Shown: in pieces, positions 1-40,325 of the stretch | Layout: every line of letters starts with the position of its first letter | Numbering within the stretch: the stretch's first letter is position 1 | UHGV virus genome: UHGV-0382853 | Source of the DNA: a virus | Length of the DNA: 40,325 bases | Strand: one strand, 5' to 3' | Notes under the pieces: generated by a model | Told to the model about the DNA's origin: nothing | Database searches by the model: none | What the model saw: the letters and a program-made list of their open reading frames with translations, nothing else | Made by a program: the position numbers and the translations under genes

Positions 1-64
1 GGTCAATAAATAACAATACACCAGAAATTATCACACTCAAAATAATTAAAAACACAACACTTCC

Positions 65-2539
65 TTATTGCGGAGTGACATCCTGAGGTCGCCACCAGTA
101 TGTCTGGTTAAACTCTTTCTTCGAACGTTGCTCCATTTTACGCAAATAGCCTGGTGAAAAATACTCCTGCATCTGGTTAAAGATCATGTGATCGAGAGCC
201 GCCTTCAAGTACCAGAGATTCGCACCAGGCATCAAACCTTTCCCCAGCTTCACCAGATCACCACCAGTCTGCTCACTCTTCCCTTCCACAGCATTTAACG
301 GTATGCCCTGAGCAATCTTCACTACGTCATCAACTAGACCAGCTACCGGGCCAAGCATCGACGCCAGCGCGCCGCTTCCGTACCTAGTGTGATCTGACAA
401 TAAAAAGTCACCGTAAAGGCCAAGACCACCACCTTTCAGTAGAGCACCAAGCCAGAATTTTGCGGCATCTTCTCCTGTCATCTCTCGAGGATTACGACCA
501 GACGCAAGGTCGTTAAGTTGTTGCGACAAAGCGCCAAGAATGGTCGTACTGGCAATAAACGTCGCAATATATGCCGCACGCCCACCAGCAGACGGCATAC
601 CCATAGCGCGTGACCAGTGACGCATAACAACCGAGATAGGGAACGATTTAAACAGGAAAACACTTCTCGTTAATTCACCTTTCCATGTTCCACGCTGAAT
701 ACCAGAACCGGTTATCAGTTGCTCACGTGCTCCCGGTGTAATAACAGCCATATCAACTTCTTCAGTTACGGCACCGAGCAGTTTACGCATTGCCTCAAAT
801 TTCACGCGTTCAGGCTCACCAAGATGTTTAACTGCTGAATCAGGGATACGCATAATGCTTTCCGGTGTCAGCATCGTATTATTACCGTTCCCCCAGTCCT
901 CCTGTTGCGCCAACTTCCATACGCTCCAGTCTGTGTCAGTAATCCCTTTGCTTTTCAGGATACGAAAATCAGAGTCATCGAGGCGACGAAGGTCTGGTGT
1001 CCGTGACACTACTTCTCCCAGGCTTCCCATCATGGTTACGCCATAGGCGCGCTTGTGCGCATCTGACCATGCTGTAAGCCCACTGGCACGCATTACCGCC
1101 GTTGCAGCCCAACGAGACACAGACGGCCCCATATTATCCATCGCCCAGCGGTTAACGCTGCCAAGTAGAGATTCCATCGCCAGACCAGCGCGGCGCGCCC
1201 GCGCAAGTTCTGTACGGTTCGTTGGGTCCATAGCTTCAAGCTGGTTGCGGAATAACTGGTTCATTGGAAGGTTGGTAACCTTCGCAGACAGATACATGGT
1301 TCCAAGATCAGAGAACGATGACAGCAACGCGGATCCGAGTCTGCTGGCAACCAGCCAGTTGCGGATATTGTCAGACCATCGCGCGATGTGCGGATTCGCT
1401 ACAGGCTGTGTCTTTCCGGAAATAAAGTTGTACAGATTCTCTGTGTTGTTCGCCAGCCGCTCGACTTTACCGGTTTTACTCGGGTTAGCTGTTGCCGTTT
1501 CTGCCTTCACCTGATCAAGAAGAGAGCGGAAAACATGATCGGGGTTTGGACCATATGTTTCCACCAGTGCAATATCTTTACTGATACCTTCCAGGTGACC
1601 GACCATGATTTCCCATAGAGAGCGATCGCCATAAAGTTGCTGATATTGCAGATAGGAATCTGCATCTTTGAAATGTATCTGTCGTGATGCATTACCACGG
1701 TTAGCACGTGCGCCGGAAATTCGCATTCCGGTATCAGTAAGCTTATTCAGCCCACCAGTAGCGATCGTGTTATAAGCCTCTCCAAGAAATGCAGACAACT
1801 CGGCATCGTTCATCAGTTGTCCATCGGCTCGGGTATAATATTTGCGATCCAGCTTACCTATAACATCGCTAACCCATTTATCTTTTGATACCGCCCCAAC
1901 CTTTTCCATAGAATGATGTTGAGGGATCCCCCAGTTTTCGAGATAGCCAATGTCCCCACCAGCATCATTAAACCGGCGGCGCAGTAGCTCTGTCACTTCT
2001 CTCCACGCCTTAGCACCTTTTCTTGCTTTAGCATTGCCAGTATTTTGCCCCAGCATTTCATATACCAGGTCACGTACGCCCGCTTCATCTTCAAACAGAC
2101 CAAAAAAGCGAGGATCAACTGCTTCGAATGCCTCCTGCAATTGACTCAATGCATAATCACGGGTGGCTTTTGTTCTGGATTCAACAGAGAGGAAATTCGA
2201 TTTACCGTCTGCATTAAAAGCAATAGTACGGTTAAGAGCGCCAAGTTTCCCATCAGCCCCTTGATAGCTATTGATAAATTTATCCAATCTCTGACGTGCG
2301 GCTATAGTGAGGGCCACACGACGTTTCTTTAATGCCGCTTCTCGCTGTAATTCTTCAGATGCCAATTGTGCTGCACGATACAGCCGCTCTGATTCGGAAA
2401 GTTGTCGCCACGACATCGGGTCATCACGAGCAATGGAGCGCATATTTCGATAAATGCGGTCTTCAATGTTCTGTATTTCTCGCGCCGTTAACGTGCGCTG
2501 CGCCGCCTGCTGGACCGCTTGTATACATTCCTGTCTCAT
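65..2539 (-). CDS. large internal virion / ejection protein (T7 gp16-like position), last gene of structural operon
   Basis: 824-aa ORF, ATG with GAGAGG SD; follows the gp14/gp15-like genes in T7-like order; no specific domain recognised. Confidence 0.5.
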   Translation of the reverse strand: MRQECIQAVQQAAQRTLTAREIQNIEDRIYRNMRSIARDDPMSWRQLSESERLYRAAQLASEELQREAALKKRRVALTIAARQRLDKFINSYQGADGKLGALNRTIAFNADGKSNFLSVESRTKATRDYALSQLQEAFEAVDPRFFGLFEDEAGVRDLVYEMLGQNTGNAKARKGAKAWREVTELLRRRFNDAGGDIGYLENWGIPQHHSMEKVGAVSKDKWVSDVIGKLDRKYYTRADGQLMNDAELSAFLGEAYNTIATGGLNKLTDTGMRISGARANRGNASRQIHFKDADSYLQYQQLYGDRSLWEIMVGHLEGISKDIALVETYGPNPDHVFRSLLDQVKAETATANPSKTGKVERLANNTENLYNFISGKTQPVANPHIARWSDNIRNWLVASRLGSALLSSFSDLGTMYLSAKVTNLPMNQLFRNQLEAMDPTNRTELARARRAGLAMESLLGSVNRWAMDNMGPSVSRWAATAVMRASGLTAWSDAHKRAYGVTMMGSLGEVVSRTPDLRRLDDSDFRILKSKGITDTDWSVWKLAQQEDWGNGNNTMLTPESIMRIPDSAVKHLGEPERVKFEAMRKLLGAVTEEVDMAVITPGAREQLITGSGIQRGTWKGELTRSVFLFKSFPISVVMRHWSRAMGMPSAGGRAAYIATFIASTTILGALSQQLNDLASGRNPREMTGEDAAKFWLGALLKGGGLGLYGDFLLSDHTRYGSGALASMLGPVAGLVDDVVKIAQGIPLNAVEGKSEQTGGDLVKLGKGLMPGANLWYLKAALDHMIFNQMQEYFSPGYLRKMEQRSKKEFNQTYWWRPQDVTPQ

Positions 2540-2544
2540 TTAAT

Positions 2545-4347
2545 TTAACCTCTCAAGAAACACGCCACAGCAACATCAAACAGGCTGGAATCCTGTATTG
2601 CCTGCTCACTTTCCCTGTTCGCTTCATCCAGTACTTCACGCGCACTGCGCGATTGTGGATTACCATCATCATCCAGCACGGTGATTATCATGTCAGGTGA
2701 TTCAAGCAGCGAGTCTTCAGCTATACGCAGATCAATATCTCCTGCCGGATCTGCCATCATTTTTTGTTCTGTCTGTTGCAATATCTTACCGGGCTCAAAA
2801 GGAGCTACTTCTTCTGGCGTCCTGACCTCTGCTGTTTTATAGAATGAAACAGCCTGAGCATTAAGTTCACTTTCTGCCTGCTGTCGTCGTGCCAGTTCTG
2901 CTCGAGCTTCAAAAAACTGACCTCCAGGCTCGTGCGGCGCCAACGCGTTACGAGAAAATTCCAGGCGTTCTTGTGCCTGCCGGATTCGTTGGTCAATATC
3001 GCGAAGTCTGGCCTGTTTATCTGATCGAGCACGAGATAAAGCCTTACCGCTACCGGTTGGCTCTTCTGCAAGAATTTGTGCGCGCTGTTCAGTGAGATTT
3101 TCAATAATTCGTTGGCTATTAGCGATTTCAGACTGGTAAACCTTTCTATCGCCACGCGACAAAAGCTGCGCGGCCTGTTCTTCAAGCAACCGATTTTCTA
3201 TAGCGCGCGCCGTTACTCCATCATCTACAGATGACAGAGCCTCATTAACTGCCTGAGACAGCAGACTCTTGCGACCAGGAATTTCACTGAAAGATGCAGA
3301 CTCAACAATGCTGGCAACGTCTACAGGTCTCCCCTGGCTAACATCAGACATGGCTTTTCGCAGAGCCTGAATGTGCGAATTACGCGAAAGCACGTTGATC
3401 GGAACGCCGGGAGCAATATCAATTTCAGCATGATGAGCGGCATTCGCCGCCAGTGCAGCATCAATATCAACTGGTGAAAAATTTGGTGCGCTTGTAGACT
3501 CGCCGCGAGAGTTAATAAATCTGCCGACACCACCAAACGCCACCCCAAGAACAGCATCAATAGCAATTGCCTGTCGATCCAACACATCATACTGGTTAGC
3601 CATTTCGCTATAGCCACCATCACGAAGCGTTTTTGCAGTAAGCCCACGCTGTGCCATACCGAACGCAATATTTGTACCTGCGGCATAGGCAATATCTGGC
3701 GTTGCACGTACTGCTGTTGCTGCGGCGCGTCGCACTGAACTCTCACCCGTCCGCGCAAGCTGAGCCGCCACACCTTCCGCCAGCGCACCACCAGCACGTA
3801 ACCCGAGGCTCATAGGGATCAGTGTTCCGGCACCAGCAGTAATACCCTGCACTAATCCCGCTTCCTGCGCCGTCCTGAAATCAACACCCTGTGCTGTCAG
3901 CCGTTCAAACTCAGAAAAACCCTGTAGCGAAGTTACCGCCGCAGCACCTCCGACCGGACCACCGAGCGTTGTACCGATAACAGCCTGCCCGCCCATATCG
4001 AACAACCCATAAAGAACCTGCCCGGCGGTTCCGGTTGTCGCGGCATCAGGCGTCAGCCGCTTAACCTGCTGCTCTGCTAGTTTTCTCTGCTCGGCAATGT
4101 ATGAAACTGAAGTGTCATTGAGCGAGGTGTTTTCGTTAACAAACTGAGCAATCGGGGATACGATTTTATCCATCCCTGCCCAGAGCAACTGATCTGGCTT
4201 TGCCACCAGCCCGGAGTACAAACCAGACAATGCCGCTCCTACAGCATTGTCGAAAAAACCAACATCGCTGTTAAAGCCAGCTGGATTTGATGCTGCTTCG
4301 TCAAGCTGCTGATTCTGGTTTACTGGATTAAGGCCAAAGTAACTCAT
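2545..4347 (-). CDS. internal virion protein (ejectosome component)
   Basis: 600-aa ORF; its start overlaps the upstream stop (ATGA); Ala/Gly-rich; position in virion module. Confidence 0.5.
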   Translation of the reverse strand: MSYFGLNPVNQNQQLDEAASNPAGFNSDVGFFDNAVGAALSGLYSGLVAKPDQLLWAGMDKIVSPIAQFVNENTSLNDTSVSYIAEQRKLAEQQVKRLTPDAATTGTAGQVLYGLFDMGGQAVIGTTLGGPVGGAAAVTSLQGFSEFERLTAQGVDFRTAQEAGLVQGITAGAGTLIPMSLGLRAGGALAEGVAAQLARTGESSVRRAAATAVRATPDIAYAAGTNIAFGMAQRGLTAKTLRDGGYSEMANQYDVLDRQAIAIDAVLGVAFGGVGRFINSRGESTSAPNFSPVDIDAALAANAAHHAEIDIAPGVPINVLSRNSHIQALRKAMSDVSQGRPVDVASIVESASFSEIPGRKSLLSQAVNEALSSVDDGVTARAIENRLLEEQAAQLLSRGDRKVYQSEIANSQRIIENLTEQRAQILAEEPTGSGKALSRARSDKQARLRDIDQRIRQAQERLEFSRNALAPHEPGGQFFEARAELARRQQAESELNAQAVSFYKTAEVRTPEEVAPFEPGKILQQTEQKMMADPAGDIDLRIAEDSLLESPDMIITVLDDDGNPQSRSAREVLDEANRESEQAIQDSSLFDVAVACFLRG

Positions 4348-6857
4348 TGCGGAATATCTCCGGAGAATCTCTGACGCTTCTGTGTCAGATCAAGAACAAC
4401 GGGAGAACCATCATCTTTTAGCAGATAACCAGTACCAAGTTTCACCAGGTACTGACTATCGCCGTAACTTTGCAAACCATACTGACCATGCGGTGTTTTT
4501 ATCCCTGTGCCAACAACTTGTTCATTCCAAGCCTGATTAACCTGCTTATCGAATTGCTCTGCAGACATTCCCCACGGCAAAAGAACATTCCCCATTCCGT
4601 TATAGTCATGCACGCCACCTGTAGCTACGTTAACAGCCTGTTTCCAGATATCATTGTCAATTTCGCCTGATACCACGCCTTTTTTCGCCATCACACCAGC
4701 GTAATAGTCCTTTGCGATCTCGTATGCCATTGATGCCCCCTGAGCATCACCAGCAAATGCATCCTTCACCATGTCAGAAAACTCAAGGCGGAGATCAGCA
4801 TCTTTAGGCATCGGAATACCTTTCGCGTCATCAGTACCTTTACGAGCCGCCGCGCCAGCAAGAATTGTCTGCGCAGCGGTTTCAGGAGACACGGAAACAT
4901 CCGGATTAAACCAGTTTTTTTCTGCCAAAATACCACCTGGCTTATCCATCAGTATCCCGGCAACGGCAGCAGATGGAGCGTTGGCACTGATCTGCTGTAG
5001 TGCTGACATATACACCTGCCCACCACCAGTGCTCTGCCTGATGGTATCGAGATATGCTGCCTGTTGGGAAACGGGCGCATCACGAAAGAAAACACCGATC
5101 TGATTGGCCTCGTCTTTGGAAAAGAACGTCAGTGGAGTGCCATATGACTTAGCAAGGTCACTGACCTGAGCAGCACGCAAGGCAACGCTCTGTCCAAAGT
5201 TATCCTTATTGCTCATGTCGATAGGCTTTGCCTGTCCGGCGGCAAGAGAGAACTGTACAGGATCAGCCTGTCGCTGCTTTATCACCTGACTTGCAGCCGA
5301 AACAACGTTGTCATAAAGAGCGGCTCGTGCCGCATAACCCTCCCCTGTCTCACCAGTATCCGGGCGTAATTGCTCAACATATGCTGTAATGCTGCTTGTC
5401 GGCATGTTGCGGAAAGAGCCTATATACTGTCCGGCGATTTGCGTATTTCTGAACTCGGTATATCGCAGGTTTCCTTCTCTTACTCCATAAGCTGCAATAA
5501 AATCAGCCTCACCAGGTGGGTTAGGAAATTCAACGCCACGCATATACGCAGCTGTCGCATCGCGAACCTGGCTGTCAATCATCGTTTTATATTCAGCCTG
5601 CTGCTGCCGACGCAGTTGATCCGCCTGTCGCATAAAACTTGCCTGCGCCTCAGGAGATGCCGCATCGAATGCTGCATTACCGGTATAGCGTTTGGTGTTG
5701 GTTGGAATTGTTGATAAACCAAGTGCTGCACTGACACCAGCAGTTAACTGCTGATCACTGTATGGCTGGCTACCGTTCTCATGATGGATAATGGCTGCAC
5801 AAAGCGCCTTCAGGGTATCAGGATTAGATGCATCGAGAGGCTCATCAGCAGAAACGCCAAGTTGTTCGCACACTGCTTTGATATACGACATAGTGTCATT
5901 TTTATCAGTAGGCGGTGCCCAGCGATTAATTATCTCGCTGACGGTATCAATACCCTGCCTCTGATACGACATCAGGTTCCGCCCTAATGCACGAATCCCG
6001 TGTTCAGGTGTTTCGAATTTAGCAAATCGACCATCATCACCGGTCTGGCCTACCCACGGATTAGTTTTGCTGTATTCGAGATTTCCTGGGTTATTGTTGC
6101 GTATGCCACGGGCACGCTCGGAAGAGTCACTATCTGCTACAGCACGGCGAGCTCCAGCAGCAGTATCACTTAACTCGCCATTACTTTGGATGAATGCGGT
6201 CGCATTGTTTGCCGACCACTGGGACAATGCAGCATCAGCAACCTTCTCTTTAAACTCGATTTTCTTGGCCTGGATTTGCTCGTCACTCCAGCCATGTGCA
6301 ATGCCGTAATCCTCAATTTGCTGGAAAGTTTGCTTATTAGCCAATACGTATGCGGCGTTGTCGCCATACAATGCTGCGGCATTTTTACCATTGTTCAGCA
6401 GCGTAGCCTGAAACTGGCCTTCTTCGTAGGCATTTATTTGCCCTATCTCGTGCCGCCCTGCCTGCGTAGTGAACTGAATGCGCTGCTGCTGCGCCTGCTG
6501 CATGAAAGCATTACGAGCCTGTTCATCCGGCAGCGACATAGCCAGTTGTTCGACCTGAGCATCAAACTGCTGCGTATACTCCTGACCTTTTCCAATAGCA
6601 TTTTTCCCTTTCAGGTTAAGCAATCCTGTTTCAGGATTATTCAGCAGATCACTGCTTATCTGACTGAGGTTAAGAGATGCCTCCTGAGCCAGAGCGATAT
6701 TGGCACGCTGTTTTGCCTGACCAAAAACATCAATTGCCTCTGTCCCTGCCCGAACAAAAGCATCACCAATACCTGGCTGAGAAAACGTCTGCAAGCCTGC
6801 TGACTGAACTCCACGGCTCTGAACCTGACGGCCGGATACTGTTGGTACGACTGGCAT
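4344..6857 (-). CDS. internal virion protein (T7 gp15/gp16-like), possible enzymatic domain
   Basis: Start moved to ATG at 6857, which has a GGAGG SD 7 nt upstream (track start 6932 is GTG); contains a conserved-looking motif RGIRNNNPGNLEY...W.G...FETPEHGIRA. Confidence 0.5.
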   Translation of the reverse strand: MPVVPTVSGRQVQSRGVQSAGLQTFSQPGIGDAFVRAGTEAIDVFGQAKQRANIALAQEASLNLSQISSDLLNNPETGLLNLKGKNAIGKGQEYTQQFDAQVEQLAMSLPDEQARNAFMQQAQQQRIQFTTQAGRHEIGQINAYEEGQFQATLLNNGKNAAALYGDNAAYVLANKQTFQQIEDYGIAHGWSDEQIQAKKIEFKEKVADAALSQWSANNATAFIQSNGELSDTAAGARRAVADSDSSERARGIRNNNPGNLEYSKTNPWVGQTGDDGRFAKFETPEHGIRALGRNLMSYQRQGIDTVSEIINRWAPPTDKNDTMSYIKAVCEQLGVSADEPLDASNPDTLKALCAAIIHHENGSQPYSDQQLTAGVSAALGLSTIPTNTKRYTGNAAFDAASPEAQASFMRQADQLRRQQQAEYKTMIDSQVRDATAAYMRGVEFPNPPGEADFIAAYGVREGNLRYTEFRNTQIAGQYIGSFRNMPTSSITAYVEQLRPDTGETGEGYAARAALYDNVVSAASQVIKQRQADPVQFSLAAGQAKPIDMSNKDNFGQSVALRAAQVSDLAKSYGTPLTFFSKDEANQIGVFFRDAPVSQQAAYLDTIRQSTGGGQVYMSALQQISANAPSAAVAGILMDKPGGILAEKNWFNPDVSVSPETAAQTILAGAAARKGTDDAKGIPMPKDADLRLEFSDMVKDAFAGDAQGASMAYEIAKDYYAGVMAKKGVVSGEIDNDIWKQAVNVATGGVHDYNGMGNVLLPWGMSAEQFDKQVNQAWNEQVVGTGIKTPHGQYGLQSYGDSQYLVKLGTGYLLKDDGSPVVLDLTQKRQRFSGDIPQ

Positions 6858-7402
6858 TATAATCCTCCGGGTAATCTGGTTCCTGCTGCTGCCCCGATTG
6901 GCGCAGGGGTGCTTTGAGTAAACGGACTCCACGTCCCACCAAACATCTGGTACGCACCGTATGCCTTCAGAGGCGCAGTGAGCAATGTTGTTGCTGCTCC
7001 CACATTCCCCTGTTTACGGGCTGAACTGGCTTCTGCTTTATAGTTGGCAGCCTGAACCTGATAACCGTAAGCCTCGCGTTGCGCGTTATTCACCGTCGTC
7101 AGAGAATCAAGAGCGCCAAACTGGGCAGTGTCGCCAAATATATCCAGCGCGTTACCTGTAGATAAATCAGCGCCGGTAGCCCCCATTGTCGCCGCCTGTG
7201 TACCAAGCCGCTGTCGGGTCTCTCTGCGTCGTTGCTCAGCTTCAGCGTTACCTCTGTTTATTGCATCATTTGCCTGAGCTGTGGCTATATCTGCGTTCGC
7301 TTCTGCAACCTTCGAGGCATACTTTCCCTGTTGGTACTGGGTGTATGCCTGAATGCCACTCATGGCGAGCATTGCGCCACCAGCAATAACCGGATCGCAC
7401 AT
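6857..7402 (-). CDS. internal virion protein A (T7 gp14-like)
   Basis: 181 aa; N-terminus MC...SGIQA and C-terminus APIGAAAGT resemble T7 gp14; GGAGAG SD. Confidence 0.5.
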   Translation of the reverse strand: MCDPVIAGGAMLAMSGIQAYTQYQQGKYASKVAEANADIATAQANDAINRGNAEAEQRRRETRQRLGTQAATMGATGADLSTGNALDIFGDTAQFGALDSLTTVNNAQREAYGYQVQAANYKAEASSARKQGNVGAATTLLTAPLKAYGAYQMFGGTWSPFTQSTPAPIGAAAGTRLPGGL

Positions 7403-7866
7403 TATTTTCTCTCCATGTGAAATCTGTGGAAATTAAGACCAAGAGCACCATAAGGCGCGGCTTCTTCAAGCCTGAACCCAAGCCAGTGCAGCCATGCTTT
7501 GGCAACATGGTTTCGCTCGTCGACGTAGTTTTCCAGGCGCGGATAAACTGCCAGCATCTGCTGCAATACAGGGCGGCAGTGGCGCAGAAATGTCTTCTGA
7601 TATTTTTCAATACGGCTGGTTCCTACCAGCCAGGGCGTACCATTGCCACCGATCATTGACGCCGGAGATACACCAAACATGGTTACCAGTTCTCCGTTCG
7701 CGAACCCTGACCAGGCCATAGTCGCAGTGCGAAGACCAACGCGCAGCGCATCTTCGGTAGTCATCAGCGATACCGCATACAGTTCGTCAATATCAGCCTG
7801 ACGAACATCCGGCAAAATCATCTGAAGATGCTCTTCGGTAGCGGGAATAATTTGAACATCGATCAT
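7402..7866 (-). CDS. virion protein (T7 gp13-like position)
   Basis: 154-aa ORF translationally coupled between the tail tubular B-like and gp14-like genes. Confidence 0.4.
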   Translation of the reverse strand: MIDVQIIPATEEHLQMILPDVRQADIDELYAVSLMTTEDALRVGLRTATMAWSGFANGELVTMFGVSPASMIGGNGTPWLVGTSRIEKYQKTFLRHCRPVLQQMLAVYPRLENYVDERNHVAKAWLHWLGFRLEEAAPYGALGLNFHRFHMERK

Positions 7867-10337
7867 CAGAATCCCCCAACAGTAAGGCGAGGAATAACGG
7901 CAAGAACAGACAGCGGCAACGGGTCAAGCTGACGGATTTTTACACGCCCGTTTTTGCCCCAGTTACTGTCCAGTTTCACTTCTACTTTTCCGGTAGCATC
8001 ATCAACAGGATCATCGTAGAACTCGAATTCACGCTGTGGATATTCGTACCATTTACCGCCGGGCGTAGTCGCCCAGATGCCGCGACTGGCATTCACAACC
8101 AGAGTAACGGACGGGATCACCTGTTTTTTGTCCAGCAGCGTTTCCTGTCCGTTAATGTTGATATCCAGTGTTTCGAATTCAGCAGTTATTGGCAGGCCGA
8201 TGTGCACAACAGCCCCCGGTGATTCCAGCGTGACGGCACCTCCGGAAACCACTTTTTGTGGTTCCACGTTCGCATCAGAGAGGATGTTTACGGTCTGGCC
8301 TTCAAGATGAGACAAGCCGCCAAATGTCCGGCGCGCCATCTGCCAGTTCGTGGTGGCCACATTCCTGAGGGATGGCGGGACGTTCCTGTTAGCACGAACC
8401 ACTACTGCGGTATTGCTGGTTACAGAAATAATGTCGCAACGTAATTCTTTTGACACTTCATCGCCAGTATCAGGATCAGCTCCGGTATAAGGGAACTGTA
8501 GTTGCGCACCAACATCACTACTGGTGAAGTACGCACCACCAGAAACACTGATTGTATATTCCGCGTGGTAATCCCATTCACCAGAACCACCAGTGATGGT
8601 CATCGTTCTGTCAGACGTATTTCTTCCATCATAGCTAAGGCCAGAATCAACAAAGAAAGCATCTTCATCGCTGGTAAATAAACGGCTGGACAGTCGCTCT
8701 ATGTATCTCACTGTTTGCCCGTTAACGGTTCGGTTAACGACGAAATACACCGCATCTTCATTGCCTTCGCTGATACTGCATGTGCTTTCATATTTTCCGG
8801 TACTGGATTGTGGTGCCCATGCAAAAACCTGCTGATCACGCAAATAGGTCATCACCAGTAATTTACCGTCATCACGAATGCAGAAGGCGCTGGAGTAAGG
8901 GACAATAGAGAAGCACCAGTCAACAATGCTGTGCTTCTGAAAAAGATGATTGGCAAGGATGGTCAGGTCGTTCCCCTGATAGCCGTCAACATCGAATGAG
9001 TAGGCCAGATCACGGACAACACTGCCTTTCTCCTGGACGAACAGAGCAATATTCGCCACGGCAATTGGTGGGACGTTGCTTGAGCCATTTGATCCCTGAG
9101 AGCTGAATGCAAATGATGATGGGGTTAACACTTTGTTCTGGTCGCCGGTGATGACGTACTCACCTCCGGAAGTCAGCGCCACCAGCGAACCAACATCAAT
9201 CAGGTGGCGGATCTCATTAACCTGACGCCCGGCATAGGTGTAGATAATTCTGTCGTCATCCTGCGTAGGATTGCTTTTGCCAAAATCCTTATAATCCCCG
9301 GTACGGCTGGCCCAGATAGTCTGAGGGAACGCAGTCGATGCGGCGAAGTAAAGACGTTGTTGATAATAAACAACAGTGCCAGGATAACCATTAACACTGT
9401 TCCAGGCATATTTAGCCCATTTATAGCTGGCATTATCCTCGCCAACGACCTGCGAAGGGATATAGGAAATCACCTCGGCAGTTGCAGTAGTGCCGTTTAC
9501 AGCAGTGATACGGGCAATGCCAAACCCACTGTGCAGATACTCCCACTCAATGCCAGTATCATCATCACCGGATCCGCCCCAGCCATCCCATGATGTGCCT
9601 TCTGTATGCGAAGGGCGCAAAGTGCCTGTTTTGCCTGCTGTAACGGCGCGATAGTAATTACTGTCTGCACGGCGAATATCGCCAATCGACGTACTCTTAC
9701 TGGTTTCCCATACCGGCACTGAATCCACTGCAGGCTGTTCCAGATAGAACAATTTGCCTACCTGCTCCGCGCCAAAAATAGAGGCGCTTGCCGTTAACGT
9801 AATTGTCCCGGTGCTGGCGCTGGCATAAACCGTCACTGACTCGTCAATATTGATATCTTCAAATGGCCCGTTCTTCGTTACCACATCAACCAGTTGCCAG
9901 TTGTCATGCGCGTAGCGGCGCAACTCTTTCGGCGGGTATGCCGGGTGAACCAGCGTAAGCACGTCGGCGCTTTGCGTGAATTTAATTCGGAACAGATCGG
10001 CTTCAGTATATGGCGTGGCAATTTCATAAATAACATTGCTGCTGTTCAGCACCAACGCACCATCTTTGATAACGCGCATGTACTGGTGCCCGAACTCCAG
10101 AGCATAGGTCTGAACCGTCGAGAACTGGAACGGGATCAGGCGGCATTTCCGATTTGGGTATTTGGCGGCACCGACAAAACGCGTACCAGGTCGATTCTCA
10201 ACGCCGCCATACTGCCGCACGATAAAGTTATCGCACTTGCGCAATGCCACCTGGTACTTCGCCATGTCGATACGTCCGTACAACGACGGTCCAATCTCAC
10301 CACCGGCAAAGCTGGGCTGGATCCAACTGATAGCCAT
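7866..10337 (-). CDS. tail tubular protein B (T7 gp12-like)
   Basis: 823 aa; N-terminal ...SFAGGEIGPS... and internal DDD-containing block resemble T7 gp12; follows the gp11-like gene. Confidence 0.6.
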   Translation of the reverse strand: MAISWIQPSFAGGEIGPSLYGRIDMAKYQVALRKCDNFIVRQYGGVENRPGTRFVGAAKYPNRKCRLIPFQFSTVQTYALEFGHQYMRVIKDGALVLNSSNVIYEIATPYTEADLFRIKFTQSADVLTLVHPAYPPKELRRYAHDNWQLVDVVTKNGPFEDINIDESVTVYASASTGTITLTASASIFGAEQVGKLFYLEQPAVDSVPVWETSKSTSIGDIRRADSNYYRAVTAGKTGTLRPSHTEGTSWDGWGGSGDDDTGIEWEYLHSGFGIARITAVNGTTATAEVISYIPSQVVGEDNASYKWAKYAWNSVNGYPGTVVYYQQRLYFAASTAFPQTIWASRTGDYKDFGKSNPTQDDDRIIYTYAGRQVNEIRHLIDVGSLVALTSGGEYVITGDQNKVLTPSSFAFSSQGSNGSSNVPPIAVANIALFVQEKGSVVRDLAYSFDVDGYQGNDLTILANHLFQKHSIVDWCFSIVPYSSAFCIRDDGKLLVMTYLRDQQVFAWAPQSSTGKYESTCSISEGNEDAVYFVVNRTVNGQTVRYIERLSSRLFTSDEDAFFVDSGLSYDGRNTSDRTMTITGGSGEWDYHAEYTISVSGGAYFTSSDVGAQLQFPYTGADPDTGDEVSKELRCDIISVTSNTAVVVRANRNVPPSLRNVATTNWQMARRTFGGLSHLEGQTVNILSDANVEPQKVVSGGAVTLESPGAVVHIGLPITAEFETLDININGQETLLDKKQVIPSVTLVVNASRGIWATTPGGKWYEYPQREFEFYDDPVDDATGKVEVKLDSNWGKNGRVKIRQLDPLPLSVLAVIPRLTVGGF

Positions 10338-10942
10338 CAGGACAACCTCGCAATGGTAAACTCGTCAACCGGTGGCTGTGGTTCCTGTGATTCATTCTGG
10401 CTATGCGAGCCAGCACTAAGAATCACGCGATTGTACATATTGAGGGCAAACGTACCGAGGTCTGCATTCCCAGTCAGCGCCATGTTAATAGCTGCCGCAA
10501 GACGCCAGGCCAACGCCTCCATAAAAATGGCATCAAACATGTTCACATCTGAAACGCGAGAGACATACTTGAGCCATGCCTGCGGCTGGTCTGTGTAGAT
10601 CAACTTTCCTGTTCCGTTGGTGTCTGCACCAACTTCGTACTGAATGCGCATTGCTGCTGTTGGATTGCGTACACCAGGAAGCATAATTTCAGTAATGCGC
10701 AGACAATCGGACGGGTACTGATACGCATATTCCCAGTCAGGCGGTGGATTGCTCGTATTTGCAAGCGCCACGCGTTTGGTAGCAAAGTTCCAGTCAAAAT
10801 CAGAAAGCACAGCATCACGGCAGGCCTCAAAGTGCAGCGAACATTCCCCCGCTTCCTTGCTGGCTTCCGTCAGGCTGTTAATGCTGCGGCTGTTGCCAAT
10901 ATTGGACAGCGCACGATTGCAGATCTCTACTACAGAGGCCAT
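10337..10942 (-). CDS. tail tubular protein A (T7 gp11-like)
   Basis: 201 aa; size, position and motifs (SNIG, TSGQ-like) consistent with gp11 family. Confidence 0.5.
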   Translation of the reverse strand: MASVVEICNRALSNIGNSRSINSLTEASKEAGECSLHFEACRDAVLSDFDWNFATKRVALANTSNPPPDWEYAYQYPSDCLRITEIMLPGVRNPTAAMRIQYEVGADTNGTGKLIYTDQPQAWLKYVSRVSDVNMFDAIFMEALAWRLAAAINMALTGNADLGTFALNMYNRVILSAGSHSQNESQEPQPPVDEFTIARLS

Positions 10943-11265
10943 TACTCACCCCCATTGCCGTACAGGGTTTCAGCCGCTGATTTTTCTACATCACCGGAAA
11001 CAGGAGCGATTGCCATATCAGTGATCTGCAGATCGGCGCTGCGATTAACACCATCGTCAGTTTCTCTGGCATACAGGCCTCGAATAACAGCCTTTGCAGT
11101 TATCATCACTTCTGTTCCGACGCCCTGAGGTTGCGCCTTCAGCTTATTCAATGTGTCGTTATTAAGAGTGATGCACAGCCCCCACGGGTATTCATCGCGA
11201 GTTCTGGTTTCTCCGCTCTCATCCTGGTAGCTGTCAGTGCCGGTTTTGAGGTTTACGAGTTCCAT
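10942..11265 (-). CDS. hypothetical virion-module protein
   Basis: ORF with start moved to ATG 11265 (AGGAGTG SD); track start 11271 is GTG. Confidence 0.4.
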   Translation of the reverse strand: MELVNLKTGTDSYQDESGETRTRDEYPWGLCITLNNDTLNKLKAQPQGVGTEVMITAKAVIRGLYARETDDGVNRSADLQITDMAIAPVSGDVEKSAAETLYGNGGE

Positions 11266-11315
11266 ATACACTCCTGCAATAAAGGGGCCGAAGCCCCTTG
11301 TCTGATCCGCGAGGC

Positions 11316-11651
11316 TTACACGCCCAGTTCTTTACGCTTATCTGCGATCTTCTCGCGGAGCGTTTCAGCTTTGGCGTTATGGTGTGGCTTCTCGTTAAAG
11401 AGCAATTCGTACTCTTCACGGAGCTTATCCAGTTCACCATCATCTGACACATCGTTGATGATTTTGGTGCTGGTTGCTGCCATTGACACCTTTACTGCAA
11501 CTTTTGCTTTTGCCTGTCTGGCTGCATCGTTAACAGGTTCCAGTGCGCTACCAGGCTCACCTTCGTATTCGATTTCTGCCCCCTCCGGCCACAGTGTGTT
11601 ATGGATATGAGAGAGGCGCAGAACGCGGTATCTTGGTTTCTCACCTGACAT
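11316..11651 (-). CDS. hypothetical virion-module protein
   Basis: Start moved to ATG 11651 with AAGGTGA SD; charged, coiled-coil-like C-terminus. Confidence 0.4.
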   Translation of the reverse strand: MSGEKPRYRVLRLSHIHNTLWPEGAEIEYEGEPGSALEPVNDAARQAKAKVAVKVSMAATSTKIINDVSDDGELDKLREEYELLFNEKPHHNAKAETLREKIADKRKELGV

Positions 11652-11661
11652 CGATATCACC

Positions 11662-12099
11662 TTAACCAGTTACTTTTGAGCGGATCGGGTACGGCGTATT
11701 GGCATCAACATCCAGACTGATACCCGCAGTGAATTTGCCGGCCGTTAGTGGGCCAGTTGCGACGGAGTAGTTAACACGCAGATATCGCTGAACACCGGCT
11801 GGCACCTTTGCAGAAACAACTCGCTTACCTGCTGTCAGGGTGGCCTTTGCCAACGCACCACTATCATAAATAGTGGTCCAAGAGCTGTTATTCTCACTCG
11901 TCTGCAACTGGATGTTTACAGTTGCCTCACCACTTGCCGTGGCGGCTTCGTTAACCAGCCCCCAAAACTCAAGCGGGTAACCCACACCGATATCGCGACG
12001 GTTTCCATCAATTGGACCGAGATCGATTACGTCAGTAGAAGCCGCGGTATCAGTTACCGCCTGTGCTTCGGAGAACATCAACAGTTTGTCGGTGATCAT
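11662..12099 (-). CDS. hypothetical capsid-associated protein (possible decoration protein)
   Basis: 145-aa ORF immediately after the major capsid gene; GGAGAAAG SD; beta-rich composition. Confidence 0.35.
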   Translation of the reverse strand: MITDKLLMFSEAQAVTDTAASTDVIDLGPIDGNRRDIGVGYPLEFWGLVNEAATASGEATVNIQLQTSENNSSWTTIYDSGALAKATLTAGKRVVSAKVPAGVQRYLRVNYSVATGPLTAGKFTAGISLDVDANTPYPIRSKVTG

Positions 12100-12150
12100 C
12101 TTCTTTCTCCATTAGTGGGTCTGTTACGACCCACAGGTTAATAACAGGCG

Positions 12151-13137
12151 TTACACCACGCGGGCTTCTGTTTCCAGAAGCGCATCAGTTTCACGGATTG
12201 GTACACCACGGAATGACGTCCACCACTCGCCTTCAGTCTCTTTTACGCTAATCGCCAGAGATGTTTTCTCCAGAGACTGCAGATCAAGAGCCTGGCCTAC
12301 AGTGCGGTTCATGTAGAACACCGGGCGACCCATGCCACGGTTTGGAATGCGATGCAGTGCTTTAACCATCAACTTCGCAATATTTGCGGCAGAGGAAGGT
12401 TCTGAAAGATTGCTGACATCGATGTTTGCAATGCGAACAACATAACGCCAGTCACGCAGAGCAAGTCCGTTATCCCATTTGTAATGGGTGCGATAGCCTT
12501 CGTACTTGCCGCCATTAGCATCTTCCAGTGTCACCTGGCCTTTATCTTCCATCTGGATGCCAGCCTTCTGCCCTTTCGGGAAGATGCCATGCACGGTGTT
12601 TTCGCCCCACACTACTAACCAGATTGAGGTGTTATCTGTACCCGTGCCACCAGCATCAATGATGTTCTGAGCATTACCCGCAGACAGGCTGGAATAGCGG
12701 GAGGACAGTCCCATAAACTGCTGAGGGTTAACGCTGGAATCACCATAAAACAGTGTCTGCGCCATCTGCTGATTCATCGCTTCAATAAATGCGCGGTCTT
12801 CAGACAGGCGGAATTCGGCGGTATTACCGTTCAGATCAGCCAGTGACTTATCGACTTCAGCATAGGTTTCCAGCATTCCAACGGAATCGGTGACCTGCAC
12901 TGTGGTTGATTTGCTTGGCTGTACGCCATAGTTCAGCAAACGCCAGGTGGCTGAAGGTAAACCAGAACGAATGGTGGTTCGGTGTCCGGTAGGAAGGTTC
13001 CCTTCGACAAAAGGCATATCCTGAAGGATCGGGTTAGTTTGACCGAGAAGCTCGATAATCTTATCGACTTTCCCGTTTGGATCGACGCGCTTACCCCAGT
13101 CAGCCAGCGTTAGCGCAGTTAAGCCTTTAACAGCCAT
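12151..13137 (-). CDS. major capsid protein
   Basis: About 330 aa, directly downstream of the scaffold gene, strong SD (AGAGAGG) positioned for the ATG at 13137; typical capsid size and position. Confidence 0.7.
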   Translation of the reverse strand: MAVKGLTALTLADWGKRVDPNGKVDKIIELLGQTNPILQDMPFVEGNLPTGHRTTIRSGLPSATWRLLNYGVQPSKSTTVQVTDSVGMLETYAEVDKSLADLNGNTAEFRLSEDRAFIEAMNQQMAQTLFYGDSSVNPQQFMGLSSRYSSLSAGNAQNIIDAGGTGTDNTSIWLVVWGENTVHGIFPKGQKAGIQMEDKGQVTLEDANGGKYEGYRTHYKWDNGLALRDWRYVVRIANIDVSNLSEPSSAANIAKLMVKALHRIPNRGMGRPVFYMNRTVGQALDLQSLEKTSLAISVKETEGEWWTSFRGVPIRETDALLETEARVV

Positions 13138-13151
13138 TGTCATTTCCTCTC

Positions 13152-13847
13152 TTATTTGCCATAGAGCACTTCGGCCGCACTACGCTGGCCTTCATTACCA
13201 CCGGTGACCATGCCATCTTCAGACATCGCCTTTCCGATTTTCACGAACGTTTTGACCAGATCAGGGTGATTACCCAGTCCGGTGGTGTTCAGATATTCTT
13301 TGAGTTCAGGTGTCCCGAACTGGTCAAGCGCACGCTGTGCGGCGCTAAGGTTAGAAATCAACTTGTCGCCACCGATTTCTTTGTCAGCTTTTACATCCGC
13401 AGCCCACTGCTCGGTTGTTTTCTGCCAGGCTTCTGCCTGGCGCTGCTGAACACCTGCCAGAATCTTCGGATAAGCATCAACCAGCTTTTGCGCTTGCTCG
13501 TTGGTCAGGTTTAGTTCTCGCGCCACCGGCTCGAATTCCTTCAACGCTTCTGTATCCAGCTCTACGCCTTCGGCAGCCTGAAACTCGTACTTCTCAGGCG
13601 CACCCTCTGGTTTATCGCCGCCCTTTTTTTCATCCTGCTTATCGTTTTCAGGCTTTTTGTCATCAGCAGGTTTATCGCCATCAGCAACAGGTTGTGGCTT
13701 ATCACCTTCCGGTTGTGATGGATCACCAACTGGAGCAGGGTTATCACCTGCAGGCGCTGACGGTTCTGACGCAGCCGGAGCTGCTCCACCATCGACTGGT
13801 TGCTCATTGCAAAGACGGCGATACAGCAAACGCTCAAATAAATTCAT
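13152..13847 (-). CDS. scaffolding protein
   Basis: Acidic, Pro/Asp/Lys-rich low-complexity N-terminal half and helical C-terminus; lies between portal and capsid; start moved to ATG 13847 with CAGGAGTGA SD. Confidence 0.6.
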   Translation of the reverse strand: MNLFERLLYRRLCNEQPVDGGAAPAASEPSAPAGDNPAPVGDPSQPEGDKPQPVADGDKPADDKKPENDKQDEKKGGDKPEGAPEKYEFQAAEGVELDTEALKEFEPVARELNLTNEQAQKLVDAYPKILAGVQQRQAEAWQKTTEQWAADVKADKEIGGDKLISNLSAAQRALDQFGTPELKEYLNTTGLGNHPDLVKTFVKIGKAMSEDGMVTGGNEGQRSAAEVLYGK

Positions 13848-13849
13848 GA

Positions 13850-14146
13850 TCACTCCTGTTCACTGGCCTCTTTGGCCATCTTCAAATACTGTTCAGGGCA
13901 ATGCGCCATAACGCGCTGAAACAGTTCCAGCGCCAGATTGCGTTGCCCCTCATTAAATGCCATTGCCATAGAGTCCATCGGTGAGATAGCGGAAAACACA
14001 CGGCCTTTCTCCAGCACCGACCAGACAACGCGACGCCCCTGTTCACTGCTCATGACAAAGCGAATGTCATCAATTTCACGCTGTGCCATGTCACATTGCT
14101 TACGGGCGTTTTCTTCTTTCAGTTGATCATCTTCGTAATCTGTCAT
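13850..14146 (-). CDS. hypothetical head-assembly protein
   Basis: 98-aa acidic ORF coupled to the portal stop (ATGA overlap). Confidence 0.4.
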   Translation of the reverse strand: MTDYEDDQLKEENARKQCDMAQREIDDIRFVMSSEQGRRVVWSVLEKGRVFSAISPMDSMAMAFNEGQRNLALELFQRVMAHCPEQYLKMAKEASEQE

Positions 14147-15822
14147 TGTGATTGCCCACCCTGACCACTAACTGCATTCGCCATAGCTGACAAAACACTC
14201 GGATCCGAAGTTTTAGCTTCGCTTAGCGTCTTGGCACCCTGTGCCGCCGCCATCCCCATCGCCATCATTTGTTGCTGCTGTTGTTGCTGTGCCCGTTGCT
14301 GGCGAGCCTGCTCAACCTGTTCCTGCGGAACAATGACGGTTGGAGACACTCCAGACATATCAGCGAATGCATCGATCGCCTGATCAACGTTGAGTTTGTC
14401 GAGAGCTTCTGGTTTCGCTTGCGCAAGTTGACCAATGAAGTTAACCGTGGATGCCAGACTGGACAGGCCGATAGACTTCTGCGCCTGAGCCATGACGGAA
14501 ATGTATTCGACCTTCAGGGGCATGCCTTCCATCGCGTCAGGCGGTGGCGGCAACATGTTTTTACGCACCATCATCGAGAAAGCGCGGTCAATGAGAGGAT
14601 TAAGACATTCGTCGTTCAGACGCTCCAGAACCGGCCCCAACATCAGAAGTTTTTCTTCTTTCATTTCGATCACCGCTTCAACAGGCATCGAGCGGGTATT
14701 GATGTTCTGCAACATCATGAACAGATCGACAAAGTAGGCGCTGTTAATGATTTGACGAGTGTCCTGAATGTCTGCCACCAAATCTGCTGTACTGGGGTTA
14801 ACCAGATAAGCAGGCCTGAAGCCATCCTGACCAGTAATCTGATCGATATACGTGATGTCGCCAGGAAGAAGGGAGGCGCGCTGATTCTTGAGGGAAGTCG
14901 GAGCAACCATCGGAGGATTGGTGGCTTTATCAATCAACTGCGACTTGCGCTTCTGGAGAAGCTGCAATGCCTTAACAGGTCCAAGCGCCAGCATACCCGG
15001 GCATGATGATCCATAAACATCTTCGCCGTTAACTTCCCAGCGCGGAGCCATAATTGGAAACTCATCGAATCCGGACTCACGCAACAACTTGTCGTTATCG
15101 CCACCAACCTCGTAATAAACCGATTTGAATGGCTTGTTCTTGCTATCCAGCTTCGATGTATCGCGGTCAATGTTCGGGTAAACCGAATGCATCACTTCAA
15201 TCCACTTCTCGTAGGTGCCGCTTTCCCACATGCTTTTTACGGATTCGCTGACGTTATTTAGTCCGAATTCCTGAACAAGCTGACGAACAGTCATAGAGAA
15301 CTTGCGAAAACAGGTGTCCACACTGCCACGAGGTGAGTTAGCCAGGTAGTAACTTCCTATCGGGAATGGCATTGTACGAATGATGTCCTCGTCATCCTCC
15401 AGCACCGCCATTGCACCGGTGCTGTATGTGCCGAGGCTTCCGTATAACTGCGGCAGCGACTGATAGAGATTCGACTTATTGAACATATCGTTCATGCGGT
15501 TCTGCACTGCCTCAAGCCACAACTTAACAGGGCCATAATCCATCATTTCAGGATCTGGCGTAGCCAGGCGAAACCACGGACGCGCGGGGCTTGTGATGCC
15601 CGACATCATGCCGCTGGCGAGAGTGCGCGCCGCCATAGTCCCAGTCGAATCAATAATGCGTGTATTGCGTCGATCGTTACGGTTGACCTCAGAAGTCAGA
15701 AAGCGGGAACCACGCGGGTTGATGTAATCACTCAACTCGCGCCAGTGCGGCTCGAACGACTGACGCTCGCTTTCAAGTTGTGCGAACTGTTTGTTCAATC
15801 GCTCTTTAGTTGTTTCCGCCAT
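14143..15822 (-). CDS. portal protein
   Basis: 559 aa, downstream of terminase, Gln/Ala-rich C-terminus; GGAGT SD; size and position typical. Confidence 0.75.
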   Translation of the reverse strand: MAETTKERLNKQFAQLESERQSFEPHWRELSDYINPRGSRFLTSEVNRNDRRNTRIIDSTGTMAARTLASGMMSGITSPARPWFRLATPDPEMMDYGPVKLWLEAVQNRMNDMFNKSNLYQSLPQLYGSLGTYSTGAMAVLEDDEDIIRTMPFPIGSYYLANSPRGSVDTCFRKFSMTVRQLVQEFGLNNVSESVKSMWESGTYEKWIEVMHSVYPNIDRDTSKLDSKNKPFKSVYYEVGGDNDKLLRESGFDEFPIMAPRWEVNGEDVYGSSCPGMLALGPVKALQLLQKRKSQLIDKATNPPMVAPTSLKNQRASLLPGDITYIDQITGQDGFRPAYLVNPSTADLVADIQDTRQIINSAYFVDLFMMLQNINTRSMPVEAVIEMKEEKLLMLGPVLERLNDECLNPLIDRAFSMMVRKNMLPPPPDAMEGMPLKVEYISVMAQAQKSIGLSSLASTVNFIGQLAQAKPEALDKLNVDQAIDAFADMSGVSPTVIVPQEQVEQARQQRAQQQQQQQMMAMGMAAAQGAKTLSEAKTSDPSVLSAMANAVSGQGGQSQ

Positions 15823-15836
15823 TTCAATGACTCCGG

Positions 15837-16043
15837 TTACTGACCAAGCAGCGTTTTACCGCTGGTATTAGCGGTTGATGTGTCGCCCTGAGAACCGGTA
15901 AGCAGCGTAGAACTACGACCAGCAGCAACGCGACGGCGACGAGTTTCTTCGTCGCGGGCATCAACAACGGCGGCATCCTGCTCCTGTGGTGCTGCCTGAA
16001 CTTCTGGTGTTGCAGGCACTGATGGTGAGCTACCCATGCACAT
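15837..16043 (-). CDS. hypothetical small protein
   Basis: 68 aa; the sequence just upstream of its start is nearly identical to that upstream of the portal start (shared tcaatgactcc 11-mer on + strand). Confidence 0.3.
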   Translation of the reverse strand: MCMGSSPSVPATPEVQAAPQEQDAAVVDARDEETRRRRVAAGRSSTLLTGSQGDTSTANTSGKTLLGQ

Positions 16044-16133
16044 ATCAATGACTCCGTACGCAATTAAATTATTACCAATTTAACCACATATGATTTATTT
16101 ATCGTAGATAGTTGACATTTAACGCACAAATTA

Positions 16134-16148
16134 TTACCTTTAAGGTAA
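16134..16148. promoter_or_regulatory. TTACC-N5-GGTAA palindrome (putative operator) upstream of the portal-side transcription unit
   Basis: ttacctttaaggtaa; TTGACA-like hexamer at 16112-16117. Confidence 0.5.
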
Positions 16149-16470
16149 CCAAAGAGTTCATTCCGGTTACTAACCTGACTGGCTTGTCGTTAAATTGAAC
16201 AGGTGGAGTGAGCTTTTATTTTGAGCAGTACGGCGTATGGCACATGCGCCGATAGCGGTCTGGATACGTTTAAGGGGCACCCTCCCTTGCTCGGGCAAAC
16301 GAACCAGGTAGCCGGAATGTGCAAGTCGAGCGGTTTTATTCCGCGCACGGGGATTCACCATCCCGGCGATTCGGTGTGACGCCTCGGAAGAGACGAGGGT
16401 ACAACGATGAGAGCATTTATGGAGCCGCGACAAAGTGTGGCGCCTTAACAGGCTAAGTGCTCTCAGCGTT

Positions 16471-16547
16471 GTGGCATTAGCTCAGTTGGACAGAGCAACC
16501 GCCTTCTAAGCGGTTGGTCGCAGGTTCGAATCCTGCATGCCACGCCA
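16471..16547 (+). tRNA. tRNA-Arg (anticodon TCT, reads AGA)
   Basis: Cloverleaf by eye: acceptor stem gtggcat/atgccac, anticodon loop cTTCTAAg, T-arm ggttcgaatcc, 3' CCA encoded. Confidence 0.85.
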
Positions 16548-16590
16548 GAATCACGCCTAAGGACCGTGATGCCAGAAGTTCCAGGGGCTT

Positions 16591-16632
16591 GGCGGTGATG
16601 GTTTCCCTTGAATGACTATCACCGCCCTTTTT
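16591..16632 (+). terminator. possible terminator hairpin after the tRNA
   Basis: ggcggtgat...atcaccgcc followed by cttttt; large loop, so weak. Confidence 0.3.
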
Positions 16633-16710
16633 ACAGCAGGACGCCATTGCGATGACTTCATGCTGTAAACCAGTACAGCCACGGAAGGCATAACTCATTG
16701 CTTCCAGTTC

Positions 16711-16734
16711 GCCCGGTTCGCCGGGCATTTTTTT
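16711..16734 (+). terminator. rho-independent terminator
   Basis: gcccgg-ttcg-ccgggc followed by attttttt. Confidence 0.6.
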
Positions 16735-16745
16735 AAGGTGAGATT

Positions 16746-17117
16746 ATGAACGACCAGCAAATCGAAAAAGAAATCGTTGAGAAAGGCAAAACTGCTCCGC
16801 GCGTTACGCCAGACCATATCGAAAGCATTATTGCTCAGGAGGCATATTTCACAGCAGAGGATGGTGCCTTTGGCAAAGCCATAAAAGCGAAACATACTGG
16901 CGGAGAGGTAAACTACCAGCCGCACGAATCACTTTCTCTGCTGACGTTCTGCGTCCTGGTGCTGCGCAACGGCTTCACCGTCACCGGAGAGAGCGCCTGT
17001 GCAAGCCCGGAAAACTTTGATGCAGAAATTGGTCGGAAGATTGCCCGGCAGAATGCTGTAAACAAAATCTGGATGCTTGAAGGTTACTTGCTGAAGCAGA
17101 AGTTAAGCGAGCAATAA
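16746..17117 (+). CDS. Gp49-like phage protein (Phage_gp49_66 family), moron
   Basis: 123 aa; N-terminal MNDQQIEKEIVEKGKTAPRVTPDHIE pattern typical of this family; opposite strand to flanking late genes; has its own SD. Confidence 0.55.
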   Translation: MNDQQIEKEIVEKGKTAPRVTPDHIESIIAQEAYFTAEDGAFGKAIKAKHTGGEVNYQPHESLSLLTFCVLVLRNGFTVTGESACASPENFDAEIGRKIARQNAVNKIWMLEGYLLKQKLSEQ

Positions 17118-17137
17118 CACCGTGACATGTCATAAAC

Positions 17138-17164
17138 AGCCAGCCTATGAGCTGGCTTTGTTTT
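17138..17164. terminator. bidirectional terminator between Gp49-like gene and terminase
   Basis: agccagc-ctatga-gctggct followed by ttgtttt; A-rich on the other side. Confidence 0.5.
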
Positions 17165-17207
17165 ATCCTCACCAGAGGATATCAATGACATTATCCCCAC
17201 CAGCGGA

Positions 17208-18683
17208 TTAAGCATAGGGATCGTAATCTGTAATGGCCTTGCCTTGCTGGTTCTGCTGCCCGGGAAGTCGCAGGCGCTTTGACACCGGGAAAGCAAACGT
17301 CAGCAGTAGCGCATCGCCTTTACCAGGAGAACGCCCAAGACGCTCTTTGATATCTTCCTTCGGTTCGATAACGATTTTACCGTCCACACGAACTTTGTAC
17401 TCTGCCGCCGACAGGTCGTCTGCAGTTTCCTGGTCATCCAGCATGCCGCCCAGCCTCAGCCATGTCTTACATGAGTTGAACATCTCCCCACGCTTGTTAA
17501 GCATCTGCGGGTCAGTGGACGCACCGCCGAACGGAACAAGTTGCCATGTACGCCCCCAGCCATCACCGATTGACTTCAAACCGGTTCCGTAACCGAAGTC
17601 GATGAACACCGCGTCAGCCTGATACTGGTCTTCAAAGTCAGCGATACGCTTCGCCATTATCAGATCGTCAGTGGTCTTGTTGCCAGTCCACAGCACCTTA
17701 CTGTGCAGCCCCTGCCGCAGGTATATCACAGCGTCATCAACTCCGGAGTATGCCGGGTCAACGCCGATTATCACCGGAGCATGTGCAACCTGCGCAGCGG
17801 TTACCACCCGTTTCATTGCCTCATCAGTAAGACCGGTAGGGATAAACTGCAATTCAGATGCATCAGGGAATATGCCGCGCACACGGATTTTAACGAAGTC
17901 GCTGTCTTCCCCGTAGTCATCAACCCATTTCTGCAACTGCTGTTTGTTAGTGCCTTCCACCGTCCGGCTGTCAATCTGCGCAGTTTTCCAGCGGTGTTTG
18001 TATTTGCGGAAACATTCGCGAAAACGCCCGGTGTTACGTGTAGGGTTTCCGAACGCCACCCAGATAATCTCAGTGTCTTCGTCCGTTAGCGCACCCTCGG
18101 CAACTTCCCACACCAGATCCGCAATGTTCGACGCTTCATCGAATACCACGATGATGCGTTTGCGCTCGTTGTGTAGTCCGGCGAATGCCTCAGTGTTGTG
18201 CTCAGACCAGGGGATTGCGTCAGCTCGCCACCGTTTGTCGTGCCCAGGATCATTGCTGTACATCGCGGTAGCGGTACAGGTAAACCAGTCTTTCGTGATA
18301 GCAAGGTTCGACCACTTGATAATTTCCGGCCAGGTCTTCGTTCGTAGCTGGTTGTCGGTGTTGGCGGTCACCACGACCTTACAATCCTCGCAAGTGGACA
18401 TGCCCCAGTTGATCAGCATTGAGATGAATGCGGATTTACCAATACCGTGACCAGAAGCGCGTGCCAGCATAAGCGGCTGATAGCGCGTCTCTGGATTCTG
18501 CAGGTGATCACGTATCTCTCTGAACGCATCGGCCTGCCACTGACGTGGACCGGTGGCATGTGCCAGTTCAGTACCCTCTTCCCCCCACGGGAACGCATAG
18601 AGGGCATAGCCAAGCGGATCGTGAGTGAACCCTGCAATATCCTCGATTAACTGCTCTTCAGGAGATAACGCTGTATCTGTCAC
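17208..18683 (-). CDS. terminase large subunit
   Basis: 491 aa; Walker A-like ASGHGIGKS; GTG start overlapping the small-subunit stop. Confidence 0.85.
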   Translation of the reverse strand: MTDTALSPEEQLIEDIAGFTHDPLGYALYAFPWGEEGTELAHATGPRQWQADAFREIRDHLQNPETRYQPLMLARASGHGIGKSAFISMLINWGMSTCEDCKVVVTANTDNQLRTKTWPEIIKWSNLAITKDWFTCTATAMYSNDPGHDKRWRADAIPWSEHNTEAFAGLHNERKRIIVVFDEASNIADLVWEVAEGALTDEDTEIIWVAFGNPTRNTGRFRECFRKYKHRWKTAQIDSRTVEGTNKQQLQKWVDDYGEDSDFVKIRVRGIFPDASELQFIPTGLTDEAMKRVVTAAQVAHAPVIIGVDPAYSGVDDAVIYLRQGLHSKVLWTGNKTTDDLIMAKRIADFEDQYQADAVFIDFGYGTGLKSIGDGWGRTWQLVPFGGASTDPQMLNKRGEMFNSCKTWLRLGGMLDDQETADDLSAAEYKVRVDGKIVIEPKEDIKERLGRSPGKGDALLLTFAFPVSKRLRLPGQQNQQGKAITDYDPYA

Positions 18684-19276
18684 TGATTGCCATCCTGACG
18701 TTCTTTCAGTCTCTTCCTGGCTGCCGCTATGCGATCAGCAATTGTCACATTCACATTAACATCCAGGCGTTCTTTGAACGCGTTGACGTCGACGTGCTTA
18801 CCAATCAGTTCGAGGTTCTTCACCTTGTCAGGCCATTTAATTTTTTTGAGGATTGTCTCTATCGAATCCTCGTCCATGTTCATGATGGTAGATGACAGAT
18901 CAAAGCCACTAAGCGTAGTGCGCCAGATTTTCGGCCACTCGCGGATTGGCTTAAGGCTTCCATCGTCGTTGAGGATATCAATCACGTCCATCTGGTCGAT
19001 CTCCACCAGGCGCATGAGAACGTAATCAGCACTGACGCGCATTCGTTTGTTGCGCTCCTCCATCAACTCGGCAATCCGTTTTTGAATGCGTTCATCGCGC
19101 ATCATGACACTGGCTTTAACTGCCGCTGTATTTGGGGAGAATCCTGCGTTAATCGCAGCCTGACTCTGGTTTTCAGGCGTTTTGATGTATGACTGGCAAT
19201 AAGCCTCCTGCATTGCTGTGAGCGGCTTAAATTGCGTTGATTTGCGTTTATAGGTTTTAGGTTCAGCAGGCATCAT
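18680..19276 (-). CDS. terminase small subunit
   Basis: Start moved to ATG 19276 (MMPAEPKTYKRK...) with GGGTGG SD; the track N-terminal extension is discarded; sits directly upstream of the large subunit. Confidence 0.65.
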   Translation of the reverse strand: MMPAEPKTYKRKSTQFKPLTAMQEAYCQSYIKTPENQSQAAINAGFSPNTAAVKASVMMRDERIQKRIAELMEERNKRMRVSADYVLMRLVEIDQMDVIDILNDDGSLKPIREWPKIWRTTLSGFDLSSTIMNMDEDSIETILKKIKWPDKVKNLELIGKHVDVNAFKERLDVNVNVTIADRIAAARKRLKERQDGNQ

Positions 19277-19293
19277 AACCACCCTGGTAATTG

Positions 19294-19308
19294 TTACCGT
19301 CGTGGTAA
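19294..19308. promoter_or_regulatory. TTACC-N5-GGTAA palindrome immediately upstream of terminase small subunit
   Basis: ttaccgtcgtggtaa between the terminator hairpin and the terminase start. Confidence 0.5.
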
Positions 19309-19320
19309 TAGTAACATGCA

Positions 19321-19345
19321 AAATAAAGCCGCCATAGTTGGCGGC
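19321..19345 (-). terminator. rho-independent terminator preceding the late (terminase) operon
   Basis: Hairpin gccgcca-tagt-tggcggc with T-tract on the minus strand (plus-strand aaataaa). Confidence 0.55.
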
Positions 19346-19394
19346 AGTATTCAAAACCCATCAAATTCATCATGCATAATCTACTCGTGACATG

Positions 19395-19733
19395 TCACAC
19401 TATTAATTTCGTTTCATGCCAGCCTTTAGTCACCCAGCATTGCGAGTCACCATTGCACGGGCATGAATTAACTGGAACTCTCTCGCCGCACTTACCGCAA
19501 CGTTTTCTGCTGATCGATTTTATACGCCCGCGCACGCGTGCATCATCCTGGCGGATCAGTAACGCTATATACTCACCAAATTCGTAAGGCGCACGCCCGG
19601 GGCGACGCGTGGCACAGTTACGCTCCAGCATTTCAATTTCCTGAGCATCAAGCACAATCTCCAGCTTACGTACACCGGATGCAGCTTGTCTGGCTCTCTG
19701 AGCGGCTTTGCGCTCTGCTGCTGATTTAGCCAT
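19395..19733 (-). CDS. zinc-ribbon protein, candidate late-gene regulator
   Basis: 112 aa; C-terminal CGKCGER...CPCNG...C cysteine cluster; last gene before terminator and terminase; AGGAAA SD. Confidence 0.4.
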   Translation of the reverse strand: MAKSAAERKAAQRARQAASGVRKLEIVLDAQEIEMLERNCATRRPGRAPYEFGEYIALLIRQDDARVRGRIKSISRKRCGKCGERVPVNSCPCNGDSQCWVTKGWHETKLIV

Positions 19734-20097
19734 TCTGATTTTCCTGCATCATGAGAAAGACAATCATGGCGGCGCGGAGTGGGTTGTTGTCTATGGTAAT
19801 AAATTTACAAAATCTATCCGCCTCCCACCAATATTCATTCTTCATTCCAGGATTATTTCTTTCGTATGCACATATGCTGATCTGATGTTTTGCGATTACA
19901 GGCCATGCAGCTCTCGGATCATTGCAGTAGTCAGGTAAAGGGTTTAATGGCTCAAAAGTTGTATCAGTATTTCCGTAATACCATTTGTTGGTGTTATTCC
20001 CTGATGTTTCCGGTTTACACGCCCAAAGGCCTTTAAAAATTATGTCTCCTACCATTCTGTTAATTTCAAAATCACTTAACTGTGAATAGTCCATCAT
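19726..20097 (-). CDS. DUF2591/NinX-like phage protein
   Basis: 123-aa ORF beginning MMDYSQLSDFEINRMVG; nin-region position. Confidence 0.4.
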   Translation of the reverse strand: MMDYSQLSDFEINRMVGDIIFKGLWACKPETSGNNTNKWYYGNTDTTFEPLNPLPDYCNDPRAAWPVIAKHQISICAYERNNPGMKNEYWWEADRFCKFITIDNNPLRAAMIVFLMMQENQNG

Positions 20098-20726
20098 TTC
20101 ACCTCCTGCGGCGGTTCTGGTAGAGGCATCCAGTGGGTTACGTCATCCAAGATATATCCTGATAAATACGTGAAAGCTCTATATTTTTTGTAATCAATTG
20201 GATTTACAACCCAGTTCCAATATGCGGCCACGATTTCACCTTGACTAAATGCCAGTAACATTTTGGTGTCTTCCGGCATTCGCTCACTACAGCTTATCCA
20301 ACCATCCGGAGTTACCGGAGAGTTGCCCGATAGCTTGTTCAACTTGTAATTCTGGCTTACAGGTTGGCTACCATGAAGCATGGCAGCACGGCAGGCATTC
20401 CAGCCTCTCACCTCTGCAATAGCGGCAACAGCATCGACCGCGTACATTTTAAGAGGGTTGGGCATTGGTTTTTCTTCAGGTACTACTGGCATTGGAGGGG
20501 CGGCGTATACTTCAATAATCCCATTATCAATAGGCCATTCTCCATCCTTGAGGTAGTCACTTGTGCCGTCAACTTGCTGTTCTGCAATGTGGAATGCACC
20601 TATTGGTTTTGCTTCCAGCGATGCCAGAGCAATTCGTGCCAGTTCCATTTGTTCACCACGGGTAAGCCCGTTTTCAAGCGGATTTTTAATGAACAATTCA
20701 ATACGTTCTTTGGTAATAGTGGTCAT
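20094..20726 (-). CDS. DUF551-domain phage protein
   Basis: C-terminal ...HWMPLPEPP motif typical of DUF551; AAGGAGT SD. Confidence 0.5.
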   Translation of the reverse strand: MTTITKERIELFIKNPLENGLTRGEQMELARIALASLEAKPIGAFHIAEQQVDGTSDYLKDGEWPIDNGIIEVYAAPPMPVVPEEKPMPNPLKMYAVDAVAAIAEVRGWNACRAAMLHGSQPVSQNYKLNKLSGNSPVTPDGWISCSERMPEDTKMLLAFSQGEIVAAYWNWVVNPIDYKKYRAFTYLSGYILDDVTHWMPLPEPPQEVK

Positions 20727-20736
20727 GTGTTACTCC

Positions 20737-21000
20737 TTAACCCGCAGTGCTTTCAACTGATGAGGGGAATAAAATCTTTTCATCAAATCCGGCATTCATA
20801 TCATGGACAGCAACACACCAATCCATCGACGAACGATTATCAAGAGCCTCCATGATTTCATCCATGCGGCGCAGGTCATACAGGTAAATGCTTTTATCGC
20901 CAATGGTGTAAAAACCAATTTTTTTCGGTGATGGGCAGCGATCAAGAACGTCCTGTAATTCGTTCAACCATGCCCGTTCTTTTTTTGTTAAAGTTGCCAT
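20737..21000 (-). CDS. hypothetical protein
   Basis: Start moved to ATG 21000 (MATLTKKERAW...) with AAGGAGAG SD. Confidence 0.4.
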   Translation of the reverse strand: MATLTKKERAWLNELQDVLDRCPSPKKIGFYTIGDKSIYLYDLRRMDEIMEALDNRSSMDWCVAVHDMNAGFDEKILFPSSVESTAG

Positions 21001-21001
21001 A

Positions 21002-21688
21002 TCACTCTCCTTTGATGCGAATGCCAGCGGCACGGGAATCATTCCATCGCTTTACTTCTTCACGAATTACGTCAATGCATTCTTTCGAATCCATTAGGTA
21101 ATCTTCATCAAAAAGCCTTTCCTGTTCGTTTTCTATCGCAACAATGATTGCTTCAACTAACTTTTGTGCCTGAGAACCACTTTCTAACTCTGCAATGCGC
21201 TTCTCTGCGGCTTCCAGCTTCTCGCGCATATCGTCAACGTACTCGACCAGAGATCCGCCAGCAGGAATTTCGCACTCCTCGACCAGTTGGAAGTAGATAT
21301 CAGCTGCGGCCCGTGTGTTGCTATGCCTAGCGTCGCCCATCTCACCTTCACGAAGAGCATCGCGTTCGGCGGTAAGATTGGCTATTTTGCTGTCTTTGCC
21401 TTCCAGCTCAACGCGAAGCCTCCCTACCGTTAGCGCAATATCCTCGTTCTCCTGGTCGCGGCGTTTTATGTATTGCTGGTTTCTTTCCCGTTCATCCAGC
21501 AGTGCCAGCACGGTTTCTGGTCCGGCCAGAAATTTGAAGGCGTTGAGCGCATCAATATCCACACCGTAATCTTTAAGTTCCTGTTCGCTTATCAGATCAT
21601 CATCAACTGGCAACATTAACAGGCGTTCCATTGCCGGAATTGCACGTTCTGCCGCCTCACGCAGTGCCTGATAGTTAATTTTGGTCAT
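21002..21688 (-). CDS. Ead/Ea22-like coiled-coil protein
   Basis: 228 aa, acidic, coiled-coil-rich, typical of lambdoid Ea22-like genes. Confidence 0.4.
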   Translation of the reverse strand: MTKINYQALREAAERAIPAMERLLMLPVDDDLISEQELKDYGVDIDALNAFKFLAGPETVLALLDERERNQQYIKRRDQENEDIALTVGRLRVELEGKDSKIANLTAERDALREGEMGDARHSNTRAAADIYFQLVEECEIPAGGSLVEYVDDMREKLEAAEKRIAELESGSQAQKLVEAIIVAIENEQERLFDEDYLMDSKECIDVIREEVKRWNDSRAAGIRIKGE

Positions 21689-21689
21689 A

Positions 21690-21989
21690 TCACATCACCC
21701 TGAAGCCGTTGCATTTACGTAAAAAATCGCAGATATAGCCCTTCATTTTTTCGTGCCAATCTCGATCATTCCCATTGCACCAACCATCAGGTGGAGTCCA
21801 GTTTTCTATCAGAGCAGCCATTTTCTTTGCTTTCGCCGGAGTAGCTGTTGCGGTATCGCAGTAATGACGAGTGTCAACCAACGTATCCATACCATCGATA
21901 TCAAGTACGCAAAACCATGTGTGATTCGGCATTTCAACAGATGGTATTTGTTGCCCGCGTCGACGTTTATCAATAAGACATACAGTCAC
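21690..21989 (-). CDS. hypothetical protein
   Basis: GTG start with strong AAGGAGG SD; coupled to the neighbouring gene. Confidence 0.4.
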   Translation of the reverse strand: MTVCLIDKRRRGQQIPSVEMPNHTWFCVLDIDGMDTLVDTRHYCDTATATPAKAKKMAALIENWTPPDGWCNGNDRDWHEKMKGYICDFLRKCNGFRVM

Positions 21990-22603
21990 TGGTTGCCTCC
22001 TTTGCGAAGCTGGGCAGCAAAGTCAACTAACCACTCAGTCATTTCAACCTTCCCTACCAGGTCTGAACCAGGGTGCATACAGCAATCACTCTGCGCCGCT
22101 TTGAAATCCTTATACTCATATTCTTGGGCCACCAGATTTTTTGCAGCTTCTATAGCAGCATCCACCCCCTGCGCCCGCACTTCAGCCAGGCATTTGCGAA
22201 ACTCGGAAACGTACTGTTCGACGCTCATTCCCCAGCTAAGTGGACATTCATTGAATGTTTCGCCTTCGTGCTCTTCATCAGGTAGCTCTTTGGTAAAGAA
22301 CTCACGTTCAATGGCGTGGAGTGTGTCAGCAAAACGACGTAAGTTACTCAAACCTGTCGTAATGGAGAATTCAGGAGCATCACATCCGACGCCCATCTGC
22401 TGATAAACGGCGGTTTTGAAGGCCTTAAGCCCCGCATTCTCCGCCGCAAGCGCATTAGCACGCACCAGTTGCACTTCCAGTTGCGTTGCCAAATCGCTGA
22501 TCAGCTTTGCCACACTGCGCATATCAACGGCACCACATTCTGCTTTCAGTTCCGAAGCCATCTCATGCCCGGCGGCAACTAACCCTTTGATATTACTTTC
22601 CAT
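21986..22603 (-). CDS. hypothetical protein
   Basis: 205-aa ORF; coupled to the downstream gene (GTGA overlap). Confidence 0.4.
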   Translation of the reverse strand: MESNIKGLVAAGHEMASELKAECGAVDMRSVAKLISDLATQLEVQLVRANALAAENAGLKAFKTAVYQQMGVGCDAPEFSITTGLSNLRRFADTLHAIEREFFTKELPDEEHEGETFNECPLSWGMSVEQYVSEFRKCLAEVRAQGVDAAIEAAKNLVAQEYEYKDFKAAQSDCCMHPGSDLVGKVEMTEWLVDFAAQLRKGGNQ

Positions 22604-22664
22604 CTTTACCCTCGCTTATCCACATAACTTATTGATTACATTGATAACTAAAAAGATCGTCGAT

Positions 22665-23009
22665 TCAGAACTCTTCGATGTTCCAGCCACCACCTGCTTT
22701 CTTTGGTTTAACCGTTACCCCGATGATTCGGAACGGATACTGATCTGCGGCGACTTTGGTTTTCACCCTGGCGTCGTCGGTCCAGAAACCTTTCACTTCG
22801 TGCAGTTCCATCTCGCCGGTGGCGAGCATCACAGCAAAATCGGGCGTATAGAACGTGTTGTCAGCTAACCGCAACTTGATACCCTCAAATCGATACCAGA
22901 CGATTTCCCCTGCACGTTTACGCTGCTCAAGGTGCTGGCAATACGCAGATTCTGTTTTGTTCATCTGGCCTGTTTTGAGTCGACCAAGAGCCTGTATCTG
23001 TTTTCTCAT
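22665..23009 (-). CDS. DUF1064-like phage protein
   Basis: 114 aa; motif ...YTPDFAV...ELHEVKG...; position after replication genes. Confidence 0.45.
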   Translation of the reverse strand: MRKQIQALGRLKTGQMNKTESAYCQHLEQRKRAGEIVWYRFEGIKLRLADNTFYTPDFAVMLATGEMELHEVKGFWTDDARVKTKVAADQYPFRIIGVTVKPKKAGGGWNIEEF

Positions 23010-23012
23010 GAT

Positions 23013-23027
23013 TTACCTCTAAGGTAA
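23013..23027. promoter_or_regulatory. TTACC-N5-GGTAA palindrome
   Basis: ttacctctaaggtaa, 4 bp upstream of the start codon at 23009 (overlaps its RBS region). Confidence 0.5.
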
Positions 23028-23074
23028 TTAAAAACCACATAAGACACGAAATCAATAGAGTTTAGAATATTTTG

Positions 23075-23089
23075 TTACCCAACAGGTAA
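23075..23089. promoter_or_regulatory. TTACC-N5-GGTAA palindrome
   Basis: ttacccaacaggtaa in the P/DUF1064 intergenic region. Confidence 0.5.
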
Positions 23090-23126
23090 TTGCCGAGGCG
23101 TAAAAAAATGCGCTATCGCGCTGGTA

Positions 23127-23927
23127 TTACTTGATAAATCCTGCCGCCTTTCCCCGCCTGTATTCCTCCATCAGCCACTGCGCCGGTGTTATTCCCCCAA
23201 GGGTGGCGGCGTTAGGCATGCACCCGAAACTTCTCCCTGGTGGATGGTAAACGTCTCTCCCTGTGCCCGGAGGTGTACTCATGGGCTCTGGCTTTGCCTG
23301 TATGCTGATCACCGGATCGGGTATCTGCTGTCCGGAAGCCACCTTTTTCGCCCAATCATCGAGCAGCCTGCGCGCGTGTTTCTCAACCTCAATCTCGCTA
23401 AGCTGGCGCTGATACATTGCACGGCGGGTATCACATACGACCCAGTACATAACCGGATGTCGCCACGGGAATCTTTCGGGACCACCAGGATATAAACTTT
23501 TTTCCTTGCTGTACCGGTGAAACTCCGCCATCACATCGTCAATGGTGACGCCAAGAACCATCTTGCTGTCTTTACACCACTTGATGAATTGCCCTGGCGA
23601 CGGCCAGAACGGAGACTCACTGGCGCGGGCGTGGCGCATACCAGCAGAAACCTGTTCACGGGTTCGGATCCCCCCTTCGGCAAACGCAGCAATCCACTGC
23701 TGTTTTGCAGCAACTTCCTGCTCTGGCGTCTTCAGGTTGGTTACCACTGCCGCCGGAAACAGTTGTTTCAGCTGTTTGAAAAGGGCATCAACAAGCCTCT
23801 CTGCTGACATGTTCACCACATTGTCATTGTTGACGTACTGATGCTCATAACCTGACATGCGAGAAAGGGCTTCTCCGTCACGGTTTTGTATCGCGGTAAA
23901 AACGTTGTTCACAAGAAATCCTCCCAT
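23127..23927 (-). CDS. replication protein P-like (helicase loader)
   Basis: Block WIAAFAEGGIRTREQVSAGMRHARASESPFWPSPGQFIKWCKD closely parallels the lambda P motif W..AF.E.GI.T.EQV.AGMR.AR....PF.PSPGQF..WC. Confidence 0.8.
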   Translation of the reverse strand: MGGFLVNNVFTAIQNRDGEALSRMSGYEHQYVNNDNVVNMSAERLVDALFKQLKQLFPAAVVTNLKTPEQEVAAKQQWIAAFAEGGIRTREQVSAGMRHARASESPFWPSPGQFIKWCKDSKMVLGVTIDDVMAEFHRYSKEKSLYPGGPERFPWRHPVMYWVVCDTRRAMYQRQLSEIEVEKHARRLLDDWAKKVASGQQIPDPVISIQAKPEPMSTPPGTGRDVYHPPGRSFGCMPNAATLGGITPAQWLMEEYRRGKAAGFIK

Positions 23928-24724
23928 GCTTCAGGGCTGTTCCAGTGCGGAACGTTGTTATCAGGTAATGTTGATTGCTTCTGTCTGCTAATCTGCAGCC
24001 GCCTTGCCAGCTTCTGCTCCCACTGTGCCTGATGGTATGCCTTACCCTCAGCCATCCAGTAAATTCTGAACTCTGCAAGTTCCTGTGCCGTTGGCAGACT
24101 GTCCAGGTAGATCCCCTGCAATGAGCTTTTCCGAAGAAAGTCATCTGATGGCTGCCATTGTTCATGCATGACAAATTTGCCTAATTGCCCTGGCCCACCA
24201 GGAGGAACAAAGTTATTCATCACGGCGTTGTTTGCGTTGGGGTCATGATGCACAGAATCCCCGTTTTTTGTCCTGCTCTCCCTCTCTTGGTTAAATGACT
24301 GGTTATATGACTGGTTCTGGATCCCGTTTTTGGGATCATTCAACATCCCGTTTTTGGGATCATTCAACATCCCGTTTTTGGGTATATTCCCGCTTTCGGT
24401 AACATTACCGTTTTCGGGTTCATTACCCCCTTCCCGGTTGCCTTTAATGTTCCCTTTTTTGGTTATATTAAGAGAGAAAACCCGTACTCTTTTCGTCGCC
24501 CCCTTTCTCTCTCCGGTATCTGAAATAAGCCCCATTTTCATGAGCGATATAAGCCCGGCCTGCACGGTTTTTTTATTCAGGCAAGTGTCTTTAACGAGGC
24601 GTTCTATGCTGGGGTAGCAGAGGTTATATTCATCGGCTCTGTCAGCCATCGAGAGCAGTATGAGCTTTAATGATGAGCTACCTGGATCTGTCTCCCAGGC
24701 CCAATCTGTTGCATGTCTGCTCAT
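23909..24724 (-). CDS. replication initiator O-like protein
   Basis: N-terminal winged-HTH-like domain; central peptide repeats (PKNGMLND x2-3) coincide with DNA iterons; overlaps the P-like gene; GGAGAT SD. Confidence 0.7.
   Translation of the reverse strand: MSRHATDWAWETDPGSSSLKLILLSMADRADEYNLCYPSIERLVKDTCLNKKTVQAGLISLMKMGLISDTGERKGATKRVRVFSLNITKKGNIKGNREGGNEPENGNVTESGNIPKNGMLNDPKNGMLNDPKNGIQNQSYNQSFNQERESRTKNGDSVHHDPNANNAVMNNFVPPGGPGQLGKFVMHEQWQPSDDFLRKSSLQGIYLDSLPTAQELAEFRIYWMAEGKAYHQAQWEQKLARRLQISRQKQSTLPDNNVPHWNSPEAWEDFL
24321..24480. repeat. replication origin: 24-bp-period iterons with dyad ATCCC-N6-GGGAT plus adjacent AT-rich tract, inside the O-like gene
   Basis: atcccgtttttgggat at 24321 and 24345, degenerate copies at about 24369 and 24405, then tttttt/ttatatta AT-rich stretch. 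Confidence 0.65.
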
Positions 24725-24739
24725 GATTAATCTCCGCTA

Positions 24740-24940
24740 TCAGCCTGAGTGTTGTGGGGAGGAATTAATCATGATCTGCTTAATCTCTGCCCTGATGCGA
24801 CGGTTTGATTCCATGGTGCACTCAACACAGTGTCCGTTGTAAACCCAGCGTTCACTGTCATGTCCGTGCTTACATGTTTTTCCGGTGTAGTAGCGTTTAA
24901 GTCCGCGCTTTGCGGCATCAATACGTGTAATGATTTCCAT
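24740..24940 (-). CDS. small Cys/His-rich protein in the cII position
   Basis: Probable start at ATG 24940 (MEIITRID...); the track start is TTG; motif CKHGH...HCVEC. Confidence 0.35.
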   Translation of the reverse strand: MEIITRIDAAKRGLKRYYTGKTCKHGHDSERWVYNGHCVECTMESNRRIRAEIKQIMINSSPQHSG

Positions 24941-25020
24941 GGTAAGCCCTGTTATTGGTATTGGGATTACGGTTATTTTGTGCTGACACAAAAAAAAGAT
25001 CAACCATATTTGGTTTTTTA

Positions 25021-25035
25021 TTACCTTTGAGGTAC
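25021..25035. promoter_or_regulatory. TTACC-N5-GGTAC palindrome variant
   Basis: ttacctttgaggtac, between the tR1-like terminator and the next gene. Confidence 0.35.
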
Positions 25036-25040
25036 GAATA

Positions 25041-25068
25041 GATATGAAAAGACCGCCGGATGGCGGTC
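25041..25068 (-). terminator. tR1-like terminator downstream of the cro-like gene
   Basis: Hairpin gaccgcc-ggat-ggcggtc followed on the minus strand by TTTTC. Confidence 0.5.
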
Positions 25069-25090
25069 TACAGAGGGTTGTGGCTGGATA

Positions 25091-25321
25091 TCATGAGTAG
25101 AAGAAGTATGCCAGTTCTGCTTTTGAGCGCAGCCATTGTCTTGATTTACAGGCTTTAAAAAGCCCATTCATCAATACCTTACCTGGCATTTTGCGCTTAC
25201 CTGTTAAGTGAGTCTGGATATAGTGACTCGTCGTTCCGGCTTCCTGTGCGAAGGCTTCACGCTCATCCGGAGTAAGTGCAAGCCAGTGCTTTTTGAAATC
25301 GAAATGTCCGTTATCGCTCAT
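25091..25321 (-). CDS. Cro-like HTH regulator
   Basis: 76 aa, HTH-like segment TPDEREAFAQEAGTTSHYIQ; divergent from the repressor; first gene of the operon containing O and P. Confidence 0.5.
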   Translation of the reverse strand: MSDNGHFDFKKHWLALTPDEREAFAQEAGTTSHYIQTHLTGKRKMPGKVLMNGLFKACKSRQWLRSKAELAYFFYS

Positions 25322-25357
25322 AGCTATTGCCTGATATTTATTTCAGATAATAAATAT

Positions 25358-25372
25358 TCACCTATAAGGTAA
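25358..25372. promoter_or_regulatory. operator-like palindrome in immunity region
   Basis: tcacctataaggtaa (one-mismatch variant). Confidence 0.45.
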
Positions 25373-25405
25373 CAAAAATCAAGGATAGTTACCCATGAGG
25401 TGCAT

Positions 25406-25420
25406 TTACCTGTTGGGTAA
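25406..25420. promoter_or_regulatory. operator-like palindrome in immunity region
   Basis: ttacctgttgggtaa; an additional partial site ttacccatgaggtgc lies at about 25390-25404. Confidence 0.5.
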
Positions 25421-25475
25421 TATTGCTTTAAATTGAATCATCTTCTGATTCAGATATGAGGCGATTTTCCAGAAA

Positions 25476-26060
25476 ATGAAAAGTATCCAGGACGTCCGCA
25501 GGCAAAATCTCAACGACTTGATCGACCGTGAATTCAATGGTGTTCAGACGCGGATGGCTGAAAAACTTGGAACTCAGGCAAATCTGGTAAACCGCTGGGC
25601 TCTTGGCAAGAAGGTTATCGGCGACCAGGTTGCGCGAAAAATTGAAGCTGCCGCCAATAAACCCCGTAACTGGCTTGATATCGATCGCTCGCTTTCTCAG
25701 GAAGGTTTTCAGCCTGTCGGACCAAGCGACATTGGTCAACTGGCGGCTCACAACCTGAAACGCTGGATGAGCGAAAGCCGCGACCTTTCAACGCAGGGAA
25801 AACTTCACCGCGCATCCGGCGTCGCCCAGGTAACAATCAGTCGCCTGTTAAACAATGAGGTCAGCGTTTCCATTTCCACCCTGGAGAATGTTGCATCCGC
25901 ATTCGGGCGTCACGGCTATGAATTACTGATTCACCCGCACGACCCTGCGACCATCAACTATGACCGCTCGCGCTACGCATTGTTACCCGAAACCGAGAAA
26001 GCAAAGATCGAAAGTTACATTGAATTTGTCATCAACCAGAACGAAAAAAACAAACAATAA
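25476..26060 (+). CDS. phage repressor, tandem-HTH type with no recognisable peptidase (autocleavage) domain
   Basis: 194 aa; two HTH-like segments (QTRMAEKLGTQANLVNRWALGKK and LHRASGVAQVTISRLLNNEVS); no S24-like Ser/Lys motifs seen; divergent from cro-like gene. Confidence 0.6.
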   Translation: MKSIQDVRRQNLNDLIDREFNGVQTRMAEKLGTQANLVNRWALGKKVIGDQVARKIEAAANKPRNWLDIDRSLSQEGFQPVGPSDIGQLAAHNLKRWMSESRDLSTQGKLHRASGVAQVTISRLLNNEVSVSISTLENVASAFGRHGYELLIHPHDPATINYDRSRYALLPETEKAKIESYIEFVINQNEKNKQ

Positions 26061-26081
26061 AATCATACTCTTCAGTAAGTA

Positions 26082-26104
26082 AGCCGCCTTCTGGCGGCTT
26101 TTTT
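26082..26104 (+). terminator. rho-independent terminator after the repressor gene
   Basis: agccgcc-ttct-ggcggct followed by tttttt. Confidence 0.7.
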
Positions 26105-26117
26105 ATTGCCTATTTGA

Positions 26118-26132
26118 TTACCTAACGGGTAA
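26118..26132. promoter_or_regulatory. operator-like palindrome at early-left promoter
   Basis: ttacctaacgggtaa; TTGACA at 26152-26157. Confidence 0.5.
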
Positions 26133-26179
26133 TTTTTTTAACTCATATCTATTGACATCAAACCAGATACGCATAATTA

Positions 26180-26194
26180 TTACCTCAACGGTAA
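26180..26194. promoter_or_regulatory. operator-like palindrome at early-left promoter
   Basis: ttacctcaacggtaa, about 20 bp upstream of the first early-left ORF. Confidence 0.5.
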
Positions 26195-26213
26195 CAGACC
26201 GAGGTAACAAGTT

Positions 26214-26366
26214 ATGCAGTGGAAAATCATCAACGGTTGGTACTGCGTTACTGCATGCGGATTCATGAGCTGGAAGTTCCGCACCTTACAGGAAGGCATT
26301 AAGTGGGCTTTCGTCAGCAAAGAAGCTCGCGATGTGGCCAACGATAACGAGATATGGGAGGGCTGA
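26214..26366 (+). CDS. small early protein (50 aa)
   Basis: Not in the ORF track (<60 aa); ATG with GAGGT SD 7 nt upstream; stop abuts the next gene's RBS. Confidence 0.35.
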   Translation: MQWKIINGWYCVTACGFMSWKFRTLQEGIKWAFVSKEARDVANDNEIWEG

Positions 26367-26368
26367 TA

Positions 26369-26668
26369 ATGAACGTTAATCAGCAGAAAAATCTTCAAAA
26401 AATCATGCTGGCATTCGACAAGGACTACCGCCTGTCAGAACAGCTATATGACCGACAAGTTGAACTGATTGAGAGTATCCGGCTTCATCAACTGGCATCA
26501 ACTTTCGACGTTGTAACAGTTAAAGGCGTTCGCCAGGAAGTACTGGAGGCCGCTAAAGACAGTCCAGAGTTCGAAGAACTGATGGATTCCTACCGGCGCG
26601 AGGCAATGGCAATTATCGCCCGCTGGGATCTGGCTGATCAGCTTGATGGGCAGAGGGACGCGGCATGA
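26369..26668 (+). CDS. hypothetical early protein
   Basis: Start moved to ATG 26369 (MNVNQQ...) with GGGAGGG SD. Confidence 0.45.
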   Translation: MNVNQQKNLQKIMLAFDKDYRLSEQLYDRQVELIESIRLHQLASTFDVVTVKGVRQEVLEAAKDSPEFEELMDSYRREAMAIIARWDLADQLDGQRDAA

Positions 26669-26871
26669 AACCAACACTCCTCTCATTGCTGCGAGGTGGA
26701 AAACACAGCATCCGAGATATGGCAAAGATTCTTGGTATCTCAAGATCGAAGGTTTCTTGGTTCATCGCTGAGCTTGAACGTCGCAAATGGGTAGAGGTAA
26801 CCAGGAGCGCAATATATTTCCACGATGGAACCAGATCCAACAAGCAGAACGAATACAAGGTTAAGTTATGA
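26665..26871 (+). CDS. small HTH/winged-helix protein
   Basis: 68 aa; segment SIRDMAKILGISRSKVSWFIAELERRKW resembles an HTH; ATGA-coupled on both sides. Confidence 0.45.
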   Translation: MKPTLLSLLRGGKHSIRDMAKILGISRSKVSWFIAELERRKWVEVTRSAIYFHDGTRSNKQNEYKVKL

Positions 26872-27689
26872 ATACTGGCATCTATTTCGACATCAGCAAT
26901 GAGGACTACCACGCCGGTGACGGCGTGAGTAAGTCGCAACTAGACATGGTTGCCAAGAATCCGGCGCTTCTTAAATGGGTTCAGGCAGCACCAGAAGACG
27001 AAGAGAAAAAGTCTGCACTGGATATGGGAACCGCATTGCACTGTCTGCTTCTGGAGCCTGGAGAGTTCGACAAACGCTTCATTGTTTCACCGAAATTCGA
27101 TCGTCGGACAAAACAAGGTAAAGCTGACGAAGAAGCATTTCTTCGTGATGTGGCGGATATGGGTATTACGGTACTTGATGTCGAGCAGTGGCGAAAACTG
27201 GAGCTGATGCGTGATAGCGCAATGGCTCACCCGGCTGCACGCTGGATGCTGGAAGCACCTGGTTACTGCGAAGCATCAATGTACTGGAACGATGAAGAGA
27301 CTGGTGAGTTGTGCCGCATTCGTCCAGACAAATGGCTGAACGAGCACAACGTGATCGTCGACGTGAAAAAGGTTGCAGATATGGATCGTTTTGCACGCCA
27401 CATCGAGGAATTCCGCTACCACGTGCAGGACGCAATGTACCGCGAAGGAGCAATGAGGGTTACTGGTCAGTCGCATGGTTTTTTCTTTCTTGCCGTGAGC
27501 GAAAGCATTGATTGTGGTCGGTATCCGGTACGCGTGTTCGAGCTGGATGCGCCGGATGTCGATGCCGGGCACGCTCTGTTCCGCCGGGATCTGAATACCT
27601 ATCACGAATGCCGCATCAACGATGAATGGGGCGGAGTGGAAATTATTAAACGCCCTGACTGGGCACGTAAACAGGATATGTACGTATGA
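26868..27689 (+). CDS. PD-(D/E)XK exonuclease (RecE/exonuclease VIII-like)
   Basis: 273 aa; N-terminal GIYFDISNEDYHAGDGVSKSQL pattern typical of this prophage exonuclease family; directly upstream of the annealing protein. Confidence 0.6.
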   Translation: MNTGIYFDISNEDYHAGDGVSKSQLDMVAKNPALLKWVQAAPEDEEKKSALDMGTALHCLLLEPGEFDKRFIVSPKFDRRTKQGKADEEAFLRDVADMGITVLDVEQWRKLELMRDSAMAHPAARWMLEAPGYCEASMYWNDEETGELCRIRPDKWLNEHNVIVDVKKVADMDRFARHIEEFRYHVQDAMYREGAMRVTGQSHGFFFLAVSESIDCGRYPVRVFELDAPDVDAGHALFRRDLNTYHECRINDEWGGVEIIKRPDWARKQDMYV

Positions 27690-28567
27690 GCAATGATATC
27701 GCAATCACATCACAACCAGGCGCAACTGTAGGCACTGCTGCGGCAATCTTCAGCCCCGAGGGCATGAATCAACTGGTGCGTTTCGCGGAGTTGATGTCAC
27801 AAAGCAAAGCGACTGTACCGAGACATCTTGAAGGCAAACCTGCCGATTGCCTGGCGGTGACCATGCAGGCGGCACAGTGGGGAATGAACCCTTTCGCCGT
27901 GGCGCAGAAAACGCATGTGGTAAACGGAACGTTAGGCTACGAAGCACAGTTGGTAAACGCGGTCGTATCCTCTTCCAGCCTGCTGGCGACACGCCTGAAT
28001 TATCGCTGGAGCGGTGACTGGTCGAATGTTAACGGCAAAACAGATAAATCACCGAATCTGACGGTAACTGTGTCAGCAGTTCTTAAAGGAGAAGCAGAAC
28101 CCCGTGAGCTTACCATCAGTATGGCGCAAGCCGGAGTGCGTAACTCTCCATTGTGGGAACAGGATCCGCGCCAGCAGCTTGCCTATCTTTGCACGAAACG
28201 ATGGGCTCGCCTGCACGCTCCTGATGTACTTCTCGGTGTTTACACCCCTGACGAATTACAGGAAACGGCACCGCGCGTTGAGCGAGACATTACTCCGCAA
28301 ACGACTACTGCTGCGGGAATGAACAGTCTGATCAACGCTAAACCAGTGAAAAAGCCTGATGAGCAAACGCGTAAAGCGGATAGCCGTGATCCAGAAGAAA
28401 TGCTGATGGCCTTTACCAGCGCAGCGATGAATTACAGCACTGTCTCCGAACTGGATAAGGCTTACAAATACATTGCACAAAAACTTTCAGATGATGACGA
28501 ACTGCTGGCAAAAGCCACCGACGTTTACAGCGTTCGTCGGGAAGAATTAAACGAAACATCTATGTAA
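27686..28567 (+). CDS. single-strand annealing protein (Red-beta/RecT superfamily)
   Basis: Blocks QWGMNPFAVAQKTHV and PLWEQDP...TAPRVERDITP parallel lambda Bet (YGLNPWTKEIYAF; GPWQSHP...ERQPERDITP). Confidence 0.7.
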   Translation: MSNDIAITSQPGATVGTAAAIFSPEGMNQLVRFAELMSQSKATVPRHLEGKPADCLAVTMQAAQWGMNPFAVAQKTHVVNGTLGYEAQLVNAVVSSSSLLATRLNYRWSGDWSNVNGKTDKSPNLTVTVSAVLKGEAEPRELTISMAQAGVRNSPLWEQDPRQQLAYLCTKRWARLHAPDVLLGVYTPDELQETAPRVERDITPQTTTAAGMNSLINAKPVKKPDEQTRKADSRDPEEMLMAFTSAAMNYSTVSELDKAYKYIAQKLSDDDELLAKATDVYSVRREELNETSM

Positions 28568-28616
28568 CCACCACCGCGGCGCCACGCGCGCCGCACTGCA
28601 ACCAAGAGAGGTATTT

Positions 28617-28865
28617 ATGAAAGGTGCATTAGGTAAGAAGGAACTCCTGGCGGTGGTGCCACTGTCATGGAGCACTATCGACCGTATGGAGCGCGCAGGG
28701 GAATTTCCTAAACGCTGGTATATCACTGACAAACGCTGCGCATGGAACCGTGACGAAGTTGAGCGTTGGCTTGATGAACGTCAGGCAGCAAGCCCGGCAG
28801 AGTTCCAGGGTAAAAAGCCTCCTGTTCAGCAACGTGTATATCGTCCTGTGAGCAACGCTGCATGA
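28617..28865 (+). CDS. AlpA-family DNA-binding protein (candidate excisionase)
   Basis: 82 aa; segment LSWSTIDRMERAGEFPKRWYITDKRCAWNRDEVERWL typical of AlpA/Xis-type HTH; near integrase. Confidence 0.65.
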   Translation: MKGALGKKELLAVVPLSWSTIDRMERAGEFPKRWYITDKRCAWNRDEVERWLDERQAASPAEFQGKKPPVQQRVYRPVSNAA

Positions 28866-28978
28866 GTGCGCTGCTAAGGCACTGGAGCAAATGGTCAGGA
28901 TGGTACTTATTCCTGGCCTCTGTTTCAGCATGGCTTTATCTGCTGGCATTAATTTTCAGAGAGGGTTGGATTAAGTGA
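28862..28978 (+). CDS. small hydrophobic peptide (38 aa)
   Basis: Not in the track; ATG overlaps the AlpA stop (ATGA) and its stop overlaps the next GTG start; Trp-rich, one predicted TM segment. Confidence 0.3.
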   Translation: MSALLRHWSKWSGWYLFLASVSAWLYLLALIFREGWIK

Positions 28979-29274
28979 GAAAGTTAAGCCGACTTGAAAA
29001 ATATCACATGAACAAGGTTTCAATGCGCCGTCCTTCAAAGGTTATCGCCGTTACTCCTGCGGCGATAGAGTTCGAAAAACGCGCGATTGAAAGAGAGAAA
29101 AAAGGGCAGTTCCGCATTGCCGCCCACCTTTGGCTTCAGTGTATGGATGTTGCTTCTGGTGATGTTGAGCGTGCAAGGATCGCGGTTCGCAGGGACCAAT
29201 GTATCACAAAAGGTAACGGCCTTCGCCGTGGCGACTATAGCGGCATAGGATGTTGCGGGGTGGTTTATGACTAA
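28975..29274 (+). CDS. PerC-like transcriptional regulator (tentative)
   Basis: 99-aa ORF; motif ...AAIEFEKRAIEREKKGQFRIAAHLW... reminiscent of PerC/Pch family; start uncertain (GTG 28975 or ATG 29005). Confidence 0.35.
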   Translation: MRKLSRLEKYHMNKVSMRRPSKVIAVTPAAIEFEKRAIEREKKGQFRIAAHLWLQCMDVASGDVERARIAVRRDQCITKGNGLRRGDYSGIGCCGVVYD

Positions 29275-29917
29275 GAAATACACGCTAATCTATGCAGATC
29301 CACCATGGGTATACCGGGACAAAGCCGCAGATGGTAATCGCGGTGCCGGTTTTAAATATCCAGTTATGAGTGTGCTGGATATCTGCCGCCTTCCTGTGTG
29401 GGATTTGACCGCTGAAAACTGTCTGTTGGCCATGTGGTGGGTGCCAACACAACCACTCGAAGCACTAAAAGTTGTTGAAGCCTGGGGATTTCGTCTGATG
29501 ACCATGAAGGGCTTCACGTGGATAAAATGTGGTAGTCGACAACCAGATAAACTGGTTATGGGTATGGGACACATGACTCGCGCCAATAGTGAAGATTGCC
29601 TGTTTGCAGTAAAGGGAAAACTACCTACGCGCATTAATGCAGGGATCGTTCAGTCATTTACCGCACCGCGGCTTGAGCATTCAAGAAAACCAGATATTGT
29701 TCGTGAAAAACTTGTGCAATTGTTAGGCGATGTTTCTCGCATTGAACTATTCGCCCGCCAGACGTCTCATGGCTTCGATGTTTGGGGTAATCAGTGCGAA
29801 GACCCGGCAGTGCAACTACACCCTGGATACGCGTTGGATATTGCCGGATTAACAAATGCATTCAGCAATGCTCCGCTGTCACCAACAGACAACCAGGGGC
29901 GGGAGCGTGCAGCATGA
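29267..29917 (+). CDS. MT-A70-family DNA N6-adenine methyltransferase
   Basis: 216 aa; N-terminal LIYADPPW catalytic motif; no adjacent restriction gene. Confidence 0.75.
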   Translation: MTKKYTLIYADPPWVYRDKAADGNRGAGFKYPVMSVLDICRLPVWDLTAENCLLAMWWVPTQPLEALKVVEAWGFRLMTMKGFTWIKCGSRQPDKLVMGMGHMTRANSEDCLFAVKGKLPTRINAGIVQSFTAPRLEHSRKPDIVREKLVQLLGDVSRIELFARQTSHGFDVWGNQCEDPAVQLHPGYALDIAGLTNAFSNAPLSPTDNQGRERAA

Positions 29918-30108
29918 ACAGGGCATCACCAGCAGATTTAAGGAAATGCCTTGAAACTGCAAACATGCTTGCACACAGCGGGATCAGGTTTGTTCCAATT
30001 CCCGCTGTCACTGATGCTGAATTTGCAACGCTGTCAGCAATATTCGCAGACAAAATTGAATCACTGGCAGCAGAAGCCGAGATGGAAGAAAATCAGCAGA
30101 ACTATTAA
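29914..30108 (+). CDS. hypothetical protein
   Basis: 64 aa from ATG 29914 (ATGA overlap with methylase stop, GGGAG SD); track start at 29794 discarded. Confidence 0.4.
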   Translation: MNRASPADLRKCLETANMLAHSGIRFVPIPAVTDAEFATLSAIFADKIESLAAEAEMEENQQNY

Positions 30109-30114
30109 ACGTTA

Positions 30115-31362
30115 TTATCCCGCCATCCACTTCTCAAACTTCGACGGGGAGAACGGAATCAGATCCGTATGCTCCCCGTCAATCCAGGAATCAATCATAT
30201 CGGCCCACTGCTGCAACATGTAGGCGCGCTGTCTGGCGTATTCCGCTTTGTTATATACGGCGCGCACACCTTTCTGCTCATGTGCCAGAGCCTTTTCAAT
30301 CCAGTCTGAAGGATAACCAGCCTCATGCAACAACGTACTTGCTGTACGGCGCATATCGTGTACGGTGAAGCCCTGAATATGCTCACCATCTTCATTTATT
30401 ATTTTCACCGTTCTGTCGATCAGAGAGTTCAGCGCGGCATTAGATAATGGCTTCCGGAAATTGTAACGACCAGGAACCAGATATTCACTTCCACCAGCGC
30501 ACATCTGCAACCCGACCAATATATCCTGAGCCTGTTTAGGCAGGTAAATAACGTGCGCCCGGCTTCCCTTCATGCGGTCTGAAGGAATTGTCCATGTCCA
30601 TTTTTTAAAATCTATTTCATCCCACGTTGCGTTGGTGAATTCGCCTTTACGAACCATAGTGATAAGCACCAGCTTTAAAGCCATTTTCATAGTGCCCATA
30701 GCACCAATGGCATCCAGCGTGCGGAAGAACAGGCCAATTTCTTCTGGTGTCAGTGTTCGCTCTCGTGGTTTAAATATGGCGATAGACGAAGGTTTAATGT
30801 CAGCCGCAGGATTAAACAAACCATGACCACGGTCATTGGCGTGACGGTATACGCTGCTGATGATCTCCCTGGCCTGTACTGCTGTTGCCCGACCACCGCG
30901 TTCGACAATCCGGTCACACAAATCACGAACCATCGATGTGGTAATTTCAGCCATCATTTTGTTGCCAAGAACCGGAAGTATGTCACGGTCGATCACCGCC
31001 TGCTTCATTGCGCGGGTACTGTCAGCCAGGATGACGTGTTTCATATAACTGTCGGTATGTACCGCAAACGTCTCAGCACCACGAATCTTTTTGATACCGT
31101 CACGTTTAGCCGCAGCCGGTGACTGGCCTGCTTTAAGCAGCTTCTTTGCAGCAATCAGTTCTTCCCGCGCTTCTGCCAGGCTGATACCGTCACGCCCATA
31201 CTGCCCGATTACCAGTGTTTCGCGGCGACCGTTGATACGGTAGTCATAGCGAAACGAGACCGTGCCTGACGTAAGCACAGCTACATACAGCCCGTCACGA
31301 TCGGAGACCTTGTACAGTTTGTCCTGCGGCTTGAGGTTTTTTAATTTTGTATCGGTAAGCAC
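30115..31362 (-). CDS. int: tyrosine integrase (P4-type)
   Basis: 415 aa; N-terminal MLTDTKLKNLKP...DGLYVAV... (DUF4102-like arm-binding domain) and C-terminal HDMRRTASTLLHEAGY...YNKAEYARQ catalytic region. Confidence 0.9.
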   Translation of the reverse strand: MLTDTKLKNLKPQDKLYKVSDRDGLYVAVLTSGTVSFRYDYRINGRRETLVIGQYGRDGISLAEAREELIAAKKLLKAGQSPAAAKRDGIKKIRGAETFAVHTDSYMKHVILADSTRAMKQAVIDRDILPVLGNKMMAEITTSMVRDLCDRIVERGGRATAVQAREIISSVYRHANDRGHGLFNPAADIKPSSIAIFKPRERTLTPEEIGLFFRTLDAIGAMGTMKMALKLVLITMVRKGEFTNATWDEIDFKKWTWTIPSDRMKGSRAHVIYLPKQAQDILVGLQMCAGGSEYLVPGRYNFRKPLSNAALNSLIDRTVKIINEDGEHIQGFTVHDMRRTASTLLHEAGYPSDWIEKALAHEQKGVRAVYNKAEYARQRAYMLQQWADMIDSWIDGEHTDLIPFSPSKFEKWMAG

Positions 31363-31404
31363 AATTCACCCGTATAGAAACCATTTTCATGACGGTATGA
31401 GAGT

Positions 31405-31419
31405 ATACCTTTAAGGTAA
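31405..31419. promoter_or_regulatory. operator-like palindrome upstream of integrase, nested in a larger inverted repeat
   Basis: atacctttaaggtaa flanked by tgacggtat (31390-31398) and ataccgtca (31419-31427). Confidence 0.45.
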
Positions 31420-31679
31420 TACCGTCACCTGTACCGCCGAAAAATATGGTGTAGAGTGAATAGAAATGAATACATAAAAACAAAAACCCCCTGCAAAAAC
31501 AGAGGGTTGAGTTGGCATCTGAATAGGAATGATTTGCTATGAGTTAGCTGTTAATCATTCCCACTCAATTATTTACGATAACCATAACCAATTGAGTGAT
31601 AACATTTTTCCAAATCTCAATTTTTATCGTACCGTTTTATATACCGTCACCGGAAATCAGTACCATGAAAAATGCCATG

Positions 31680-32162
31680 CTATCTGGTCAGGGTGTCGTA
31701 CTGTTTTTCACAGACTCTTCCGGCTTCGGCTGCCCGGTCAGCATACTCTGCCAGTTGTCTGTTTCTCTCGAGAGATTTACTGAGCACGTCGGCAAGCAAA
31801 ACTCCGGTGTCTGCGGCTGACGTCCCAGCGCCGACAATGGCGTTATACTGCCTGAGCTGCTCACGGATGGCAACGAGCTGTTGCTGCAACCGGCCAGCGC
31901 GAGCGGCAGCATCAAGAGCATCATTGCGCGCCTGGTCGATCCTCTGCTGCGCTTCACGTTCATTGATCGCTTTCTCCTGTTCGTAGTGCTGACGAATTCT
32001 CTCATCTTCGGTTTTGCGGTCTTCTTTCGCCTGCGCATACCCGGCGTCGTACTGACGACTGCCGTGTACACTCCAGGCAACAACTCCTGATATGACCAGA
32101 ACAGCAAGCACCGCCATGATAATCAACTGTTTCCGGTATGCTTTTACGAATGCCCAGATCAT
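31680..32162 (-). CDS. i-spanin (Rz-like)
   Basis: 160 aa; N-terminal TM helix then Gln/Arg/Glu-rich coiled coil; directly downstream of the endolysin. Confidence 0.7.
31688..31924 (-). CDS. o-spanin (Rz1-like) embedded in the Rz frame
   Basis: Alternative frame encodes [17 protein letters not shown]... (signal peptide with LAGC lipobox); start could also be the upstream Met at 31963. Confidence 0.45.
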   Translation of the reverse strand: MMLLMLPLALAGCSNSSLPSVSSSGSITPLSALGRQPQTPEFCLPTCSVNLSRETDNWQSMLTGQPKPEESVKNSTTP

Positions 32163-32788
32163 ACCGCCAGCACCTTACTGGCATTGATGTATCGCGCGCG
32201 CCGGTCGTCGATGCCGTTCCGGCCACCATTGATAATCAGAGTTACACGTGCAATATCGCCGGTATACTTCATGCATCCTTTGCTGGCAAAGAACCACGCC
32301 GCGCTACGAGCCGCGTATTCGTCCTGCGCCAGCAGTTCAGGACTCTCCAGCAGGTCAACCTTAAGACCGTTTCCACAGTCACGATAGTTATTCAAACCGG
32401 TAACCTGGATAAGCCCGCGCCCACGGTAGTTCCAGCCATCACCAGGGGCATTGTTCCCCATGCGTTTGCTGTACACCAGATTGGCAATCGCTCTCTGGCG
32501 CTCAAGTGGCAATGGTGGTTCGCCTGCACGTCGCCCCAATGCGTTGGCCTGTCCCTGAGTGAGACGCCCAGCCCGAACAAAGTTAGCCAGTCCGCTGACG
32601 CTGTAGTTGAAATTCTCCTGCAACCGGGTGAAGCCTCCAGACTCATGCCCGACCTGAGCAATAAACATAGCCTGATCTTCTGGTTTGCTGATACCAAACT
32701 CTTTCATCGCAGAAGTTATATGCGAGAACCAGCGTGCGGCCAGTGCCTCGCTGATACCAGCAGCTCGCTGGAATTGTTTAATCTCCAT
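32159..32788 (-). CDS. endolysin, glycoside hydrolase family 19-like
   Basis: Motifs [12 protein letters not shown] and [16 protein letters not shown] typical of GH19 phage lysozymes; GAGGT SD. Confidence 0.8.
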
Positions 32789-33086
32789 GTTTAGACCTCG
32801 ATACTTTGAAAATTTGAACGACGTTACCGCGCGTTTTAATAACCGCAGCTAGCATGACAGCGTTGATAATGACCTCAGATAAATCCACAGCCATTGGCGT
32901 ACGTAACCAGATTGCATAGGCGACACGAACAGGAATACTGGCCGCAGCAACAATCAGGAAATAAGCAAGCCATCCTCCCCACCTTCGGTGTTGAGAGCCG
33001 TTACGCCGGAATGTGACAACGCGAATTGCTATGCCAGTGCAAATAACTGCATTGGTGATAAGCAAAAAAAACTCATGCGTTACCAT
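32778..33086 (-). CDS. putative holin
   Basis: 102 aa with 2-3 predicted TM helices and charged C-terminus; immediately upstream of the endolysin; GGGGAG SD. Confidence 0.5.
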
Positions 33087-33477
33087 CGTCTTTTCTCCCC
33101 GGAATTAACTCGCGTGGATTATCGGAACGGTGATAGAGCCATATACCAATACGCACAGCGACAATTGCTGACACGAATGCGCCTGCAGAGAAAACAATCC
33201 CTTTTTCAAAAGAGTCCTGCGTGATGGTAGGGATCAGGCTGGCTATGCCGATAAGAATTGATGCTGCTGGTTTGTAAAAGAGAAGGCCGCAAAGAAAGCT
33301 GAGCATCGACAGGAGCACCCGGCGACGGATGGGGTACTCTACTGCAGAGGTAACAAAAATTACCGCTCCAGCCAAAGCACCCAAAGCAACCTCAGGAGGA
33401 ACTCCTGCTATCACCGCCGCCAGAGAACTCATGCTAAGCCACTGATTTAAAGTTTCACTGGTTAGTTGAGCTGACAT
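33073..33477 (-). CDS. holin-like membrane protein (holin or antiholin)
   Basis: Start moved to ATG 33477 (GGTGGA SD); 3-4 hydrophobic helices; lysis-cassette position. Confidence 0.45.
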   Translation of the reverse strand: MSAQLTSETLNQWLSMSSLAAVIAGVPPEVALGALAGAVIFVTSAVEYPIRRRVLLSMLSFLCGLLFYKPAASILIGIASLIPTITQDSFEKGIVFSAGAFVSAIVAVRIGIWLYHRSDNPRELIPGRKDDGNA

Positions 33478-33679
33478 GTTTTCCACCGTTTATATGCATA
33501 ACAACCTCCTGAACAGTAAAGCATTACGCATAATAAACCATTTATGGTTTTTTGTTACTTTAACATCGTCAATTCCCTGTTTTTCATGCCGAGAATAAAG
33601 CTCACCTTTTACATGACTCTGAAGAAACAAACAGTGAAGAGCAGGTTGAATACCGCACCATTTAATGGCGCGGTAGCAG

Positions 33680-33976
33680 TCAAATAGAGAAATAAACACA
33701 AAAACAAAAAACAACAGGAACAGCAAAATCCAACAGACTTCCCACATCCCACACGCGTGGATCAAAACCTCCCCACCACGGCATGTTGATACGTTTCCCT
33801 TTCCCAAACTTTTCTATCCAGCGATATTCTGCCTGGGTGTGTTCACGCGCAATGAAGAACGTACAACCGGCTATCGCACCGTAAGCCCAGTTTCCGGTAA
33901 AAATACCAACCAGTACCTGAGCCACAAAAGCGCAAAGCGAGTGAAGAAATGGAGTGACATCAATGCTCTTAATCAT
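33680..33976 (-). CDS. small membrane protein co-transcribed with tailspike
   Basis: 98 aa, two hydrophobic segments; ATG overlaps the tailspike stop (ATGA). Confidence 0.45.
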   Translation of the reverse strand: MIKSIDVTPFLHSLCAFVAQVLVGIFTGNWAYGAIAGCTFFIAREHTQAEYRWIEKFGKGKRINMPWWGGFDPRVWDVGSLLDFAVPVVFCFCVYFSI

Positions 33977-36162
33977 GAAACTTCCCCATTGGTTGAAAAT
34001 ATGGCTCCTCCAACGCCAAGTGTATTTCGTGTTGTGCTCAACCTCAGAGGGCTGGAGTCAGAATTAGAATATCCTGTAGCAGAAATAAAAGATCCTCCAC
34101 TAATAGTCAACTGCGGAACATCGGCTATATCTGAATAAGTTCTGTCAGCAACAGTATTATTTATAGCCACATATGATCCAAAAAAACTTCTTATTGTTTG
34201 GTTTTTAACTTTACTTCCTTCAATGGTTATCCTACTACCACAGTCGGCAATAAATCCTGAATCTGCATCCAGCGTTGCATTCATAAAAGAAGCTTCAGAT
34301 CTCTCTACATCAATCCATCTAATATCTTTTGTGGGATTTGCACCAAATACATGACAAATATTAGAGTTAAACCTTACACCATCTTGGAGGTGCATTAATT
34401 TTTTTATATCTGTACCCCATAGCCTTGGAAAATTAACAGATGCTCCTGCATGGCAATCAAATCCCAGCTCAGCCCCTGAGATATCTACAGCCTTTCCTGA
34501 AATAACAGCACCAGTGTCTGCATTAACGGCTGTTCCACAATTGCGCATATCATTACCAGCAACATCAACGCAACCCGCACCATCAATACGCACACCAAGT
34601 GCACATCCATAAAAACCTTTTTCAATATTTGGTTCAAGGACTTTACCACTTGTTTCTGCATCACTTTCTTCAACGTCATGTCGTCTTGCATCAACATATG
34701 CTGTATGAATGCAGGTTAATCCACGATATGAGCAATGTATAGTTTTATGGTCGCGTATATTAACATTTGAACCATCTCTTACATTCCATCCTATATAACA
34801 ATAGCTTGCACTTGACCCCTGAAAATCTGCTTTAACATTATAAATACAATTAACTGACGCAACCGTACTCTCTGTGCACCGTTCAAACTTGCTTACAGGC
34901 ATTGATGCCTTGACATTATTTACCAGTTGCAGGGAAGAGTATCTGCTATAAGAAAAATCACATACGTAATACCCTTCTGGCATATATGCAGCAACACTTT
35001 CCTCATCAGGAGCACATCCGGTATGATATGCACTAATTTTTGCACCAAAACTACCATGAATTCCAACGTAGAACTTTCGAGCACCTGAATACGGATAGAA
35101 ATTAAGTTCAGCTTTTTGAGTTACAATAAATGCACAAACATCGCTATCATCTCTATTTTCTTCGATCTGAATAGCAAATACAGGACTTTTTGCTGCATCG
35201 CAAATGTAAAATAAATACTTGTATTCGTAATACGTTCTAACGATTTTAGTAAACAAACGAGTGTCAGAGAAAACCACTGAGTCTTCTGATGTTATTTTAA
35301 TCCAAGACAAATCAACACCTGAACTGAATTCAATTTGATAGTTGATAATATGCCCGGTCTTAATTCTTATTTCGCAGAAAGCATTACCACCATCCCACAT
35401 AGGTCTCATTGACTGGGCTGCAATGATTGCATCTTTGAGTGTAGGGTAATCACCCCATTCGCCAACAGTAATAACAAAAGTATAATATGAGTTAAAAACA
35501 GCGGCATTTTTGCCTTTGGATATCAACTCCTTAATCATAAAAATATTATCTTCGTAATCACAAGGAGAAATTATATCCCTCATTTTGCTTTGAAATGTTC
35601 GTTGTCTTGCCCCGCTTCCTGACGGTATAAACCAACCAAAACCACCAACAACCCCGGCGATTGCAGCATCGACATAATTACGCATTGAGCGATTATTTAC
35701 AGCATCCTGCTCAAGTGATGGATCTGCAAGGTTAGAAATTCTGTTTTGCTTTGCATCGTAATATTTTGCAAGCAGAGAGGGCTTCATCAATGCACGTCTG
35801 AACCACCCAAAACATTGCTGGATCAGCATCGTCAGGTAGTCAAAGGCATCTTCATGCACTTCGGGGAAAAATTTTCCCTGATTGCGAAGGTCTGTCTCCT
35901 GCACTACATCAAGCACACGATCTATCGTAATTCGCCATCCAGTAGCAAGCGGAGACGGAAGAACCACAGAACCGCCACTATAAGTGCCCGCCCCAGTTAC
36001 CGTATAACCGGTATCCAGGACCAATTCTGTTACGTTCCCGTTCAGGTCAGACACCTGAACAACCAGGTCTGATTTTCTGAAAATTCGAAAAGTATACGGA
36101 AACGATGTCGTAACGCCGTTACCGGTGTATTCGTTGTGGTCAACTTCGGTTGAGACCGTCAT
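33973..36162 (-). CDS. tailspike / tail fibre with conserved N-terminal anchor and probable beta-helix depolymerase C-terminal domain
   Basis: 729 aa; N-terminus ...YTGNGVTTSFPYTF...LDTGYTV...ITIDRVL...ETDLRNQG resembles podoviral tail-fibre N-terminal domain; the C-terminal two thirds are AT-rich with Cys/Asn/Ser/Gly-rich repeats. Confidence 0.65.
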   Translation of the reverse strand: MTVSTEVDHNEYTGNGVTTSFPYTFRIFRKSDLVVQVSDLNGNVTELVLDTGYTVTGAGTYSGGSVVLPSPLATGWRITIDRVLDVVQETDLRNQGKFFPEVHEDAFDYLTMLIQQCFGWFRRALMKPSLLAKYYDAKQNRISNLADPSLEQDAVNNRSMRNYVDAAIAGVVGGFGWFIPSGSGARQRTFQSKMRDIISPCDYEDNIFMIKELISKGKNAAVFNSYYTFVITVGEWGDYPTLKDAIIAAQSMRPMWDGGNAFCEIRIKTGHIINYQIEFSSGVDLSWIKITSEDSVVFSDTRLFTKIVRTYYEYKYLFYICDAAKSPVFAIQIEENRDDSDVCAFIVTQKAELNFYPYSGARKFYVGIHGSFGAKISAYHTGCAPDEESVAAYMPEGYYVCDFSYSRYSSLQLVNNVKASMPVSKFERCTESTVASVNCIYNVKADFQGSSASYCYIGWNVRDGSNVNIRDHKTIHCSYRGLTCIHTAYVDARRHDVEESDAETSGKVLEPNIEKGFYGCALGVRIDGAGCVDVAGNDMRNCGTAVNADTGAVISGKAVDISGAELGFDCHAGASVNFPRLWGTDIKKLMHLQDGVRFNSNICHVFGANPTKDIRWIDVERSEASFMNATLDADSGFIADCGSRITIEGSKVKNQTIRSFFGSYVAINNTVADRTYSDIADVPQLTISGGSFISATGYSNSDSSPLRLSTTRNTLGVGGAIFSTNGEVS

Positions 36163-36266
36163 GTTAAATCTCCAGATAGTCGCAGCACCCGTTGCGCCGC
36201 ATATCTGGTTATTCTATTACCTGAAAAACCACATATGGATAAAAAGGCTGTAAATACGAATAGATA

Positions 36267-36281
36267 TTACCTTTCAGGTAA
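36267..36281. promoter_or_regulatory. operator-like palindrome between tailspike and antirepressor
   Basis: ttacctttcaggtaa; half-site ttacctgaa at about 36217. Confidence 0.5.
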
Positions 36282-36320
36282 TTTGCAAAACGTGCTGGAT
36301 AGCAAACAAATTATTTGCTA

Positions 36321-36336
36321 CTGTATAAATATACAG
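36321..36336. promoter_or_regulatory. LexA (SOS) box
   Basis: taCTGTataaatatACAGtt: exact CTGT-N8-ACAG with AT-rich spacer, 22 bp upstream of the ATG at 36358. Confidence 0.75.
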
Positions 36337-36357
36337 TTATTGCATGGAGAAGATAAG

Positions 36358-36615
36358 ATGCAGCGGTATCACTATCCACTGGAAGACGGATTTACCGAAA
36401 GGATTCACACGCCGGGAGGCGTCAGGTCACTGGTGGAGGGATCGCACTTGATGAAATTACTCCGGGATCTCGATAAGGATGGATTTAATGTCGATGGCCC
36501 ACTTGCCGAACTGACTGCACTGATTAACTACGTTACCAGCTCACAGATGTCTATGCGGGATCTGCAAACACATCTCGACTATTGTGCCGAACAATTACGA
36601 AAACAAACCCGGTAA
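36358..36615 (+). CDS. small antirepressor-like protein, paralog of the C-terminal domain of the AntA-type antirepressor
   Basis: 85 aa from ATG 36358 (GGAGAAG SD); aligns with the C-terminus of the 37766..38422 product (IH.P.GV...LM.LL..L..DG..V.G..AELT...LRD.QTH); the track start 36235 lies upstream of the LexA box and is discarded. Confidence 0.6.
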   Translation: MQRYHYPLEDGFTERIHTPGGVRSLVEGSHLMKLLRDLDKDGFNVDGPLAELTALINYVTSSQMSMRDLQTHLDYCAEQLRKQTR

Positions 36616-36622
36616 ATTTAAA

Positions 36623-36638
36623 GGCCGCAAGAGCGGCC
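36623..36638. terminator. bidirectional terminator hairpin
   Basis: ggccgc-aaga-gcggcc flanked by T-rich sequence on both strands; between convergent genes. Confidence 0.5.
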
Positions 36639-37366
36639 TATCGTTTCGCTTTGTGCTCGTCCCAGCACGTTTTGCACCATGCCATTAAGCCATCCGCATT
36701 TTGATTATTAGGGTAAAAGCTTGTTCGTTTTCTGCGGACATTACAAATTGGGCACCACTTCATATGGCGTGTATTCTTTGGGCCATCGAGACACCTTGCA
36801 CACCACTTAGTCAATCCATCTGGATTTTTTGACGATTTCCTGAATTTTTCATATGGTAGGTTTATTCTGCATCGCAAGCACTGCTTGCTACCACTTGAAA
36901 CTCTGTTAGCTGATTCTTCTTTTGGCGGCGATACAGAAGGTATTCTTGCTGGCTCTGATACTGCCTGAGGTGCTTTTTTAGATGACTGAGACGATATGTC
37001 ATCACCAGGGAATCTTCCATGATATGCCGGACGCATTGACACTCCAGGTGGAAGCTCAGCTGTAAACGGCTTTGGCTGAATCAGTTGCCTCTCTTTTGCT
37101 AACTCCTGCTGTTTATAATATGTCTGGATTACCGCACTATCATAAGCAGGAGGTGCGGAAATATTAGGCGCATTACCTCCAGTTTTTTGAAACTGAGTAG
37201 AGGTGTGTTCTATCACCTGTGTACGATTAATCGTTATCTCCCCATCTTCGGTCTTTATCGTTTTGTTATGATTAACGACCGTACGATCAGAGATCTTAGT
37301 CTTGTTCTGGTTGATAACGTAAATAATCACCGCAACCACACCAACAACTATCCAGAAAACTTCCAT
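36638..37366 (-). CDS. membrane-anchored protein with duplicated C-terminal zinc-ribbon (CxxC-N-CxxC x2)
   Basis: 242 aa; N-terminal TM helix (FWIVVGVVAVIIYVI); C-terminal repeats C.RC...DGL..WC..C; GAGGAAAA SD. Confidence 0.5.
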   Translation of the reverse strand: MEVFWIVVGVVAVIIYVINQNKTKISDRTVVNHNKTIKTEDGEITINRTQVIEHTSTQFQKTGGNAPNISAPPAYDSAVIQTYYKQQELAKERQLIQPKPFTAELPPGVSMRPAYHGRFPGDDISSQSSKKAPQAVSEPARIPSVSPPKEESANRVSSGSKQCLRCRINLPYEKFRKSSKNPDGLTKWCARCLDGPKNTRHMKWCPICNVRRKRTSFYPNNQNADGLMAWCKTCWDEHKAKR

Positions 37367-37386
37367 TGCTTTTCCTCACAATAACA

Positions 37387-37401
37387 TTACCTTAAAGGTA
37401 A
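37387..37401. promoter_or_regulatory. operator-like palindrome
   Basis: ttaccttaaaggtaa, about 21 bp upstream of the minus-strand start at 37366. Confidence 0.5.
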
Positions 37402-37479
37402 TATCTTGCTTTCAGGTGATCAAGCGTTAAACGCAATCAACCAAATACGGTTGATTTTAATATTTCTTCGCGTTTATCA

Positions 37480-37494
37480 TTACCTTTGCGGTAA
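37480..37494. promoter_or_regulatory. operator-like palindrome
   Basis: ttacctttgcggtaa at the head of the antirepressor leader. Confidence 0.5.
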
Positions 37495-37585
37495 ATTTAC
37501 ATTGCACTCCTCTTGTGCCATAGTAATCGGGCACTGGCAAAATCCAGTGCCGGGATTGGTCTCCCGGATTACTAAGTGGCGCATA

Positions 37586-37607
37586 CCACGCCAGACGTGG
37601 TTTTTTT
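37586..37607 (+). terminator. rho-independent terminator inside the antirepressor leader
   Basis: ccacg-ccaga-cgtgg followed by ttttttt. Confidence 0.55.
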
Positions 37608-37765
37608 ATGCGTATAGCACAGTCATGCCAGAATTATGGTGGGCTGAATGGGGGTCCGAAAGGACGCCGGTACCACTTAGGCCGGTAAGACCAACTCCGT
37701 TCAGTTCACCACCATCTGATTGGTCTCAGCGGTGGTGATGTAATTCGCTAAGTGGAGACGCCATC

Positions 37766-38422
37766 ATGAACGCTCAACTCATCCCCGTATTCAACGGCAC
37801 TATATCTAACGAAACAGCCCTACTTTGTAATGCCCGCGATCTGCACACTTTTTTAGGTGTTAAAAAGGTGTTTGCAGCATGGATTACAAATCGCATATCA
37901 GAATACGAATTCATTGAAAATCAAGACTATATTTTGCTTTCCAATTTGGGAAAGCAAACATCTGGTAGAGGCGGCCACAACCGCAAAGAGTACCACCTCA
38001 CCCTTGATACAGCCAAAGAGCTGGCGATGGTCGAGCGTAACGAAAAAGGTCGCCAGGTGCGACGCTACTTCATTGAATGCGAGAAACGTTTAAGACAACA
38101 AGAAACAAAAGTGGAGAAGGTCTTGTCAGGCTTCATGCCCGCCATTATGGAGGCGATCAAGCTGGAAGACAAAAAAGAATACAGCGCCCCACTGAAGCCC
38201 GGCTACCGCAGCCTGATTCATTCTCCGTCTGGTGTTCTCGGACTGACGGAGAACTCACTGCTGATGAATCTGCTGAACCAGTTACAGGAAGACGGGCACG
38301 ACGTATCGGGCGCGGCGGCGGAGCTGACCACCATGTTCTGCTACATCGTCGGTGTGAGCAAATGCCTGCGTGATATCCAGACGCACGCGGAGTACATCAA
38401 CGACAAGGCAGGGTTCTTCTGA
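37766..38422 (+). CDS. antirepressor (AntA/AntB N-terminal domain)
   Basis: 218 aa; N-terminal IPVFNGT...LCNARDLHTFLGVKKVFAAWITNRISEYEFIENQDYIL typical of AntA domain; C-terminal domain paralogous to the 36358 product. Confidence 0.7.
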   Translation: MNAQLIPVFNGTISNETALLCNARDLHTFLGVKKVFAAWITNRISEYEFIENQDYILLSNLGKQTSGRGGHNRKEYHLTLDTAKELAMVERNEKGRQVRRYFIECEKRLRQQETKVEKVLSGFMPAIMEAIKLEDKKEYSAPLKPGYRSLIHSPSGVLGLTENSLLMNLLNQLQEDGHDVSGAAAELTTMFCYIVGVSKCLRDIQTHAEYINDKAGFF

Positions 38423-38431
38423 CAGAACGGC

Positions 38432-38453
38432 GGCACAGGGATGTGCCTTTAAA
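38432..38453 (+). terminator. possible terminator after antirepressor
   Basis: ggcaca-ggga-tgtgcc followed by tttaaata. Confidence 0.4.
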
Positions 38454-38495
38454 TAATTCTGTACAGATTGCAGACCGGGGGTGAATAGCGTACTA

Positions 38496-38510
38496 TTACC
38501 TTAAAGGTAA
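38496..38510. promoter_or_regulatory. operator-like palindrome
   Basis: ttaccttaaaggtaa, about 26 bp upstream of the ATG at 38537. Confidence 0.5.
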
Positions 38511-38536
38511 ACCATGTGTTTACATGAGGAGGAGAT

Positions 38537-38746
38537 ATGGGATTTTGGTTCGCTCGTACAAAAACGAGGGATAATGCACCCAGCCCTCAGGCAAAAAATG
38601 CAGAAGTTCCGGCGTCAGCGCAGGTTAACAAGCGTGGTGGTGTGTATATCTCATCACAGCAAATTTCTGAGCTTCCTGAGGTTAAGGAGATGCGTCGTCT
38701 CGCTGCTGCAATCGTTAAACAGGATCTTGCCACTGTAAGGAAATAG
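38537..38746 (+). CDS. small hydrophilic protein
   Basis: 69 aa; strong SD GAGGAGG 5 nt upstream; stop overlaps the next gene's GTG start. Confidence 0.45.
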   Translation: MGFWFARTKTRDNAPSPQAKNAEVPASAQVNKRGGVYISSQQISELPEVKEMRRLAAAIVKQDLATVRK

Positions 38747-39612
38747 TGTTGTTAGCTCTTCTAATTATCCCCATTCTGGTTAGTGGTTATATTATGATAA
38801 CCGCTAACCAGTATCATTATTTCCGTTTATACCGACATGAAGGCCAGCTTCTTTATATGAAAGTAGCTGCATTAGGTACATATTGCCTTGTTGCTTCGGT
38901 AATAATTGCCGCATTTATAAAATATAAATATCCTGATTTTCACCTAGTTCACGATATGGTGGAAACTTTTAATGTAACGTCAAAACCAGAAACAGATAGA
39001 ATTTACATGTGGCTGCTTCTTCTCTCAGCCACATCCATTTGCTTCTCTTTGTGTTATGTGTCTGTTGTGTGGGTGAAAGATTTTCTTCTTGGTTGTTTTT
39101 ATAAACGTGATATTTACGAGCAAAAAACAGAGGCAATGAAGGCCAGAGTACTGCGAAAAACTTACTCGCAAGGTTCTTTAGACTTACTATTGCTTGATGC
39201 TATTGAATCGGATCCTAAACGACCAATGCTGATTACTTTATCATCAAACAAAGTGTATGTTGGAATAATAAATGGTTCTGGTGAACCAACGGAAAATCAG
39301 GGTCCGCATCAGCACATATCTTTTGTTCCTTTAATGTCAGGATACAGGAACAAAGACAACTTATCTGTCACATTCACTAATGCTTATCCAGGAGAAATAC
39401 AGGTCAAGCGGACTGCAGCAATAAGAGGAATTAGCAGAAAGAAAGTGCCAGGACTTGAGATCATGGTGTCTATTGACGAAATAAGTTATATATCATGGTT
39501 TGATTTTGAAGTATATAAAGCAACAAATAACAAAGTAGAATCCAGGGGGCACGTTATTCGTGTTACCAAAAATGGAAGAAATATATATCAAAGAAATAGC
39601 AAAAAAGAATAG
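38746..39612 (+). CDS. membrane protein (3 N-terminal TM helices plus about 170-aa soluble domain), AT-rich
   Basis: 288 aa; GTG start coupled to the upstream stop; AT-rich codon usage unlike neighbouring genes; followed by a strong terminator. Confidence 0.5.
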   Translation: MLLALLIIPILVSGYIMITANQYHYFRLYRHEGQLLYMKVAALGTYCLVASVIIAAFIKYKYPDFHLVHDMVETFNVTSKPETDRIYMWLLLLSATSICFSLCYVSVVWVKDFLLGCFYKRDIYEQKTEAMKARVLRKTYSQGSLDLLLLDAIESDPKRPMLITLSSNKVYVGIINGSGEPTENQGPHQHISFVPLMSGYRNKDNLSVTFTNAYPGEIQVKRTAAIRGISRKKVPGLEIMVSIDEISYISWFDFEVYKATNNKVESRGHVIRVTKNGRNIYQRNSKKE

Positions 39613-39633
39613 CCCGCGCTGCGGGCTTTTTTG
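39611..39633 (+). terminator. rho-independent terminator
   Basis: agcccgc-gct-gcgggct followed by ttttttg. Confidence 0.7.
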
Positions 39634-39704
39634 TGGACGAAACAAAAGCCAGTGCTACACTCATTGACGCCACATTGAGGTGGCTTATAGATGGAAATTT
39701 CACA

Positions 39705-39866
39705 ATGAAAAAAGCATTTGCTGCACTGTTCGTTTTGTTGTCTCTGGTAGCTTCAACTCAGGCCTTTGCCGGTCGTTGTCAGCACGACAGCGATACTGCC
39801 GCTGACGGCTCCCGCTGCGGTGGGCGTTCTGCGGATTCCCGCCCGGGTGGCGGTGGCATTCGTTAA
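39705..39866 (+). CDS. small secreted protein
   Basis: 53 aa from the internal ATG (MKKAFAALFVLLSLVASTQAFA signal peptide); weak SD; the track start 39633 adds an unlikely N-terminus. Confidence 0.35.
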   Translation: MKKAFAALFVLLSLVASTQAFAGRCQHDSDTAADGSRCGGRSADSRPGGGGIR

Positions 39867-39871
39867 AAACA

Positions 39872-39889
39872 AGGCCGCGAAAGCGGCCT
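39872..39889. terminator. hairpin between convergent genes
   Basis: aggccgc-gaaa-gcggcct, near-identical stem to the hairpin at 36623. Confidence 0.4.
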
Positions 39890-39897
39890 GTGACATG

Positions 39898-40194
39898 TCA
39901 CGTCCCTTTTCTGAATGATAGCCATTCGAAAAATGATGACATTCCACCGCAGACAATAGCAAAGATGATCCCACCAAAGAAGAGAAGGCCAGCCTGCCAC
40001 CACTCCCACCGCCATACATCCACAGCGCCAACCATACCAACAATCGCTCCAACAAATGGAATATAGCTCACGATGAAAGCAATGGGGGCTGCAATTATCC
40101 AGTGCAATCCCCACCATGATTCAAGCCCAGCCATAATTGCTGCCAACTGAAAAAGACCAACGACGATATAAACAATGAATCCTATAGCTTGCAT
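39898..40194 (-). CDS. small membrane protein
   Basis: 98 aa, 3 predicted TM helices, Trp-rich; AGGTGA SD. Confidence 0.45.
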   Translation of the reverse strand: MQAIGFIVYIVVGLFQLAAIMAGLESWWGLHWIIAAPIAFIVSYIPFVGAIVGMVGAVDVWRWEWWQAGLLFFGGIIFAIVCGGMSSFFEWLSFRKGT

Positions 40195-40207
40195 GTAGTC
40201 ACCTATT

Positions 40208-40325
40208 TACCCAGTAAAAATAAGAGGCCTCCCCTCAATAAGGCTTGCAACAAGAACTACTCCCTGCACAACAAAGATGAACCAGCAAATAGCTTGAGTC
40301 TGAGGGTTAAGAAAATATTTGTAGC
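40208..40325 (-). CDS. partial ORF (3' end only), hydrophobic
   Basis: Open minus-strand frame running off the right edge of the window and ending at stop 40208-40210. Confidence 0.2.

What the first reader, a model, noticed from the sequence alone, without database searches (positions are those of the whole stretch)
24321..24480. Iteron-type origin embedded in the O-like gene
At least three to four copies of a 24-bp-period repeat containing the dyad ATCCC-N6-GGGAT, followed by an AT-rich tract, lie inside the initiator gene and are mirrored as peptide repeats (PKNGMLND) in the protein. This is the lambda ori arrangement but with a different iteron sequence, defining the replication specificity of this phage.
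Basis: seen in the sequence. Interest (0 to 1): 0.4.

Follow-up and report, generated by a model that had tools for sequence, protein, structure and literature searches.

The report
Replication origin inside phage initiator gene
The repeats are real and are almost certainly the binding sites of the phage's own replication starter protein, lying inside that protein's gene as in phage lambda; this is an unannotated example of a textbook arrangement.

Summary
Window 24321-24464 carries six copies of a 16-bp dyad site, ATCCCAAAAACGGGAT on the coding (-) strand. Three are strong, at 24-bp spacing, and three are degenerate. They lie in the linker-coding middle of a 271-aa initiator gene (23909-24724, -) of a phiV10-like temperate phage. 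That gene is followed by a lambda-P-type helicase-loader gene.

Comparative evidence shows the repeats are selected as DNA, not as peptide:
- In 80 loci from many Proteobacteria, chosen only by homology of the N-terminal domain, the motif is about 68-fold enriched just after that domain (233 hits against 6.9 +/- 2.5 in shuffles).
- The motif occurs in all three reading frames.
- Its outer arms co-vary to keep the dyad.
- It is the part of the gene best conserved at DNA level.

A second conserved element follows it: three 11-13-bp direct repeats, at window 24283-24320.

The initiator is not a Pfam Phage_rep_O protein. It combines an HTH_36 domain with a DnaT-like C-domain, the architecture published for DopC.

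Verdict: a new member of a known kind, of modest interest.

The parts
23909..24724 (-). Initiator gene (271 aa): N-terminal HTH_36 winged-helix domain, repeat-encoded linker, C-terminal DnaT-like domain.
   Evidence: ORF. Pfam HTH_36 E=1.8e-10 (aa 18-67) and DnaT E=1.1e-15 (aa 184-252). PHROG 1032 'replication initiation protein' E=3e-108. It is 97-99% identical to the phiV10 p43 group.
24470..24724 (-). Coding part for the N-terminal DNA-binding domain (aa 1-85), the presumed iteron reader.
   Evidence: This domain alone was the query that retrieved the 80 iteron-bearing loci. It shows a weak profile match to the helix-wing part of lambda O / P22 gp18 (hhalign probability 60%, E=8.7e-5).
24321..24336 (-). 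Iteron F, ATCCCAAAAACGGGAT (strong; perfect 5-bp arms).
   Evidence: Matrix score 24.4.
24345..24360 (-). Iteron E, ATCCCAAAAACGGGAT (strong).
   Evidence: Matrix score 24.4.
24369..24384 (-). Iteron D, TACCCAAAAACGGGAT (strong).
   Evidence: Matrix score 22.3.
24387..24402 (-). Iteron C, TTACCGAAAGCGGGAA (degenerate).
   Evidence: Matrix score 7.8. It is a member of repeat family D1. phiV10 and BP9 have ...GAAAACGGG here.
24405..24420 (-). Iteron B, AACCCGAAAACGGTAA.
   Evidence: Matrix score 19.2.
24449..24464 (-). Iteron A, AACCAAAAAAGGGAAC (weak). It is in a different reading frame from the others and lies within the AT-rich patch.
   Evidence: Matrix score 14.2, with a frame differing from sites B-F. 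The homologous site in GF-2 and PPompW is CACCCAAAAACGGGA(T/G), read in another frame as TQKR.
24283..24320 (-). Three direct repeats at 12-bp period (CAGAACCAGTCATAT / AACCAGTCATTT / AACCAAG). This is the second conserved origin element and the candidate unwinding or loading site.
   Evidence: TRF 12-bp x2.4 at 94% matches. The same triple [G/T]AA[C/T]C repeat, at 11-13 bp spacing, follows the iterons in 57 of 85 loci, with only 2 such clusters elsewhere. In 51 of the 57 the copies fall in two reading frames. Copy number varies in close relatives. GC 0.39 against 0.49 for the window.
24440..24479 (.). AT-rich patch (GC 0.30) on the N-domain side of the array; the alternative candidate for unwinding.
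   Evidence: Among the 2% least stable 40-mers of the window. Relatives do not consistently have an AT-rich stretch on this side.
23969..24175 (-). Coding part for the DnaT-like C-terminal domain (aa 184-252), the presumed partner of the loader and/or single-stranded DNA.
   Evidence: Pfam DnaT. E=7.6e-21 to the solved E. coli DnaT C-domain (6AEP, 4OU6, 2RU8).
23127..23927 (-). Lambda-P-family helicase-loader gene. Its start overlaps the initiator's stop codon.
   Evidence: Pfam Phage_lambda_P E=1.5e-56. PHROG 109 'P-like helicase loader' E=5e-92. phiV10 annotation.

Best explanation
Window ~24255-24480 is the replication origin of a phiV10-like temperate phage. It is built on the lambda plan and lies inside the initiator gene.

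Shown here:
- There are six 16-bp dyad sites, three of them strong, of the type (A/G)TCCC-AAAAAC-GGGA(T/C).
- The half-sites are 10 bp apart centre to centre, so they lie on one face of the helix, with an A-tract in the middle.
- The sites occupy the segment that encodes the linker between the N-terminal HTH_36 winged-helix domain and the C-terminal DnaT-like domain.
- These sites, and a following triple 12-bp direct repeat, are conserved as DNA wherever this N-domain occurs.

Inferred, by analogy with lambda O/ori-lambda:
- Dimers of the initiator's N-domain bind the dyads and assemble a bent nucleoprotein complex like lambda's 'O-some'.
- This complex destabilises an adjacent stretch. The most likely stretch is the promoter-distal triple repeat at 24283-24320. 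Less likely is the AT-rich patch at 24440-24479.
- The C-terminal DnaT-like domain, together with the P-type protein encoded next door, brings the host DnaB helicase onto the opened DNA.
- Rightward-operon transcription from the cro-side promoter passes through the origin, as in lambda.

The peptide repeats (PKNGMLND) are a by-product of the origin lying in a tolerant linker. This explains why natural relatives carry 2 to 6 in-frame copies.
For: 1. Reality and clustering of the sites.
2. Gene identities.
3. Link to the N-domain. Eighty loci were chosen only by homology of the N-domain (41-87% amino-acid identity; Enterobacterales, Vibrio, Acinetobacter, Pseudoalteromonas, Marinomonas, Desulfovibrionaceae, Sphingomonadales).
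- They carry 233 matrix hits in the 450 bp after that domain, against 46 in all other sequence on both strands (6.6 against 0.098 per kb).
- 59 of the 80 loci have at least 2 hits.
- Dinucleotide shuffles of those zones give 6.9 +/- 2.5 hits, maximum 14.
4. Selection acts on DNA, not peptide.
- Cores fall in all three frames (190/62/45), and 55 of 80 loci use at least 2 frames (examples).
- Codon choice is CCC/GGG throughout.
- blastn similarity to distant loci peaks over 24293-24412 (18-19 loci) and is lower over the folded N-domain (2-7 loci).
5. Dimer-type sites. Outer arm positions co-vary: pair 1/16 is complementary in 173 of 280 sites against 106 +/- 7 in shuffles, and pair 2/15 in 193 against 151 +/- 5.
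6. Module behaviour. The same N-domain-plus-iteron block is joined to DnaT, Phg_2220_C (lambda-O type), DnaA_N or unassigned C-domains. SPN1S has the same C-domain but another N-domain and lacks the sites.
7. Tolerance of in-frame copy change, as in lambda: 2-6 cores among near-identical relatives.
8. Likeness to the validated or annotated origins of lambda and P22.
9. Second element.
Against: - No experiment shows binding, unwinding or origin activity for this phage or any member of this initiator group. I found no paper on it.
- The stretch on the lambda-equivalent side of the iterons is only mildly AT-rich (GC 0.39-0.42; top 10-14% least stable). It is followed by a purine-rich, not AT-rich, tract, unlike many relatives.
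- The weakest duplex lies on the other side of the array.
- The initiator fails the Pfam Phage_rep_O test, and its similarity to lambda O is only marginal.
- The covariation and enrichment counts include related loci (many from Acinetobacter), so the shuffle statistics overstate independence.
- Cumulative GC skew has a local minimum near 24-26 kb, but this coincides with the switch in gene orientation.
Confidence: 0.75

Rival explanations
1. Coding repeats only. The array is a slippage-prone, low-complexity linker (N/G/K/P-rich) selected, if at all, as peptide. It has no role as DNA.
For: The three strong copies are perfect 24-bp tandem units in one frame. They expand and contract in-frame among close relatives, which is how simple coding microsatellites behave.
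Against: - The motif occurs in all three frames within single genes of relatives.
- Amino acids change (PKNG, PKIG, PKFG, PENG, TQKR) while CC-N6-GG and the arms stay.
- The arms co-vary to preserve a dyad that no peptide needs.
- DNA conservation exceeds that of the folded domain.
- Enrichment is about 34-fold over dinucleotide shuffles.
Confidence: 0.05
2. Initiator-binding sites with a control role rather than the start site. The protein binds its own gene to throttle its expression or to pair copies (handcuffing), while unwinding and initiation occur elsewhere, for example in the AT-rich intergenic stretches at ~24950-25040 or ~25340-25480.
For: - There is no strongly AT-rich stretch on the lambda-equivalent side of the array.
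- Intergenic stretches with GC of about 0.28-0.32 lie 0.5-1 kb upstream.
- Iterons in plasmids do double as control sites (established knowledge; reviews listed).
Against: - The conserved triple repeat directly abuts the iterons in 57 of 85 loci, and many relatives add an A-rich run there. This gives the full iterons-plus-unwinding-element layout of lambda and P22.
- The upstream AT-rich stretches are the immunity and terminator regions, and no matrix hit lies there.
Confidence: 0.12
3. Sites for some other protein, either a host factor or another phage regulator, that merely happen to lie in the initiator gene.
For: No binding data exist. The strong copies contain GATC, so Dam or SeqA could act there.
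Against: - The sites track the initiator's N-domain across hosts as different as Acinetobacter, Vibrio and Desulfovibrionaceae, which a host factor would not explain.
- GATC is absent from the GTCCC/GGGAC versions in relatives.
- No DnaA box better than one mismatch, and no IHF consensus, lies in 24150-24800.
Confidence: 0.05

Closest known systems
ori-lambda within gene O of phage lambda, and the annotated origin in gene 18 of P22
   Same: - The origin lies in the middle of the initiator gene, between its DNA-binding and partner-binding halves.
- It is a tandem array of dyad-symmetric sites with a central A-tract. Lambda has ATCCCTCAAAACGAGGGA and this phage has ATCCCAAAAACGGGAT.
- Site spacing is about 18-24 bp.
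- Sites are not all in one reading frame.
- In-frame copy-number changes are tolerated. Stx phages have 6 iterons and 13 extra residues (PMC7466680).
- A P-family loader gene lies immediately downstream.
- The gene lies in the cro-side early operon.
   Different: - The initiator N-domain is Pfam HTH_36, not Phage_rep_O.
- The arms are 5 bp with a 6-bp spacer, against lambda's 6-7 bp arms and 5-bp spacer.
- The C-domain is DnaT-like rather than Phg_2220_C.
- The iterons are followed by three 12-bp direct repeats and a purine-rich tract, rather than a roughly 40-bp tract of about 22% GC.
- No GC-rich palindrome like that of P22 is evident.
DopC/DopE pair (Brezellec et al. 2017, PMC5509034)
   Same: The two-gene architecture is identical: an HTH_36 N-domain plus a DnaT C-terminal motif, followed by a lambda-P-family protein.
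   Different: DopC/DopE is a chromosomal, vertically inherited pair in Cellvibrionales and Oceanospirillales. Its authors found no iteron-like sequences in it. The window's copy is phage-borne and carries the full iteron array, so it looks like the mobile, origin-bearing form of that architecture.
Iteron origins of theta-replicating plasmids (RK2, pPS10, F, R6K; Rep_3/WH1-WH2 initiators)
   Same: Repeated initiator-binding sites lie next to an unwinding element that itself contains short direct repeats, the 13-mers. The initiator is a winged-helix protein (reviews listed).
   Different: - Plasmid iterons are direct repeats bound by monomers and lie outside the rep gene. Here each site is a dyad inside the gene.
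- No Rep_3 domain is present.
- Helicase delivery is by a P-type loader.
E. coli DnaT (primosomal protein I)
   Same: The C-terminal 70-85 residues are clearly homologous (E=7.6e-21 to PDB 6AEP). RefSeq accordingly names the gene 'DnaT-like ssDNA-binding domain-containing protein'.
   Different: Only the C-domain is shared. The N-terminal half is a sequence-specific winged-helix domain with its own sites, so the common database name 'primosomal protein I' misdescribes the protein's role.

Membership tests
Lambda-type origin (ori inside the initiator gene) | The origin lies within the initiator's coding sequence, between the parts encoding the DNA-binding and partner-binding domains. | tested here: met
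   The sites at 24321-24464 fall at codons 87-135, between HTH_36 (aa 18-67) and DnaT (aa 184-252).
Lambda-type origin (ori inside the initiator gene) | At least 3-4 tandem iterons, each an inverted repeat with a central A-tract. | tested here: met
   There are six sites, three of them strong, with 5-bp arms around AAAAAC. For the lambda comparison.
Lambda-type origin (ori inside the initiator gene) | An AT-rich unwinding region directly adjoining the iterons on the promoter-distal side. | tested here: inconclusive
   - The promoter-distal neighbour, 24283-24320, has GC 0.39 and ranks only in the top 10-14% least stable.
- It is nevertheless a conserved triple repeat.
- The clearest AT-rich patch, 24440-24479 (GC 0.30), lies on the other side of the array.
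Lambda-type origin (ori inside the initiator gene) | The initiator belongs to the replication protein O family (Pfam PF04492). | tested here: not met
   - The window protein hits HTH_36 and DnaT only.
- Lambda O and P22 gp18 hit Phage_rep_O at 1e-36 to 1e-38.
- The profile-profile match of the helix-wing part is only marginal (probability 60%).
Lambda-type origin (ori inside the initiator gene) | A P-family helicase-loader gene immediately downstream of the initiator gene. | tested here: met
   PF06992 E=1.5e-56; the start overlaps the initiator's stop.
Lambda-type origin (ori inside the initiator gene) | The initiator binds the iterons, and the fragment supports replication when the initiator and loader are supplied. 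| not testable with these tools
   This needs EMSA or footprinting and a minimal-replicon assay. No published data were found.
DopC/DopE-type pair (HTH_36 + DnaT_C protein with a P-like partner) | An HTH_36 N-domain and a DnaT C-terminal motif in one protein, with a P-family gene adjacent. | tested here: met
   Architecture as described in PMC5509034.
DopC/DopE-type pair (HTH_36 + DnaT_C protein with a P-like partner) | Chromosomal, vertically inherited, and without iterons (the domesticated state). | tested here: not met
   - The window is a phiV10-like phage genome.
- The gene is present in only 424 of 5426 complete E. coli genomes.
- Iterons are present.
Plasmid iteron origins (Rep_3 initiators) | Direct-repeat iterons outside the rep gene, and a Rep_3 (WH1-WH2) initiator. 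| tested here: not met
   The sites are dyads inside the gene, and there is no Rep_3 hit.

The most novel reading that the evidence does not exclude
The HTH_36-type phage initiators share one deeply conserved, two-part origin across several classes of Proteobacteria. Part one is an array of dyad sites with an almost invariant CC-(A/G)A(A/C)AA(C/T)-GG core. Part two is exactly three GAA(C/T)C-containing direct repeats at 11-13 bp spacing. Both are written over the coding sequence in shifting reading frames and are independent of which C-terminal domain the initiator carries.

On this reading, the triple repeat is a sequence-specific unwinding or single-strand-capture element, comparable to the 13-mers of oriC and plasmid origins, and it has not been described for phage origins. 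Lambda and P22 origins would be relatives of this older design. The chromosomal DopC would have lost both elements on domestication.
Probability: 0.3. Interest if true: 0.5.

Novelty: new member of a known kind. Interest (0 to 1): 0.3.

Why it matters
- It locates the probable origin of the phiV10 group of E. coli O157-related temperate phages. The gene is carried by about 8% of complete E. coli genomes. No origin is annotated in the phiV10 RefSeq stretch examined, and the RefSeq E. coli hits list only the two protein names under the match.
- It corrects the common database label 'primosomal protein I / DnaT' to an origin-binding initiator.
- It gives a simple sequence signature (a dyad array plus a triple 12-mer after an HTH_36 domain) that finds origins in many unrelated prophages.
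- It provides a ready-made pair for testing how origin DNA and protein-coding sequence are reconciled in one stretch.
- It supplies the origin-bearing counterpart to the published DopC/DopE architecture.

It does not change the textbook picture of lambdoid replication.

Tried and rejected
- Single-sequence AlphaFold2 model of the initiator. Mean pLDDT was 34.7, so it says nothing about linker disorder or domain folds. An alignment-based model was not attempted, because loci-derived sequences are not accepted by that tool and the point is secondary.
- First shuffle control. It used context-preserving swaps and under-shuffled the sequences, giving a mean of 72.6 hits. I discarded it and replaced it with a proper Altschul-Erickson dinucleotide shuffle.
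- Literature. Searches for phiV10 or epsilon15 origins, for the iteron strings and for DnaT-type phage initiators returned nothing on this origin; the string matches were unrelated primers. The epsilon15 genome paper is not held. Weigel & Seitz 2006, which may list predicted origins of this type, could not be read.
- IMG/VR scan. The best 80 loci were all 99-100% identical to the window. They were useless for diversity but useful for copy-number variation.
- GC skew. The local minimum near 24-26 kb coincides with the switch of gene orientation, so it is not independent evidence.
- DnaA boxes and IHF sites. Only one one-mismatch DnaA-like 9-mer (24246) was found, and no IHF consensus.
- The 12-mers as iteron half-sites. 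This is plausible in Acinetobacter loci (ACGGAATC) but fits poorly in the window (GAACC or TAACC against GGGAT), so I did not adopt it.
- Terminator-like hits at 24331-24374 (+) are just neighbouring iteron arms pairing on the antisense strand.
Full report
**What is in the sequence**

The window is a phiV10-like temperate podovirus (genus Uetakevirus). The 816-bp gene at 23909-24724 is 97-99% identical to phiV10, phiv142-3, PAS61 and EC.W1-9. The gene order matches the phiV10 RefSeq record:
- a repressor-like gene on the + strand;
- a cro-like gene, a terminator and a small ORF on the - strand;
- then the 271-aa gene, a P-like gene and a second terminator.

The finding lies inside the 271-aa gene, which is on the minus strand.

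Tandem Repeats Finder reports three arrays:
- a perfect 24-bp unit x2.6 at 24321-24382;
- an 18-bp-period degenerate array x3.1 at 24372-24427;

The repeat finder gives six copies of the 19-nt core, with spacings of 24, 24, 18, 18 and 45 bp.

On the coding strand the core is ATCCCAAAAACGGGAT. This is two 5-bp arms in dyad symmetry around AAAAAC. A weight matrix ranks the sites as follows:

| Site | Coordinates | Score |
|---|---|---|
| F | 24321-24336 | 24.4 |
| E | 24345-24360 | 24.4 |
| D | 24369-24384 | 22.3 |
| B | 24405-24420 | 19.2 |
| A | 24449-24464 | 14.2 |
| C | 24387-24402 | 7.8 |

The rest of the 40-kb window, both strands, has only three marginal hits. The exact dyad TCCC-N6-GGGA occurs twice, against 0.32 expected. 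The codons read NDPKNGML twice, then NDPKNG.

**The genes**

The 271-aa protein has a Pfam HTH_36 domain at aa 18-67 and a DnaT DNA-binding domain at aa 184-252.
- Its C-domain matches solved E. coli DnaT C-domains at E=7.6e-21.
- It falls in PHROG 1032, 'replication initiation protein'.
- It is not a Pfam Phage_rep_O protein, whereas lambda O and P22 gp18 are.
- A profile comparison aligns its recognition-helix and wing segment with that of lambda O and P22 gp18 only marginally (probability 60%, E=8.7e-5).

The next gene (23127-23927) is a clear lambda-P-family helicase loader (PF06992, E=1.5e-56). The combination of HTH_36 plus DnaT C-motif followed by a P-like protein is exactly the architecture published for the chromosomal DopC/DopE pair. 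The authors of that work found no iterons there (PMC5509034).

**Peptide repeat or DNA element?**

I took only the N-terminal 85 residues, with no repeat sequence, from the window and four phage relatives. I used them to fetch loci from one genome per species. This returned 80 loci at 41-87% identity from Enterobacterales, Vibrio, Acinetobacter, Pseudoalteromonas, Marinomonas, Desulfovibrionaceae, Sphingomonadales and others. Five results follow.

1. *Enrichment.* A 16-mer matrix hits 233 times in the 450 bp after the N-domain and 46 times in all remaining sequence on both strands. That is 6.6 against 0.098 per kb, and 59 of 80 loci have at least two hits. Proper dinucleotide shuffles of the same zones give 6.9 +/- 2.5.
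2. *Reading frame.* The cores occur in all three reading frames (190/62/45), and 55 of 80 loci use at least two frames in one intact ORF. In GF-2, for example, CACCCAAAAACGGGAT is read as TQKRD while its neighbours are read as PKIG.
3. *Arm covariation.* The outer arm positions co-vary so as to keep the dyad (ATCCC/GGGAT, GTCCC/GGGAC, GTACC/GGTAC, CACCC/GGGTG). Pair 1/16 is complementary in 173 of 280 sites against 106 +/- 7 in shuffles, and pair 2/15 in 193 against 151 +/- 5. Relatedness among loci inflates these figures, but the pattern is plain.
4. *DNA-level conservation.* blastn similarity between the window gene and distant loci peaks over 24293-24412 (18-19 loci). It is much lower over the folded N-domain (2-7 loci) and absent over the C-domain. 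So the 'linker' is the best conserved DNA in the gene.
5. *Absence with a different N-domain.* SPN1S shares the C-domain but has a different N-domain, and it has no such sites.

Together these results exclude a purely coding repeat. They indicate sites for a dimeric protein that travels with the N-domain, and the obvious candidate is the initiator itself.

**A second element**

In 57 of 85 loci the last iteron is followed by exactly three copies of a [G/T]AA[C/T]C-containing unit at 11-13 bp spacing. Only two such clusters occur anywhere else in those loci. In 51 of the 57 the 13-bp steps put the copies in two reading frames. This too is a DNA element.

In the window it is CAGAACCAGTCATAT-AACCAGTCATTT-AACCAAG at 24283-24320. 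phiV10 has one extra unit. Many relatives follow it with an A-rich run (Acinetobacter, Vibrio salinus, Pseudoalteromonas). The window instead has a purine-rich stretch, GAGAGGGAGAGCAGGACAAAAAACGGGG.

**Where would the DNA open?**

In lambda the AT-rich region lies promoter-distal to the iterons, at about 22% GC (PMC7466680).
- In the window, that side (24283-24320) has GC 0.39 and ranks only in the top 10-14% least stable 40-mers.
- Averaged over relatives, the promoter-distal side is slightly more AT-rich (0.37-0.39 against 0.41-0.43, with a locus mean of 0.44).

I favour the conserved triple repeat as the unwinding or loading site. This step is inferred, not shown.

**Module behaviour and population variation**

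The N-domain-plus-iteron block is joined to different C-domains. Among 73 members, 7 carry DnaT, 5 carry Phg_2220_C (the lambda-O C-terminal type), 2 carry DnaA_N, and the rest have no Pfam assignment. GF-2 pairs the block with a lambda-O-type C-terminus and a P gene, and AP22 pairs it with a DnaB-type helicase gene. This is the division of labour known for lambda O: the N-half gives origin specificity and the C-half gives the partner.

Among 80 IMG/VR relatives with a 99-100% identical N-domain, the number of perfect cores ranges from 2 to 6 in 24-bp steps, giving gene lengths of 792, 816, 840 and 888 nt. BP9 lacks one unit. This parallels the four and six iterons of lambda and Stx phages.

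**Mechanism proposed**

- *Shown:* dyad sites and a triple repeat conserved as DNA and tied to the N-domain; the domain make-up of the initiator; the adjacent P-type loader.
- *Inferred by analogy with lambda:* N-domain dimers bind the dyads. The half-site centres are 10 bp apart, so they lie on one face, and the A-tract favours bending. Multiple dimers form an O-some-like complex that destabilises the adjoining stretch. The DnaT-like C-domain, together with the P-type protein, delivers host DnaB. Transcription from the cro-side promoter (candidate at 25375-25347 on the - strand; terminator at 25069-25050) runs through the origin.

**Comparison and novelty**

The layout is that of lambda and P22. 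Even the site sequence resembles lambda's: ATCCCTCAAAACGAGGGA against ATCCCAAAAACGGGAT. However, the initiator belongs to another Pfam family, the C-domain is DnaT-like, and the post-iteron region differs.
- No rep_origin feature is annotated in the phiV10 RefSeq stretch examined.
- RefSeq E. coli genomes, of which 424 of 5426 carry the gene, list only 'DnaT-like ssDNA-binding domain-containing protein' and a replication protein under the match.
- I found no paper describing this origin, but subscription literature, notably Weigel & Seitz 2006, could not be checked.

I file it as a new member of a known kind. The family-wide two-part design, especially the triple repeat, is the only part that might be new.

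**Dead ends**

The single-sequence structure model was uninformative (pLDDT 34.7). The first shuffle control was faulty and was replaced. GC skew is confounded by gene orientation. No convincing DnaA or IHF sites were found.

Noticed in passing
window 24320-24361: Three GATC (Dam) sites sit in or between the strong iterons (24320, 24334, 24358), created by the ...GGGAT-C junctions. Relatives with GTCCC/GGGAC arms lack them, so they are probably incidental. They could still couple this phage's origin to Dam or SeqA.
   Followed up: partly
L002 (PP488543.1, 'Escherichia phage BP9', 131237-138295): A record classified as a 138-kb Vequintavirus ends with about 7 kb of phiV10-like immunity and replication genes (repressor, initiator, P-like, ea22). 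This looks like a chimeric assembly or contamination rather than a lytic phage carrying a temperate module. PH444 (PP350014, 115 kb, unannotated) may be similar.
   Followed up: no
L169 841-985 (P22 ori) and L148, L156, L158, L161, L164 (60 bp after the last iteron): P22 has a Phage_rep_O initiator, while several Edwardsiella, Plesiomonas and Serratia loci have HTH_36 initiators. Both share the same post-iteron layout: GAATC..., an A-rich stretch, then a CCCCC-(T)NN-CCCCC-AAA-GGGGG palindrome. The unwinding half of the origin may therefore be exchanged independently of the iteron and initiator half.
   Followed up: partly
L007 (Salmonella phage SPN1S, 1030-1845): A phage of the same genus has an initiator with the same DnaT-like C-domain but an unrelated N-terminal half. 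It has no iterons of this type and no P-like gene next to it, so replication modules are mosaic even within Uetakevirus.
   Followed up: partly
window 23909-23927: The first ATG of the P-like ORF (23927) lies 19 nt inside the initiator gene. phiV10 is annotated with a GTG start that overlaps the initiator's TGA stop (GTGA), which suggests translational coupling of initiator and loader.
   Followed up: no
window 24331-24350 and 24355-24374 (+): The terminator scan reports two stem-loops followed by T-runs on the antisense strand. They are simply the facing arms of neighbouring iterons plus the T5 of the core. Like lambda's iterons, adjacent sites could form hairpins or cruciforms.
   Followed up: partly
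window 24258-24273: A marginal extra site, GGACAAAAAACGGGGA (matrix score about 4), lies beyond the triple repeat. It is followed by GGGG-N16-CCCC (24255-24232 region). This may be a remnant of the iteron or palindrome seen after the AT-rich region in relatives.
   Followed up: no
window 24740-25003 (-): The small ORF between the cro-side terminator and the initiator gene (phiV10 p42, PHROG 1081, unknown function) has four Cys/His in a zinc-ribbon-like pattern (C..H...C..C). It is conserved with epsilon15 gp40. It sits where lambda has cII, but its role is unknown.
   Followed up: no

What the first reader, a model, noticed from the sequence alone, without database searches (positions are those of the whole stretch)
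29267..29917. Orphan MT-A70 adenine methyltransferase in the early operon next to integrase
The DPPW-motif methyltransferase has no partner restriction gene. Such orphan methylases in phages typically self-protect against host restriction or modulate gene expression.
Basis: established knowledge. Interest (0 to 1): 0.4.

Follow-up and report, generated by a model that had tools for sequence, protein, structure and literature searches.

The report
Orphan MT-A70 adenine methyltransferase, phiV10-type phage
This is a real, intact and already annotated phage gene for a small adenine methyltransferase with no restriction partner; its nearest studied relative in Shiga-toxin phages has been reported both to methylate GATC in DNA and to methylate ribosomal RNA, so its true target is still unsettled.

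Summary
Window 29267-29917 (+) is an intact 216-aa ORF with a full-length MT-A70 match (PF05063, E 3.9e-22) and DPPW at residues 11-14. The window is a phiV10/epsilon15-type temperate phage. The gene is the ortholog of PhiV10p33 (97-99% identical), which is already annotated as an adenine methylase, and it occurs in about 10% of complete E. coli genomes.

It lies in the leftward early gene string: RecE, RecT, AlpA/Xis, PerC-like, methyltransferase, lambda-Orf63-like. The integrase is the next gene but on the opposite strand. I found no restriction gene, so "orphan" stands.

The catalytic core is 83% identical to the Stx-phage enzyme M.EcoPA8orf6770P, which appears to be the enzyme called M.EcoGV. 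That enzyme is reported to methylate GATC in vivo when expressed alone. With an upstream partner, PNB-2, it is reported to prefer 16S rRNA and to raise spontaneous prophage induction. This window has no PNB-2.

A survey of 50 loci shows no conserved neighbour, and some relatives stand alone.

Best reading: an autonomous, probably homodimeric, Dam-like DNA adenine methyltransferase made early in lytic growth. The gene is ordinary and already known. The only open question is its substrate.

The parts
29267..29917 (+). MT-A70 family (beta-class) N6-adenine methyltransferase, 216 aa; ortholog of PhiV10p33.
   Evidence: ORF. PF05063 E 3.9e-22. 97-99% identical to the phiV10 and TL-2011b proteins. 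83% identical over residues 1-187 to M.EcoPA8orf6770P. MT-A70 fold.
29297..29308 (+). Codons for the catalytic motif IV, D11-P-P-W14.
   Evidence: Sequence. P12 and W14 are invariant in the 27-sequence family alignment (W14 also in the 66-sequence one); D11 and P12 are at least 90% conserved.
29744..29794 (+). C-terminal cofactor-binding block: E160-L-F-A-R164 through W173-G-N-Q176. It aligns with the METTL3 and MTA1 SAM-binding segments.
   Evidence: E160, F162, W173 and G174 are invariant. The alignment to MTA1 chain 7f4r shows IELFAR against LEIFAR. The assignment of these residues to SAM binding rests on published METTL3 structures, recalled from memory.
29828..29914 (+). Variable C-terminal tail, residues 188-216. 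It is unrelated to the tail of the Stx-phage enzyme and is predicted to be mostly disordered.
   Evidence: The alignment with the phiPA8 enzyme stops at residue 187. pLDDT is below 50 for 203-216. Constraint is relaxed: 4 synonymous against 9 nonsynonymous variants.
29008..29274 (+). PerC-like small regulator gene. It is 88 aa from the ATG at 29008, or 99 aa from the GTG at 28975. Its stop overlaps the methyltransferase start by 8 nt.
   Evidence: PF06069 E 5.6e-7 and phrog_868 E 5e-61. No similarity to PNB-2.
29914..30108 (+). DUF1382 / lambda Orf63-family gene, 64 aa. Its start overlaps the methyltransferase stop in the sequence ATGA.
   Evidence: PF07131 E 1.3e-30. PDB 8dsb E 6e-13. 48% identical to phiPA8 gp4. 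Homologs occur in lambda, 434 and DE3, which were not among the phage records that matched the methyltransferase.
28617..28865 (+). AlpA-type excisionase/regulator gene in the same gene string.
   Evidence: PF05930 E 3e-5 and phrog_66.
26868..28567 (+). RecE-like exonuclease (26868-27689) and RecT annealing protein (27686-28567), upstream in the same gene string.
   Evidence: PF12684 and PF03837; phrog_412 and phrog_561.
26081..26180 (+). Terminator-like hairpin (26081-26100) after the HTH repressor-like gene, followed by a promoter-like site (26152-26180, TTGACA-17-AATTAT). This is the candidate start of the transcription unit that carries the methyltransferase.
   Evidence: Consensus scan only. 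No other + strand promoter-like or terminator-like site was found between 26200 and 31100.
30115..31362 (-). Tyrosine integrase, convergent with the early-left genes and 6 bp from the DUF1382 stop. It is a neighbour, not part of the operon.
   Evidence: PF13356, PF22022 and PF00589; coordinates.

Best explanation
The gene encodes an autonomous orphan N6-adenine methyltransferase of the MT-A70 (beta-class) family that uses S-adenosylmethionine.

Shown:
- The fold, the DPPW catalytic motif and the conserved C-terminal cofactor block are intact.
- The gene is under purifying selection.
- There is no restriction gene, no second MT-A70 paralog and no PNB-2 homolog in the phage.
- The same catalytic module sits next to many unrelated genes in other phages, and in some elements it stands alone.

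Inferred:
- It is transcribed with recE, recT, xis, the PerC-like gene and the Orf63-like gene from the leftward early promoter, after infection or induction.
- It works as a homodimer, as beta-class enzymes do.
- It methylates the adenine of GATC in double-stranded DNA. This follows from the 83%-identical Stx-phage enzyme M.EcoGV, with which it shares both variable loops.

The likely consequence is that fast-replicating phage DNA stays fully Dam-type methylated when host Dam is limiting. That would protect it from nucleases that cut unmethylated GATC and from MutH or SeqA acting on hemimethylated DNA. It could also shift the lysis-lysogeny balance, since the Stx-phage homolog raises spontaneous induction.
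For: - Family, motif and fold.
- Maintained function: 80 of 80 copies keep an open frame, pN/pS about 0.22.
- Homology to the studied enzyme: 83% identity and 90% similarity over residues 1-187 to M.EcoPA8orf6770P.
- Same loop class as the Stx enzymes: KCGxRQxDKLxMGM together with AGI[VI]QSF.
- Link to M.EcoGV: the O104:H4 Stx phage P13374 carries only two methyltransferases, a PstI-like R-M pair and an MT-A70 that is 207/208 identical to the phiPA8 enzyme. This fits the statement in PMC10810198 that M.EcoGV, which is GATC-specific in vivo when expressed alone, is this enzyme. PMC6602927 table 3 also lists M.EcoGV as GATC.
- Autonomy: the upstream neighbours of 50 loci fall into 34 clusters, and the downstream neighbours of 49 fall into 34. 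Cargo genes are inserted between the PerC-like gene and the methyltransferase in five epsilon15-like prophages. A 77%-identical E. coli relative is a solitary gene with 100-600 nt spacers on both sides.
- No PNB-1, PNB-2 or second MT-A70 in the window.
- The nearest solved relative by sequence is the DNA 6mA enzyme MTA1 (E 6e-13), ahead of the RNA enzyme METTL3 (E 3e-5).
Against: - Purified M.EcoPA8orf6770P showed almost no activity on dam-minus DNA in vitro (PMC10810198, section 18). With PNB-2, the same authors measured more than 13-fold higher SAM consumption on RNA than on DNA.
- I could not read Fang 2012 itself. The GATC assignment and the identity of M.EcoGV reach me second-hand.
- 17% sequence divergence could change specificity.
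- GATC usage in the window is unremarkable: 148 sites, observed/expected 0.76, no clusters. The genome therefore gives no independent support.
- Expression timing rests only on gene order and a consensus promoter scan.
Confidence: 0.5

Rival explanations
1. It is the catalytic subunit of a two-protein RNA methyltransferase. The small protein encoded just upstream (PerC-like here, PNB-2 in Stx phages) binds it and directs it to 16S rRNA or another RNA. This would alter translation and raise prophage induction.
For: - PMC10810198 reports that the 83%-identical enzyme co-purifies 1:1 with the upstream gene product, and that the complex prefers 16S rRNA and 30S subunits.
- The PerC-like gene overlaps the methyltransferase start by 8 nt.
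- PerC-like genes are the commonest upstream neighbour, 8 of 50 loci. Four of these lie outside the epsilon15-type gene order.
- Rare in-frame PerC-methyltransferase fusions exist in raw assemblies.
- Eukaryotic MT-A70 enzymes need partner proteins (PMC7544214).
Against: - The PerC-like protein has no detectable similarity to PNB-2, and the window has no PNB-2.
- Phage PA28 carries the identical methyltransferase behind a different upstream gene.
- Other genes are inserted between the PerC-like gene and the methyltransferase in related prophages.
- Some relatives have no adjacent gene at all.
- The C-terminal tails do not co-vary with a PerC-like neighbour, and the tail evolves almost neutrally.
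- The rRNA claim rests on an indirect SAM-consumption assay, and no modified base was mapped.
- The fusions are 2-3 sequences that a one-base indel would explain.
Confidence: 0.15
2. It is a DNA adenine methyltransferase whose specificity is not GATC, either a different short motif or little sequence preference. In that case it gives broad protection of phage DNA against host Type I, II and III restriction, in the manner of M.EcoGII or Hia5.
For: - At 216 aa it has no separate target-recognition domain.
- The family shows two co-varying loop classes, which suggests that specificity can change.
- In other phages the module sits beside C5-methyltransferase genes and a DndB-like gene (L122, L127 and L093). 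That is the pattern of anti-restriction gene clusters.
- Non-specific prophage adenine methyltransferases exist in E. coli (PMC5778455).
Against: - The window enzyme shares its loop class and 83% identity with the enzyme reported as GATC-specific.
- M.EcoGI and M.EcoGII belong to a different family: 349 aa, DPPY motif (PMC5778455).
- There are no data for any other motif.
Confidence: 0.15
3. It is half of an unrecognised restriction-modification or other defence pair carried by the phage. The nuclease partner would be too divergent for profile searches to detect.
For: - PADLOC files close relatives under Type II methyltransferases.
- Two ORFs in the accessory region have no assigned function, and one has endonuclease-VII-like zinc ribbons (36638-37366 and 38746-39612).
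Against: - Both flanking genes are small and belong to known non-nuclease families.
- The unknown ORFs are 7-10 kb away.
- No neighbour is conserved across 50 loci.
- The gene stands alone in some elements.
Confidence: 0.03
4. The protein no longer methylates anything and acts only by binding SAM or a nucleic acid.
For: The purified homolog alone had near-background activity in vitro (PMC10810198, section 18).
Against: - All catalytic and cofactor motif residues are invariant.
- The gene is under purifying selection.
- Changing DPPW to APPA abolished the phenotype of the homolog (PMC10810198, section 16).
Confidence: 0.04

Closest known systems
PhiV10p33 of Escherichia phage phiV10 (NC_007804) and the equivalent genes of TL-2011b and epsilon15 (epsilon15_p10).
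   Same: It occupies the same position in the same phage type: AlpA, PerC-like, methyltransferase, DUF1382, then a convergent int. Protein identity is 96.8% to phiV10 and 98.6% to TL-2011b. All are annotated as adenine methylase or DNA methyltransferase.
   Different: epsilon15 carries the other loop class, a 192-aa protein with no long tail, an extra 36-aa ORF upstream and no DUF1382 gene. None of these genes has been tested experimentally, as far as the searched literature shows.
M.EcoPA8orf6770P of Stx2a phage phiPA8, which appears to be M.EcoGV of the E. coli O104:H4 Stx phage.
   Same: It is 83% identical over the 187-aa catalytic core, with DPPW and the same variable-loop class. Both are followed by an overlapping DUF1382 gene and lie a few genes from a convergent int in the region between the recombination genes and the integrase.
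   Different: The C-terminal tail is unrelated, and the upstream gene is PerC-like rather than PNB-2. The Stx enzyme has reported activities (GATC in vivo; 16S rRNA with PNB-2; higher spontaneous induction). Nothing has been measured for the phiV10-type enzyme.
Eukaryotic MT-A70 enzymes: Tetrahymena/Oxytricha MTA1 (DNA 6mA at ApT) and human METTL3 (mRNA m6A).
   Same: They share the permuted Rossmann fold, the DPPW motif and the cofactor-binding block. MTA1 is the closer by sequence, E 6e-13. The ApT target of MTA1 is recalled from the literature, not tested here; GATC contains an ApT step.
   Different: The eukaryotic enzymes work as heterodimers with an inactive MT-A70 paralog (MTA9, METTL14) plus DNA- or RNA-binding partners. 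The phage has a single 216-aa copy and no paralog.
Phage and host Dam methyltransferases (E. coli Dam, T4 Dam, P1 Dam, VT2-Sa Dam; Pfam PF02086, alpha-class).
   Same: The likely function is the same: orphan GATC adenine methylation encoded by phages of Dam-positive hosts.
   Different: The protein family and the motif order are different. This protein matched only PF05063. The resemblance would be in function, not ancestry.
M.EcoGI / M.EcoGII, non-specific prophage adenine methyltransferases of E. coli O104:H4.
   Same: They are prophage-borne orphan beta-class adenine methyltransferases that are silent in lysogens (PMC5778455).
   Different: They are 349 aa with a DPPY motif and a central recognition domain, so they are a different family. 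Non-specificity is shown for them, not for this protein.

Membership tests
MT-A70 / Ime4-like methyltransferases (Pfam PF05063) | Profile match above the curated threshold across the whole domain. | tested here: met
   79.4 bits against a cut-off of 23.9, covering profile positions 1-172 of 172.
MT-A70 / Ime4-like methyltransferases (Pfam PF05063) | Catalytic motif IV, DPPW, near the N-terminus and ahead of the cofactor-binding block (beta-class permuted order). | tested here: met
   DPPW at residues 11-14; ELFAR...WGNQ at 160-176. The order matches MTA1 in the printed alignment.
MT-A70 / Ime4-like methyltransferases (Pfam PF05063) | MT-A70 three-dimensional fold. | tested here: met
   The AlphaFold model matches METTL3 (E 2e-13) and MTA1 (rmsd 2.7-3.5 A over about 180 residues).
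MT-A70 / Ime4-like methyltransferases (Pfam PF05063) | SAM-dependent N6-adenine methyl transfer. | not testable with these tools
   Needs an enzyme assay or a methylome. It can only be inferred from the conserved motifs.
M.EcoPA8orf6770P-PNB-2 rRNA methyltransferase holoenzyme (PMC10810198) | Catalytic subunit closely related to M.EcoPA8orf6770P. | tested here: met
   83% identity over residues 1-187.
M.EcoPA8orf6770P-PNB-2 rRNA methyltransferase holoenzyme (PMC10810198) | A PNB-2 specificity subunit encoded immediately upstream. | tested here: not met
   The upstream protein is PerC-like, with no alignment to PNB-2. tblastn finds no PNB-2 anywhere in the window.
M.EcoPA8orf6770P-PNB-2 rRNA methyltransferase holoenzyme (PMC10810198) | The STEC-type C-terminal ~27 residues proposed to bind PNB-2. 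| tested here: not met
   The tails are unrelated beyond residue 187.
Type II restriction-modification system | A cognate restriction endonuclease gene next to the methyltransferase. | tested here: not met
   The neighbours are a PerC-like gene, a DUF1382 gene and int. There was no nuclease hit in the non-phiV10 parts of the window. No neighbour is conserved across 50 loci. A very divergent nuclease cannot be formally excluded.
Dam family (PF02086, alpha-class GATC methyltransferases) | Sequence membership in the D12-class family. | tested here: not met
   Only PF05063 was matched at E <= 0.01.
Dam family (PF02086, alpha-class GATC methyltransferases) | GATC specificity (a functional resemblance only). 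| not testable with these tools
   Reported second-hand for the 83%-identical M.EcoGV (PMC10810198, PMC6602927). GATC statistics for the window are uninformative.

The most novel reading that the evidence does not exclude
The roughly 187-aa MT-A70 core could be a portable catalytic cassette whose substrate is set by whichever small nucleic-acid-binding protein is encoded just upstream: PNB-2 for 16S rRNA in Stx phages, the PerC-like protein for a different RNA or DNA target here. The two co-varying loop classes would add a second layer of specificity switching. In that case phiV10-type phages would use an epitranscriptomic or targeted epigenetic switch to tune induction, not a plain anti-restriction methylase.
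Probability: 0.1. Interest if true: 0.65.

Novelty: already known. Interest (0 to 1): 0.22.

Why it matters
The gene itself is routine. It has been annotated in phiV10 and epsilon15 for years and is carried by about one in ten complete E. coli genomes.

The interesting point is a contradiction in the literature. The near-identical Stx-phage enzyme is listed as a GATC DNA methyltransferase and has also been published as the first prophage rRNA methyltransferase. The phiV10-type gene offers a natural test of that contradiction, because it has the same core and the same loops but no PNB-2.

If the enzyme alone writes GATC methylation, then the rRNA activity depends on the partner protein. If it does not, the database assignment for a very common prophage gene is wrong.

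Either answer bears on how temperate phages of pathogenic E. coli set their spontaneous induction rate, and therefore on toxin release in the Stx relatives.

Tried and rejected
1. GATC statistics. The window has 148 sites, observed/expected 0.76, with no cluster of 4 or more in 150 bp. This gives no signal for or against a GATC enzyme.
2. Search for a restriction partner. Pfam, PADLOC and PHROG scans of the ORFs in window segments that differ from phiV10 found no restriction enzyme.
3. PerC-like protein as a PNB-2 equivalent. There is no sequence similarity.
4. Co-variation of the tail with the neighbouring gene. PerC-associated methyltransferases carry many different tails, and the same tail occurs with other upstream genes. 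I rejected this as evidence for a dedicated interface.
5. DUF1382 as a dedicated subunit. I rejected this because homologs sit in lambda, 434 and DE3, which were not among the phage records that matched the methyltransferase, and it is the lambda Orf63 family.
6. M.EcoGIX and M.EcoGI/GII as the known relative. M.EcoGIX is plasmid-borne, and M.EcoGI/GII are a 349-aa DPPY family.
7. Reading Fang et al. 2012 directly. The paper is not held.
8. Literature on phiV10 or epsilon15 methylation. I found nothing specific to this gene.
9. The first IMG/VR scan returned only copies 97-100% identical. These were useful for the selection test but not for context.
10. I did not use the second structure job on the rare PerC-methyltransferase fusion. 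The tool returns no inter-domain confidence, so the result could not have been interpreted.
Full report
**What is at the coordinates**

Window 29267-29917 on the + strand is an intact ORF of 216 codons that starts MTKKYTLIYADPPWVY. DPPW is encoded at 29297-29308. The protein matches Pfam MT-A70 (PF05063) over the whole 172-position profile, at E 3.9e-22 and 79.4 bits against a cut-off of 23.9. It also matches PHROG phrog_359, 'DNA methyltransferase', at E 1e-119, and a PADLOC Type II methyltransferase model at E 1.6e-78. No NCBIfam model matched.

An AlphaFold model built on 66 homologs has mean pLDDT 79.6 and pTM 0.78. Confidence is low only in two loops (residues 19-29 and 100-104) and in the last 14 residues. 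The model matches the catalytic domains of human METTL3 (E 2e-13) and Tetrahymena MTA1 (rmsd 2.7-3.5 A). By sequence, the nearest solved structure is MTA1, a DNA 6mA enzyme, at E 6e-13. METTL3 scores E 3e-5.

**Where the window comes from**

The window is a phiV10/epsilon15-type temperate podophage (genus Uetakevirus). The 2.8 kb around the gene is 98% identical to phiV10, and most of the window aligns to phiV10. The gene is the ortholog of PhiV10p33. That gene is annotated 'putative adenine methylase' in the GenBank record (DQ126339) and 'DNA methyltransferase' in RefSeq. The same gene is present in 538 of 5426 complete E. coli genomes, where it is annotated 'MT-A70 family methyltransferase'. 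The feature is therefore already known as an annotation.

**Is it a maintained gene?**

In 80 IMG/VR loci that are 97-100% identical, every copy keeps an open reading frame; three use a start two codons downstream. There are 61 alleles, and pN/pS is about 0.22. The core (residues 1-187) has 52 synonymous and 31 nonsynonymous variants. The tail (188-216) has 4 and 9, which is close to neutral. In a 66-sequence family alignment the motif residues are invariant: W14, S139, K141, P142, E160, F162, W173 and G174.

**Gene context**

On the + strand the order is:

| Coordinates | Gene or site |
|---|---|
| 25476-26060 | HTH repressor-like gene |
| 26081-26100 | terminator-like hairpin |
| 26152-26180 | promoter-like site |
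| (small ORFs) | unnamed |
| 26868-27689 | RecE-like exonuclease |
| 27686-28567 | RecT |
| 28617-28865 | AlpA/Xis-like |
| 29008-29274 | PerC-like |
| 29267-29917 | methyltransferase |
| 29914-30108 | 64-aa DUF1382 gene |

The PerC-like stop overlaps the methyltransferase start by 8 nt. The methyltransferase stop overlaps the DUF1382 start in the sequence ATGA.

The integrase (30115-31362) is on the minus strand, convergent, and only 6 bp from the DUF1382 stop. It is a neighbour, not part of the operon.

The DUF1382 protein belongs to the lambda Orf63 family. It hits PDB 8dsb at E 6e-13. Homologs occur in lambda, 434 and DE3, none of which appeared among the phage records that matched the methyltransferase. 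Orf63 is an early pro-lytic protein of the lambda exo-xis region (PMC10869804, PMC5575149). The methyltransferase therefore sits in the phiV10 counterpart of the exo-xis region, whose genes are known to shift the lysis-lysogeny balance (PMC3824215).

**Orphan status**

No restriction gene was found. Both flanking genes belong to small non-nuclease families. The window segments that differ from phiV10 gave no restriction-enzyme match in Pfam, PADLOC or PHROGs. There is no second MT-A70 copy in the window.

**The closest studied relative**

A literature search found Gong, Chakraborty and Koudelka (PMC10810198). They studied an MT-A70 gene, M.EcoPA8orf6770P (gp5), near the int end of Stx2a prophage phiPA8. 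Their findings:
- The intact gene raises spontaneous induction and amoeba killing, and a DPPW-to-APPA mutant does not.
- The purified protein alone is almost inactive on DNA or RNA.
- It co-purifies 1:1 with the product of the upstream gene gp6 (PNB-2), and that complex prefers 16S rRNA and 30S subunits in a SAM-consumption assay.
- The modified base was not mapped.

I fetched phiPA8 (KP682374). The window protein is 83% identical and 90% similar to gp5 over residues 1-187, after which the tails are unrelated.

The same paper and PMC6602927 (table 3) report that M.EcoGV of E. coli O104:H4 is GATC-specific. M.EcoGV is highly similar to gp5, and it methylated GATC in vivo when overproduced without PNB-2. 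I could not open Fang 2012 to check this directly. I did check the O104:H4 Stx phage P13374. It carries only two methyltransferase genes: a PstI-like R-M pair, and an MT-A70 that is 207/208 identical to gp5 with an identical PNB-2 upstream. Essentially one and the same enzyme therefore carries both claims.

**Does this phage have a partner subunit?**

The PerC-like protein shows no similarity to PNB-2. Neither PNB-1 nor PNB-2 is encoded anywhere in the window.

To see whether any neighbour is conserved, I took 49 loci from different species' genomes plus the phage loci, and extracted the ORFs abutting the methyltransferase. Results:
- The 50 upstream neighbours fall into 34 clusters, and the 49 downstream neighbours also fall into 34.
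- Most junctions overlap by 1-8 nt whatever the neighbour is. The overlap seen here is the normal packing of phage early genes, not a sign of a specific partnership.
- PerC-like genes are the largest upstream group (8 of 50).
- PNB-2 occurs only in Stx phages.
- DUF1382 occurs only in the window and in Stx phages.

In epsilon15-type prophages of Salmonella, Citrobacter, Klebsiella, Kluyvera and Superficieibacter the order AlpA, PerC-like, methyltransferase, int is kept. In five of these, unrelated cargo genes are inserted between the PerC-like gene and the methyltransferase. The cargo includes a DUF1317 gene, a DndB-like 355-aa gene, and ORFs of 84, 168 and 203 aa.

Two further observations argue against a fixed partner. 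Phage PA28 has a methyltransferase identical to that of phiPA8 but a different upstream gene. A 77%-identical E. coli relative (P0032) is a solitary gene with 100-600 nt spacers on both sides, in elements of about 40 kb that carry ParB_N genes. Tails differ among PerC-associated enzymes and recur with other neighbours.

Together these results argue that the core enzyme is autonomous, and that PerC-like adjacency here mostly reflects conserved gene order in this phage lineage. Two weak counter-points remain. PerC-like genes abut the methyltransferase in four loci outside that gene order (L105, L108, L109, L115). Two or three raw-assembly proteins are in-frame PerC-methyltransferase fusions, which a single-base indel would explain.

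**Specificity clues within the family**

Two segments co-vary: residues 86-100 and 123-131, which flank and include the low-confidence loop.
- Class I is KCGxRQxDKLxMGM with AGI[VI]QSF. It is found in the window, in the Stx-phage enzymes and in P0032.
- Class II is KTNxxKGNSAIGM with ASICQH. It is found in epsilon15, in Salmonella P0007 and in most other members.

P0007 combines the class II loops with the window-type tail, so recombination occurs inside the gene. Because the window enzyme shares class I with the Stx enzyme, I expect the same target for both.

**Most likely mechanism**

Shown: an intact, conserved, orphan MT-A70 methyltransferase with no PNB-2 and no paralog.

Inferred:
- It is made from the leftward early transcript.
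- It acts as a homodimer. Beta-class enzymes are thought to be active only as dimers (PMC7544214).
- It methylates adenine in GATC of DNA, as the partner-free Stx enzyme is reported to do.

In Dam-positive hosts this would top up methylation of rapidly replicating phage DNA. That would protect it from nucleases that cut unmethylated GATC and from MutH or SeqA acting on hemimethylated DNA. It may also influence induction, as in phiPA8. I put this at about 0.5.

The rival models are:
- a partner-directed RNA methyltransferase, about 0.15;
- a DNA methyltransferase with another or no sequence specificity, about 0.15;
- a hidden R-M pair, about 0.03;
- an inactive protein, about 0.04.

GATC counts in the window (148 sites, observed/expected 0.76, no clusters) do not discriminate between these.

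**Verdict**

Its interpretation is reasonable but generic. The gene is already known and ordinary. Its only real interest is the unresolved DNA-versus-rRNA question for a very common prophage enzyme. This partner-less variant could help settle that question.

Noticed in passing
L004 (phage PA8, KP682374) 2073-3299: The primers published for the 'PNB-2 + methyltransferase' co-expression plasmid in PMC10810198 map to 2073 and 3299. The construct therefore also carried the whole DUF1382/Orf63-like gene gp4. By eye, the other plasmid's reverse primer ends on the last codons of the DUF1627 gene gp3; I did not map it with a tool. A contribution of gp4 to the reported complex or activity was therefore not excluded.
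   Followed up: partly
window 29522-29566 and 29633-29659 (residues 86-100 and 123-131); alignment A2: Two segments of the methyltransferase co-vary as two discrete classes across the family. The window and the Stx phages carry one class; epsilon15 and most others carry the other. Some proteins are chimeric (P0007, P0061), which shows recombination inside the gene. These segments may be the target-recognition elements.
   Followed up: partly
L086, L091, L093, L094, L136 (epsilon15-like prophages), between the PerC-like gene and the methyltransferase: The short junction that is an 8-nt overlap in this window is an insertion hot spot in related prophages. It holds unrelated cargo genes: a DUF1317 gene, a DndB-like 355-aa protein, and ORFs of 84, 168 and 203 aa.
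   Followed up: partly
window 36638-37366 (-): This 242-aa ORF (phrog_6762, unknown function) has repeated zinc-ribbon segments. They weakly match endonuclease VII and a Lar-like restriction-alleviation protein (E 1e-9 to 1e-11 over 40-50 residues). It is a possible anti-restriction or nuclease-related accessory gene near the tail-fibre region.
   Followed up: no
window 30108-30115: The early-left gene string and int converge with only 6 bp between their stop codons, and the scan found no terminator-like hairpin there. Early transcription would run antisense into int. The epsilon15 record annotates RNase III sites around int.
   Followed up: no
window 26672-26883 and 26868-28567: RecE-like and RecT are separate overlapping ORFs here, and a 68-aa ORF (26665-26871) precedes them. 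The phiV10 RefSeq record annotates a single 1761-nt RecE-RecT fusion. The blastn alignment to phiV10 breaks at 26672-26883.
   Followed up: no
P0003 and P0004 (Logan assemblies): These rare proteins of 263 and 297 aa join the PerC-like protein in frame to the methyltransferase. The P0004 junction (…GIGCCGVV-MTKKYT…) looks like a one-base change at the window's overlapping stop and start (my reading); P0003 also lacks part of PerC. They could be sequencing errors or real fusions.
   Followed up: partly
L138-L142 (E. coli contigs of 22-48 kb): A 77%-identical 195-aa MT-A70 gene stands alone after a lysis cassette, upstream of two ParB_N genes. One of these is fused to a weak methyltransferase domain. 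This is a different mobile element from the phiV10 type.
   Followed up: no
whole window: CTAG is strongly under-represented (7 observed, 29 expected), and GGCC is at 0.58 of expectation. GATC is only mildly low, at 0.76.
   Followed up: no
L122 and L127 (genome loci): In some distant relatives the MT-A70 gene lies directly beside large C5-cytosine methyltransferase-like genes, judged by eye from motifs in the translations. This suggests multi-methyltransferase anti-restriction clusters in other phages.
   Followed up: no

What the first reader, a model, noticed from the sequence alone, without database searches (positions are those of the whole stretch)
31094..31650. Repeated ATACCGTCAC 10-mers around the integrase 5' end: candidate attP arm-type sites
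The 10-mer occurs in the same orientation at about 31094, 31184, 31419 and 31641, with an inverted copy at 31390. Two copies are in the upstream intergenic region and flank an operator palindrome; two are inside the integrase N-terminal coding region, where both encode RDGI (extended 13-mer tgataccgtcacg). The recombination site of a P4-type integrase is normally adjacent to int, and no tRNA-3'-end core is visible, so these repeats are the best attP-related signal I can see.
Basis: seen in the sequence. Interest (0 to 1): 0.45.

Follow-up and report, generated by a model that had tools for sequence, protein, structure and literature searches.

The report
Integrase arm sites flanking phage attP
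The repeated 10-mers are real and are very probably the accessory ("arm") binding sites the phage integrase uses to insert at the end of the host guaA gene, but a sister phage's public record already annotates them, so this is a solid, largely ordinary feature.

Summary
ATACCGTCAC occurs exactly five times in the window against 0.05 expected. Four direct copies lie at 31094, 31184, 31419 and 31641. The "inverted copy at 31390" is a 9/10 match.

The window is a phiV10/epsilon15-like Uetakevirus. Lysogen junctions and a reconstructed empty site place the attP core at 31553-31569. It is a 17-bp copy of the guaA 3' end, lying between the 31419 and 31641 copies.

The four direct copies keep fixed distances from the core (-462, -372, -137, +85) in Escherichia, Salmonella, Enterobacter and Klebsiella phages. 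The core motif TGACGGTA recurs in the same layout next to guaA in integrase relatives down to about 47% identity. One integrase clade uses ATGGTA and one phage uses AGGGTA at every site. Integrase residues 40 and 47, in the arm-binding domain, change with the motif.

The two copies inside int have invariant synonymous positions, so the repeated RDGI peptide alone does not explain them. The 30841 copy is not conserved.

No "operator palindrome" is supported. What lies between the copies is a terminator and the core.

The epsilon15 GenBank record already marks the four homologous sites as integrase-binding. Binding itself remains untested.

The parts
30115..31362 (-). int: P4/SXT-type tyrosine integrase, 415 aa, GTG start
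   Evidence: ORF list. Pfam Arm-DNA-bind_3 (res 2-87, E 3.9e-20), Phage_int_M and Phage_integrase. 97% nt identity to phiV10 int and 84% to epsilon15 int.
31102..31359 (-). Coding region of the Int arm-binding domain (residues 2-87). It includes D40 and R47, which change together with the arm motif.
   Evidence: Pfam. PDB 3JU0, 3JTZ and 3RMP by sequence and by fold. The model places residues 35-43 and 46-55 in adjacent strands. D40/R47 versus N40/Q47 versus N40/Y47 track ACGGTA, ATGGTA and AGGGTA sites.
31553..31569 (.). attP core AATCATTCCCACTCAAT, the reverse complement of the guaA 3' end ATTGAGTGGGAATGATT. Crossover must occur within it.
   Evidence: The int-side junction match ends at 31569 and the Rz-side junction match starts at 31553 in hundreds of E. 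coli lysogens. The attB rebuilt from the two host flanks is intact in 4571 of 5426 genomes. The same 17-mer is reported as attP/attB for ZX5, phiV10 and epsilon15 (PMC9782041).
31641..31650 (+). Int-distal arm site 1, exact 10-mer, +85 from the core
   Evidence: Fixed position in 6 phages. It lies in the invariant block TACCGTTTTATATACCGTCACCGG amid variable flanks. It is the first of a tandem pair present in every intact attP examined.
31629..31638 (+). Int-distal arm site 2, degenerate (GTACCGTTTT), 12 bp from site 1
   Evidence: A tandem pair 12 bp apart occurs at the same distance from the core in all 18 intact attPs. The second copy is a full motif in L192, L147, L140 and L136. Repeat family D1.
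31419..31428 (+). Int-proximal arm site B, exact 10-mer. It is -137 from the core and 57-66 bp upstream of the int start codon.
   Evidence: An equivalent direct copy sits about 127 bp from the guaA stop in relatives across Gamma-, Beta- and Alphaproteobacteria.
31431..31438 (+). Int-proximal arm site A, degenerate (GTACCGCC), 12 bp from site B
   Evidence: It corresponds to the full copy at about 115 bp from the guaA stop in L017, L021, L023, L035 and L038. Klebsiella phage BUCT711 has ATACCGTCAA there.
31389..31398 (-). Int-proximal arm site C, inverted, 9/10 match (TGACGGTAT on the + strand), 27-36 bp upstream of the int start
   Evidence: Conserved in E. coli and Salmonella phages at -167/-168. 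An inverted copy sits at 157-169 bp from the guaA stop in nearly all relatives.
31184..31193 (+). Coding-region site 1 (int nt 170-179, codons R57-D58-G59-I60), -372 from the core
   Evidence: CGT GAC GGT ATC is invariant in 16 Enterobacterales sequences while flanking codons vary. In epsilon15 the R57C change (CGT to TGT) keeps the 10-mer. TGACGGTA is kept at this place in Pantoea, Morganella, Edwardsiella and Tolumonas relatives.
31094..31103 (+). Coding-region site 2 (int nt 260-269, codons R87-D88-G89-I90), -462 from the core
   Evidence: GAC GGT is invariant in 16/16 and CGT in 14/16. In relatives where I90 is K (L020, L022, L023, L030) the 8-mer TGACGGTA is still present.
31051..31065 (.). 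GTCGGTATGTACCGC: convergent GGTA/TACC half-motifs inside int (codons 100-104). Candidate extra site.
   Evidence: Invariant in alignment A1. T103 ACC and D104 GAC are among the few codon-invariant codons. A full inverted copy sits at CDS nt 305 in L020-L024, L029 and L038. Weak.
30841..30850 (-). Exact inverted copy inside int (codons V-Y-R-H). Probably not functional.
   Evidence: It is exact only in the window and phiV10. Its synonymous positions vary freely in relatives: GTA/GTG/GTT, CGT/CGA/CGG, CAC/CAT/TAC/TAT.
31485..31508 (-). Rho-independent terminator between the core and int. After integration it sits just downstream of the restored guaA.
   Evidence: Annotated at the same place in phiV10 and epsilon15. 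It is a near copy of the host terminator seen at L004 1446-1478.
31660..31679 (+). GTACCATGAAAAATGCCATG: tandem pair resembling the ATGG-type arm sites of the alternative integrase cassette
   Evidence: L151 and L152 share the window's distal arm up to the core, then carry an N40/Q47 integrase with ATGGTA sites.

Best explanation
The interval is the attP of a phiV10/epsilon15-like temperate podovirus, and the repeats are its arm-type integrase-binding sites.

Shown here:
- The 17-bp core at 31553-31569 copies the last codons and stop of host guaA. Recombination there restores guaA and leaves a phage-borne terminator behind it.
- The core is flanked by copies of (G/T)TGACGGTAT, written on the int coding strand.
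- The int-distal arm has a tandem pair 12 bp apart (31641-50 and 31629-38).
- The int-proximal arm has a direct pair (31419-28 and 31431-38) and an inverted copy (31389-98).
- Two further direct copies lie inside the int reading frame (31184-93 and 31094-103).

Inferred mechanism: Int binds these sites with its N-terminal four-stranded beta-sheet domain while its core-binding and catalytic domains hold the core. Int thereby bridges arms and core into an intasome, probably helped by DNA-bending host proteins, as in phage lambda.

Also inferred: the face of the beta3-beta4 hairpin carrying D40 and R47 reads the fourth base of TGACGGTA.

The proximal sites sit 27-66 bp upstream of the int start, and guaA, core and int share one direction. 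Int binding there may therefore also repress int, as shown for KplE1 IntS. This step is speculative.

The two coding-region sites are held by selection on the DNA sequence. They most likely serve as outer arm sites or as autoregulatory sites. Their role is the least certain part.
For: - The repeat is non-random: 5 exact copies against 0.05 expected.
- The core is mapped by both lysogen junctions and by an intact reconstructed attB. It agrees with the published core (PMC9782041).
- Int carries Arm-DNA-bind_3. It matches the arm-binding domains 3JU0, 3JTZ and 3RMP by sequence and by fold.
- The four direct copies keep offsets of -462, -372, -137 and +85 in six phages of four host genera at 78-97% identity. 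The distal site is an invariant island in otherwise variable DNA.
- In 30 loci with Int relatives down to about 47% identity, TGACGGTA occurs at 11.9 per kb between the guaA stop and int, against 0.56 per kb elsewhere. It recurs at about 115+, 127+, 167-, 192+ and 262+ from the guaA stop.
- Every intact attP has a tandem pair on the distal arm at the same distance from the core.
- One Int clade uses ATGGTA and one phage uses AGGGTA at all sites of both arms, with the same layout. Int residues 40 and 47 follow: D/R in 44 loci with clear ACGGTA, N/Q in 15 ATGGTA loci, N/Y in 1 AGGGTA locus, with no exception. These are the only two columns invariant within both groups yet different between them.
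- Only 21 of 214 amino-acid-invariant degenerate codons are codon-invariant. They include D58, G59, I60, D88 and G89.
- The epsilon15 record annotates the four homologous 10-mers as integrase-binding.
Against: - There are no binding or recombination data for these sites, and I could not read the epsilon15 paper.
- The ATGG-type integrases form a single clade. The motif/residue covariation therefore rests on one or two evolutionary events.
- The coding-region sites lie 372 and 462 bp from the core. This is further out than the arm sites of lambda as I recall them (about -160 to +80; from memory, not checked here).
- These coding sites occur only in one clade of relatives (Enterobacterales and neighbours). 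The link between a short intergenic gap and coding-region sites is therefore confounded by ancestry.
- The simple scan found no sigma-70-like promoter upstream of int. The autoregulation idea has no direct support.
- Sites B and C can also form an RNA hairpin.
Confidence: 0.8

Rival explanations
1. The copies inside int are by-products of coding: the peptide RDGI occurs twice (and VYRH once), and the codons happen to spell the motif. Only the intergenic copies are real sites.
For: Both copies encode RDGI. D-G-I is fairly common at the first position in the family. The 30841 copy behaves as this rival predicts: it is exact only in the window and phiV10, and its synonymous sites vary freely in relatives. 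The coding sites are far from the core (372 and 462 bp).
Against: Synonymous positions of codons 57-60 and 88-89 are invariant in 16 sequences at 72-99% nt identity. Only about 10% of comparable codons are invariant, and neighbouring codons vary. Only 3 of 15 invariant Gly codons are fixed, and two of them are G59 and G89. Amino-acid changes at the motif edges (R57C in epsilon15; I90K in L020, L022, L023 and L030) keep the DNA motif. Caulobacter L039 encodes YGRDGIS without the DNA motif.
Confidence: 0.15
2. The repeats are bound not by integrase but by another element-encoded protein, such as an excisionase/directionality factor or a repressor (an operator array controlling int).
For: No binding data exist. 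The sites overlap the likely int control region (27-66 bp upstream of the start).
Against: Copies lie on both arms, in both orientations, and at fixed distances from the core in elements with very different gene content, from Caulobacter and Cupriavidus to E. coli. The gene that travels with them in all loci is int. The motif base change tracks two residues of the Int arm-binding domain. L151 and L152 swap the int cassette together with its proximal sites exactly at the core.
Confidence: 0.07
3. The inverted pair formed by sites C and B (31390-98 and 31419-27) acts as an RNA stem-loop in the int leader, for example an RNase III processing site as annotated in epsilon15, rather than or in addition to acting as DNA sites.
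For: The two form a 9-bp perfect inverted repeat. The predicted RNA fold is -18.7 kcal/mol with z = -2.9. The epsilon15 record places an RNase III feature over the homologous stretch.
Against: This does not explain the direct copies on the other arm or in the coding region, which change in concert with the pair. In Enterobacter phage BUCT554 site C has two uncompensated changes. No promoter has been placed upstream, so it is not shown that this stretch is transcribed.
Confidence: 0.15

Closest known systems
Salmonella phage epsilon15 attP as annotated in GenBank AY150271.2 (Kropinski et al. 2007, Virology 369:234)
   Same: Four protein_bind features labelled 'integrase / integration' sit on the same 10-mer at exactly homologous positions, with spacings of 90, 235 and 222 bp. 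The 17-bp core, the terminator and the gene order (endolysin, Rz, attP, int) are also the same.
   Different: The region is about 84% identical to the window. Epsilon15 has R57C at the first coding site. The record does not mark the inverted copy or the degenerate partner sites. It adds predicted IHF and RNase III sites that I did not test. These are predictions; I could not check whether the paper contains binding data.
Escherichia phages phiV10 and vB_EcoP_ZX5 (attP core at the guaA 3' end)
   Same: About 97% identical over the interval. The same 17-bp core is reported as attP/attB, with junctions sequenced for ZX5 (PMC9782041). All five exact copies are present in phiV10.
   Different: The phiV10 record annotates only the terminator, not arm sites. 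The ZX5 paper describes the core only.
Phage lambda Int/attP (heterobivalent integrase with arm-type sites P1, P2, P'1-P'3)
   Same: The logic is the same: an N-terminal domain binds repeats that differ from the core, on both arms, in mixed orientation. One arm has tandem sites and accessory bending factors are expected. (This is established knowledge, summarised in PMC2951348.)
   Different: The arm-binding domain here belongs to Pfam family Arm-DNA-bind_3, the P4-like four-stranded type. Here int faces away from the core with its 5' end next to attP. Two sites lie inside int. The target is the 3' end of a protein gene.
[quoted passage not shown]
   Same: The N-terminal domain has the same fold and is 38-40% identical. 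The title of 3RMP states that it concerns recognition of attP substrates by P4-like integrases.
   Different: As I recall (from memory, not checked here), those elements insert at tRNA genes. Their arm motif and contact residues could not be compared because the papers are not held.
KplE1 (CPS-53) IntS/attL, where the int promoter overlaps arm-type sites and Int represses itself (PMC2951348)
   Same: The layout is the same: target gene, core and int all point the same way, so the int upstream region is the recombination arm.
   Different: The KplE1 target is a tRNA gene (argW). Autoregulation and the promoter are demonstrated there but not here, where no promoter was detected.
Other guaA-targeting elements: the 'epsilon15 cluster' of IntSXT-type recombinases, CMGI-3, GIsul2 (PMC8138268, PMC9376610)
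   Same: They insert at the guaA 3' end around GAGTGGGA. Relatives found here in Beta- and Alphaproteobacteria share the core and the arm motif.
   Different: These are islands or ICEs rather than podoviruses. The accessible papers describe no arm sites for them.

Membership tests
attP of a heterobivalent (lambda-type) tyrosine integrase with arm-type sites | The integrase has a separate N-terminal arm-binding domain | tested here: met
   Pfam PF13356 Arm-DNA-bind_3, residues 2-87, E 3.9e-20. PDB 3JU0 and 3JTZ by sequence. Foldseek probability 1.00 to 3JU0, 3JTZ and 3RMP.
attP of a heterobivalent (lambda-type) tyrosine integrase with arm-type sites | A core sequence shared with the bacterial site, at which the prophage junctions lie | tested here: met
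   The 17-bp identity at 31553-31569 is bounded by both junctions. The rebuilt attB is intact in 4571 of 5426 genomes.
attP of a heterobivalent (lambda-type) tyrosine integrase with arm-type sites | A repeated motif, different from the core, on both sides of the core | tested here: met
   Copies at +85 and +73 (distal arm) and at -137, -125 and -167 (proximal arm), plus -372 and -462.
attP of a heterobivalent (lambda-type) tyrosine integrase with arm-type sites | The motif is specific to the integrase: sites and protein change together | tested here: met
   ACGGTA, ATGGTA and AGGGTA sites go with D40/R47, N40/Q47 and N40/Y47 (44, 15 and 1 loci, no exception). Caveat: this reflects one or two evolutionary events.
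attP of a heterobivalent (lambda-type) tyrosine integrase with arm-type sites | Physical binding of the Int N-domain to the repeats, and their requirement for recombination | not testable with these tools
   Needs EMSA or footprinting and attP deletion assays. No such data appear in the papers I could reach.
attP of a heterobivalent (lambda-type) tyrosine integrase with arm-type sites | Sites for bending or accessory proteins (IHF, RDF) between the core and the arm sites | not tested
   Only the predicted IHF features of the epsilon15 record are available. Conserved repeats TGAATAG(A/G)AATGA at 31457 and 31520 are candidates.
epsilon15 cluster of guaA-targeting IntSXT/P4-type integrases | Integrase closely related to epsilon15 Int | tested here: met
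   88% amino-acid identity over the first 400 codons. 84% nt identity over the region.
epsilon15 cluster of guaA-targeting IntSXT/P4-type integrases | Insertion at the 3' end of guaA | tested here: met
   guaA abuts the int-side junction in lysogens. The phage core carries ATT GAG TGG GAA TGA, which encodes IEWE plus stop.
tRNA-targeting P4-type attP | The core is a copy of a tRNA gene 3' end | tested here: not met
   There is no tRNA in or near the interval; the only tRNA is at 16471-16547. The core is guaA-derived.
   The palindromic elements between the copies are a terminator hairpin and inverted partial copies of the core, which are confined to Uetakeviruses. No promoter-like site was found in 31250-31750.
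Self-repressed integrase gene of the KplE1 type | The int promoter overlaps arm-type sites and Int lowers its own transcription | tested here: inconclusive
   The gene layout fits and sites lie 27-66 bp upstream of the start codon. The scan found no promoter and expression cannot be tested here.

The most novel reading that the evidence does not exclude
Three linked readings go beyond the existing annotation.
1. Two arm-type sites are embedded in the int reading frame and held by selection on the DNA. The first 90 codons of int would then encode both the arm-binding domain and two of its own binding sites.
2. Arm-site specificity in this family is set by a simple switch: motif base C, T or G paired with Int residues D40/R47, N40/Q47 or N40/Y47.
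3. The Rz-side arm of some Uetakeviruses carries site pairs for both integrase types. Int cassettes could then be exchanged at the core without losing a working attP.
Probability: 0.4. Interest if true: 0.45.

Novelty: already known. Interest (0 to 1): 0.25.

Why it matters
The practical value is modest. The analysis fixes the anatomy of the attP of a common E. coli prophage family. About 570 of 5426 complete E. coli genomes carry this family at guaA. That helps with prophage boundary calling and with building guaA-targeted integration vectors. The comparative data also give a concrete, testable recognition rule for the P4-type arm-binding domain: one base against two residues. They also provide an example of protein-binding sites kept inside a coding sequence. 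None of this overturns current understanding of site-specific recombination.

Tried and rejected
- The epsilon15 genome paper (PMC2698709, PMID 17825342) and the HPI/HAI7 arm-domain paper (PMC2797237) are not held. I rely on the GenBank features and PDB titles instead.
- A full-text search for the 10-mer returned only unrelated hits, apparently primer sequences. Searches for arm sites of P4-like integrases found nothing on this cluster.
- A viral-contig scan with the window's Int returned only 99-100% identical relatives. A second scan with an alignment of distant integrases was needed.
- The promoter scan of 31250-31750 found nothing. I therefore do not place an int promoter.
- The idea that inverted core-like copies (31520-34 and 31589-99) are extra core-type sites was dropped as general, because they are absent outside Uetakeviruses.
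- The 30841 copy was considered as a fifth site and rejected because it is not conserved.
- CDS nt 64-73 (SDRDGL, CGTGACGGGC) and the ACGGTA at 31237-42 were looked at. They are not motif copies in this group.
Full report
**1. Observation**

ATACCGTCAC occurs exactly on the + strand at 31094, 31184, 31419 and 31641, and on the - strand at 30841. That is five matches against 0.05 expected, and the largest count in 100 dinucleotide-preserving shuffles was 1. With one mismatch allowed, an inverted copy appears at 31389-31398.

The integrase gene lies on the minus strand at 30115-31362. The copies at 31184 and 31094 are in its N-terminal part, and both read CGT GAC GGT ATC, encoding RDGI. The copies at 31419 and 31641 lie in the gap between int and the Rz-like gene at 31680-32162.

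**2. Context and the real core**

The region is 97% identical to Escherichia phage phiV10 and 84% identical to Salmonella phage epsilon15, both genus Uetakevirus.

In about 570 of 5426 complete E. coli genomes the int side of the region matches up to window 31569 and then runs into guaA. The Rz side matches from window 31553, preceded by the yfgI side of the host. The overlap is AATCATTCCCACTCAAT at 31553-31569. It is the reverse complement of the guaA end, ATT GAG TGG GAA TGA TT.

Joining the two host flanks gives a sequence that is intact in 4571 of 5426 genomes, at 100% identity in the best hits. The same 17-mer is published as attP/attB for vB_EcoP_ZX5, with sequenced junctions, and that paper states it was proven for phiV10 and epsilon15 (PMC9782041).

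So attP lies inside the reported interval, between the 31419 and 31641 copies. The missing "tRNA-type core" is a protein-gene 3' end. The only tRNA in the window is at 16471-16547.

Between the core and int sits a terminator hairpin on the int strand (31485-31508). It closely resembles the host terminator downstream of guaA. After integration it follows the restored guaA.

**3. The prediction already exists**

The epsilon15 GenBank record carries four protein_bind features labelled "integrase / integration". They fall on exact copies of the same 10-mer at offsets of -462, -372, -137 and +85 from the core, the same offsets as in the window. I could not read the paper to see whether binding was tested. 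The phiV10 record and the ZX5 paper do not mention arm sites.

**4. Conservation**

In phiV10, epsilon15, SPN1S, Enterobacter phage BUCT554 and Klebsiella phage BUCT711 the four direct copies keep the same offsets. The inverted 9-mer is kept in the E. coli and Salmonella phages.

In the six-sequence alignment the distal site lies in an invariant block, TACCGTTTTATATACCGTCACCGG. The roughly 30 columns before it are highly variable.

A scan of one genome per species found integrase relatives from 91% down to about 47% identity in Gamma-, Beta- and Alphaproteobacteria. Almost all have a guaA end (…IEWE stop) 190-370 bp upstream of int. In 30 such loci the 8-mer TGACGGTA occurs 88 times in 7.4 kb of guaA-int spacer (11.9 per kb). 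Elsewhere it occurs 65 times in 116 kb (0.56 per kb). It recurs at about 115 (+), 127 (+), 157-169 (-), 190-193 (+) and 262-265 (+) bp from the guaA stop.

The window matches this layout at three positions:
- 127 (+), which is 31419-28.
- 157 (-), which is 31389-98.
- A degenerate copy at 115, which is 31431-38.

Intact attPs from viral contigs show that the distal arm always carries a tandem pair 12 bp apart at a fixed distance from the core. In the window the pair is the exact copy at 31641-50 and the degenerate copy at 31629-38.

**5. Who reads the sites**

The integrase has the Arm-DNA-bind_3 domain at residues 2-87. It matches the solved arm-binding domains of the HAI7 and HPI integrases by sequence (3JU0, 3JTZ and 3RMP). 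A single-sequence AlphaFold model (pLDDT about 75 over the domain) matches them by fold with probability 1.00.

One clade of relatives carries ATGGTA instead of ACGGTA at every site of both arms, and one phage carries AGGGTA. The layout is unchanged.

Across all loci with enough upstream sequence, Int residues 40 and 47 follow the motif without exception:

| Residues 40 / 47 | Arm motif | Loci |
|---|---|---|
| D / R | ACGGTA | 44 (15 more have too few sites to call) |
| N / Q | ATGGTA | 15 |
| N / Y | AGGGTA | 1 |

Of nine alignment columns that separate the two main groups, these two are the only ones invariant within each group. The model puts residue 40 in strand 35-43 and residue 47 in strand 46-55, on either side of the N44-G45 turn. 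By hairpin geometry they would share one face of the sheet; this is inference.

Arg with a G:C pair and Gln with an A:T pair fit common recognition patterns; this is also inference.

The caveat is that the ATGG group is a single clade. Identity is at least 68% within it and at most 65% to the other group. The covariation therefore reflects one or two events.

**6. The coding-region copies**

Sixteen Enterobacterales int sequences at 72-99% nucleotide identity have 214 amino-acid-invariant degenerate codons. Only 21 of these are codon-invariant. They include D58 GAC, G59 GGT, I60 ATC, D88 GAC and G89 GGT. R87 is CGT in 14 of 16. Neighbouring codons use two to six synonyms. Only 3 of 15 invariant Gly codons are fixed, and two of them are G59 and G89.

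Amino-acid changes at the motif edges keep the DNA motif. Epsilon15 has R57C through CGT to TGT. Pantoea, Edwardsiella and Tolumonas relatives have K instead of I90 yet keep TGACGGTA. Caulobacter L039 encodes YGRDGIS without the DNA motif.

Codon repetition alone therefore does not explain these two copies. What they do at 372 and 462 bp from the core is open. They could be outer arm sites or autoregulatory sites.

They occur only in the clade whose guaA-int spacer is short (192-225 bp). Relatives with about 300-bp spacers instead have non-coding sites at about 192 and about 262. That contrast is confounded by ancestry.

A further nearly invariant GGTA/TACC pair lies at 31051-65. The 30841 copy is exact only in the window and phiV10, and its synonymous positions vary in relatives. 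I regard it as incidental.

**7. Side claims and rivals**

No operator is supported. The scan found no promoter-like site in 31250-31750. The palindromic elements are the terminator and inverted partial copies of the core (31520-34 and 31589-99). Those partial copies are confined to Uetakeviruses.

Sites B and C can form an RNA hairpin of -18.7 kcal/mol with z = -2.9. Epsilon15 annotates an RNase III site there. This may coexist with DNA binding, but it cannot explain the concerted motif on the other arm.

Binding by an excisionase or repressor is unlikely. The sites travel with int across unrelated elements, and in L151 and L152 they are swapped together with the int cassette exactly at the core.

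The layout, with target gene, core and int in one direction, is the one for which KplE1 IntS was shown to repress its own promoter through arm-type sites (PMC2951348). That role is possible here but untested.

**8. Verdict**

The finding is real and its interpretation is right. The feature is an ordinary lambda-style attP of a known guaA-targeting integrase cluster (PMC8138268). The four main sites are already annotated in a sister phage. This analysis adds:
- the exact placement of the core relative to the sites;
- three extra degenerate or inverted sites;
- evidence for DNA-level selection on the coding copies;
- a candidate one-base/two-residue specificity switch;
- the observation that the Rz-side arm also carries a pair of sites of the alternative type (31660-79).

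Experimental binding and recombination data are still needed.

Noticed in passing
window 31660-31679: GTACCATGAAAAATGCCATG, just past the Rz stop codon, is a tandem pair resembling the ATGGTA-type arm sites of the other integrase clade. IMG/VR contigs L151 and L152 match the window from Rz through this arm up to the core. They then carry a different int cassette with an N40/Q47 integrase, ATGGTA sites and a 306-bp spacer. The distal arm therefore appears to hold sites for both integrase types. The pair is absent in L121 and L187.
   Followed up: partly
window 31485-31508 versus L004 1446-1478: The phage terminator between the core and int is a near copy of the host terminator downstream of guaA (AAAAACCC[C/T]CTG....AACAGAGGGTT). 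The phage therefore replaces both the last codons and the terminator of guaA when it integrates.
   Followed up: partly
window 31520-31534 and 31589-31599: Inverted partial copies of the core flank it on both sides: TGAATAGGAATGATT (13 of 17 positions when scored against the inverted 17-mer core) and CAATTGAGTGA. They are found in Uetakeviruses only, not in distant relatives. Their function is unknown.
   Followed up: partly
window 31457-31469 and 31520-31532: Direct repeat TGAATAG(A/G)AATGA, 63 bp apart in the int-proximal arm, largely invariant in the six-phage alignment. It is a candidate site for an accessory protein such as an RDF or IHF. The epsilon15 record predicts IHF sites nearby.
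   Followed up: no
window 16471-16547: A tRNA-Arg (anticodon tct) gene on the + strand, inside the phage genome and unrelated to the attachment site.
   Followed up: no
E. coli genomes, hits H26-H31 and H33/H34: Six genomes hold the uninterrupted attP region (full query coverage) and show three matching places each, which may mean tandem lysogens. Two 41-kb records labelled as plasmids match as if they were episomal phage genomes.
   Followed up: no
E. coli guaA attB (reconstructed from L004 and L005): The guaA 3'-end site is intact in 4571 of 5426 complete E. coli genomes and split in about 855. Only about 570 of those carry this phage family's junctions, so other elements also use the site.
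   Followed up: no
window 31380-31440, minus strand: Sites B and C, with the GGTA/TACC elements between them, can fold as an RNA hairpin (-18.7 kcal/mol, z = -2.9). This coincides with an RNase III feature in the epsilon15 record.
   Followed up: partly

What the first reader, a model, noticed from the sequence alone, without database searches (positions are those of the whole stretch)
33680..36162. Mosaic tailspike located away from the virion module, with a co-transcribed small membrane protein
The tailspike sits to the right of the lysis cassette rather than after the ejectosome genes. Its N-terminal anchor region has backbone-like composition, while the C-terminal two thirds are AT-rich, consistent with a swapped receptor-binding/depolymerase domain. 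A 98-aa two-TM protein is translationally coupled to its stop. In temperate podoviruses such neighbours are often O-antigen conversion factors that block re-adsorption.
Basis: partly seen in the sequence, partly recalled or inferred. Interest (0 to 1): 0.5.

Follow-up and report, generated by a model that had tools for sequence, protein, structure and literature searches.

The report
Swapped tailspike tip plus trailing membrane gene
This is the normal tailspike-plus-lysis block of an epsilon15/phiV10-type E. coli phage, whose host-recognition tip has been swapped in from elsewhere; the tiny membrane-protein gene behind it belongs to a widespread uncharacterised family that usually sits just after receptor-binding genes in phages and marks the downstream edge of the swapped piece.

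Summary
The window is a circularly permuted Uetakevirus genome, 99% identical to Escherichia phage HEMP4 over the region compared.

**Tailspike (36162..33973, minus strand)**
- It is a two-module mosaic. Residues 1 to about 178-203 form the genus anchor.
- The rest is a high-confidence beta-helix receptor-binding domain. It is also the lowest-GC 1.66 kb of the window (0.38 against 0.487).
- Its position next to the lysis cassette is the canonical genus layout, and partly an effect of where the window was cut.

**98-aa ORF (33976..33680)**
- Its start overlaps the tailspike stop as ATGA.
- It belongs to phrog_1443, which has no Pfam, NCBIfam or PADLOC match and no informative fold match.
- The model shows three helices. 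The conserved His / Arg-Glu-x-x-Gln-Ala-Glu core probably faces the cytoplasm.
- The gene sits exactly where phiV10 carries oac and epsilon15 carries its conversion genes.

**What the family looks like elsewhere**
- It follows receptor-binding genes in at least eight phage backbones, in most of them far from any lysis genes.
- Its core is about 95% identical between phages with unrelated tips.
- Homologues sit beside housekeeping genes in Sphingomonadaceae.
- Homology breakpoints make it the 3' arm of the exchangeable tip cassette.

**Verdict:** the mosaic is confirmed and already described. The small gene is not a lysis component. An O-antigen conversion role is unproven and rather unlikely. 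Its function is unknown.

The parts
33973..36162 (-). Tailspike gene, 729 aa (full-length match to phrog_5662)
   Evidence: ORF. phrog_5662 covers 1-729 of 729 positions with E=0. 99% identical proteins occur in IMG/VR loci L009-L013.
35627..36162 (-). N-terminal anchor module. It covers residues 1 to about 178 at nucleotide level, and about 203 at protein level (down to roughly 35554).
   Evidence: 94-99.9% nucleotide identity to other Uetakevirus loci ends at 35627. Residues 1-203 are 91-96% identical to tailspikes with unrelated C-termini. Matches PDB 28lx Dpo31 residues 1-207 at E=3.8e-32. GC 0.466.
33976..35626 (-). Exchanged receptor-binding domain: a low-GC, right-handed beta-helix
   Evidence: GC 0.38, the lowest in the window. 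AF2 pLDDT 93.7 and pTM 0.90. Foldseek hits to 8egr, 3gq8, 2vfm and 6w4q. Only 22 homologue clusters exist, joined to 5 different anchor types. 97.7% nucleotide identity to the Lederberg-type loci L016 and L024 over 35345..33717.
33973..33976 (-). ATGA overlap between the tailspike stop and the orf98 start
   Evidence: Sequence read. The same -4 overlap is kept in L009-L013, L016-L024 and the Aeromonas locus L090.
33680..33976 (-). orf98: small inner-membrane protein of family phrog_1443. It forms the 3' homology arm of the receptor-binding-domain cassette.
   Evidence: phrog_1443 at E=3.3e-55. AF2 gives three helices at pLDDT 90.7. Whole-gene median dN/dS is 0.18 and the core (residues 28-82) is 0.095. 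Homology to other Uetakeviruses resumes at 33963. Lambdoid and P22-like phages share only 33964..33711.
33073..33486 (-). gp23-like membrane protein (Phage_holin_8). This is the first gene of the conserved lysis block and is listed as context.
   Evidence: Pfam PF16931 at E=4.4e-12. Syntenic with epsilon15 gp23 and phiV10 p27.
31680..33086 (-). Holin (33086..32778), GH19 endolysin (32788..32159) and Rz-type spanin (32162..31680). Listed as context.
   Evidence: Pfam PF05449, PF00182 and PF10721. 94.5% nucleotide identity to phiV10.
36163..40325 (.). Variable accessory island between the last ejection gene (65..2539, reached by wrapping round the window ends) and the tailspike. Listed as context.
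   Evidence: ORF map. An ORF spans the window ends. Only patchy homology to the equivalent phiV10 region.

Best explanation
**What is shown**
- The region is the tailspike-to-lysis late block of an epsilon15/phiV10-type temperate podovirus.
- The tailspike is built from two modules. A genus-conserved anchor (about 180-205 residues) plugs into the tail. A horizontally acquired, low-GC beta-helix domain binds, and probably cleaves, a surface polysaccharide.
- The domain cassette is bounded upstream by the anchor and downstream by orf98.
- orf98 is itself mosaic. Its first helix travels with the upstream receptor-binding domain and its last helix travels with the phage backbone.
- Its near-invariant core (residues 28-82) is the stretch shared between otherwise unrelated phages. 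It therefore acts as the downstream crossover site for domain exchange between Uetake-, Lederberg-, lambdoid and other phages.
- The protein is real and under purifying selection.

**What is inferred**
- It is a small three-helix inner-membrane protein. By the positive-inside rule, its conserved residues (H12, R44, E45, Q48, A49, E50, W76, P87) gather at the cytoplasmic face.
- In this phage it is made with the tailspike by translational coupling.
- It is neither a lysis-cassette component nor a recognisable O-antigen-modifying enzyme.

**Best guess at function (about 0.3, inference only)**
- It is a receptor-type-independent accessory envelope protein captured from a cellular family. It would act at or in the inner membrane, for example as a superinfection-exclusion or entry-blocking factor, and it rides with receptor-binding cassettes.
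For: - **Genus and layout:** 99.2% identity to HEMP4, plus synteny with epsilon15 and phiV10.
- **Mosaic and composition:**
- **Beta-helix:**
- **Published precedent:** a 205-aa anchor and exchangeable receptor-binding domain in Uetake- and Lederbergviruses are already described (PMC10408124).
- **Position of orf98:** immediately downstream on the same strand as a tail-fibre or tailspike gene in 78 of the 80 IMG/VR loci (the upstream ORF of two, L047 and L032, was an IS transposase or truncated at the contig end), across 10 distinct tailspike/tail-fibre clusters.
- **Same position in other backbones:** Gally, lambdoid phages, Comamonas, Aeromonas P2-like, P1-like, a Kuttervirus-like contig, an S74-fibre phage and a Desulfovibrio prophage.
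- **Intragenic mosaic and selection:** alignment and dN/dS.
- **Structure and motif:**
- **Prevalence:** present in 1918 of 5426 complete E. coli genomes, always annotated as hypothetical.
Against: - The function rests on no direct evidence. There are no informative fold matches, no Pfam, NCBIfam or PADLOC hit and no literature.
- Topology is inferred only from charge distribution and the model.
- Tight coupling to a late gene is unusual for a prophage-expressed exclusion gene.
- A terminator plus a promoter-like site upstream of the homologue was seen only in Gally.
- In Alphaproteobacteria the family is not phage-linked, so the link to receptor-binding genes is not universal.
- Use of the core as a crossover site is deduced from breakpoints. 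No formal recombination test was run.
Confidence: 0.55

Rival explanations
1. O-antigen conversion factor. The small membrane protein would alter or reduce O-antigen in infected or lysogenic cells, so that the phage cannot re-adsorb.
For: - It occupies exactly the slot of phiV10 oac and epsilon15 gp21/gp22. Relative to phiV10, the replaced block is [RBD+oac] against [RBD+orf98].
- In the P22-like phage Gally it sits between the tailspike and int, where gtr or oac genes usually lie. A terminator and a promoter-like site lie upstream there.
- Small 2-TM Wzy inhibitors are a precedent, for example epsilon15 gp22.
Against: - No similarity to any known conversion protein.
- The core is about 95% identical (mean core dN 0.03) behind at least ten unrelated receptor-binding domains and behind non-O-antigen-type fibres of lambdoid, P1-like and P2-like phages.
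- Almost none of the protein is exposed to the periplasm in the model.
- Chromosomal homologues occur in Sphingomonadaceae, which by general knowledge lack LPS.
- It is co-oriented with and overlaps a late gene.
Confidence: 0.13
2. Lysis-timing component, such as a holin, antiholin or lysis regulator. It would be placed after the last-made structural gene, as T7 gp17.5 and T4 t are.
For: - It lies directly upstream of the gp23-like/holin/endolysin/Rz block here.
- It is adjacent to lydB in a P1-like contig.
- In a T7-like phage the homologous receptor-binding domain is followed by a holin.
Against: - In lambdoid, P22-like, P2-like and Kuttervirus-like genomes it lies far from the lysis cassette.
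- It has no charged C-terminal tail and ends inside a hydrophobic helix.
- It has a strongly conserved polar motif, which is unlike holins.
- Only 1 of 51 members gives a weak hit to a holin Pfam family.
Confidence: 0.08
3. Helper dedicated to the receptor-binding protein. It would be a late, membrane-anchored factor needed for folding, maturation or delivery of the fibre or spike encoded just upstream.
For: - Start overlaps of -4 or -8 bases, or gaps under 40 bases, on the same strand as the receptor-binding gene in most phage contexts.
- The N-terminal helix co-varies with the upstream receptor-binding domain.
- Tail-fibre chaperones classically occupy this position (general knowledge).
Against: - The co-varying part is explained equally well by simple linkage.
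- The conserved core does not depend on the type of receptor-binding domain.
- Beta-helix tailspikes generally need no separate chaperone (general knowledge).
- A homologous domain works without it in T7-like and other phages.
- Non-phage chromosomal homologues exist.
Confidence: 0.12
4. Pure hitch-hiker. The gene would persist only as a homology arm for cassette exchange, and its protein would have no role for the phage.
For: Nucleotide homology between unrelated backbones is confined to the gene itself (33964..33711). The alignment shows an intragenic mosaic.
Against: - The core has dN/dS of 0.095 with dS of 0.34, so conservation acts at the protein level.
- The family is kept down to roughly 30-45% identity across Proteobacteria with the same motif.
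Confidence: 0.08

Closest known systems
Uetakevirus tailspikes: epsilon15 gp20, phiV10 gp25 and phiv142-3. They have a modular anchor plus receptor-binding domain, as described by Pas et al. 2023 (PMC10408124).
   Same: The same N-terminal anchor of about 205 aa, the same genome position between the accessory island and the lysis cassette, and a beta-helix receptor-binding domain exchanged with Lederberg-, Kutter-, P2- and T7-type anchors.
   Different: The receptor-binding domain type is rare, with 22 clusters among 5.8 billion proteins. Its glycan target was not identified here.
Serotype-conversion genes behind the tailspike: phiV10 Oac, epsilon15 gp21 (Wzy-like) and gp22 (alpha-polymerase inhibitor), and P22 gtrABC.
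   Same: The same slot immediately after the tailspike. These are also small or integral membrane proteins.
   Different: - No sequence or profile similarity.
- Same strand as the tailspike and overlapping it, rather than opposite strand with its own promoter.
- Not specific to one receptor-binding domain or O-type.
- Also found behind non-O-antigen fibres and in bacteria without LPS.
Receptor-gene-adjacent exclusion genes: T5 llp next to oad, cor behind the tail-fibre genes of phi80 and N15, and the P2 Z/fun hotspot. These come from my own knowledge.
   Same: A small envelope protein gene placed right after the receptor-binding gene.
   Different: Those proteins are specific to one receptor (FhuA). 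orf98 is conserved behind many unrelated receptor-binding proteins, and no exclusion phenotype is known for it.
Conserved boundary or linker sequences that guide module exchange in phage mosaics. Examples are lambdoid junction sequences and the motifs flanking receptor-binding domains reported in PMC10408124.
   Same: A conserved stretch flanks the variable receptor-binding domain, and homology breakpoints fall at or inside it.
   Different: Here the boundary is a protein-coding gene under purifying selection, shared across at least eight backbones.

Membership tests
Uetakevirus-type modular tailspike | N-terminal anchor homologous to phiV10 gp25 / epsilon15 gp20 residues 1 to about 205 | tested here: met
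   Residues 1-203 are 91-96% identical to other Uetakevirus tailspikes. 83% nucleotide identity to the phiV10 anchor region. Residues 1-166/206 match many phrog tail families.
Uetakevirus-type modular tailspike | C-terminal right-handed beta-helix receptor-binding or depolymerase domain | tested here: met
   AF2 pLDDT 93.7. Foldseek hits to phage appendages, tailspikes and polysaccharide lyases, with 8egr at E=2e-13. Enzymatic activity cannot be tested with these tools.
Uetakevirus-type modular tailspike | Gene order: ejection genes, accessory island, tailspike, variable slot, gp23/holin/endolysin/Rz, int | tested here: met
O-antigen conversion proteins (GtrA/B/C, Oac acyltransferase_3, Wzy, Iap-like inhibitors) | Sequence or profile similarity to a known conversion family | tested here: not met
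   No Pfam or NCBIfam hit. BLASTP and hhalign against epsilon15 gp22 give nothing.
O-antigen conversion proteins (GtrA/B/C, Oac acyltransferase_3, Wzy, Iap-like inhibitors) | Location in the conversion slot next to the tailspike gene | tested here: met
O-antigen conversion proteins (GtrA/B/C, Oac acyltransferase_3, Wzy, Iap-like inhibitors) | Independent, prophage-active transcription unit | tested here: inconclusive
   ATGA overlap with the late tailspike gene, and no promoter-like site in the last 300 nt upstream. A terminator plus a promoter-like site is present upstream of the Gally homologue.
O-antigen conversion proteins (GtrA/B/C, Oac acyltransferase_3, Wzy, Iap-like inhibitors) | Changes the LPS or O-antigen of the lysogen | not testable with these tools
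   Needs LPS profiling of lysogens with and without orf98.
Holin / antiholin | Membership of a holin family, a charged cytoplasmic C-terminal tail and residence in the lysis cassette | tested here: not met
   No holin Pfam hit for orf98, and only 1 of 51 relatives gives a weak one. The protein ends in a hydrophobic helix. In four or more backbones the gene is far from lysis genes.
PHROG family phrog_1443 (unknown function) | Full-length profile match | tested here: met
   E=3.3e-55, residues 5-98 against profile positions 1-94 of 97.
Known anti-phage defence or superinfection-exclusion proteins | Match to a PADLOC model or to a characterised Sie protein | tested here: not met
   No PADLOC hit. 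No informative structural neighbour. An exclusion phenotype cannot be tested here.

The most novel reading that the evidence does not exclude
phrog_1443 could be a previously undescribed companion gene of receptor-binding cassettes. It would be a cellular small inner-membrane protein captured by phages. It now trails tail-fibre and tailspike genes in at least eight unrelated phage lineages, including a virulent Kuttervirus-like genome. Under this reading it has two roles. Its near-invariant core would be the 3' crossover site that lets receptor-binding domains hop between phage families. The protein itself would carry out a new function tied to infection, independent of receptor type, at the cytoplasmic face of the inner membrane.
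Probability: 0.3. Interest if true: 0.6.

Novelty: new member of a known kind. Interest (0 to 1): 0.38.

Why it matters
- **The tailspike mosaic is textbook.** It adds one more anchor/receptor-binding-domain combination, useful for host-range prediction or for engineering phages and tailocins.
- **The small gene is the more useful lead.** It is present in about 35% of complete E. coli genomes, often in several copies, and is always annotated as hypothetical.
- **It could serve as a genomic marker.** Knowing that it reliably marks the 3' edge of exchangeable receptor-binding cassettes gives a practical landmark for delimiting receptor-binding domains in prophages.
- **It points to a mechanism of host-range exchange.** The breakpoints suggest a concrete homologous-recombination route for swapping host range between podo-, sipho- and myoviruses.
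- **A phenotype would matter widely.** If the protein has a role in exclusion, the envelope or assembly, that role would apply to a very large number of enterobacterial prophages.

Tried and rejected
**Searches on orf98 that found nothing**
- Pfam, NCBIfam and PADLOC scans, including a scan of 51 diverse relatives at E<=1, gave no consistent family.
- A profile search of 1.84 billion representatives returned only stand-alone proteins of about 90-120 aa, with no fusions that might hint at function.
- Comparison with the epsilon15 alpha-polymerase inhibitor showed no similarity.
- Literature searches by accession, phrog or FIGfam identifier, and for small membrane proteins downstream of tailspikes, found nothing on this family.
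- The Kapi1 and Hf4s seroconversion papers concern other genes.

**Inconclusive or failed**
- Promoter and terminator pattern scans could not settle whether the gene is expressed in lysogens.
- A pattern scan with the divergent alignment A3 failed for lack of conserved stretches. A1 was used instead.

**Ideas rejected**
- That the tailspike is displaced from the virion module. This is the canonical layout combined with the window's cut point.
- That orf98 is RBP-trailing in every context. Alphaproteobacterial copies sit next to ligA, pnp and other housekeeping genes.
Full report
**What the window is.** The region 31.5-37.5 kb is 99.2% identical to Escherichia phage HEMP4. It is related to phiv142-3, EC.W1-9, TL-2011b, phiV10 and epsilon15, so this is a Uetakevirus. 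Window 62-7400 is 98.5% identical to the phiV10 internal-virion and ejection genes. Window 28789-33549 is 94.5% identical to the phiV10 block that runs from the gp23-like protein through holin, endolysin and Rz to int.

The minus-strand order is as follows:

| Gene | Coordinates |
|---|---|
| Tailspike | 36162..33973 |
| orf98 | 33976..33680 |
| Phage_holin_8-like protein | 33486..33073 |
| Holin | 33086..32778 |
| GH19 endolysin | 32788..32159 |
| Rz | 32162..31680 |
| Integrase (after attP) | 31362..30115 |

This is exactly the annotated order in epsilon15 and phiV10. A 57-codon two-TM ORF spans the window ends, at the position of phiV10 p21. The window is therefore a circular permutation cut right after the last ejection gene. 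The tailspike lies about 4.2 kb downstream of the virion operon, across an accessory island that is also present, but shorter, in phiV10 and epsilon15. 'Located away from the virion module' is thus a genus trait plus an effect of where the genome was linearised, not an anomaly.

**The tailspike is a two-module mosaic.**
- Composition: the window has GC 0.486. Codons 1-205 have GC 0.46 (GC3 0.415) and codons 206-729 have GC 0.378 (GC3 0.242).
- The block 33964-35626 has GC 0.380 and is the lowest-GC 1.66-kb stretch in the whole window. The mean is 0.487 with sd 0.032, and only overlapping windows are as low.
- Homology: other Uetakevirus loci share 37000..35627 at 94-99.9% nucleotide identity and then nothing until 33963..32700.
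- At protein level, residues 1-203 are 91-96% identical to tailspikes of 624-924 aa with unrelated C-termini. Residues 185-729 are 89% identical to 685-aa tailspikes with a different anchor. That anchor is the P22 head-binding type (PF09008 and the phrog families shared with Gally).
- The receptor-binding domain (RBD) has only 22 homologue clusters among 5.8 billion proteins. These are fused to five anchor types: Uetake, PF09008, PF18668, PF12571 and PF03906.
- AlphaFold2 gives a confident model (pLDDT 93.7, pTM 0.90) that is almost entirely beta-strand coils.
- Foldseek places it with the phage Andhra and phi29 appendages, P22, CBA120 and Acinetobacter tailspikes, and PL6 lyases. This is a right-handed beta-helix.
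- Anchor/RBD modularity, including the 205-aa Uetakevirus anchor and exchange with Lederberg- and Kutterviruses, is already published (PMC10408124).

**orf98: anatomy.**
- Its ATG overlaps the tailspike TGA as ATGA, with a purine-rich stretch upstream.
- It matches phrog_1443, a family of unknown function, at E=3e-55. It matches nothing in Pfam, NCBIfam or PADLOC.
- AlphaFold2 with 83 homologues gives pLDDT 90.7 and three helices at 8-27, 30-56 and 78-97.
- Hydropathy shows hydrophobic stretches at 7-43 and 77-98.
- Seven Lys/Arg residues lie in the 44-77 loop and almost none elsewhere. By the positive-inside rule this implies N-in, loop-in, C-out. This topology is an inference.
- Across divergent relatives the near-invariant residues are H12, R44, E45, Q48, A49, E50, W76 and P87. 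Under that topology they all sit at the cytoplasmic interface, and almost none of the protein is exposed to the periplasm.
- Structural searches gave only generic helical bundles.
- A profile search of 1.84 billion representatives found 449 relatives, all stand-alone proteins of about 90-120 aa.

**orf98: genomic behaviour.**

In 78 of the 80 IMG/VR loci, the ORF immediately upstream on the same strand is a tailspike or tail-fibre protein. The gaps run from -4 to about 80 bases, with a few up to about 330. The upstream ORFs fall into 12 clusters, 10 of which are intact tailspike or tail-fibre types. In L047 the upstream ORF is an IS transposase, and in L032 it is a tail-fibre gene truncated at the contig end. 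The same arrangement appears in many other backbones:

| Backbone | Arrangement |
|---|---|
| Gally (P22-like) | Between tailspike and int |
| Lambdoid phages | After the distal side-fibre gene |
| E. coli B Qin remnant | Next to pinQ |
| Comamonas prophage | Two genes after a J-like protein |
| Aeromonas P2/HP1-like prophages | After the tail fibre, with a -4 overlap in L090 |
| Siphovirus-like contig | After a Peptidase_S74 fibre |
| Tail_spike_N/GDSL spike | After a spike whose RBD is homologous to the window's |
| P1-like contig | Between the fibre cluster and lydB |
| Salmonella Kuttervirus-like contig | Between two tailspike genes |
| Desulfovibrio prophage | After a 935-aa tailspike, gap 0 |

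- The gene is absent after homologous RBDs in a T7-like contig, where the holin follows instead, and in one Salmonella contig.
- Copies are found in 1918 of 5426 complete E. coli genomes, with a median of two per positive genome. All are annotated 'hypothetical protein'.
- The link to receptor-binding genes is not universal. In Sphingomonadaceae and other Alphaproteobacteria, homologues lie next to ligA, pnp, DAHP synthase or cytidine deaminase. This looks like a chromosomal, non-phage clade.

**orf98 as the cassette boundary.**
- Relative to phiV10, the replaced segment is exactly [RBD + oac] against [RBD + orf98].
- Among Uetakeviruses with different RBDs, homology resumes 13 nt into orf98.
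- The Lederberg-type loci L016 and L024 share one 1.63-kb block at 97.7% identity. It runs from RBD residue 273 or so to orf98 residue 87 or so.
- Lambdoid and P22-like phages share only the gene itself (33964..33711, 85-94% identity).
- The protein alignment shows that the N-terminal helix tracks the upstream RBD. The last helix tracks the backbone...FCFCVYFSI in Uetakeviruses...GCLLVWILAS in the P22-like loci and ...ACLLVWLLVNRG in lambdoid phages. Residues 28-82 are nearly invariant.
- Selection acts on the protein. The median dN/dS is 0.18. The core has dN/dS of 0.095 with dS of 0.34.
- My reading is that the gene's core is the downstream crossover site for RBD exchange, and that the gene travels with RBD cassettes. 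No formal recombination test was run.

**What orf98 does.** The function is unknown, and what follows is inference.
- A lysis-cassette role is unlikely. The gene is far from lysis genes in most backbones, it has no charged tail and it has a conserved polar motif.
- O-antigen conversion is supported only by position, since this is the slot of oac, wzy and iap. Against it stand several points:
  - There is no homology to conversion proteins.
  - The gene does not depend on the RBD type.
  - It occurs behind fibres of lambdoid, P1-like and P2-like phages.
  - It has almost no periplasmic exposure.
  - It is co-oriented with and overlaps a late gene.
  - It has homologues in bacteria that lack LPS (general knowledge for Sphingomonadaceae).
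- A chaperone-like role would fit the tight coupling. It fits poorly with a membrane protein whose conserved core ignores the RBD type, and with homologous RBDs that function without it.
- I favour, at about 0.3, a receptor-independent accessory inner-membrane function, such as blocking entry of superinfecting DNA. The gene would have been captured from a cellular family and kept linked to RBD cassettes.
- Expression status in lysogens is unresolved. Gally has a terminator plus a promoter-like site upstream of its copy. The window has neither.

**Verdict.**
- The mosaic interpretation is right but already described.
- The small gene is not a lysis component and is probably not a classical conversion factor.
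- The new element is the behaviour of phrog_1443 as a conserved 3' companion and boundary of RBD cassettes. It is modestly interesting and can be tested experimentally.

Noticed in passing
window 38746..39612 (+): A 288-aa ORF with an N-terminal hydrophobic segment sits in the second low-GC island of the window (GC 0.362). It matches phrog_3630 (unknown function) and has no Pfam or PADLOC hit. It could be a moron or defence gene in the accessory island.
   Followed up: partly
window 36638..37366 (-): A 242-aa protein with an N-terminal TM helix and two C-terminal Cys-rich repeats that resemble endonuclease VII / Lar-like zinc ribbons. It matches phrog_6762, with a weak Stc1 hit.
   Followed up: no
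window 36235..36615 (+) and 37766..38422 (+): The small ORF divergent from the tailspike is the counterpart of epsilon15 gp19 and phiV10 p24. Its C-terminal domain is paralogous to the C-terminus of the AntA-type antirepressor 1.2 kb away (phrog_450 and phrog_1760 hits, and similarity visible in the sequences).
   Followed up: partly
window 55..1 joined to 40325..40207 (-): A 57-codon two-TM ORF spans the two ends of the window, at the position of phiV10 p21. This shows the window is a circularly permuted complete genome with no terminal repeat.
   Followed up: yes
window 33499..33455 (-): A strong AGGAGG followed by ATG opens a 14-codon mini-ORF. It overlaps, out of frame, the start of the gp23-like membrane-protein gene. 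This may be a translational control element for the lysis block.
   Followed up: no
window 31688..32107 (-), inside Rz: The +1-frame ORF embedded in Rz carries a lipobox (LALAGC). It corresponds to the Rz1 o-spanin annotated in epsilon15 and phiV10.
   Followed up: partly
loci L154, L159, L165, L136, L153 (Alphaproteobacteria): phrog_1443 homologues in Sphingomonas, Sphingomicrobium and other Alphaproteobacteria lie next to pnp, ligA, DAHP synthase or cytidine deaminase. This suggests a cellular clade from which the phage copies derive, or the reverse.
   Followed up: partly
L095 5001-5297 (Salmonella contig, Kuttervirus-like): A family member sits between two Tail_spike_N/pectate-lyase tailspike genes of what looks like a virulent Ackermannviridae-type genome. 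This is consistent with the gene being carried along when RBD cassettes move between temperate and virulent phages.
   Followed up: no
L006 2499-2996 and L089 6970-7521: A second unknown family, phrog_3108, lies within one to three genes of the phrog_1443 member in an Aeromonas phage and in a Comamonas prophage. The two may be linked.
   Followed up: no
L091 4001-4294 (E. coli B / NEBExpress, Qin remnant): The laboratory B strain carries a copy between a distal tail-fibre gene and a truncated tfa, next to the pinQ invertase. A standard laboratory strain could therefore be used for knockout tests.
   Followed up: no

What the first reader, a model, noticed from the sequence alone, without database searches (positions are those of the whole stretch)
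36267..36615. Consensus LexA box in front of a truncated antirepressor paralog, paired with a repressor that shows no autocleavage domain
taCTGTataaatatACAGtt lies 22 bp upstream of an 85-aa ORF that is homologous to the C-terminal domain of the full-length AntA-type antirepressor. The candidate repressor has two HTH segments and no recognisable S24 peptidase motifs. This predicts SOS induction by LexA-controlled antirepressor expression (as established for Gifsy prophages and coliphage 186 Tum) rather than by RecA-mediated repressor cleavage. The inducer would be a stand-alone copy of the repressor-binding domain.
Basis: partly seen in the sequence, partly recalled or inferred. Interest (0 to 1): 0.7.

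Follow-up and report, generated by a model that had tools for sequence, protein, structure and literature searches.

The report
LexA-controlled phage antirepressor (SPC32H-type)

Summary
A near-consensus LexA box (TACTGTATAAATATACAGTT, 36319-36338) is unique in the window and sits 19-21 nt before an 85-aa ORF (36358-36615). That ORF is 43% identical to the C-terminal domain of the 218-aa AntA-type protein (37766-38422). The repressor (25476-26060) has two HTH regions, and no S24 peptidase domain exists anywhere in the window. The window is a phiV10/epsilon15-like (Uetakevirus) E. coli phage. The small ORF matches Salmonella phage SPC32H Ant (PDB 5D50_E, E=3.5e-46, 87% identity). The repressor matches SPC32H Rep over its full length (5D50_A, E=3.9e-42). 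The LexA box aligns with the SPC32H box, including the base that differs in SPC32N. So SOS induction works by LexA-derepressed Ant disabling a non-cleavable Rep. The small ORF is not a recent truncation. It belongs to the stand-alone lineage of a small domain family that is also fused behind AntA, Bro-N, Rha or ORF6N domains. The long paralog has no LexA box. It lies behind IsrK and C4 RNAs, a P1 immI / Gifsy-1 anrP-type module. A phage with the same repressor (vB_EcoP_ZX5) keeps the identical C-terminal module on a swapped N-terminal domain.

The parts
36319..36338 (+). LexA operator (SOS box) TACTGTATAAATATACAGTT
   Evidence: 18/20 match to the consensus, unique in the window, 0/100 shuffles. 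It aligns column for column with the SPC32H box, and SPC32N differs from SPC32H there by C->A in the ACAG half-site. The box stays at -38 to -42 from the start codon in ant homologs down to 45% protein identity.
36296..36324 (+). Inferred ant promoter: -35 TGGATA (36296-36301), 17-nt spacer, extended -10 TGcTACTGT (36316-36324) overlapping the left half of the LexA box
   Evidence: Inference from the invariant columns CTGGA.A and TG.TA.TGT in the 10-phage alignment. The consensus promoter scan did not flag it. Secondary sources say LexA controls ant. That the box overlaps the ant promoter is my recollection of the Kim & Ryu 2013 abstract.
36346..36349 (+). Shine-Dalgarno GGAG, 8 nt before the ATG
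   Evidence: Read directly from the sequence; conserved in the alignment.
36358..36615 (+). ant: 85-aa antirepressor, ortholog of SPC32H Ant
   Evidence: PDB 5D50_E 'Anti-repressor protein', E=3.5e-46 over residues 2-84. 87% identity to the annotated ant genes of SPC32H and SPC32N. phrog_450 E=1.2e-47.
36622..36639 (.). GC-rich hairpin (AGGCCGC-tctt-GCGGCCT) between the convergent ant and the 242-aa ORF; likely a bidirectional terminator
   Evidence: Terminator-like site. The hairpin appears in the MFE fold, but the z-score is only -1.15. The epsilon15 record annotates a rho-independent terminator at the equivalent place.
36266..36282 (.). Perfect palindrome ATTACCTTTCAGGTAAT, a putative Rep operator in the tailspike/ant divergent region
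   Evidence: 16 copies in the window against 1.2 expected. Conserved in all 10 phages. The equivalent epsilon15 site is annotated 'protein_bind repressor' as a prediction.
25476..26060 (+). rep: 194-aa prophage repressor, homolog of SPC32H Rep, with no S24 domain
   Evidence: 5D50_A 'Repressor', E=3.9e-42 over residues 1-190; 5D4Z_A (C-terminal part), E=3.9e-20. Two HTH_3 stretches and no S24 hit. 99.5% identical to phiV10 Rep and 41.8% to SPC32H Rep.
25405..25421 (.). Putative Rep operator between the cro-like gene and rep
   Evidence: Palindrome match with 1 mismatch; sequence context.
26117..26195 (.). Two putative Rep operators (26117-26133 perfect, 26179-26195) downstream of rep and upstream of the early operon
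   Evidence: Epsilon15 annotates three predicted repressor sites at the equivalent place.
37479..37524 (+). Putative Rep operator (37479-37495) abutting the -35 of a promoter-like site, TTTACA-17-CATAGT (37496-37524), that would start IsrK
   Evidence: The same operator/-35/-10/IsrK layout is seen in the distant relative L011.
37531..37607 (+). IsrK-type sRNA with an intrinsic terminator
   Evidence: Rfam RF01394, 67.7 bits (gathering 50), full length. Terminator hairpin at 37585-37601 followed by a T run.
37632..37716 (+). C4-type antisense RNA, overlapping a 37-codon ORF (37625-37738)
   Evidence: Rfam RF01695, 61.2 bits (gathering 45). ORF read. The equivalent ORF in ZX5 is annotated 'ash family protein'.
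37766..38422 (+). 218-aa long antirepressor paralog: AntA N-terminal domain plus Ant-like C-terminal domain
   Evidence: Pfam AntA E=6e-26. The C-domain hits 5D50_E at E=4.7e-14 over residues 137-213. Its C-terminal ~82 aa are identical to those of the ZX5 ORF4 anti-repressor, which has a Bro-N N-terminal domain.

Best explanation
The locus is the SOS-sensing arm of the lysis-lysogeny switch of a phiV10/epsilon15-like (Uetakevirus) E. coli phage, orthologous to the SPC32H system. In the lysogen, Rep (25476-26060) holds the lytic operons off. Rep is a two-HTH repressor with a C-terminal tetramerisation tail and no S24 peptidase. Host LexA sits on the box at 36319-36338, which overlaps the ant promoter, and keeps ant (36358-36615) silent. 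DNA damage activates RecA, LexA cleaves itself, and ant is transcribed. The 85-aa Ant then binds Rep and takes the Rep tetramer off its operators, without any cleavage of Rep. Shown here: the box, both homologies, the absence of S24, and the positional conservation of the box. Taken from the literature on the ortholog: LexA control, the Ant-Rep complex and its stoichiometry. Inferred: that this Ant binds this Rep, and the exact promoter hexamers. The neighbouring 218-aa AntA-type paralog is a separate input, behind IsrK and C4 RNAs and probably Rep-repressed. It is not LexA-controlled.
For: The LexA box is 18/20 to the consensus, unique in the window, and absent from 100 shuffles. Ant matches PDB 5D50_E at E=3.5e-46 and is 87% identical to the annotated ant genes of SPC32H and SPC32N. 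Rep matches 5D50_A over its full length at E=3.9e-42. No S24 domain was found in Rep or anywhere else in the window. The tailspike-ant intergenic region aligns across 10 Uetakeviruses with the box in the same columns, and SPC32N differs from SPC32H by a C->A change inside the ACAG half-site. The box stays at -38 to -42 from the start codon in ant homologs down to 45% identity. Gene order and the intact attP core match epsilon15, phiV10 and ZX5. Literature: LexA self-cleavage leads to an Ant that inhibits the repressor by protein-protein interaction (PMC7380047). [quoted passage not shown] The Rep C-terminal domain mediates both tetramerisation and Ant binding (PMC9986798). Rep is most conserved with SPC32H Rep in the N-terminal DNA-binding domain (54%) and the C-terminal tail (51%). 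ZX5, whose Rep is as close to the window's as phiV10's (99.5%) and is reported to be the same sequence as phiV10's, is induced by mitomycin C (PMC9782041).
Against: No experiment exists for this phage. Rep is only about 42% identical to SPC32H Rep, so Ant-Rep binding here is inferred from co-inheritance, not shown. The consensus promoter scan found no sigma-70 site at ant, so the promoter assignment rests on conservation alone. The two primary SPC32H papers could not be read, so details of their mechanism come from secondary citations and from my memory of the abstracts. A second antirepressor with a homologous domain is present and could share or take over the inducing role.
Confidence: 0.9

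Rival explanations
1. The effective inducer in this phage is the long 218-aa AntA-type protein, controlled by IsrK/C4 RNAs. The small LexA-controlled Ant would be accessory, or would act mainly in trans on repressors of co-resident related prophages, as in Gifsy-style cross-talk.
For: Overexpressing the long Bro-N-type anti-repressor of ZX5 lowered the prophage titre from 1e9 to 1e6 PFU/mL and lowered rep transcription by 75% (PMC9782041). Its C-terminal ~82 aa are identical to those of the window protein. Ant is far more conserved across the genus (84-88%) than Rep (42%), which would fit a broad-specificity trans-acting factor.
Against: No second Ant-like match was found in the SPC32H, epsilon15 or phiV10 records at E<=1e-5. 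In SPC32H the small Ant alone mediates SOS induction (literature). No LexA box lies near the long gene, so it cannot sense SOS directly. The LexA box is conserved only at the small gene. The promoter of the long gene abuts a putative Rep operator, which places it downstream of Rep inactivation.
Confidence: 0.06
2. The 85-aa ORF is a decaying, truncated remnant of an AntA-type antirepressor gene, with a fortuitous or vestigial LexA box and no function.
For: It aligns only with the C-terminal domain of the long protein. It is annotated 'hypothetical protein' in E. coli genomes and in most phage records.
Against: The 86-aa ortholog was crystallised as a functional antirepressor. The stand-alone size class is the majority of the family. 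The gene is present in 35 phage records and 531 of 5426 complete E. coli genomes at 90% identity or more. The box, the SD and the start codon are conserved together. Identity to the fused C-domains is only 31-47%, so the split is old.
Confidence: 0.01
3. Rep is inactivated directly by RecA-stimulated cleavage through an unrecognised, non-S24 mechanism, and the LexA-ant unit only modulates induction.
For: None from sequence. The reasoning rests only on absence of evidence, and Rep diverges 58% from the characterised protein.
Against: No S24 domain was found by Pfam at E<=1 or by targeted searches. Full-length homology to SPC32H Rep, which the literature reports is not cleaved but is disassembled by Ant.
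Confidence: 0.02

Closest known systems
Salmonella phage SPC32H Ant-Rep-LexA antirepression switch (Kim & Ryu 2013, J Virol 87:11775; Kim et al. 2016, PNAS 113:E2480; PDB 5D50, 5D4Z)
   Same: Same phage genus (Uetakevirus). ant is in the same place, divergent from the tailspike gene. Ant is 87% identical. Rep is homologous over its full length with the same two-HTH plus C-terminal-tail layout and no S24. The LexA box is in the same aligned columns upstream of ant. The same ATTACC-N5-GGTAAT palindrome lies upstream.
   Different: The host is E. coli. Rep is only about 42% identical, with 54% in the N-terminal domain and 51% in the C-terminal tail. The box is closer to the consensus (18/20). This phage also carries a long IsrK/C4-controlled antirepressor with a homologous C-domain, and no such second match was found in the SPC32H record.
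Gifsy-1/Gifsy-3 GfoA/GfhA and coliphage 186 / Fels-2 Tum (Lemire et al. 2011, PMC3121763; Shearwin et al. 1998)
   Same: Same logic: a LexA-repressed small antirepressor inactivates a non-cleavable repressor by protein-protein binding.
   Different: No sequence relationship was detected. The Pfam and PHROG scans of the 85-aa protein gave only phrog_450, phrog_15539 and phrog_1760. The repressor families differ, and so does the phage type (sipho- and myoviruses against a podovirus).
Gifsy-1 isrK-orf45-anrP locus (Hershko-Shalev et al. 2016, PMC4825925) and the P1/P7 immI c4-icd-ant module
   Same: This applies to the long paralog only. An IsrK sRNA with its terminator, a C4-like RNA overlapping a short ORF, and then an antirepressor gene appear in the same order.
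   Different: Here the module sits in a podovirus next to a LexA-controlled ant. Its antirepressor ends in a domain homologous to that ant. Its promoter abuts a putative Rep operator. Function was not tested.
P22 immI region (mnt-arc-ant, sar RNA)
   Same: An antirepressor locus lies immediately beside the tailspike gene of a temperate podovirus. A sar RNA hit occurs in the related phage TL-2011b.
   Different: P22 ant is controlled by Mnt, Arc and sar rather than LexA, and a P22 ant mutant remains SOS-inducible. That P22 C2 is a cleavable repressor is my own knowledge. No homology to the 85-aa Ant was found.
vB_EcoP_ZX5 ORF4 anti-repressor (PMC9782041)
   Same: ZX5 is a phiV10-like phage whose Rep is 99.5% identical to the window's. 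The C-terminal ~82 aa of its ORF4 are identical to those of the window's 218-aa protein.
   Different: The ZX5 N-terminal domain is Bro-N rather than AntA. That paper tested only the long protein, by overexpression, and does not mention LexA, SPC32H or the small ant.

Membership tests
SPC32H-type LexA/Ant/Rep antirepression switch | Small (~86 aa) Ant protein homologous to SPC32H Ant | tested here: met
   5D50_E E=3.5e-46 over residues 2-84; 87% identity to the annotated ant of SPC32H.
SPC32H-type LexA/Ant/Rep antirepression switch | Rep homologous to SPC32H Rep over its full length (N-terminal HTH, second HTH-like domain, C-terminal tetramerisation and Ant-binding tail) | tested here: met
   5D50_A E=3.9e-42 over residues 1-190; 5D4Z_A E=3.9e-20. 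Domain-wise identity 54/22/33/51%.
SPC32H-type LexA/Ant/Rep antirepression switch | Repressor lacks an S24 autocleavage domain | tested here: met
   No Peptidase_S24 hit at E<=1. No S24-like ORF anywhere in the window.
SPC32H-type LexA/Ant/Rep antirepression switch | LexA box immediately upstream of ant, at the position of the SPC32H box | tested here: met
   Alignment A1 places the box in the same columns as in SPC32H. The SPC32N C->A difference lies inside it. The box is unique in the window.
SPC32H-type LexA/Ant/Rep antirepression switch | LexA binds the box and ant is SOS-induced | not testable with these tools
   Needs EMSA or footprinting and reporter assays. Only sequence conservation is available.
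SPC32H-type LexA/Ant/Rep antirepression switch | Ant binds Rep and releases it from the operator | not testable with these tools
   Inferred from the homology of both partners to the 5D50 complex. Rep is only 42% identical to the crystallised protein.
186 Tum / Gifsy GfoA-GfhA antirepressors | Sequence homology to those proteins | tested here: inconclusive
   The Pfam scan at E<=1 and the PHROG scan returned no such family. No direct pairwise comparison was made because those sequences were not fetched. The functional analogy holds.
AntA/AntB antirepressors (Pfam PF08346) | AntA domain | tested here: not met
   The 85-aa ORF has no AntA hit. Only the 218-aa paralog has one (E=6e-26). The small gene shares only the non-AntA C-terminal module.
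P1 immI / Gifsy-1 isrK-orf45-anrP module (long paralog only) | IsrK and C4-type RNAs, in order, upstream of a short ORF and an antirepressor gene | tested here: met
   RF01394 at 67.7 bits and RF01695 at 61.2 bits, both above the gathering score. 37-codon ORF at 37625-37738. The same layout occurs in 5 related loci.
P1 immI / Gifsy-1 isrK-orf45-anrP module (long paralog only) | RNA-mediated translational control of the antirepressor | not testable with these tools
   Needs translational fusions as in PMC4825925.

The most novel reading that the evidence does not exclude
The Ant fold is a portable Rep-binding module, and phiV10-like phages carry it twice. One copy is the stand-alone LexA-gated Ant. 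The other is the C-terminus of a second antirepressor whose N-terminal domain is freely exchanged (AntA here; Bro-N in ZX5 and TL-2011b with an identical or nearly identical C-module; Rha or ORF6N elsewhere). That second gene is gated by IsrK/C4 RNAs and by a Rep operator at its promoter. The result would be a two-input switch, with an SOS trigger plus an RNA-gated, Rep-repressed second antirepressor. The second antirepressor would lock in the lytic decision or provide SOS-independent induction. It would also identify the repressor-binding part of a subset of the many unexplained 'AntA/Bro-N antirepressor' proteins.
Probability: 0.35. Interest if true: 0.5.

Novelty: already known. Interest (0 to 1): 0.22.

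Why it matters
As a mechanism it adds nothing new. LexA-controlled antirepression of a non-cleavable repressor was shown genetically and structurally for the ortholog in SPC32H. The practical value lies in annotation. The gene is labelled 'hypothetical protein' in the 8 best-matching E. coli genomes listed, out of 531 of 5426 complete genomes that carry the locus, and in most phiV10-like phage records. A 2022 study of the near-identical phage ZX5 discussed its lysis-lysogeny control without noticing the gene. Many gene callers start the ORF at an upstream ATG (126 aa), which buries the LexA box inside a coding sequence. phiV10-type prophages are common in O157 and other pathogenic E. coli, so knowing that induction runs through LexA and Ant is useful for predicting SOS-dependent prophage induction. 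The side observation could be worth a small experimental follow-up: a shared Ant-like module in a second, RNA-gated antirepressor with swappable N-domains.

Tried and rejected
1. Reading the primary SPC32H papers (PMC3807360, PMC4983836) and the epsilon15 genome paper (PMC2698709). None is held, so mechanistic details rest on secondary citations and on my memory of the abstracts.

2. The consensus promoter scan found no sigma-70 site in front of ant. The promoter in the parts list is therefore inferred from invariant columns only.

3. Folding the post-ant hairpin gave an unremarkable z-score of -1.15. I keep it as a likely terminator only because of the GC stem and the epsilon15 annotation.

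4. The word-indexed protein search listed almost only proteins of stand-alone size (about 85-86 aa, plus longer gene calls of the same ORF) and no domain fusion. The exhaustive profile search was needed to see the fused forms.

5. I tested whether each long protein's C-domain tracks its co-resident small Ant, which would indicate gene conversion or co-evolution with the resident Rep. It does not (43, 37 and 31% identity), so a recent duplication or truncation is rejected.

6. I considered whether the window is an integrated prophage. It is not. The attP core is intact and int lies next to the lysis genes, so the window is in phage order. It has no terminal repeat.

7. I looked for a hidden S24 repressor elsewhere in the window and found none.

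8. One fused-form context (L015) lacked a neighbouring small ant, but it is an IS-ridden remnant and its hit was weak (E=2.5e-4).

Full report
**1. What is in the sequence**

The site TACTGTATAAATATACAGTT lies at 36319-36338 (+). It matches the 20-mer E. coli LexA consensus at 18 of 20 positions. It is the only site in the 40,325-bp window within 3 mismatches, and none appeared in 100 dinucleotide-preserving shuffles. The bare core CTGT-N8-ACAG occurs three times, but the other two copies have GC-rich spacers.

A GGAG lies at 36346-36349. The ATG at 36358 opens an 85-codon ORF that ends at 36615. Its product aligns with residues 137-210 of the 218-aa protein encoded at 37766-38422 (43% identity over 74 aa, E=1e-16). 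That longer protein carries a Pfam AntA domain at residues 22-92.

**2. What the window is**

The tailspike-ant region is 95-99% identical to Escherichia phages TL-2011b, phiV10, ZX5, HEMP4, phiv142-3 and the O157 typing phages. It is about 76% identical to Salmonella epsilon15-group phages. The gene order is the reverse complement of the epsilon15 map. The published attP core ATTGAGTGGGAATGATT is intact at 31553-31569, between int and the lysis genes. The window is therefore a Uetakevirus genome in phage order, not integrated order.

**3. Identity of the two proteins**

The 85-aa product matches chain E of PDB 5D50 ('Anti-repressor protein', 86 aa) at E=3.5e-46 over residues 2-84. It is 87% identical to the genes annotated ant in Salmonella phages SPC32H and SPC32N.

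The repressor is the 194-aa product of 25476-26060. It matches chain A of the same entry ('Repressor') over residues 1-190 at E=3.9e-42. It also matches 5D4Z, the C-terminal part, at E=3.9e-20. Pfam finds two HTH stretches and no Peptidase_S24 hit even at E<=1.

I found no S24-like protein elsewhere in the window. I scanned 64 ORFs against Pfam, although only 25 of the 55 matched families are listed there. I also searched 517 six-frame fragments with LexA, UmuD, lambda CI and a small S24 profile. Both partners of the crystallised Rep-Ant complex are therefore present, and the repressor has no autocleavage module.

**4. The control region is orthologous too**

I aligned the tailspike-ant intergenic region of the window with those of TL-2011b, phiV10, SPC32H, SPC32N, epsilon15, Tyrion, BUCT554 and two Klebsiella phages. 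The LexA box falls in the same columns in all ten. SPC32N differs from SPC32H there by one base, C->A in the ACAG half-site. As I recall the Kim & Ryu 2013 abstract, SPC32N carries a single-nucleotide mutation in the LexA-binding consensus that overlaps the ant promoter and makes Ant constitutive. The equivalent base in the window is C36334.

In more distant ant homologs (45-59% protein identity), a LexA-like box persists at -38 to -42 from the start codon.

The invariant columns suggest a promoter with -35 TGGATA (36296-36301), a 17-nt spacer, and an extended -10 TGcTACTGT that overlaps the left half of the box. This is an inference, because the consensus scan did not flag it.

**5. Mechanism**

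From the literature on the ortholog, three points are established:
- After LexA self-cleavage, an antirepressor is made that inhibits the repressor by protein-protein interaction (PMC7380047, citing Kim & Ryu 2013).
- Rep binds DNA as a tetramer, and the tetrameric Ant binds two Rep dimers and breaks the tetramer (PMC9638917, citing Kim et al. 2016).
- The Rep C-terminal domain is responsible for both tetramerisation and Ant binding (PMC9986798).

The window's Rep is only about 42% identical to SPC32H Rep. The identity is concentrated in the N-terminal DNA-binding domain (54%) and the C-terminal tail (51%). The linker is 22% identical and the middle domain 33%. This pattern is consistent with the conserved operator-like palindrome and the highly conserved Ant.

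ZX5 carries a Rep 99.5% identical to the window's and is induced by mitomycin C.

I put 0.9 on this chain: LexA box, then ant derepression on SOS, then Ant disabling a non-cleavable Rep. The steps not shown for this phage are LexA binding, Ant-Rep binding and the promoter hexamers.

**6. Is the small gene a truncated paralog?**

An exhaustive profile search of 1.84 billion representatives found only 65 clusters with this domain. Most are stand-alone proteins of 80-95 aa. Longer proteins carry the domain at the C-terminus behind AntA, Bro-N, Rha or ORF6N domains.

The small Ants and the long C-domains are 31-47% identical. The long C-domains share their own signature (DIQTHAxYI). A long protein is no closer to its co-resident small Ant than to any other.

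The two forms are therefore old paralogous lineages, not a recent truncation.

**7. The long paralog has a different control**

No LexA box lies near the long gene. Instead, Rfam finds an IsrK sRNA (37531-37607, 67.7 bits) and a C4 antisense RNA (37632-37716, 61.2 bits) directly upstream. A 37-codon ORF (37625-37738) overlaps C4. A promoter-like TTTACA-17-CATAGT would start transcription at the IsrK 5' end.

This is the arrangement of the Gifsy-1 isrK-orf45-anrP locus. There, short IsrK activates translation of the read-through mRNA, and AnrP induces the prophage (PMC4825925). It also resembles P1 immI.

The same IsrK-C4-antirepressor unit sits beside the small ant in TL-2011b, phiV10, Tyrion and two metagenomic or genomic relatives. 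In five of the six fused-form contexts I examined (the window plus five others), the fused protein lies next to a small ant that is either divergent from a tailspike-sized gene or on a short contig with the same local layout. The exception is an IS-ridden remnant.

**8. Domain swap and experimental hint**

ZX5's 'ORF4 anti-repressor' has a Bro-N N-terminal domain. Its C-terminal ~82 residues are identical to those of the window's AntA-type protein.

Overexpressing ZX5 ORF4 lowered the prophage titre a thousand-fold and lowered rep transcription by 75% (PMC9782041). That paper does not mention LexA, SPC32H or the small ant.

The constant C-module on exchangeable N-domains, in phages with the same Rep, suggests the module is what targets Rep. 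This was not tested.

**9. Putative Rep operators**

The palindrome ATTACC-N5-GGTAAT occurs 16 times in the window (2 or fewer mismatches) against 1.2 expected. Most copies are in intergenic regions:
- flanking rep (25405, 26117, 26179);
- upstream of ant (36266-36282, a perfect copy);
- abutting the -35 of the IsrK promoter (37479-37495).

The epsilon15 record annotates the equivalent sites as predicted repressor-binding sites. The same operator/-35/-10/IsrK layout recurs in the distant locus L011.

If these sites are Rep operators, the long antirepressor is expressed only after Rep has been inactivated. That would give positive feedback. This is inference.

**10. Comparison and verdict**

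The locus meets every sequence-testable criterion for membership of the SPC32H-type switch. The biochemical criteria cannot be tested here. It shares only its logic with Gifsy GfoA/GfhA and 186 Tum. The small gene is not a member of the AntA family.

The finding is correct but already explained, so interest is low. Two things remain of value. The first is annotation: the locus is present in 531 of 5426 complete E. coli genomes and is called 'hypothetical' in the records listed. The second is the untested idea that these phages use two antirepressors that share one Rep-binding module under separate SOS and RNA control.

Noticed in passing
window 37496-38422: The long AntA-type antirepressor gene is preceded by a promoter-like site, an IsrK sRNA (37531-37607), a C4 antisense RNA (37632-37716) and a 37-codon ORF (37625-37738). 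This is a P1 immI / Gifsy-1 isrK-orf45-anrP-type module. It recurs beside the small ant in TL-2011b, phiV10, Tyrion, L011 and L012.
   Followed up: yes
window 38162-38422 versus L014:3621-3866 (ZX5 ORF4) and L001 (TL-2011b): N-terminal domain swap. The window's long antirepressor has an AntA N-domain, and ZX5 and TL-2011b have Bro-N. The C-terminal ~82 aa (the Ant-like module) are identical in ZX5 and about 94% identical in TL-2011b. Elsewhere the same module follows Rha or ORF6N domains.
   Followed up: yes
window 6859, 16133, 19275, 19293, 23012, 23074, 25020, 25405, 26117, 26179, 31404, 33118, 36266, 37386, 37479, 38495: The palindrome ATTACC-N5-GGTAAT occurs 16 times against about 1.2 expected, mostly in intergenic regions and at promoters. 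It is probably the Rep operator (epsilon15 annotates equivalent sites as predicted repressor sites). It suggests Rep controls many operons directly, including the tailspike/ant divergent region and the IsrK promoter.
   Followed up: partly
window 31553-31569 (-), with int at 30115-31362 and lysis genes from 31680: The attP core ATTGAGTGGGAATGATT is intact and int is adjacent to the lysis genes. The window is therefore a complete phage genome in phage (circularly permuted) order, not an integrated prophage with host flanks. There is no terminal repeat.
   Followed up: yes
window 25476-26060 versus 36358-36615: Conservation is strongly asymmetric relative to SPC32H. Ant is 87% identical and Rep only about 42% (N-terminal domain 54%, C-terminal tail 51%, linker 22%, middle domain 33%). 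Ant might therefore act across immunity types within the genus.
   Followed up: partly
window 36235-36615: Many database entries call a 126-aa ORF from the upstream ATG at 36235 (for example cluster P0003 with 833 members). That call places the LexA box and the promoter inside a coding sequence. The crystallised ortholog (86 aa) and the SD position support the 36358 start.
   Followed up: partly
window 16471-16547 (+): A tRNA-Arg (anticodon TCT) lies on the + strand, inside the block of structural and packaging genes that are on the - strand.
   Followed up: no
window 36638-37366 (-): A 242-aa ORF converges on ant. It has a hydrophobic N-terminus and weak matches in its C-terminal part to Stc1, endonuclease VII-like and Lar-like families (phrog_6762, function unknown). 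TL-2011b carries only a 'similar to hypothetical protein' misc_feature at this place.
   Followed up: no
L001:10471-10538 (TL-2011b): An Rfam sar RNA hit (the P22 immI antisense RNA; 44.8 bits, gathering 43) lies in the accessory region downstream of the antirepressor genes of TL-2011b. It is one more immI-like element near the tailspike in this phage group.
   Followed up: no
L011:10001-10960: The database gene call for the Rha-type fused antirepressor (P0131, 319 aa) overlaps the IsrK and C4 RNA genes. It is probably about 80-90 codons too long at its 5' end.
   Followed up: partly
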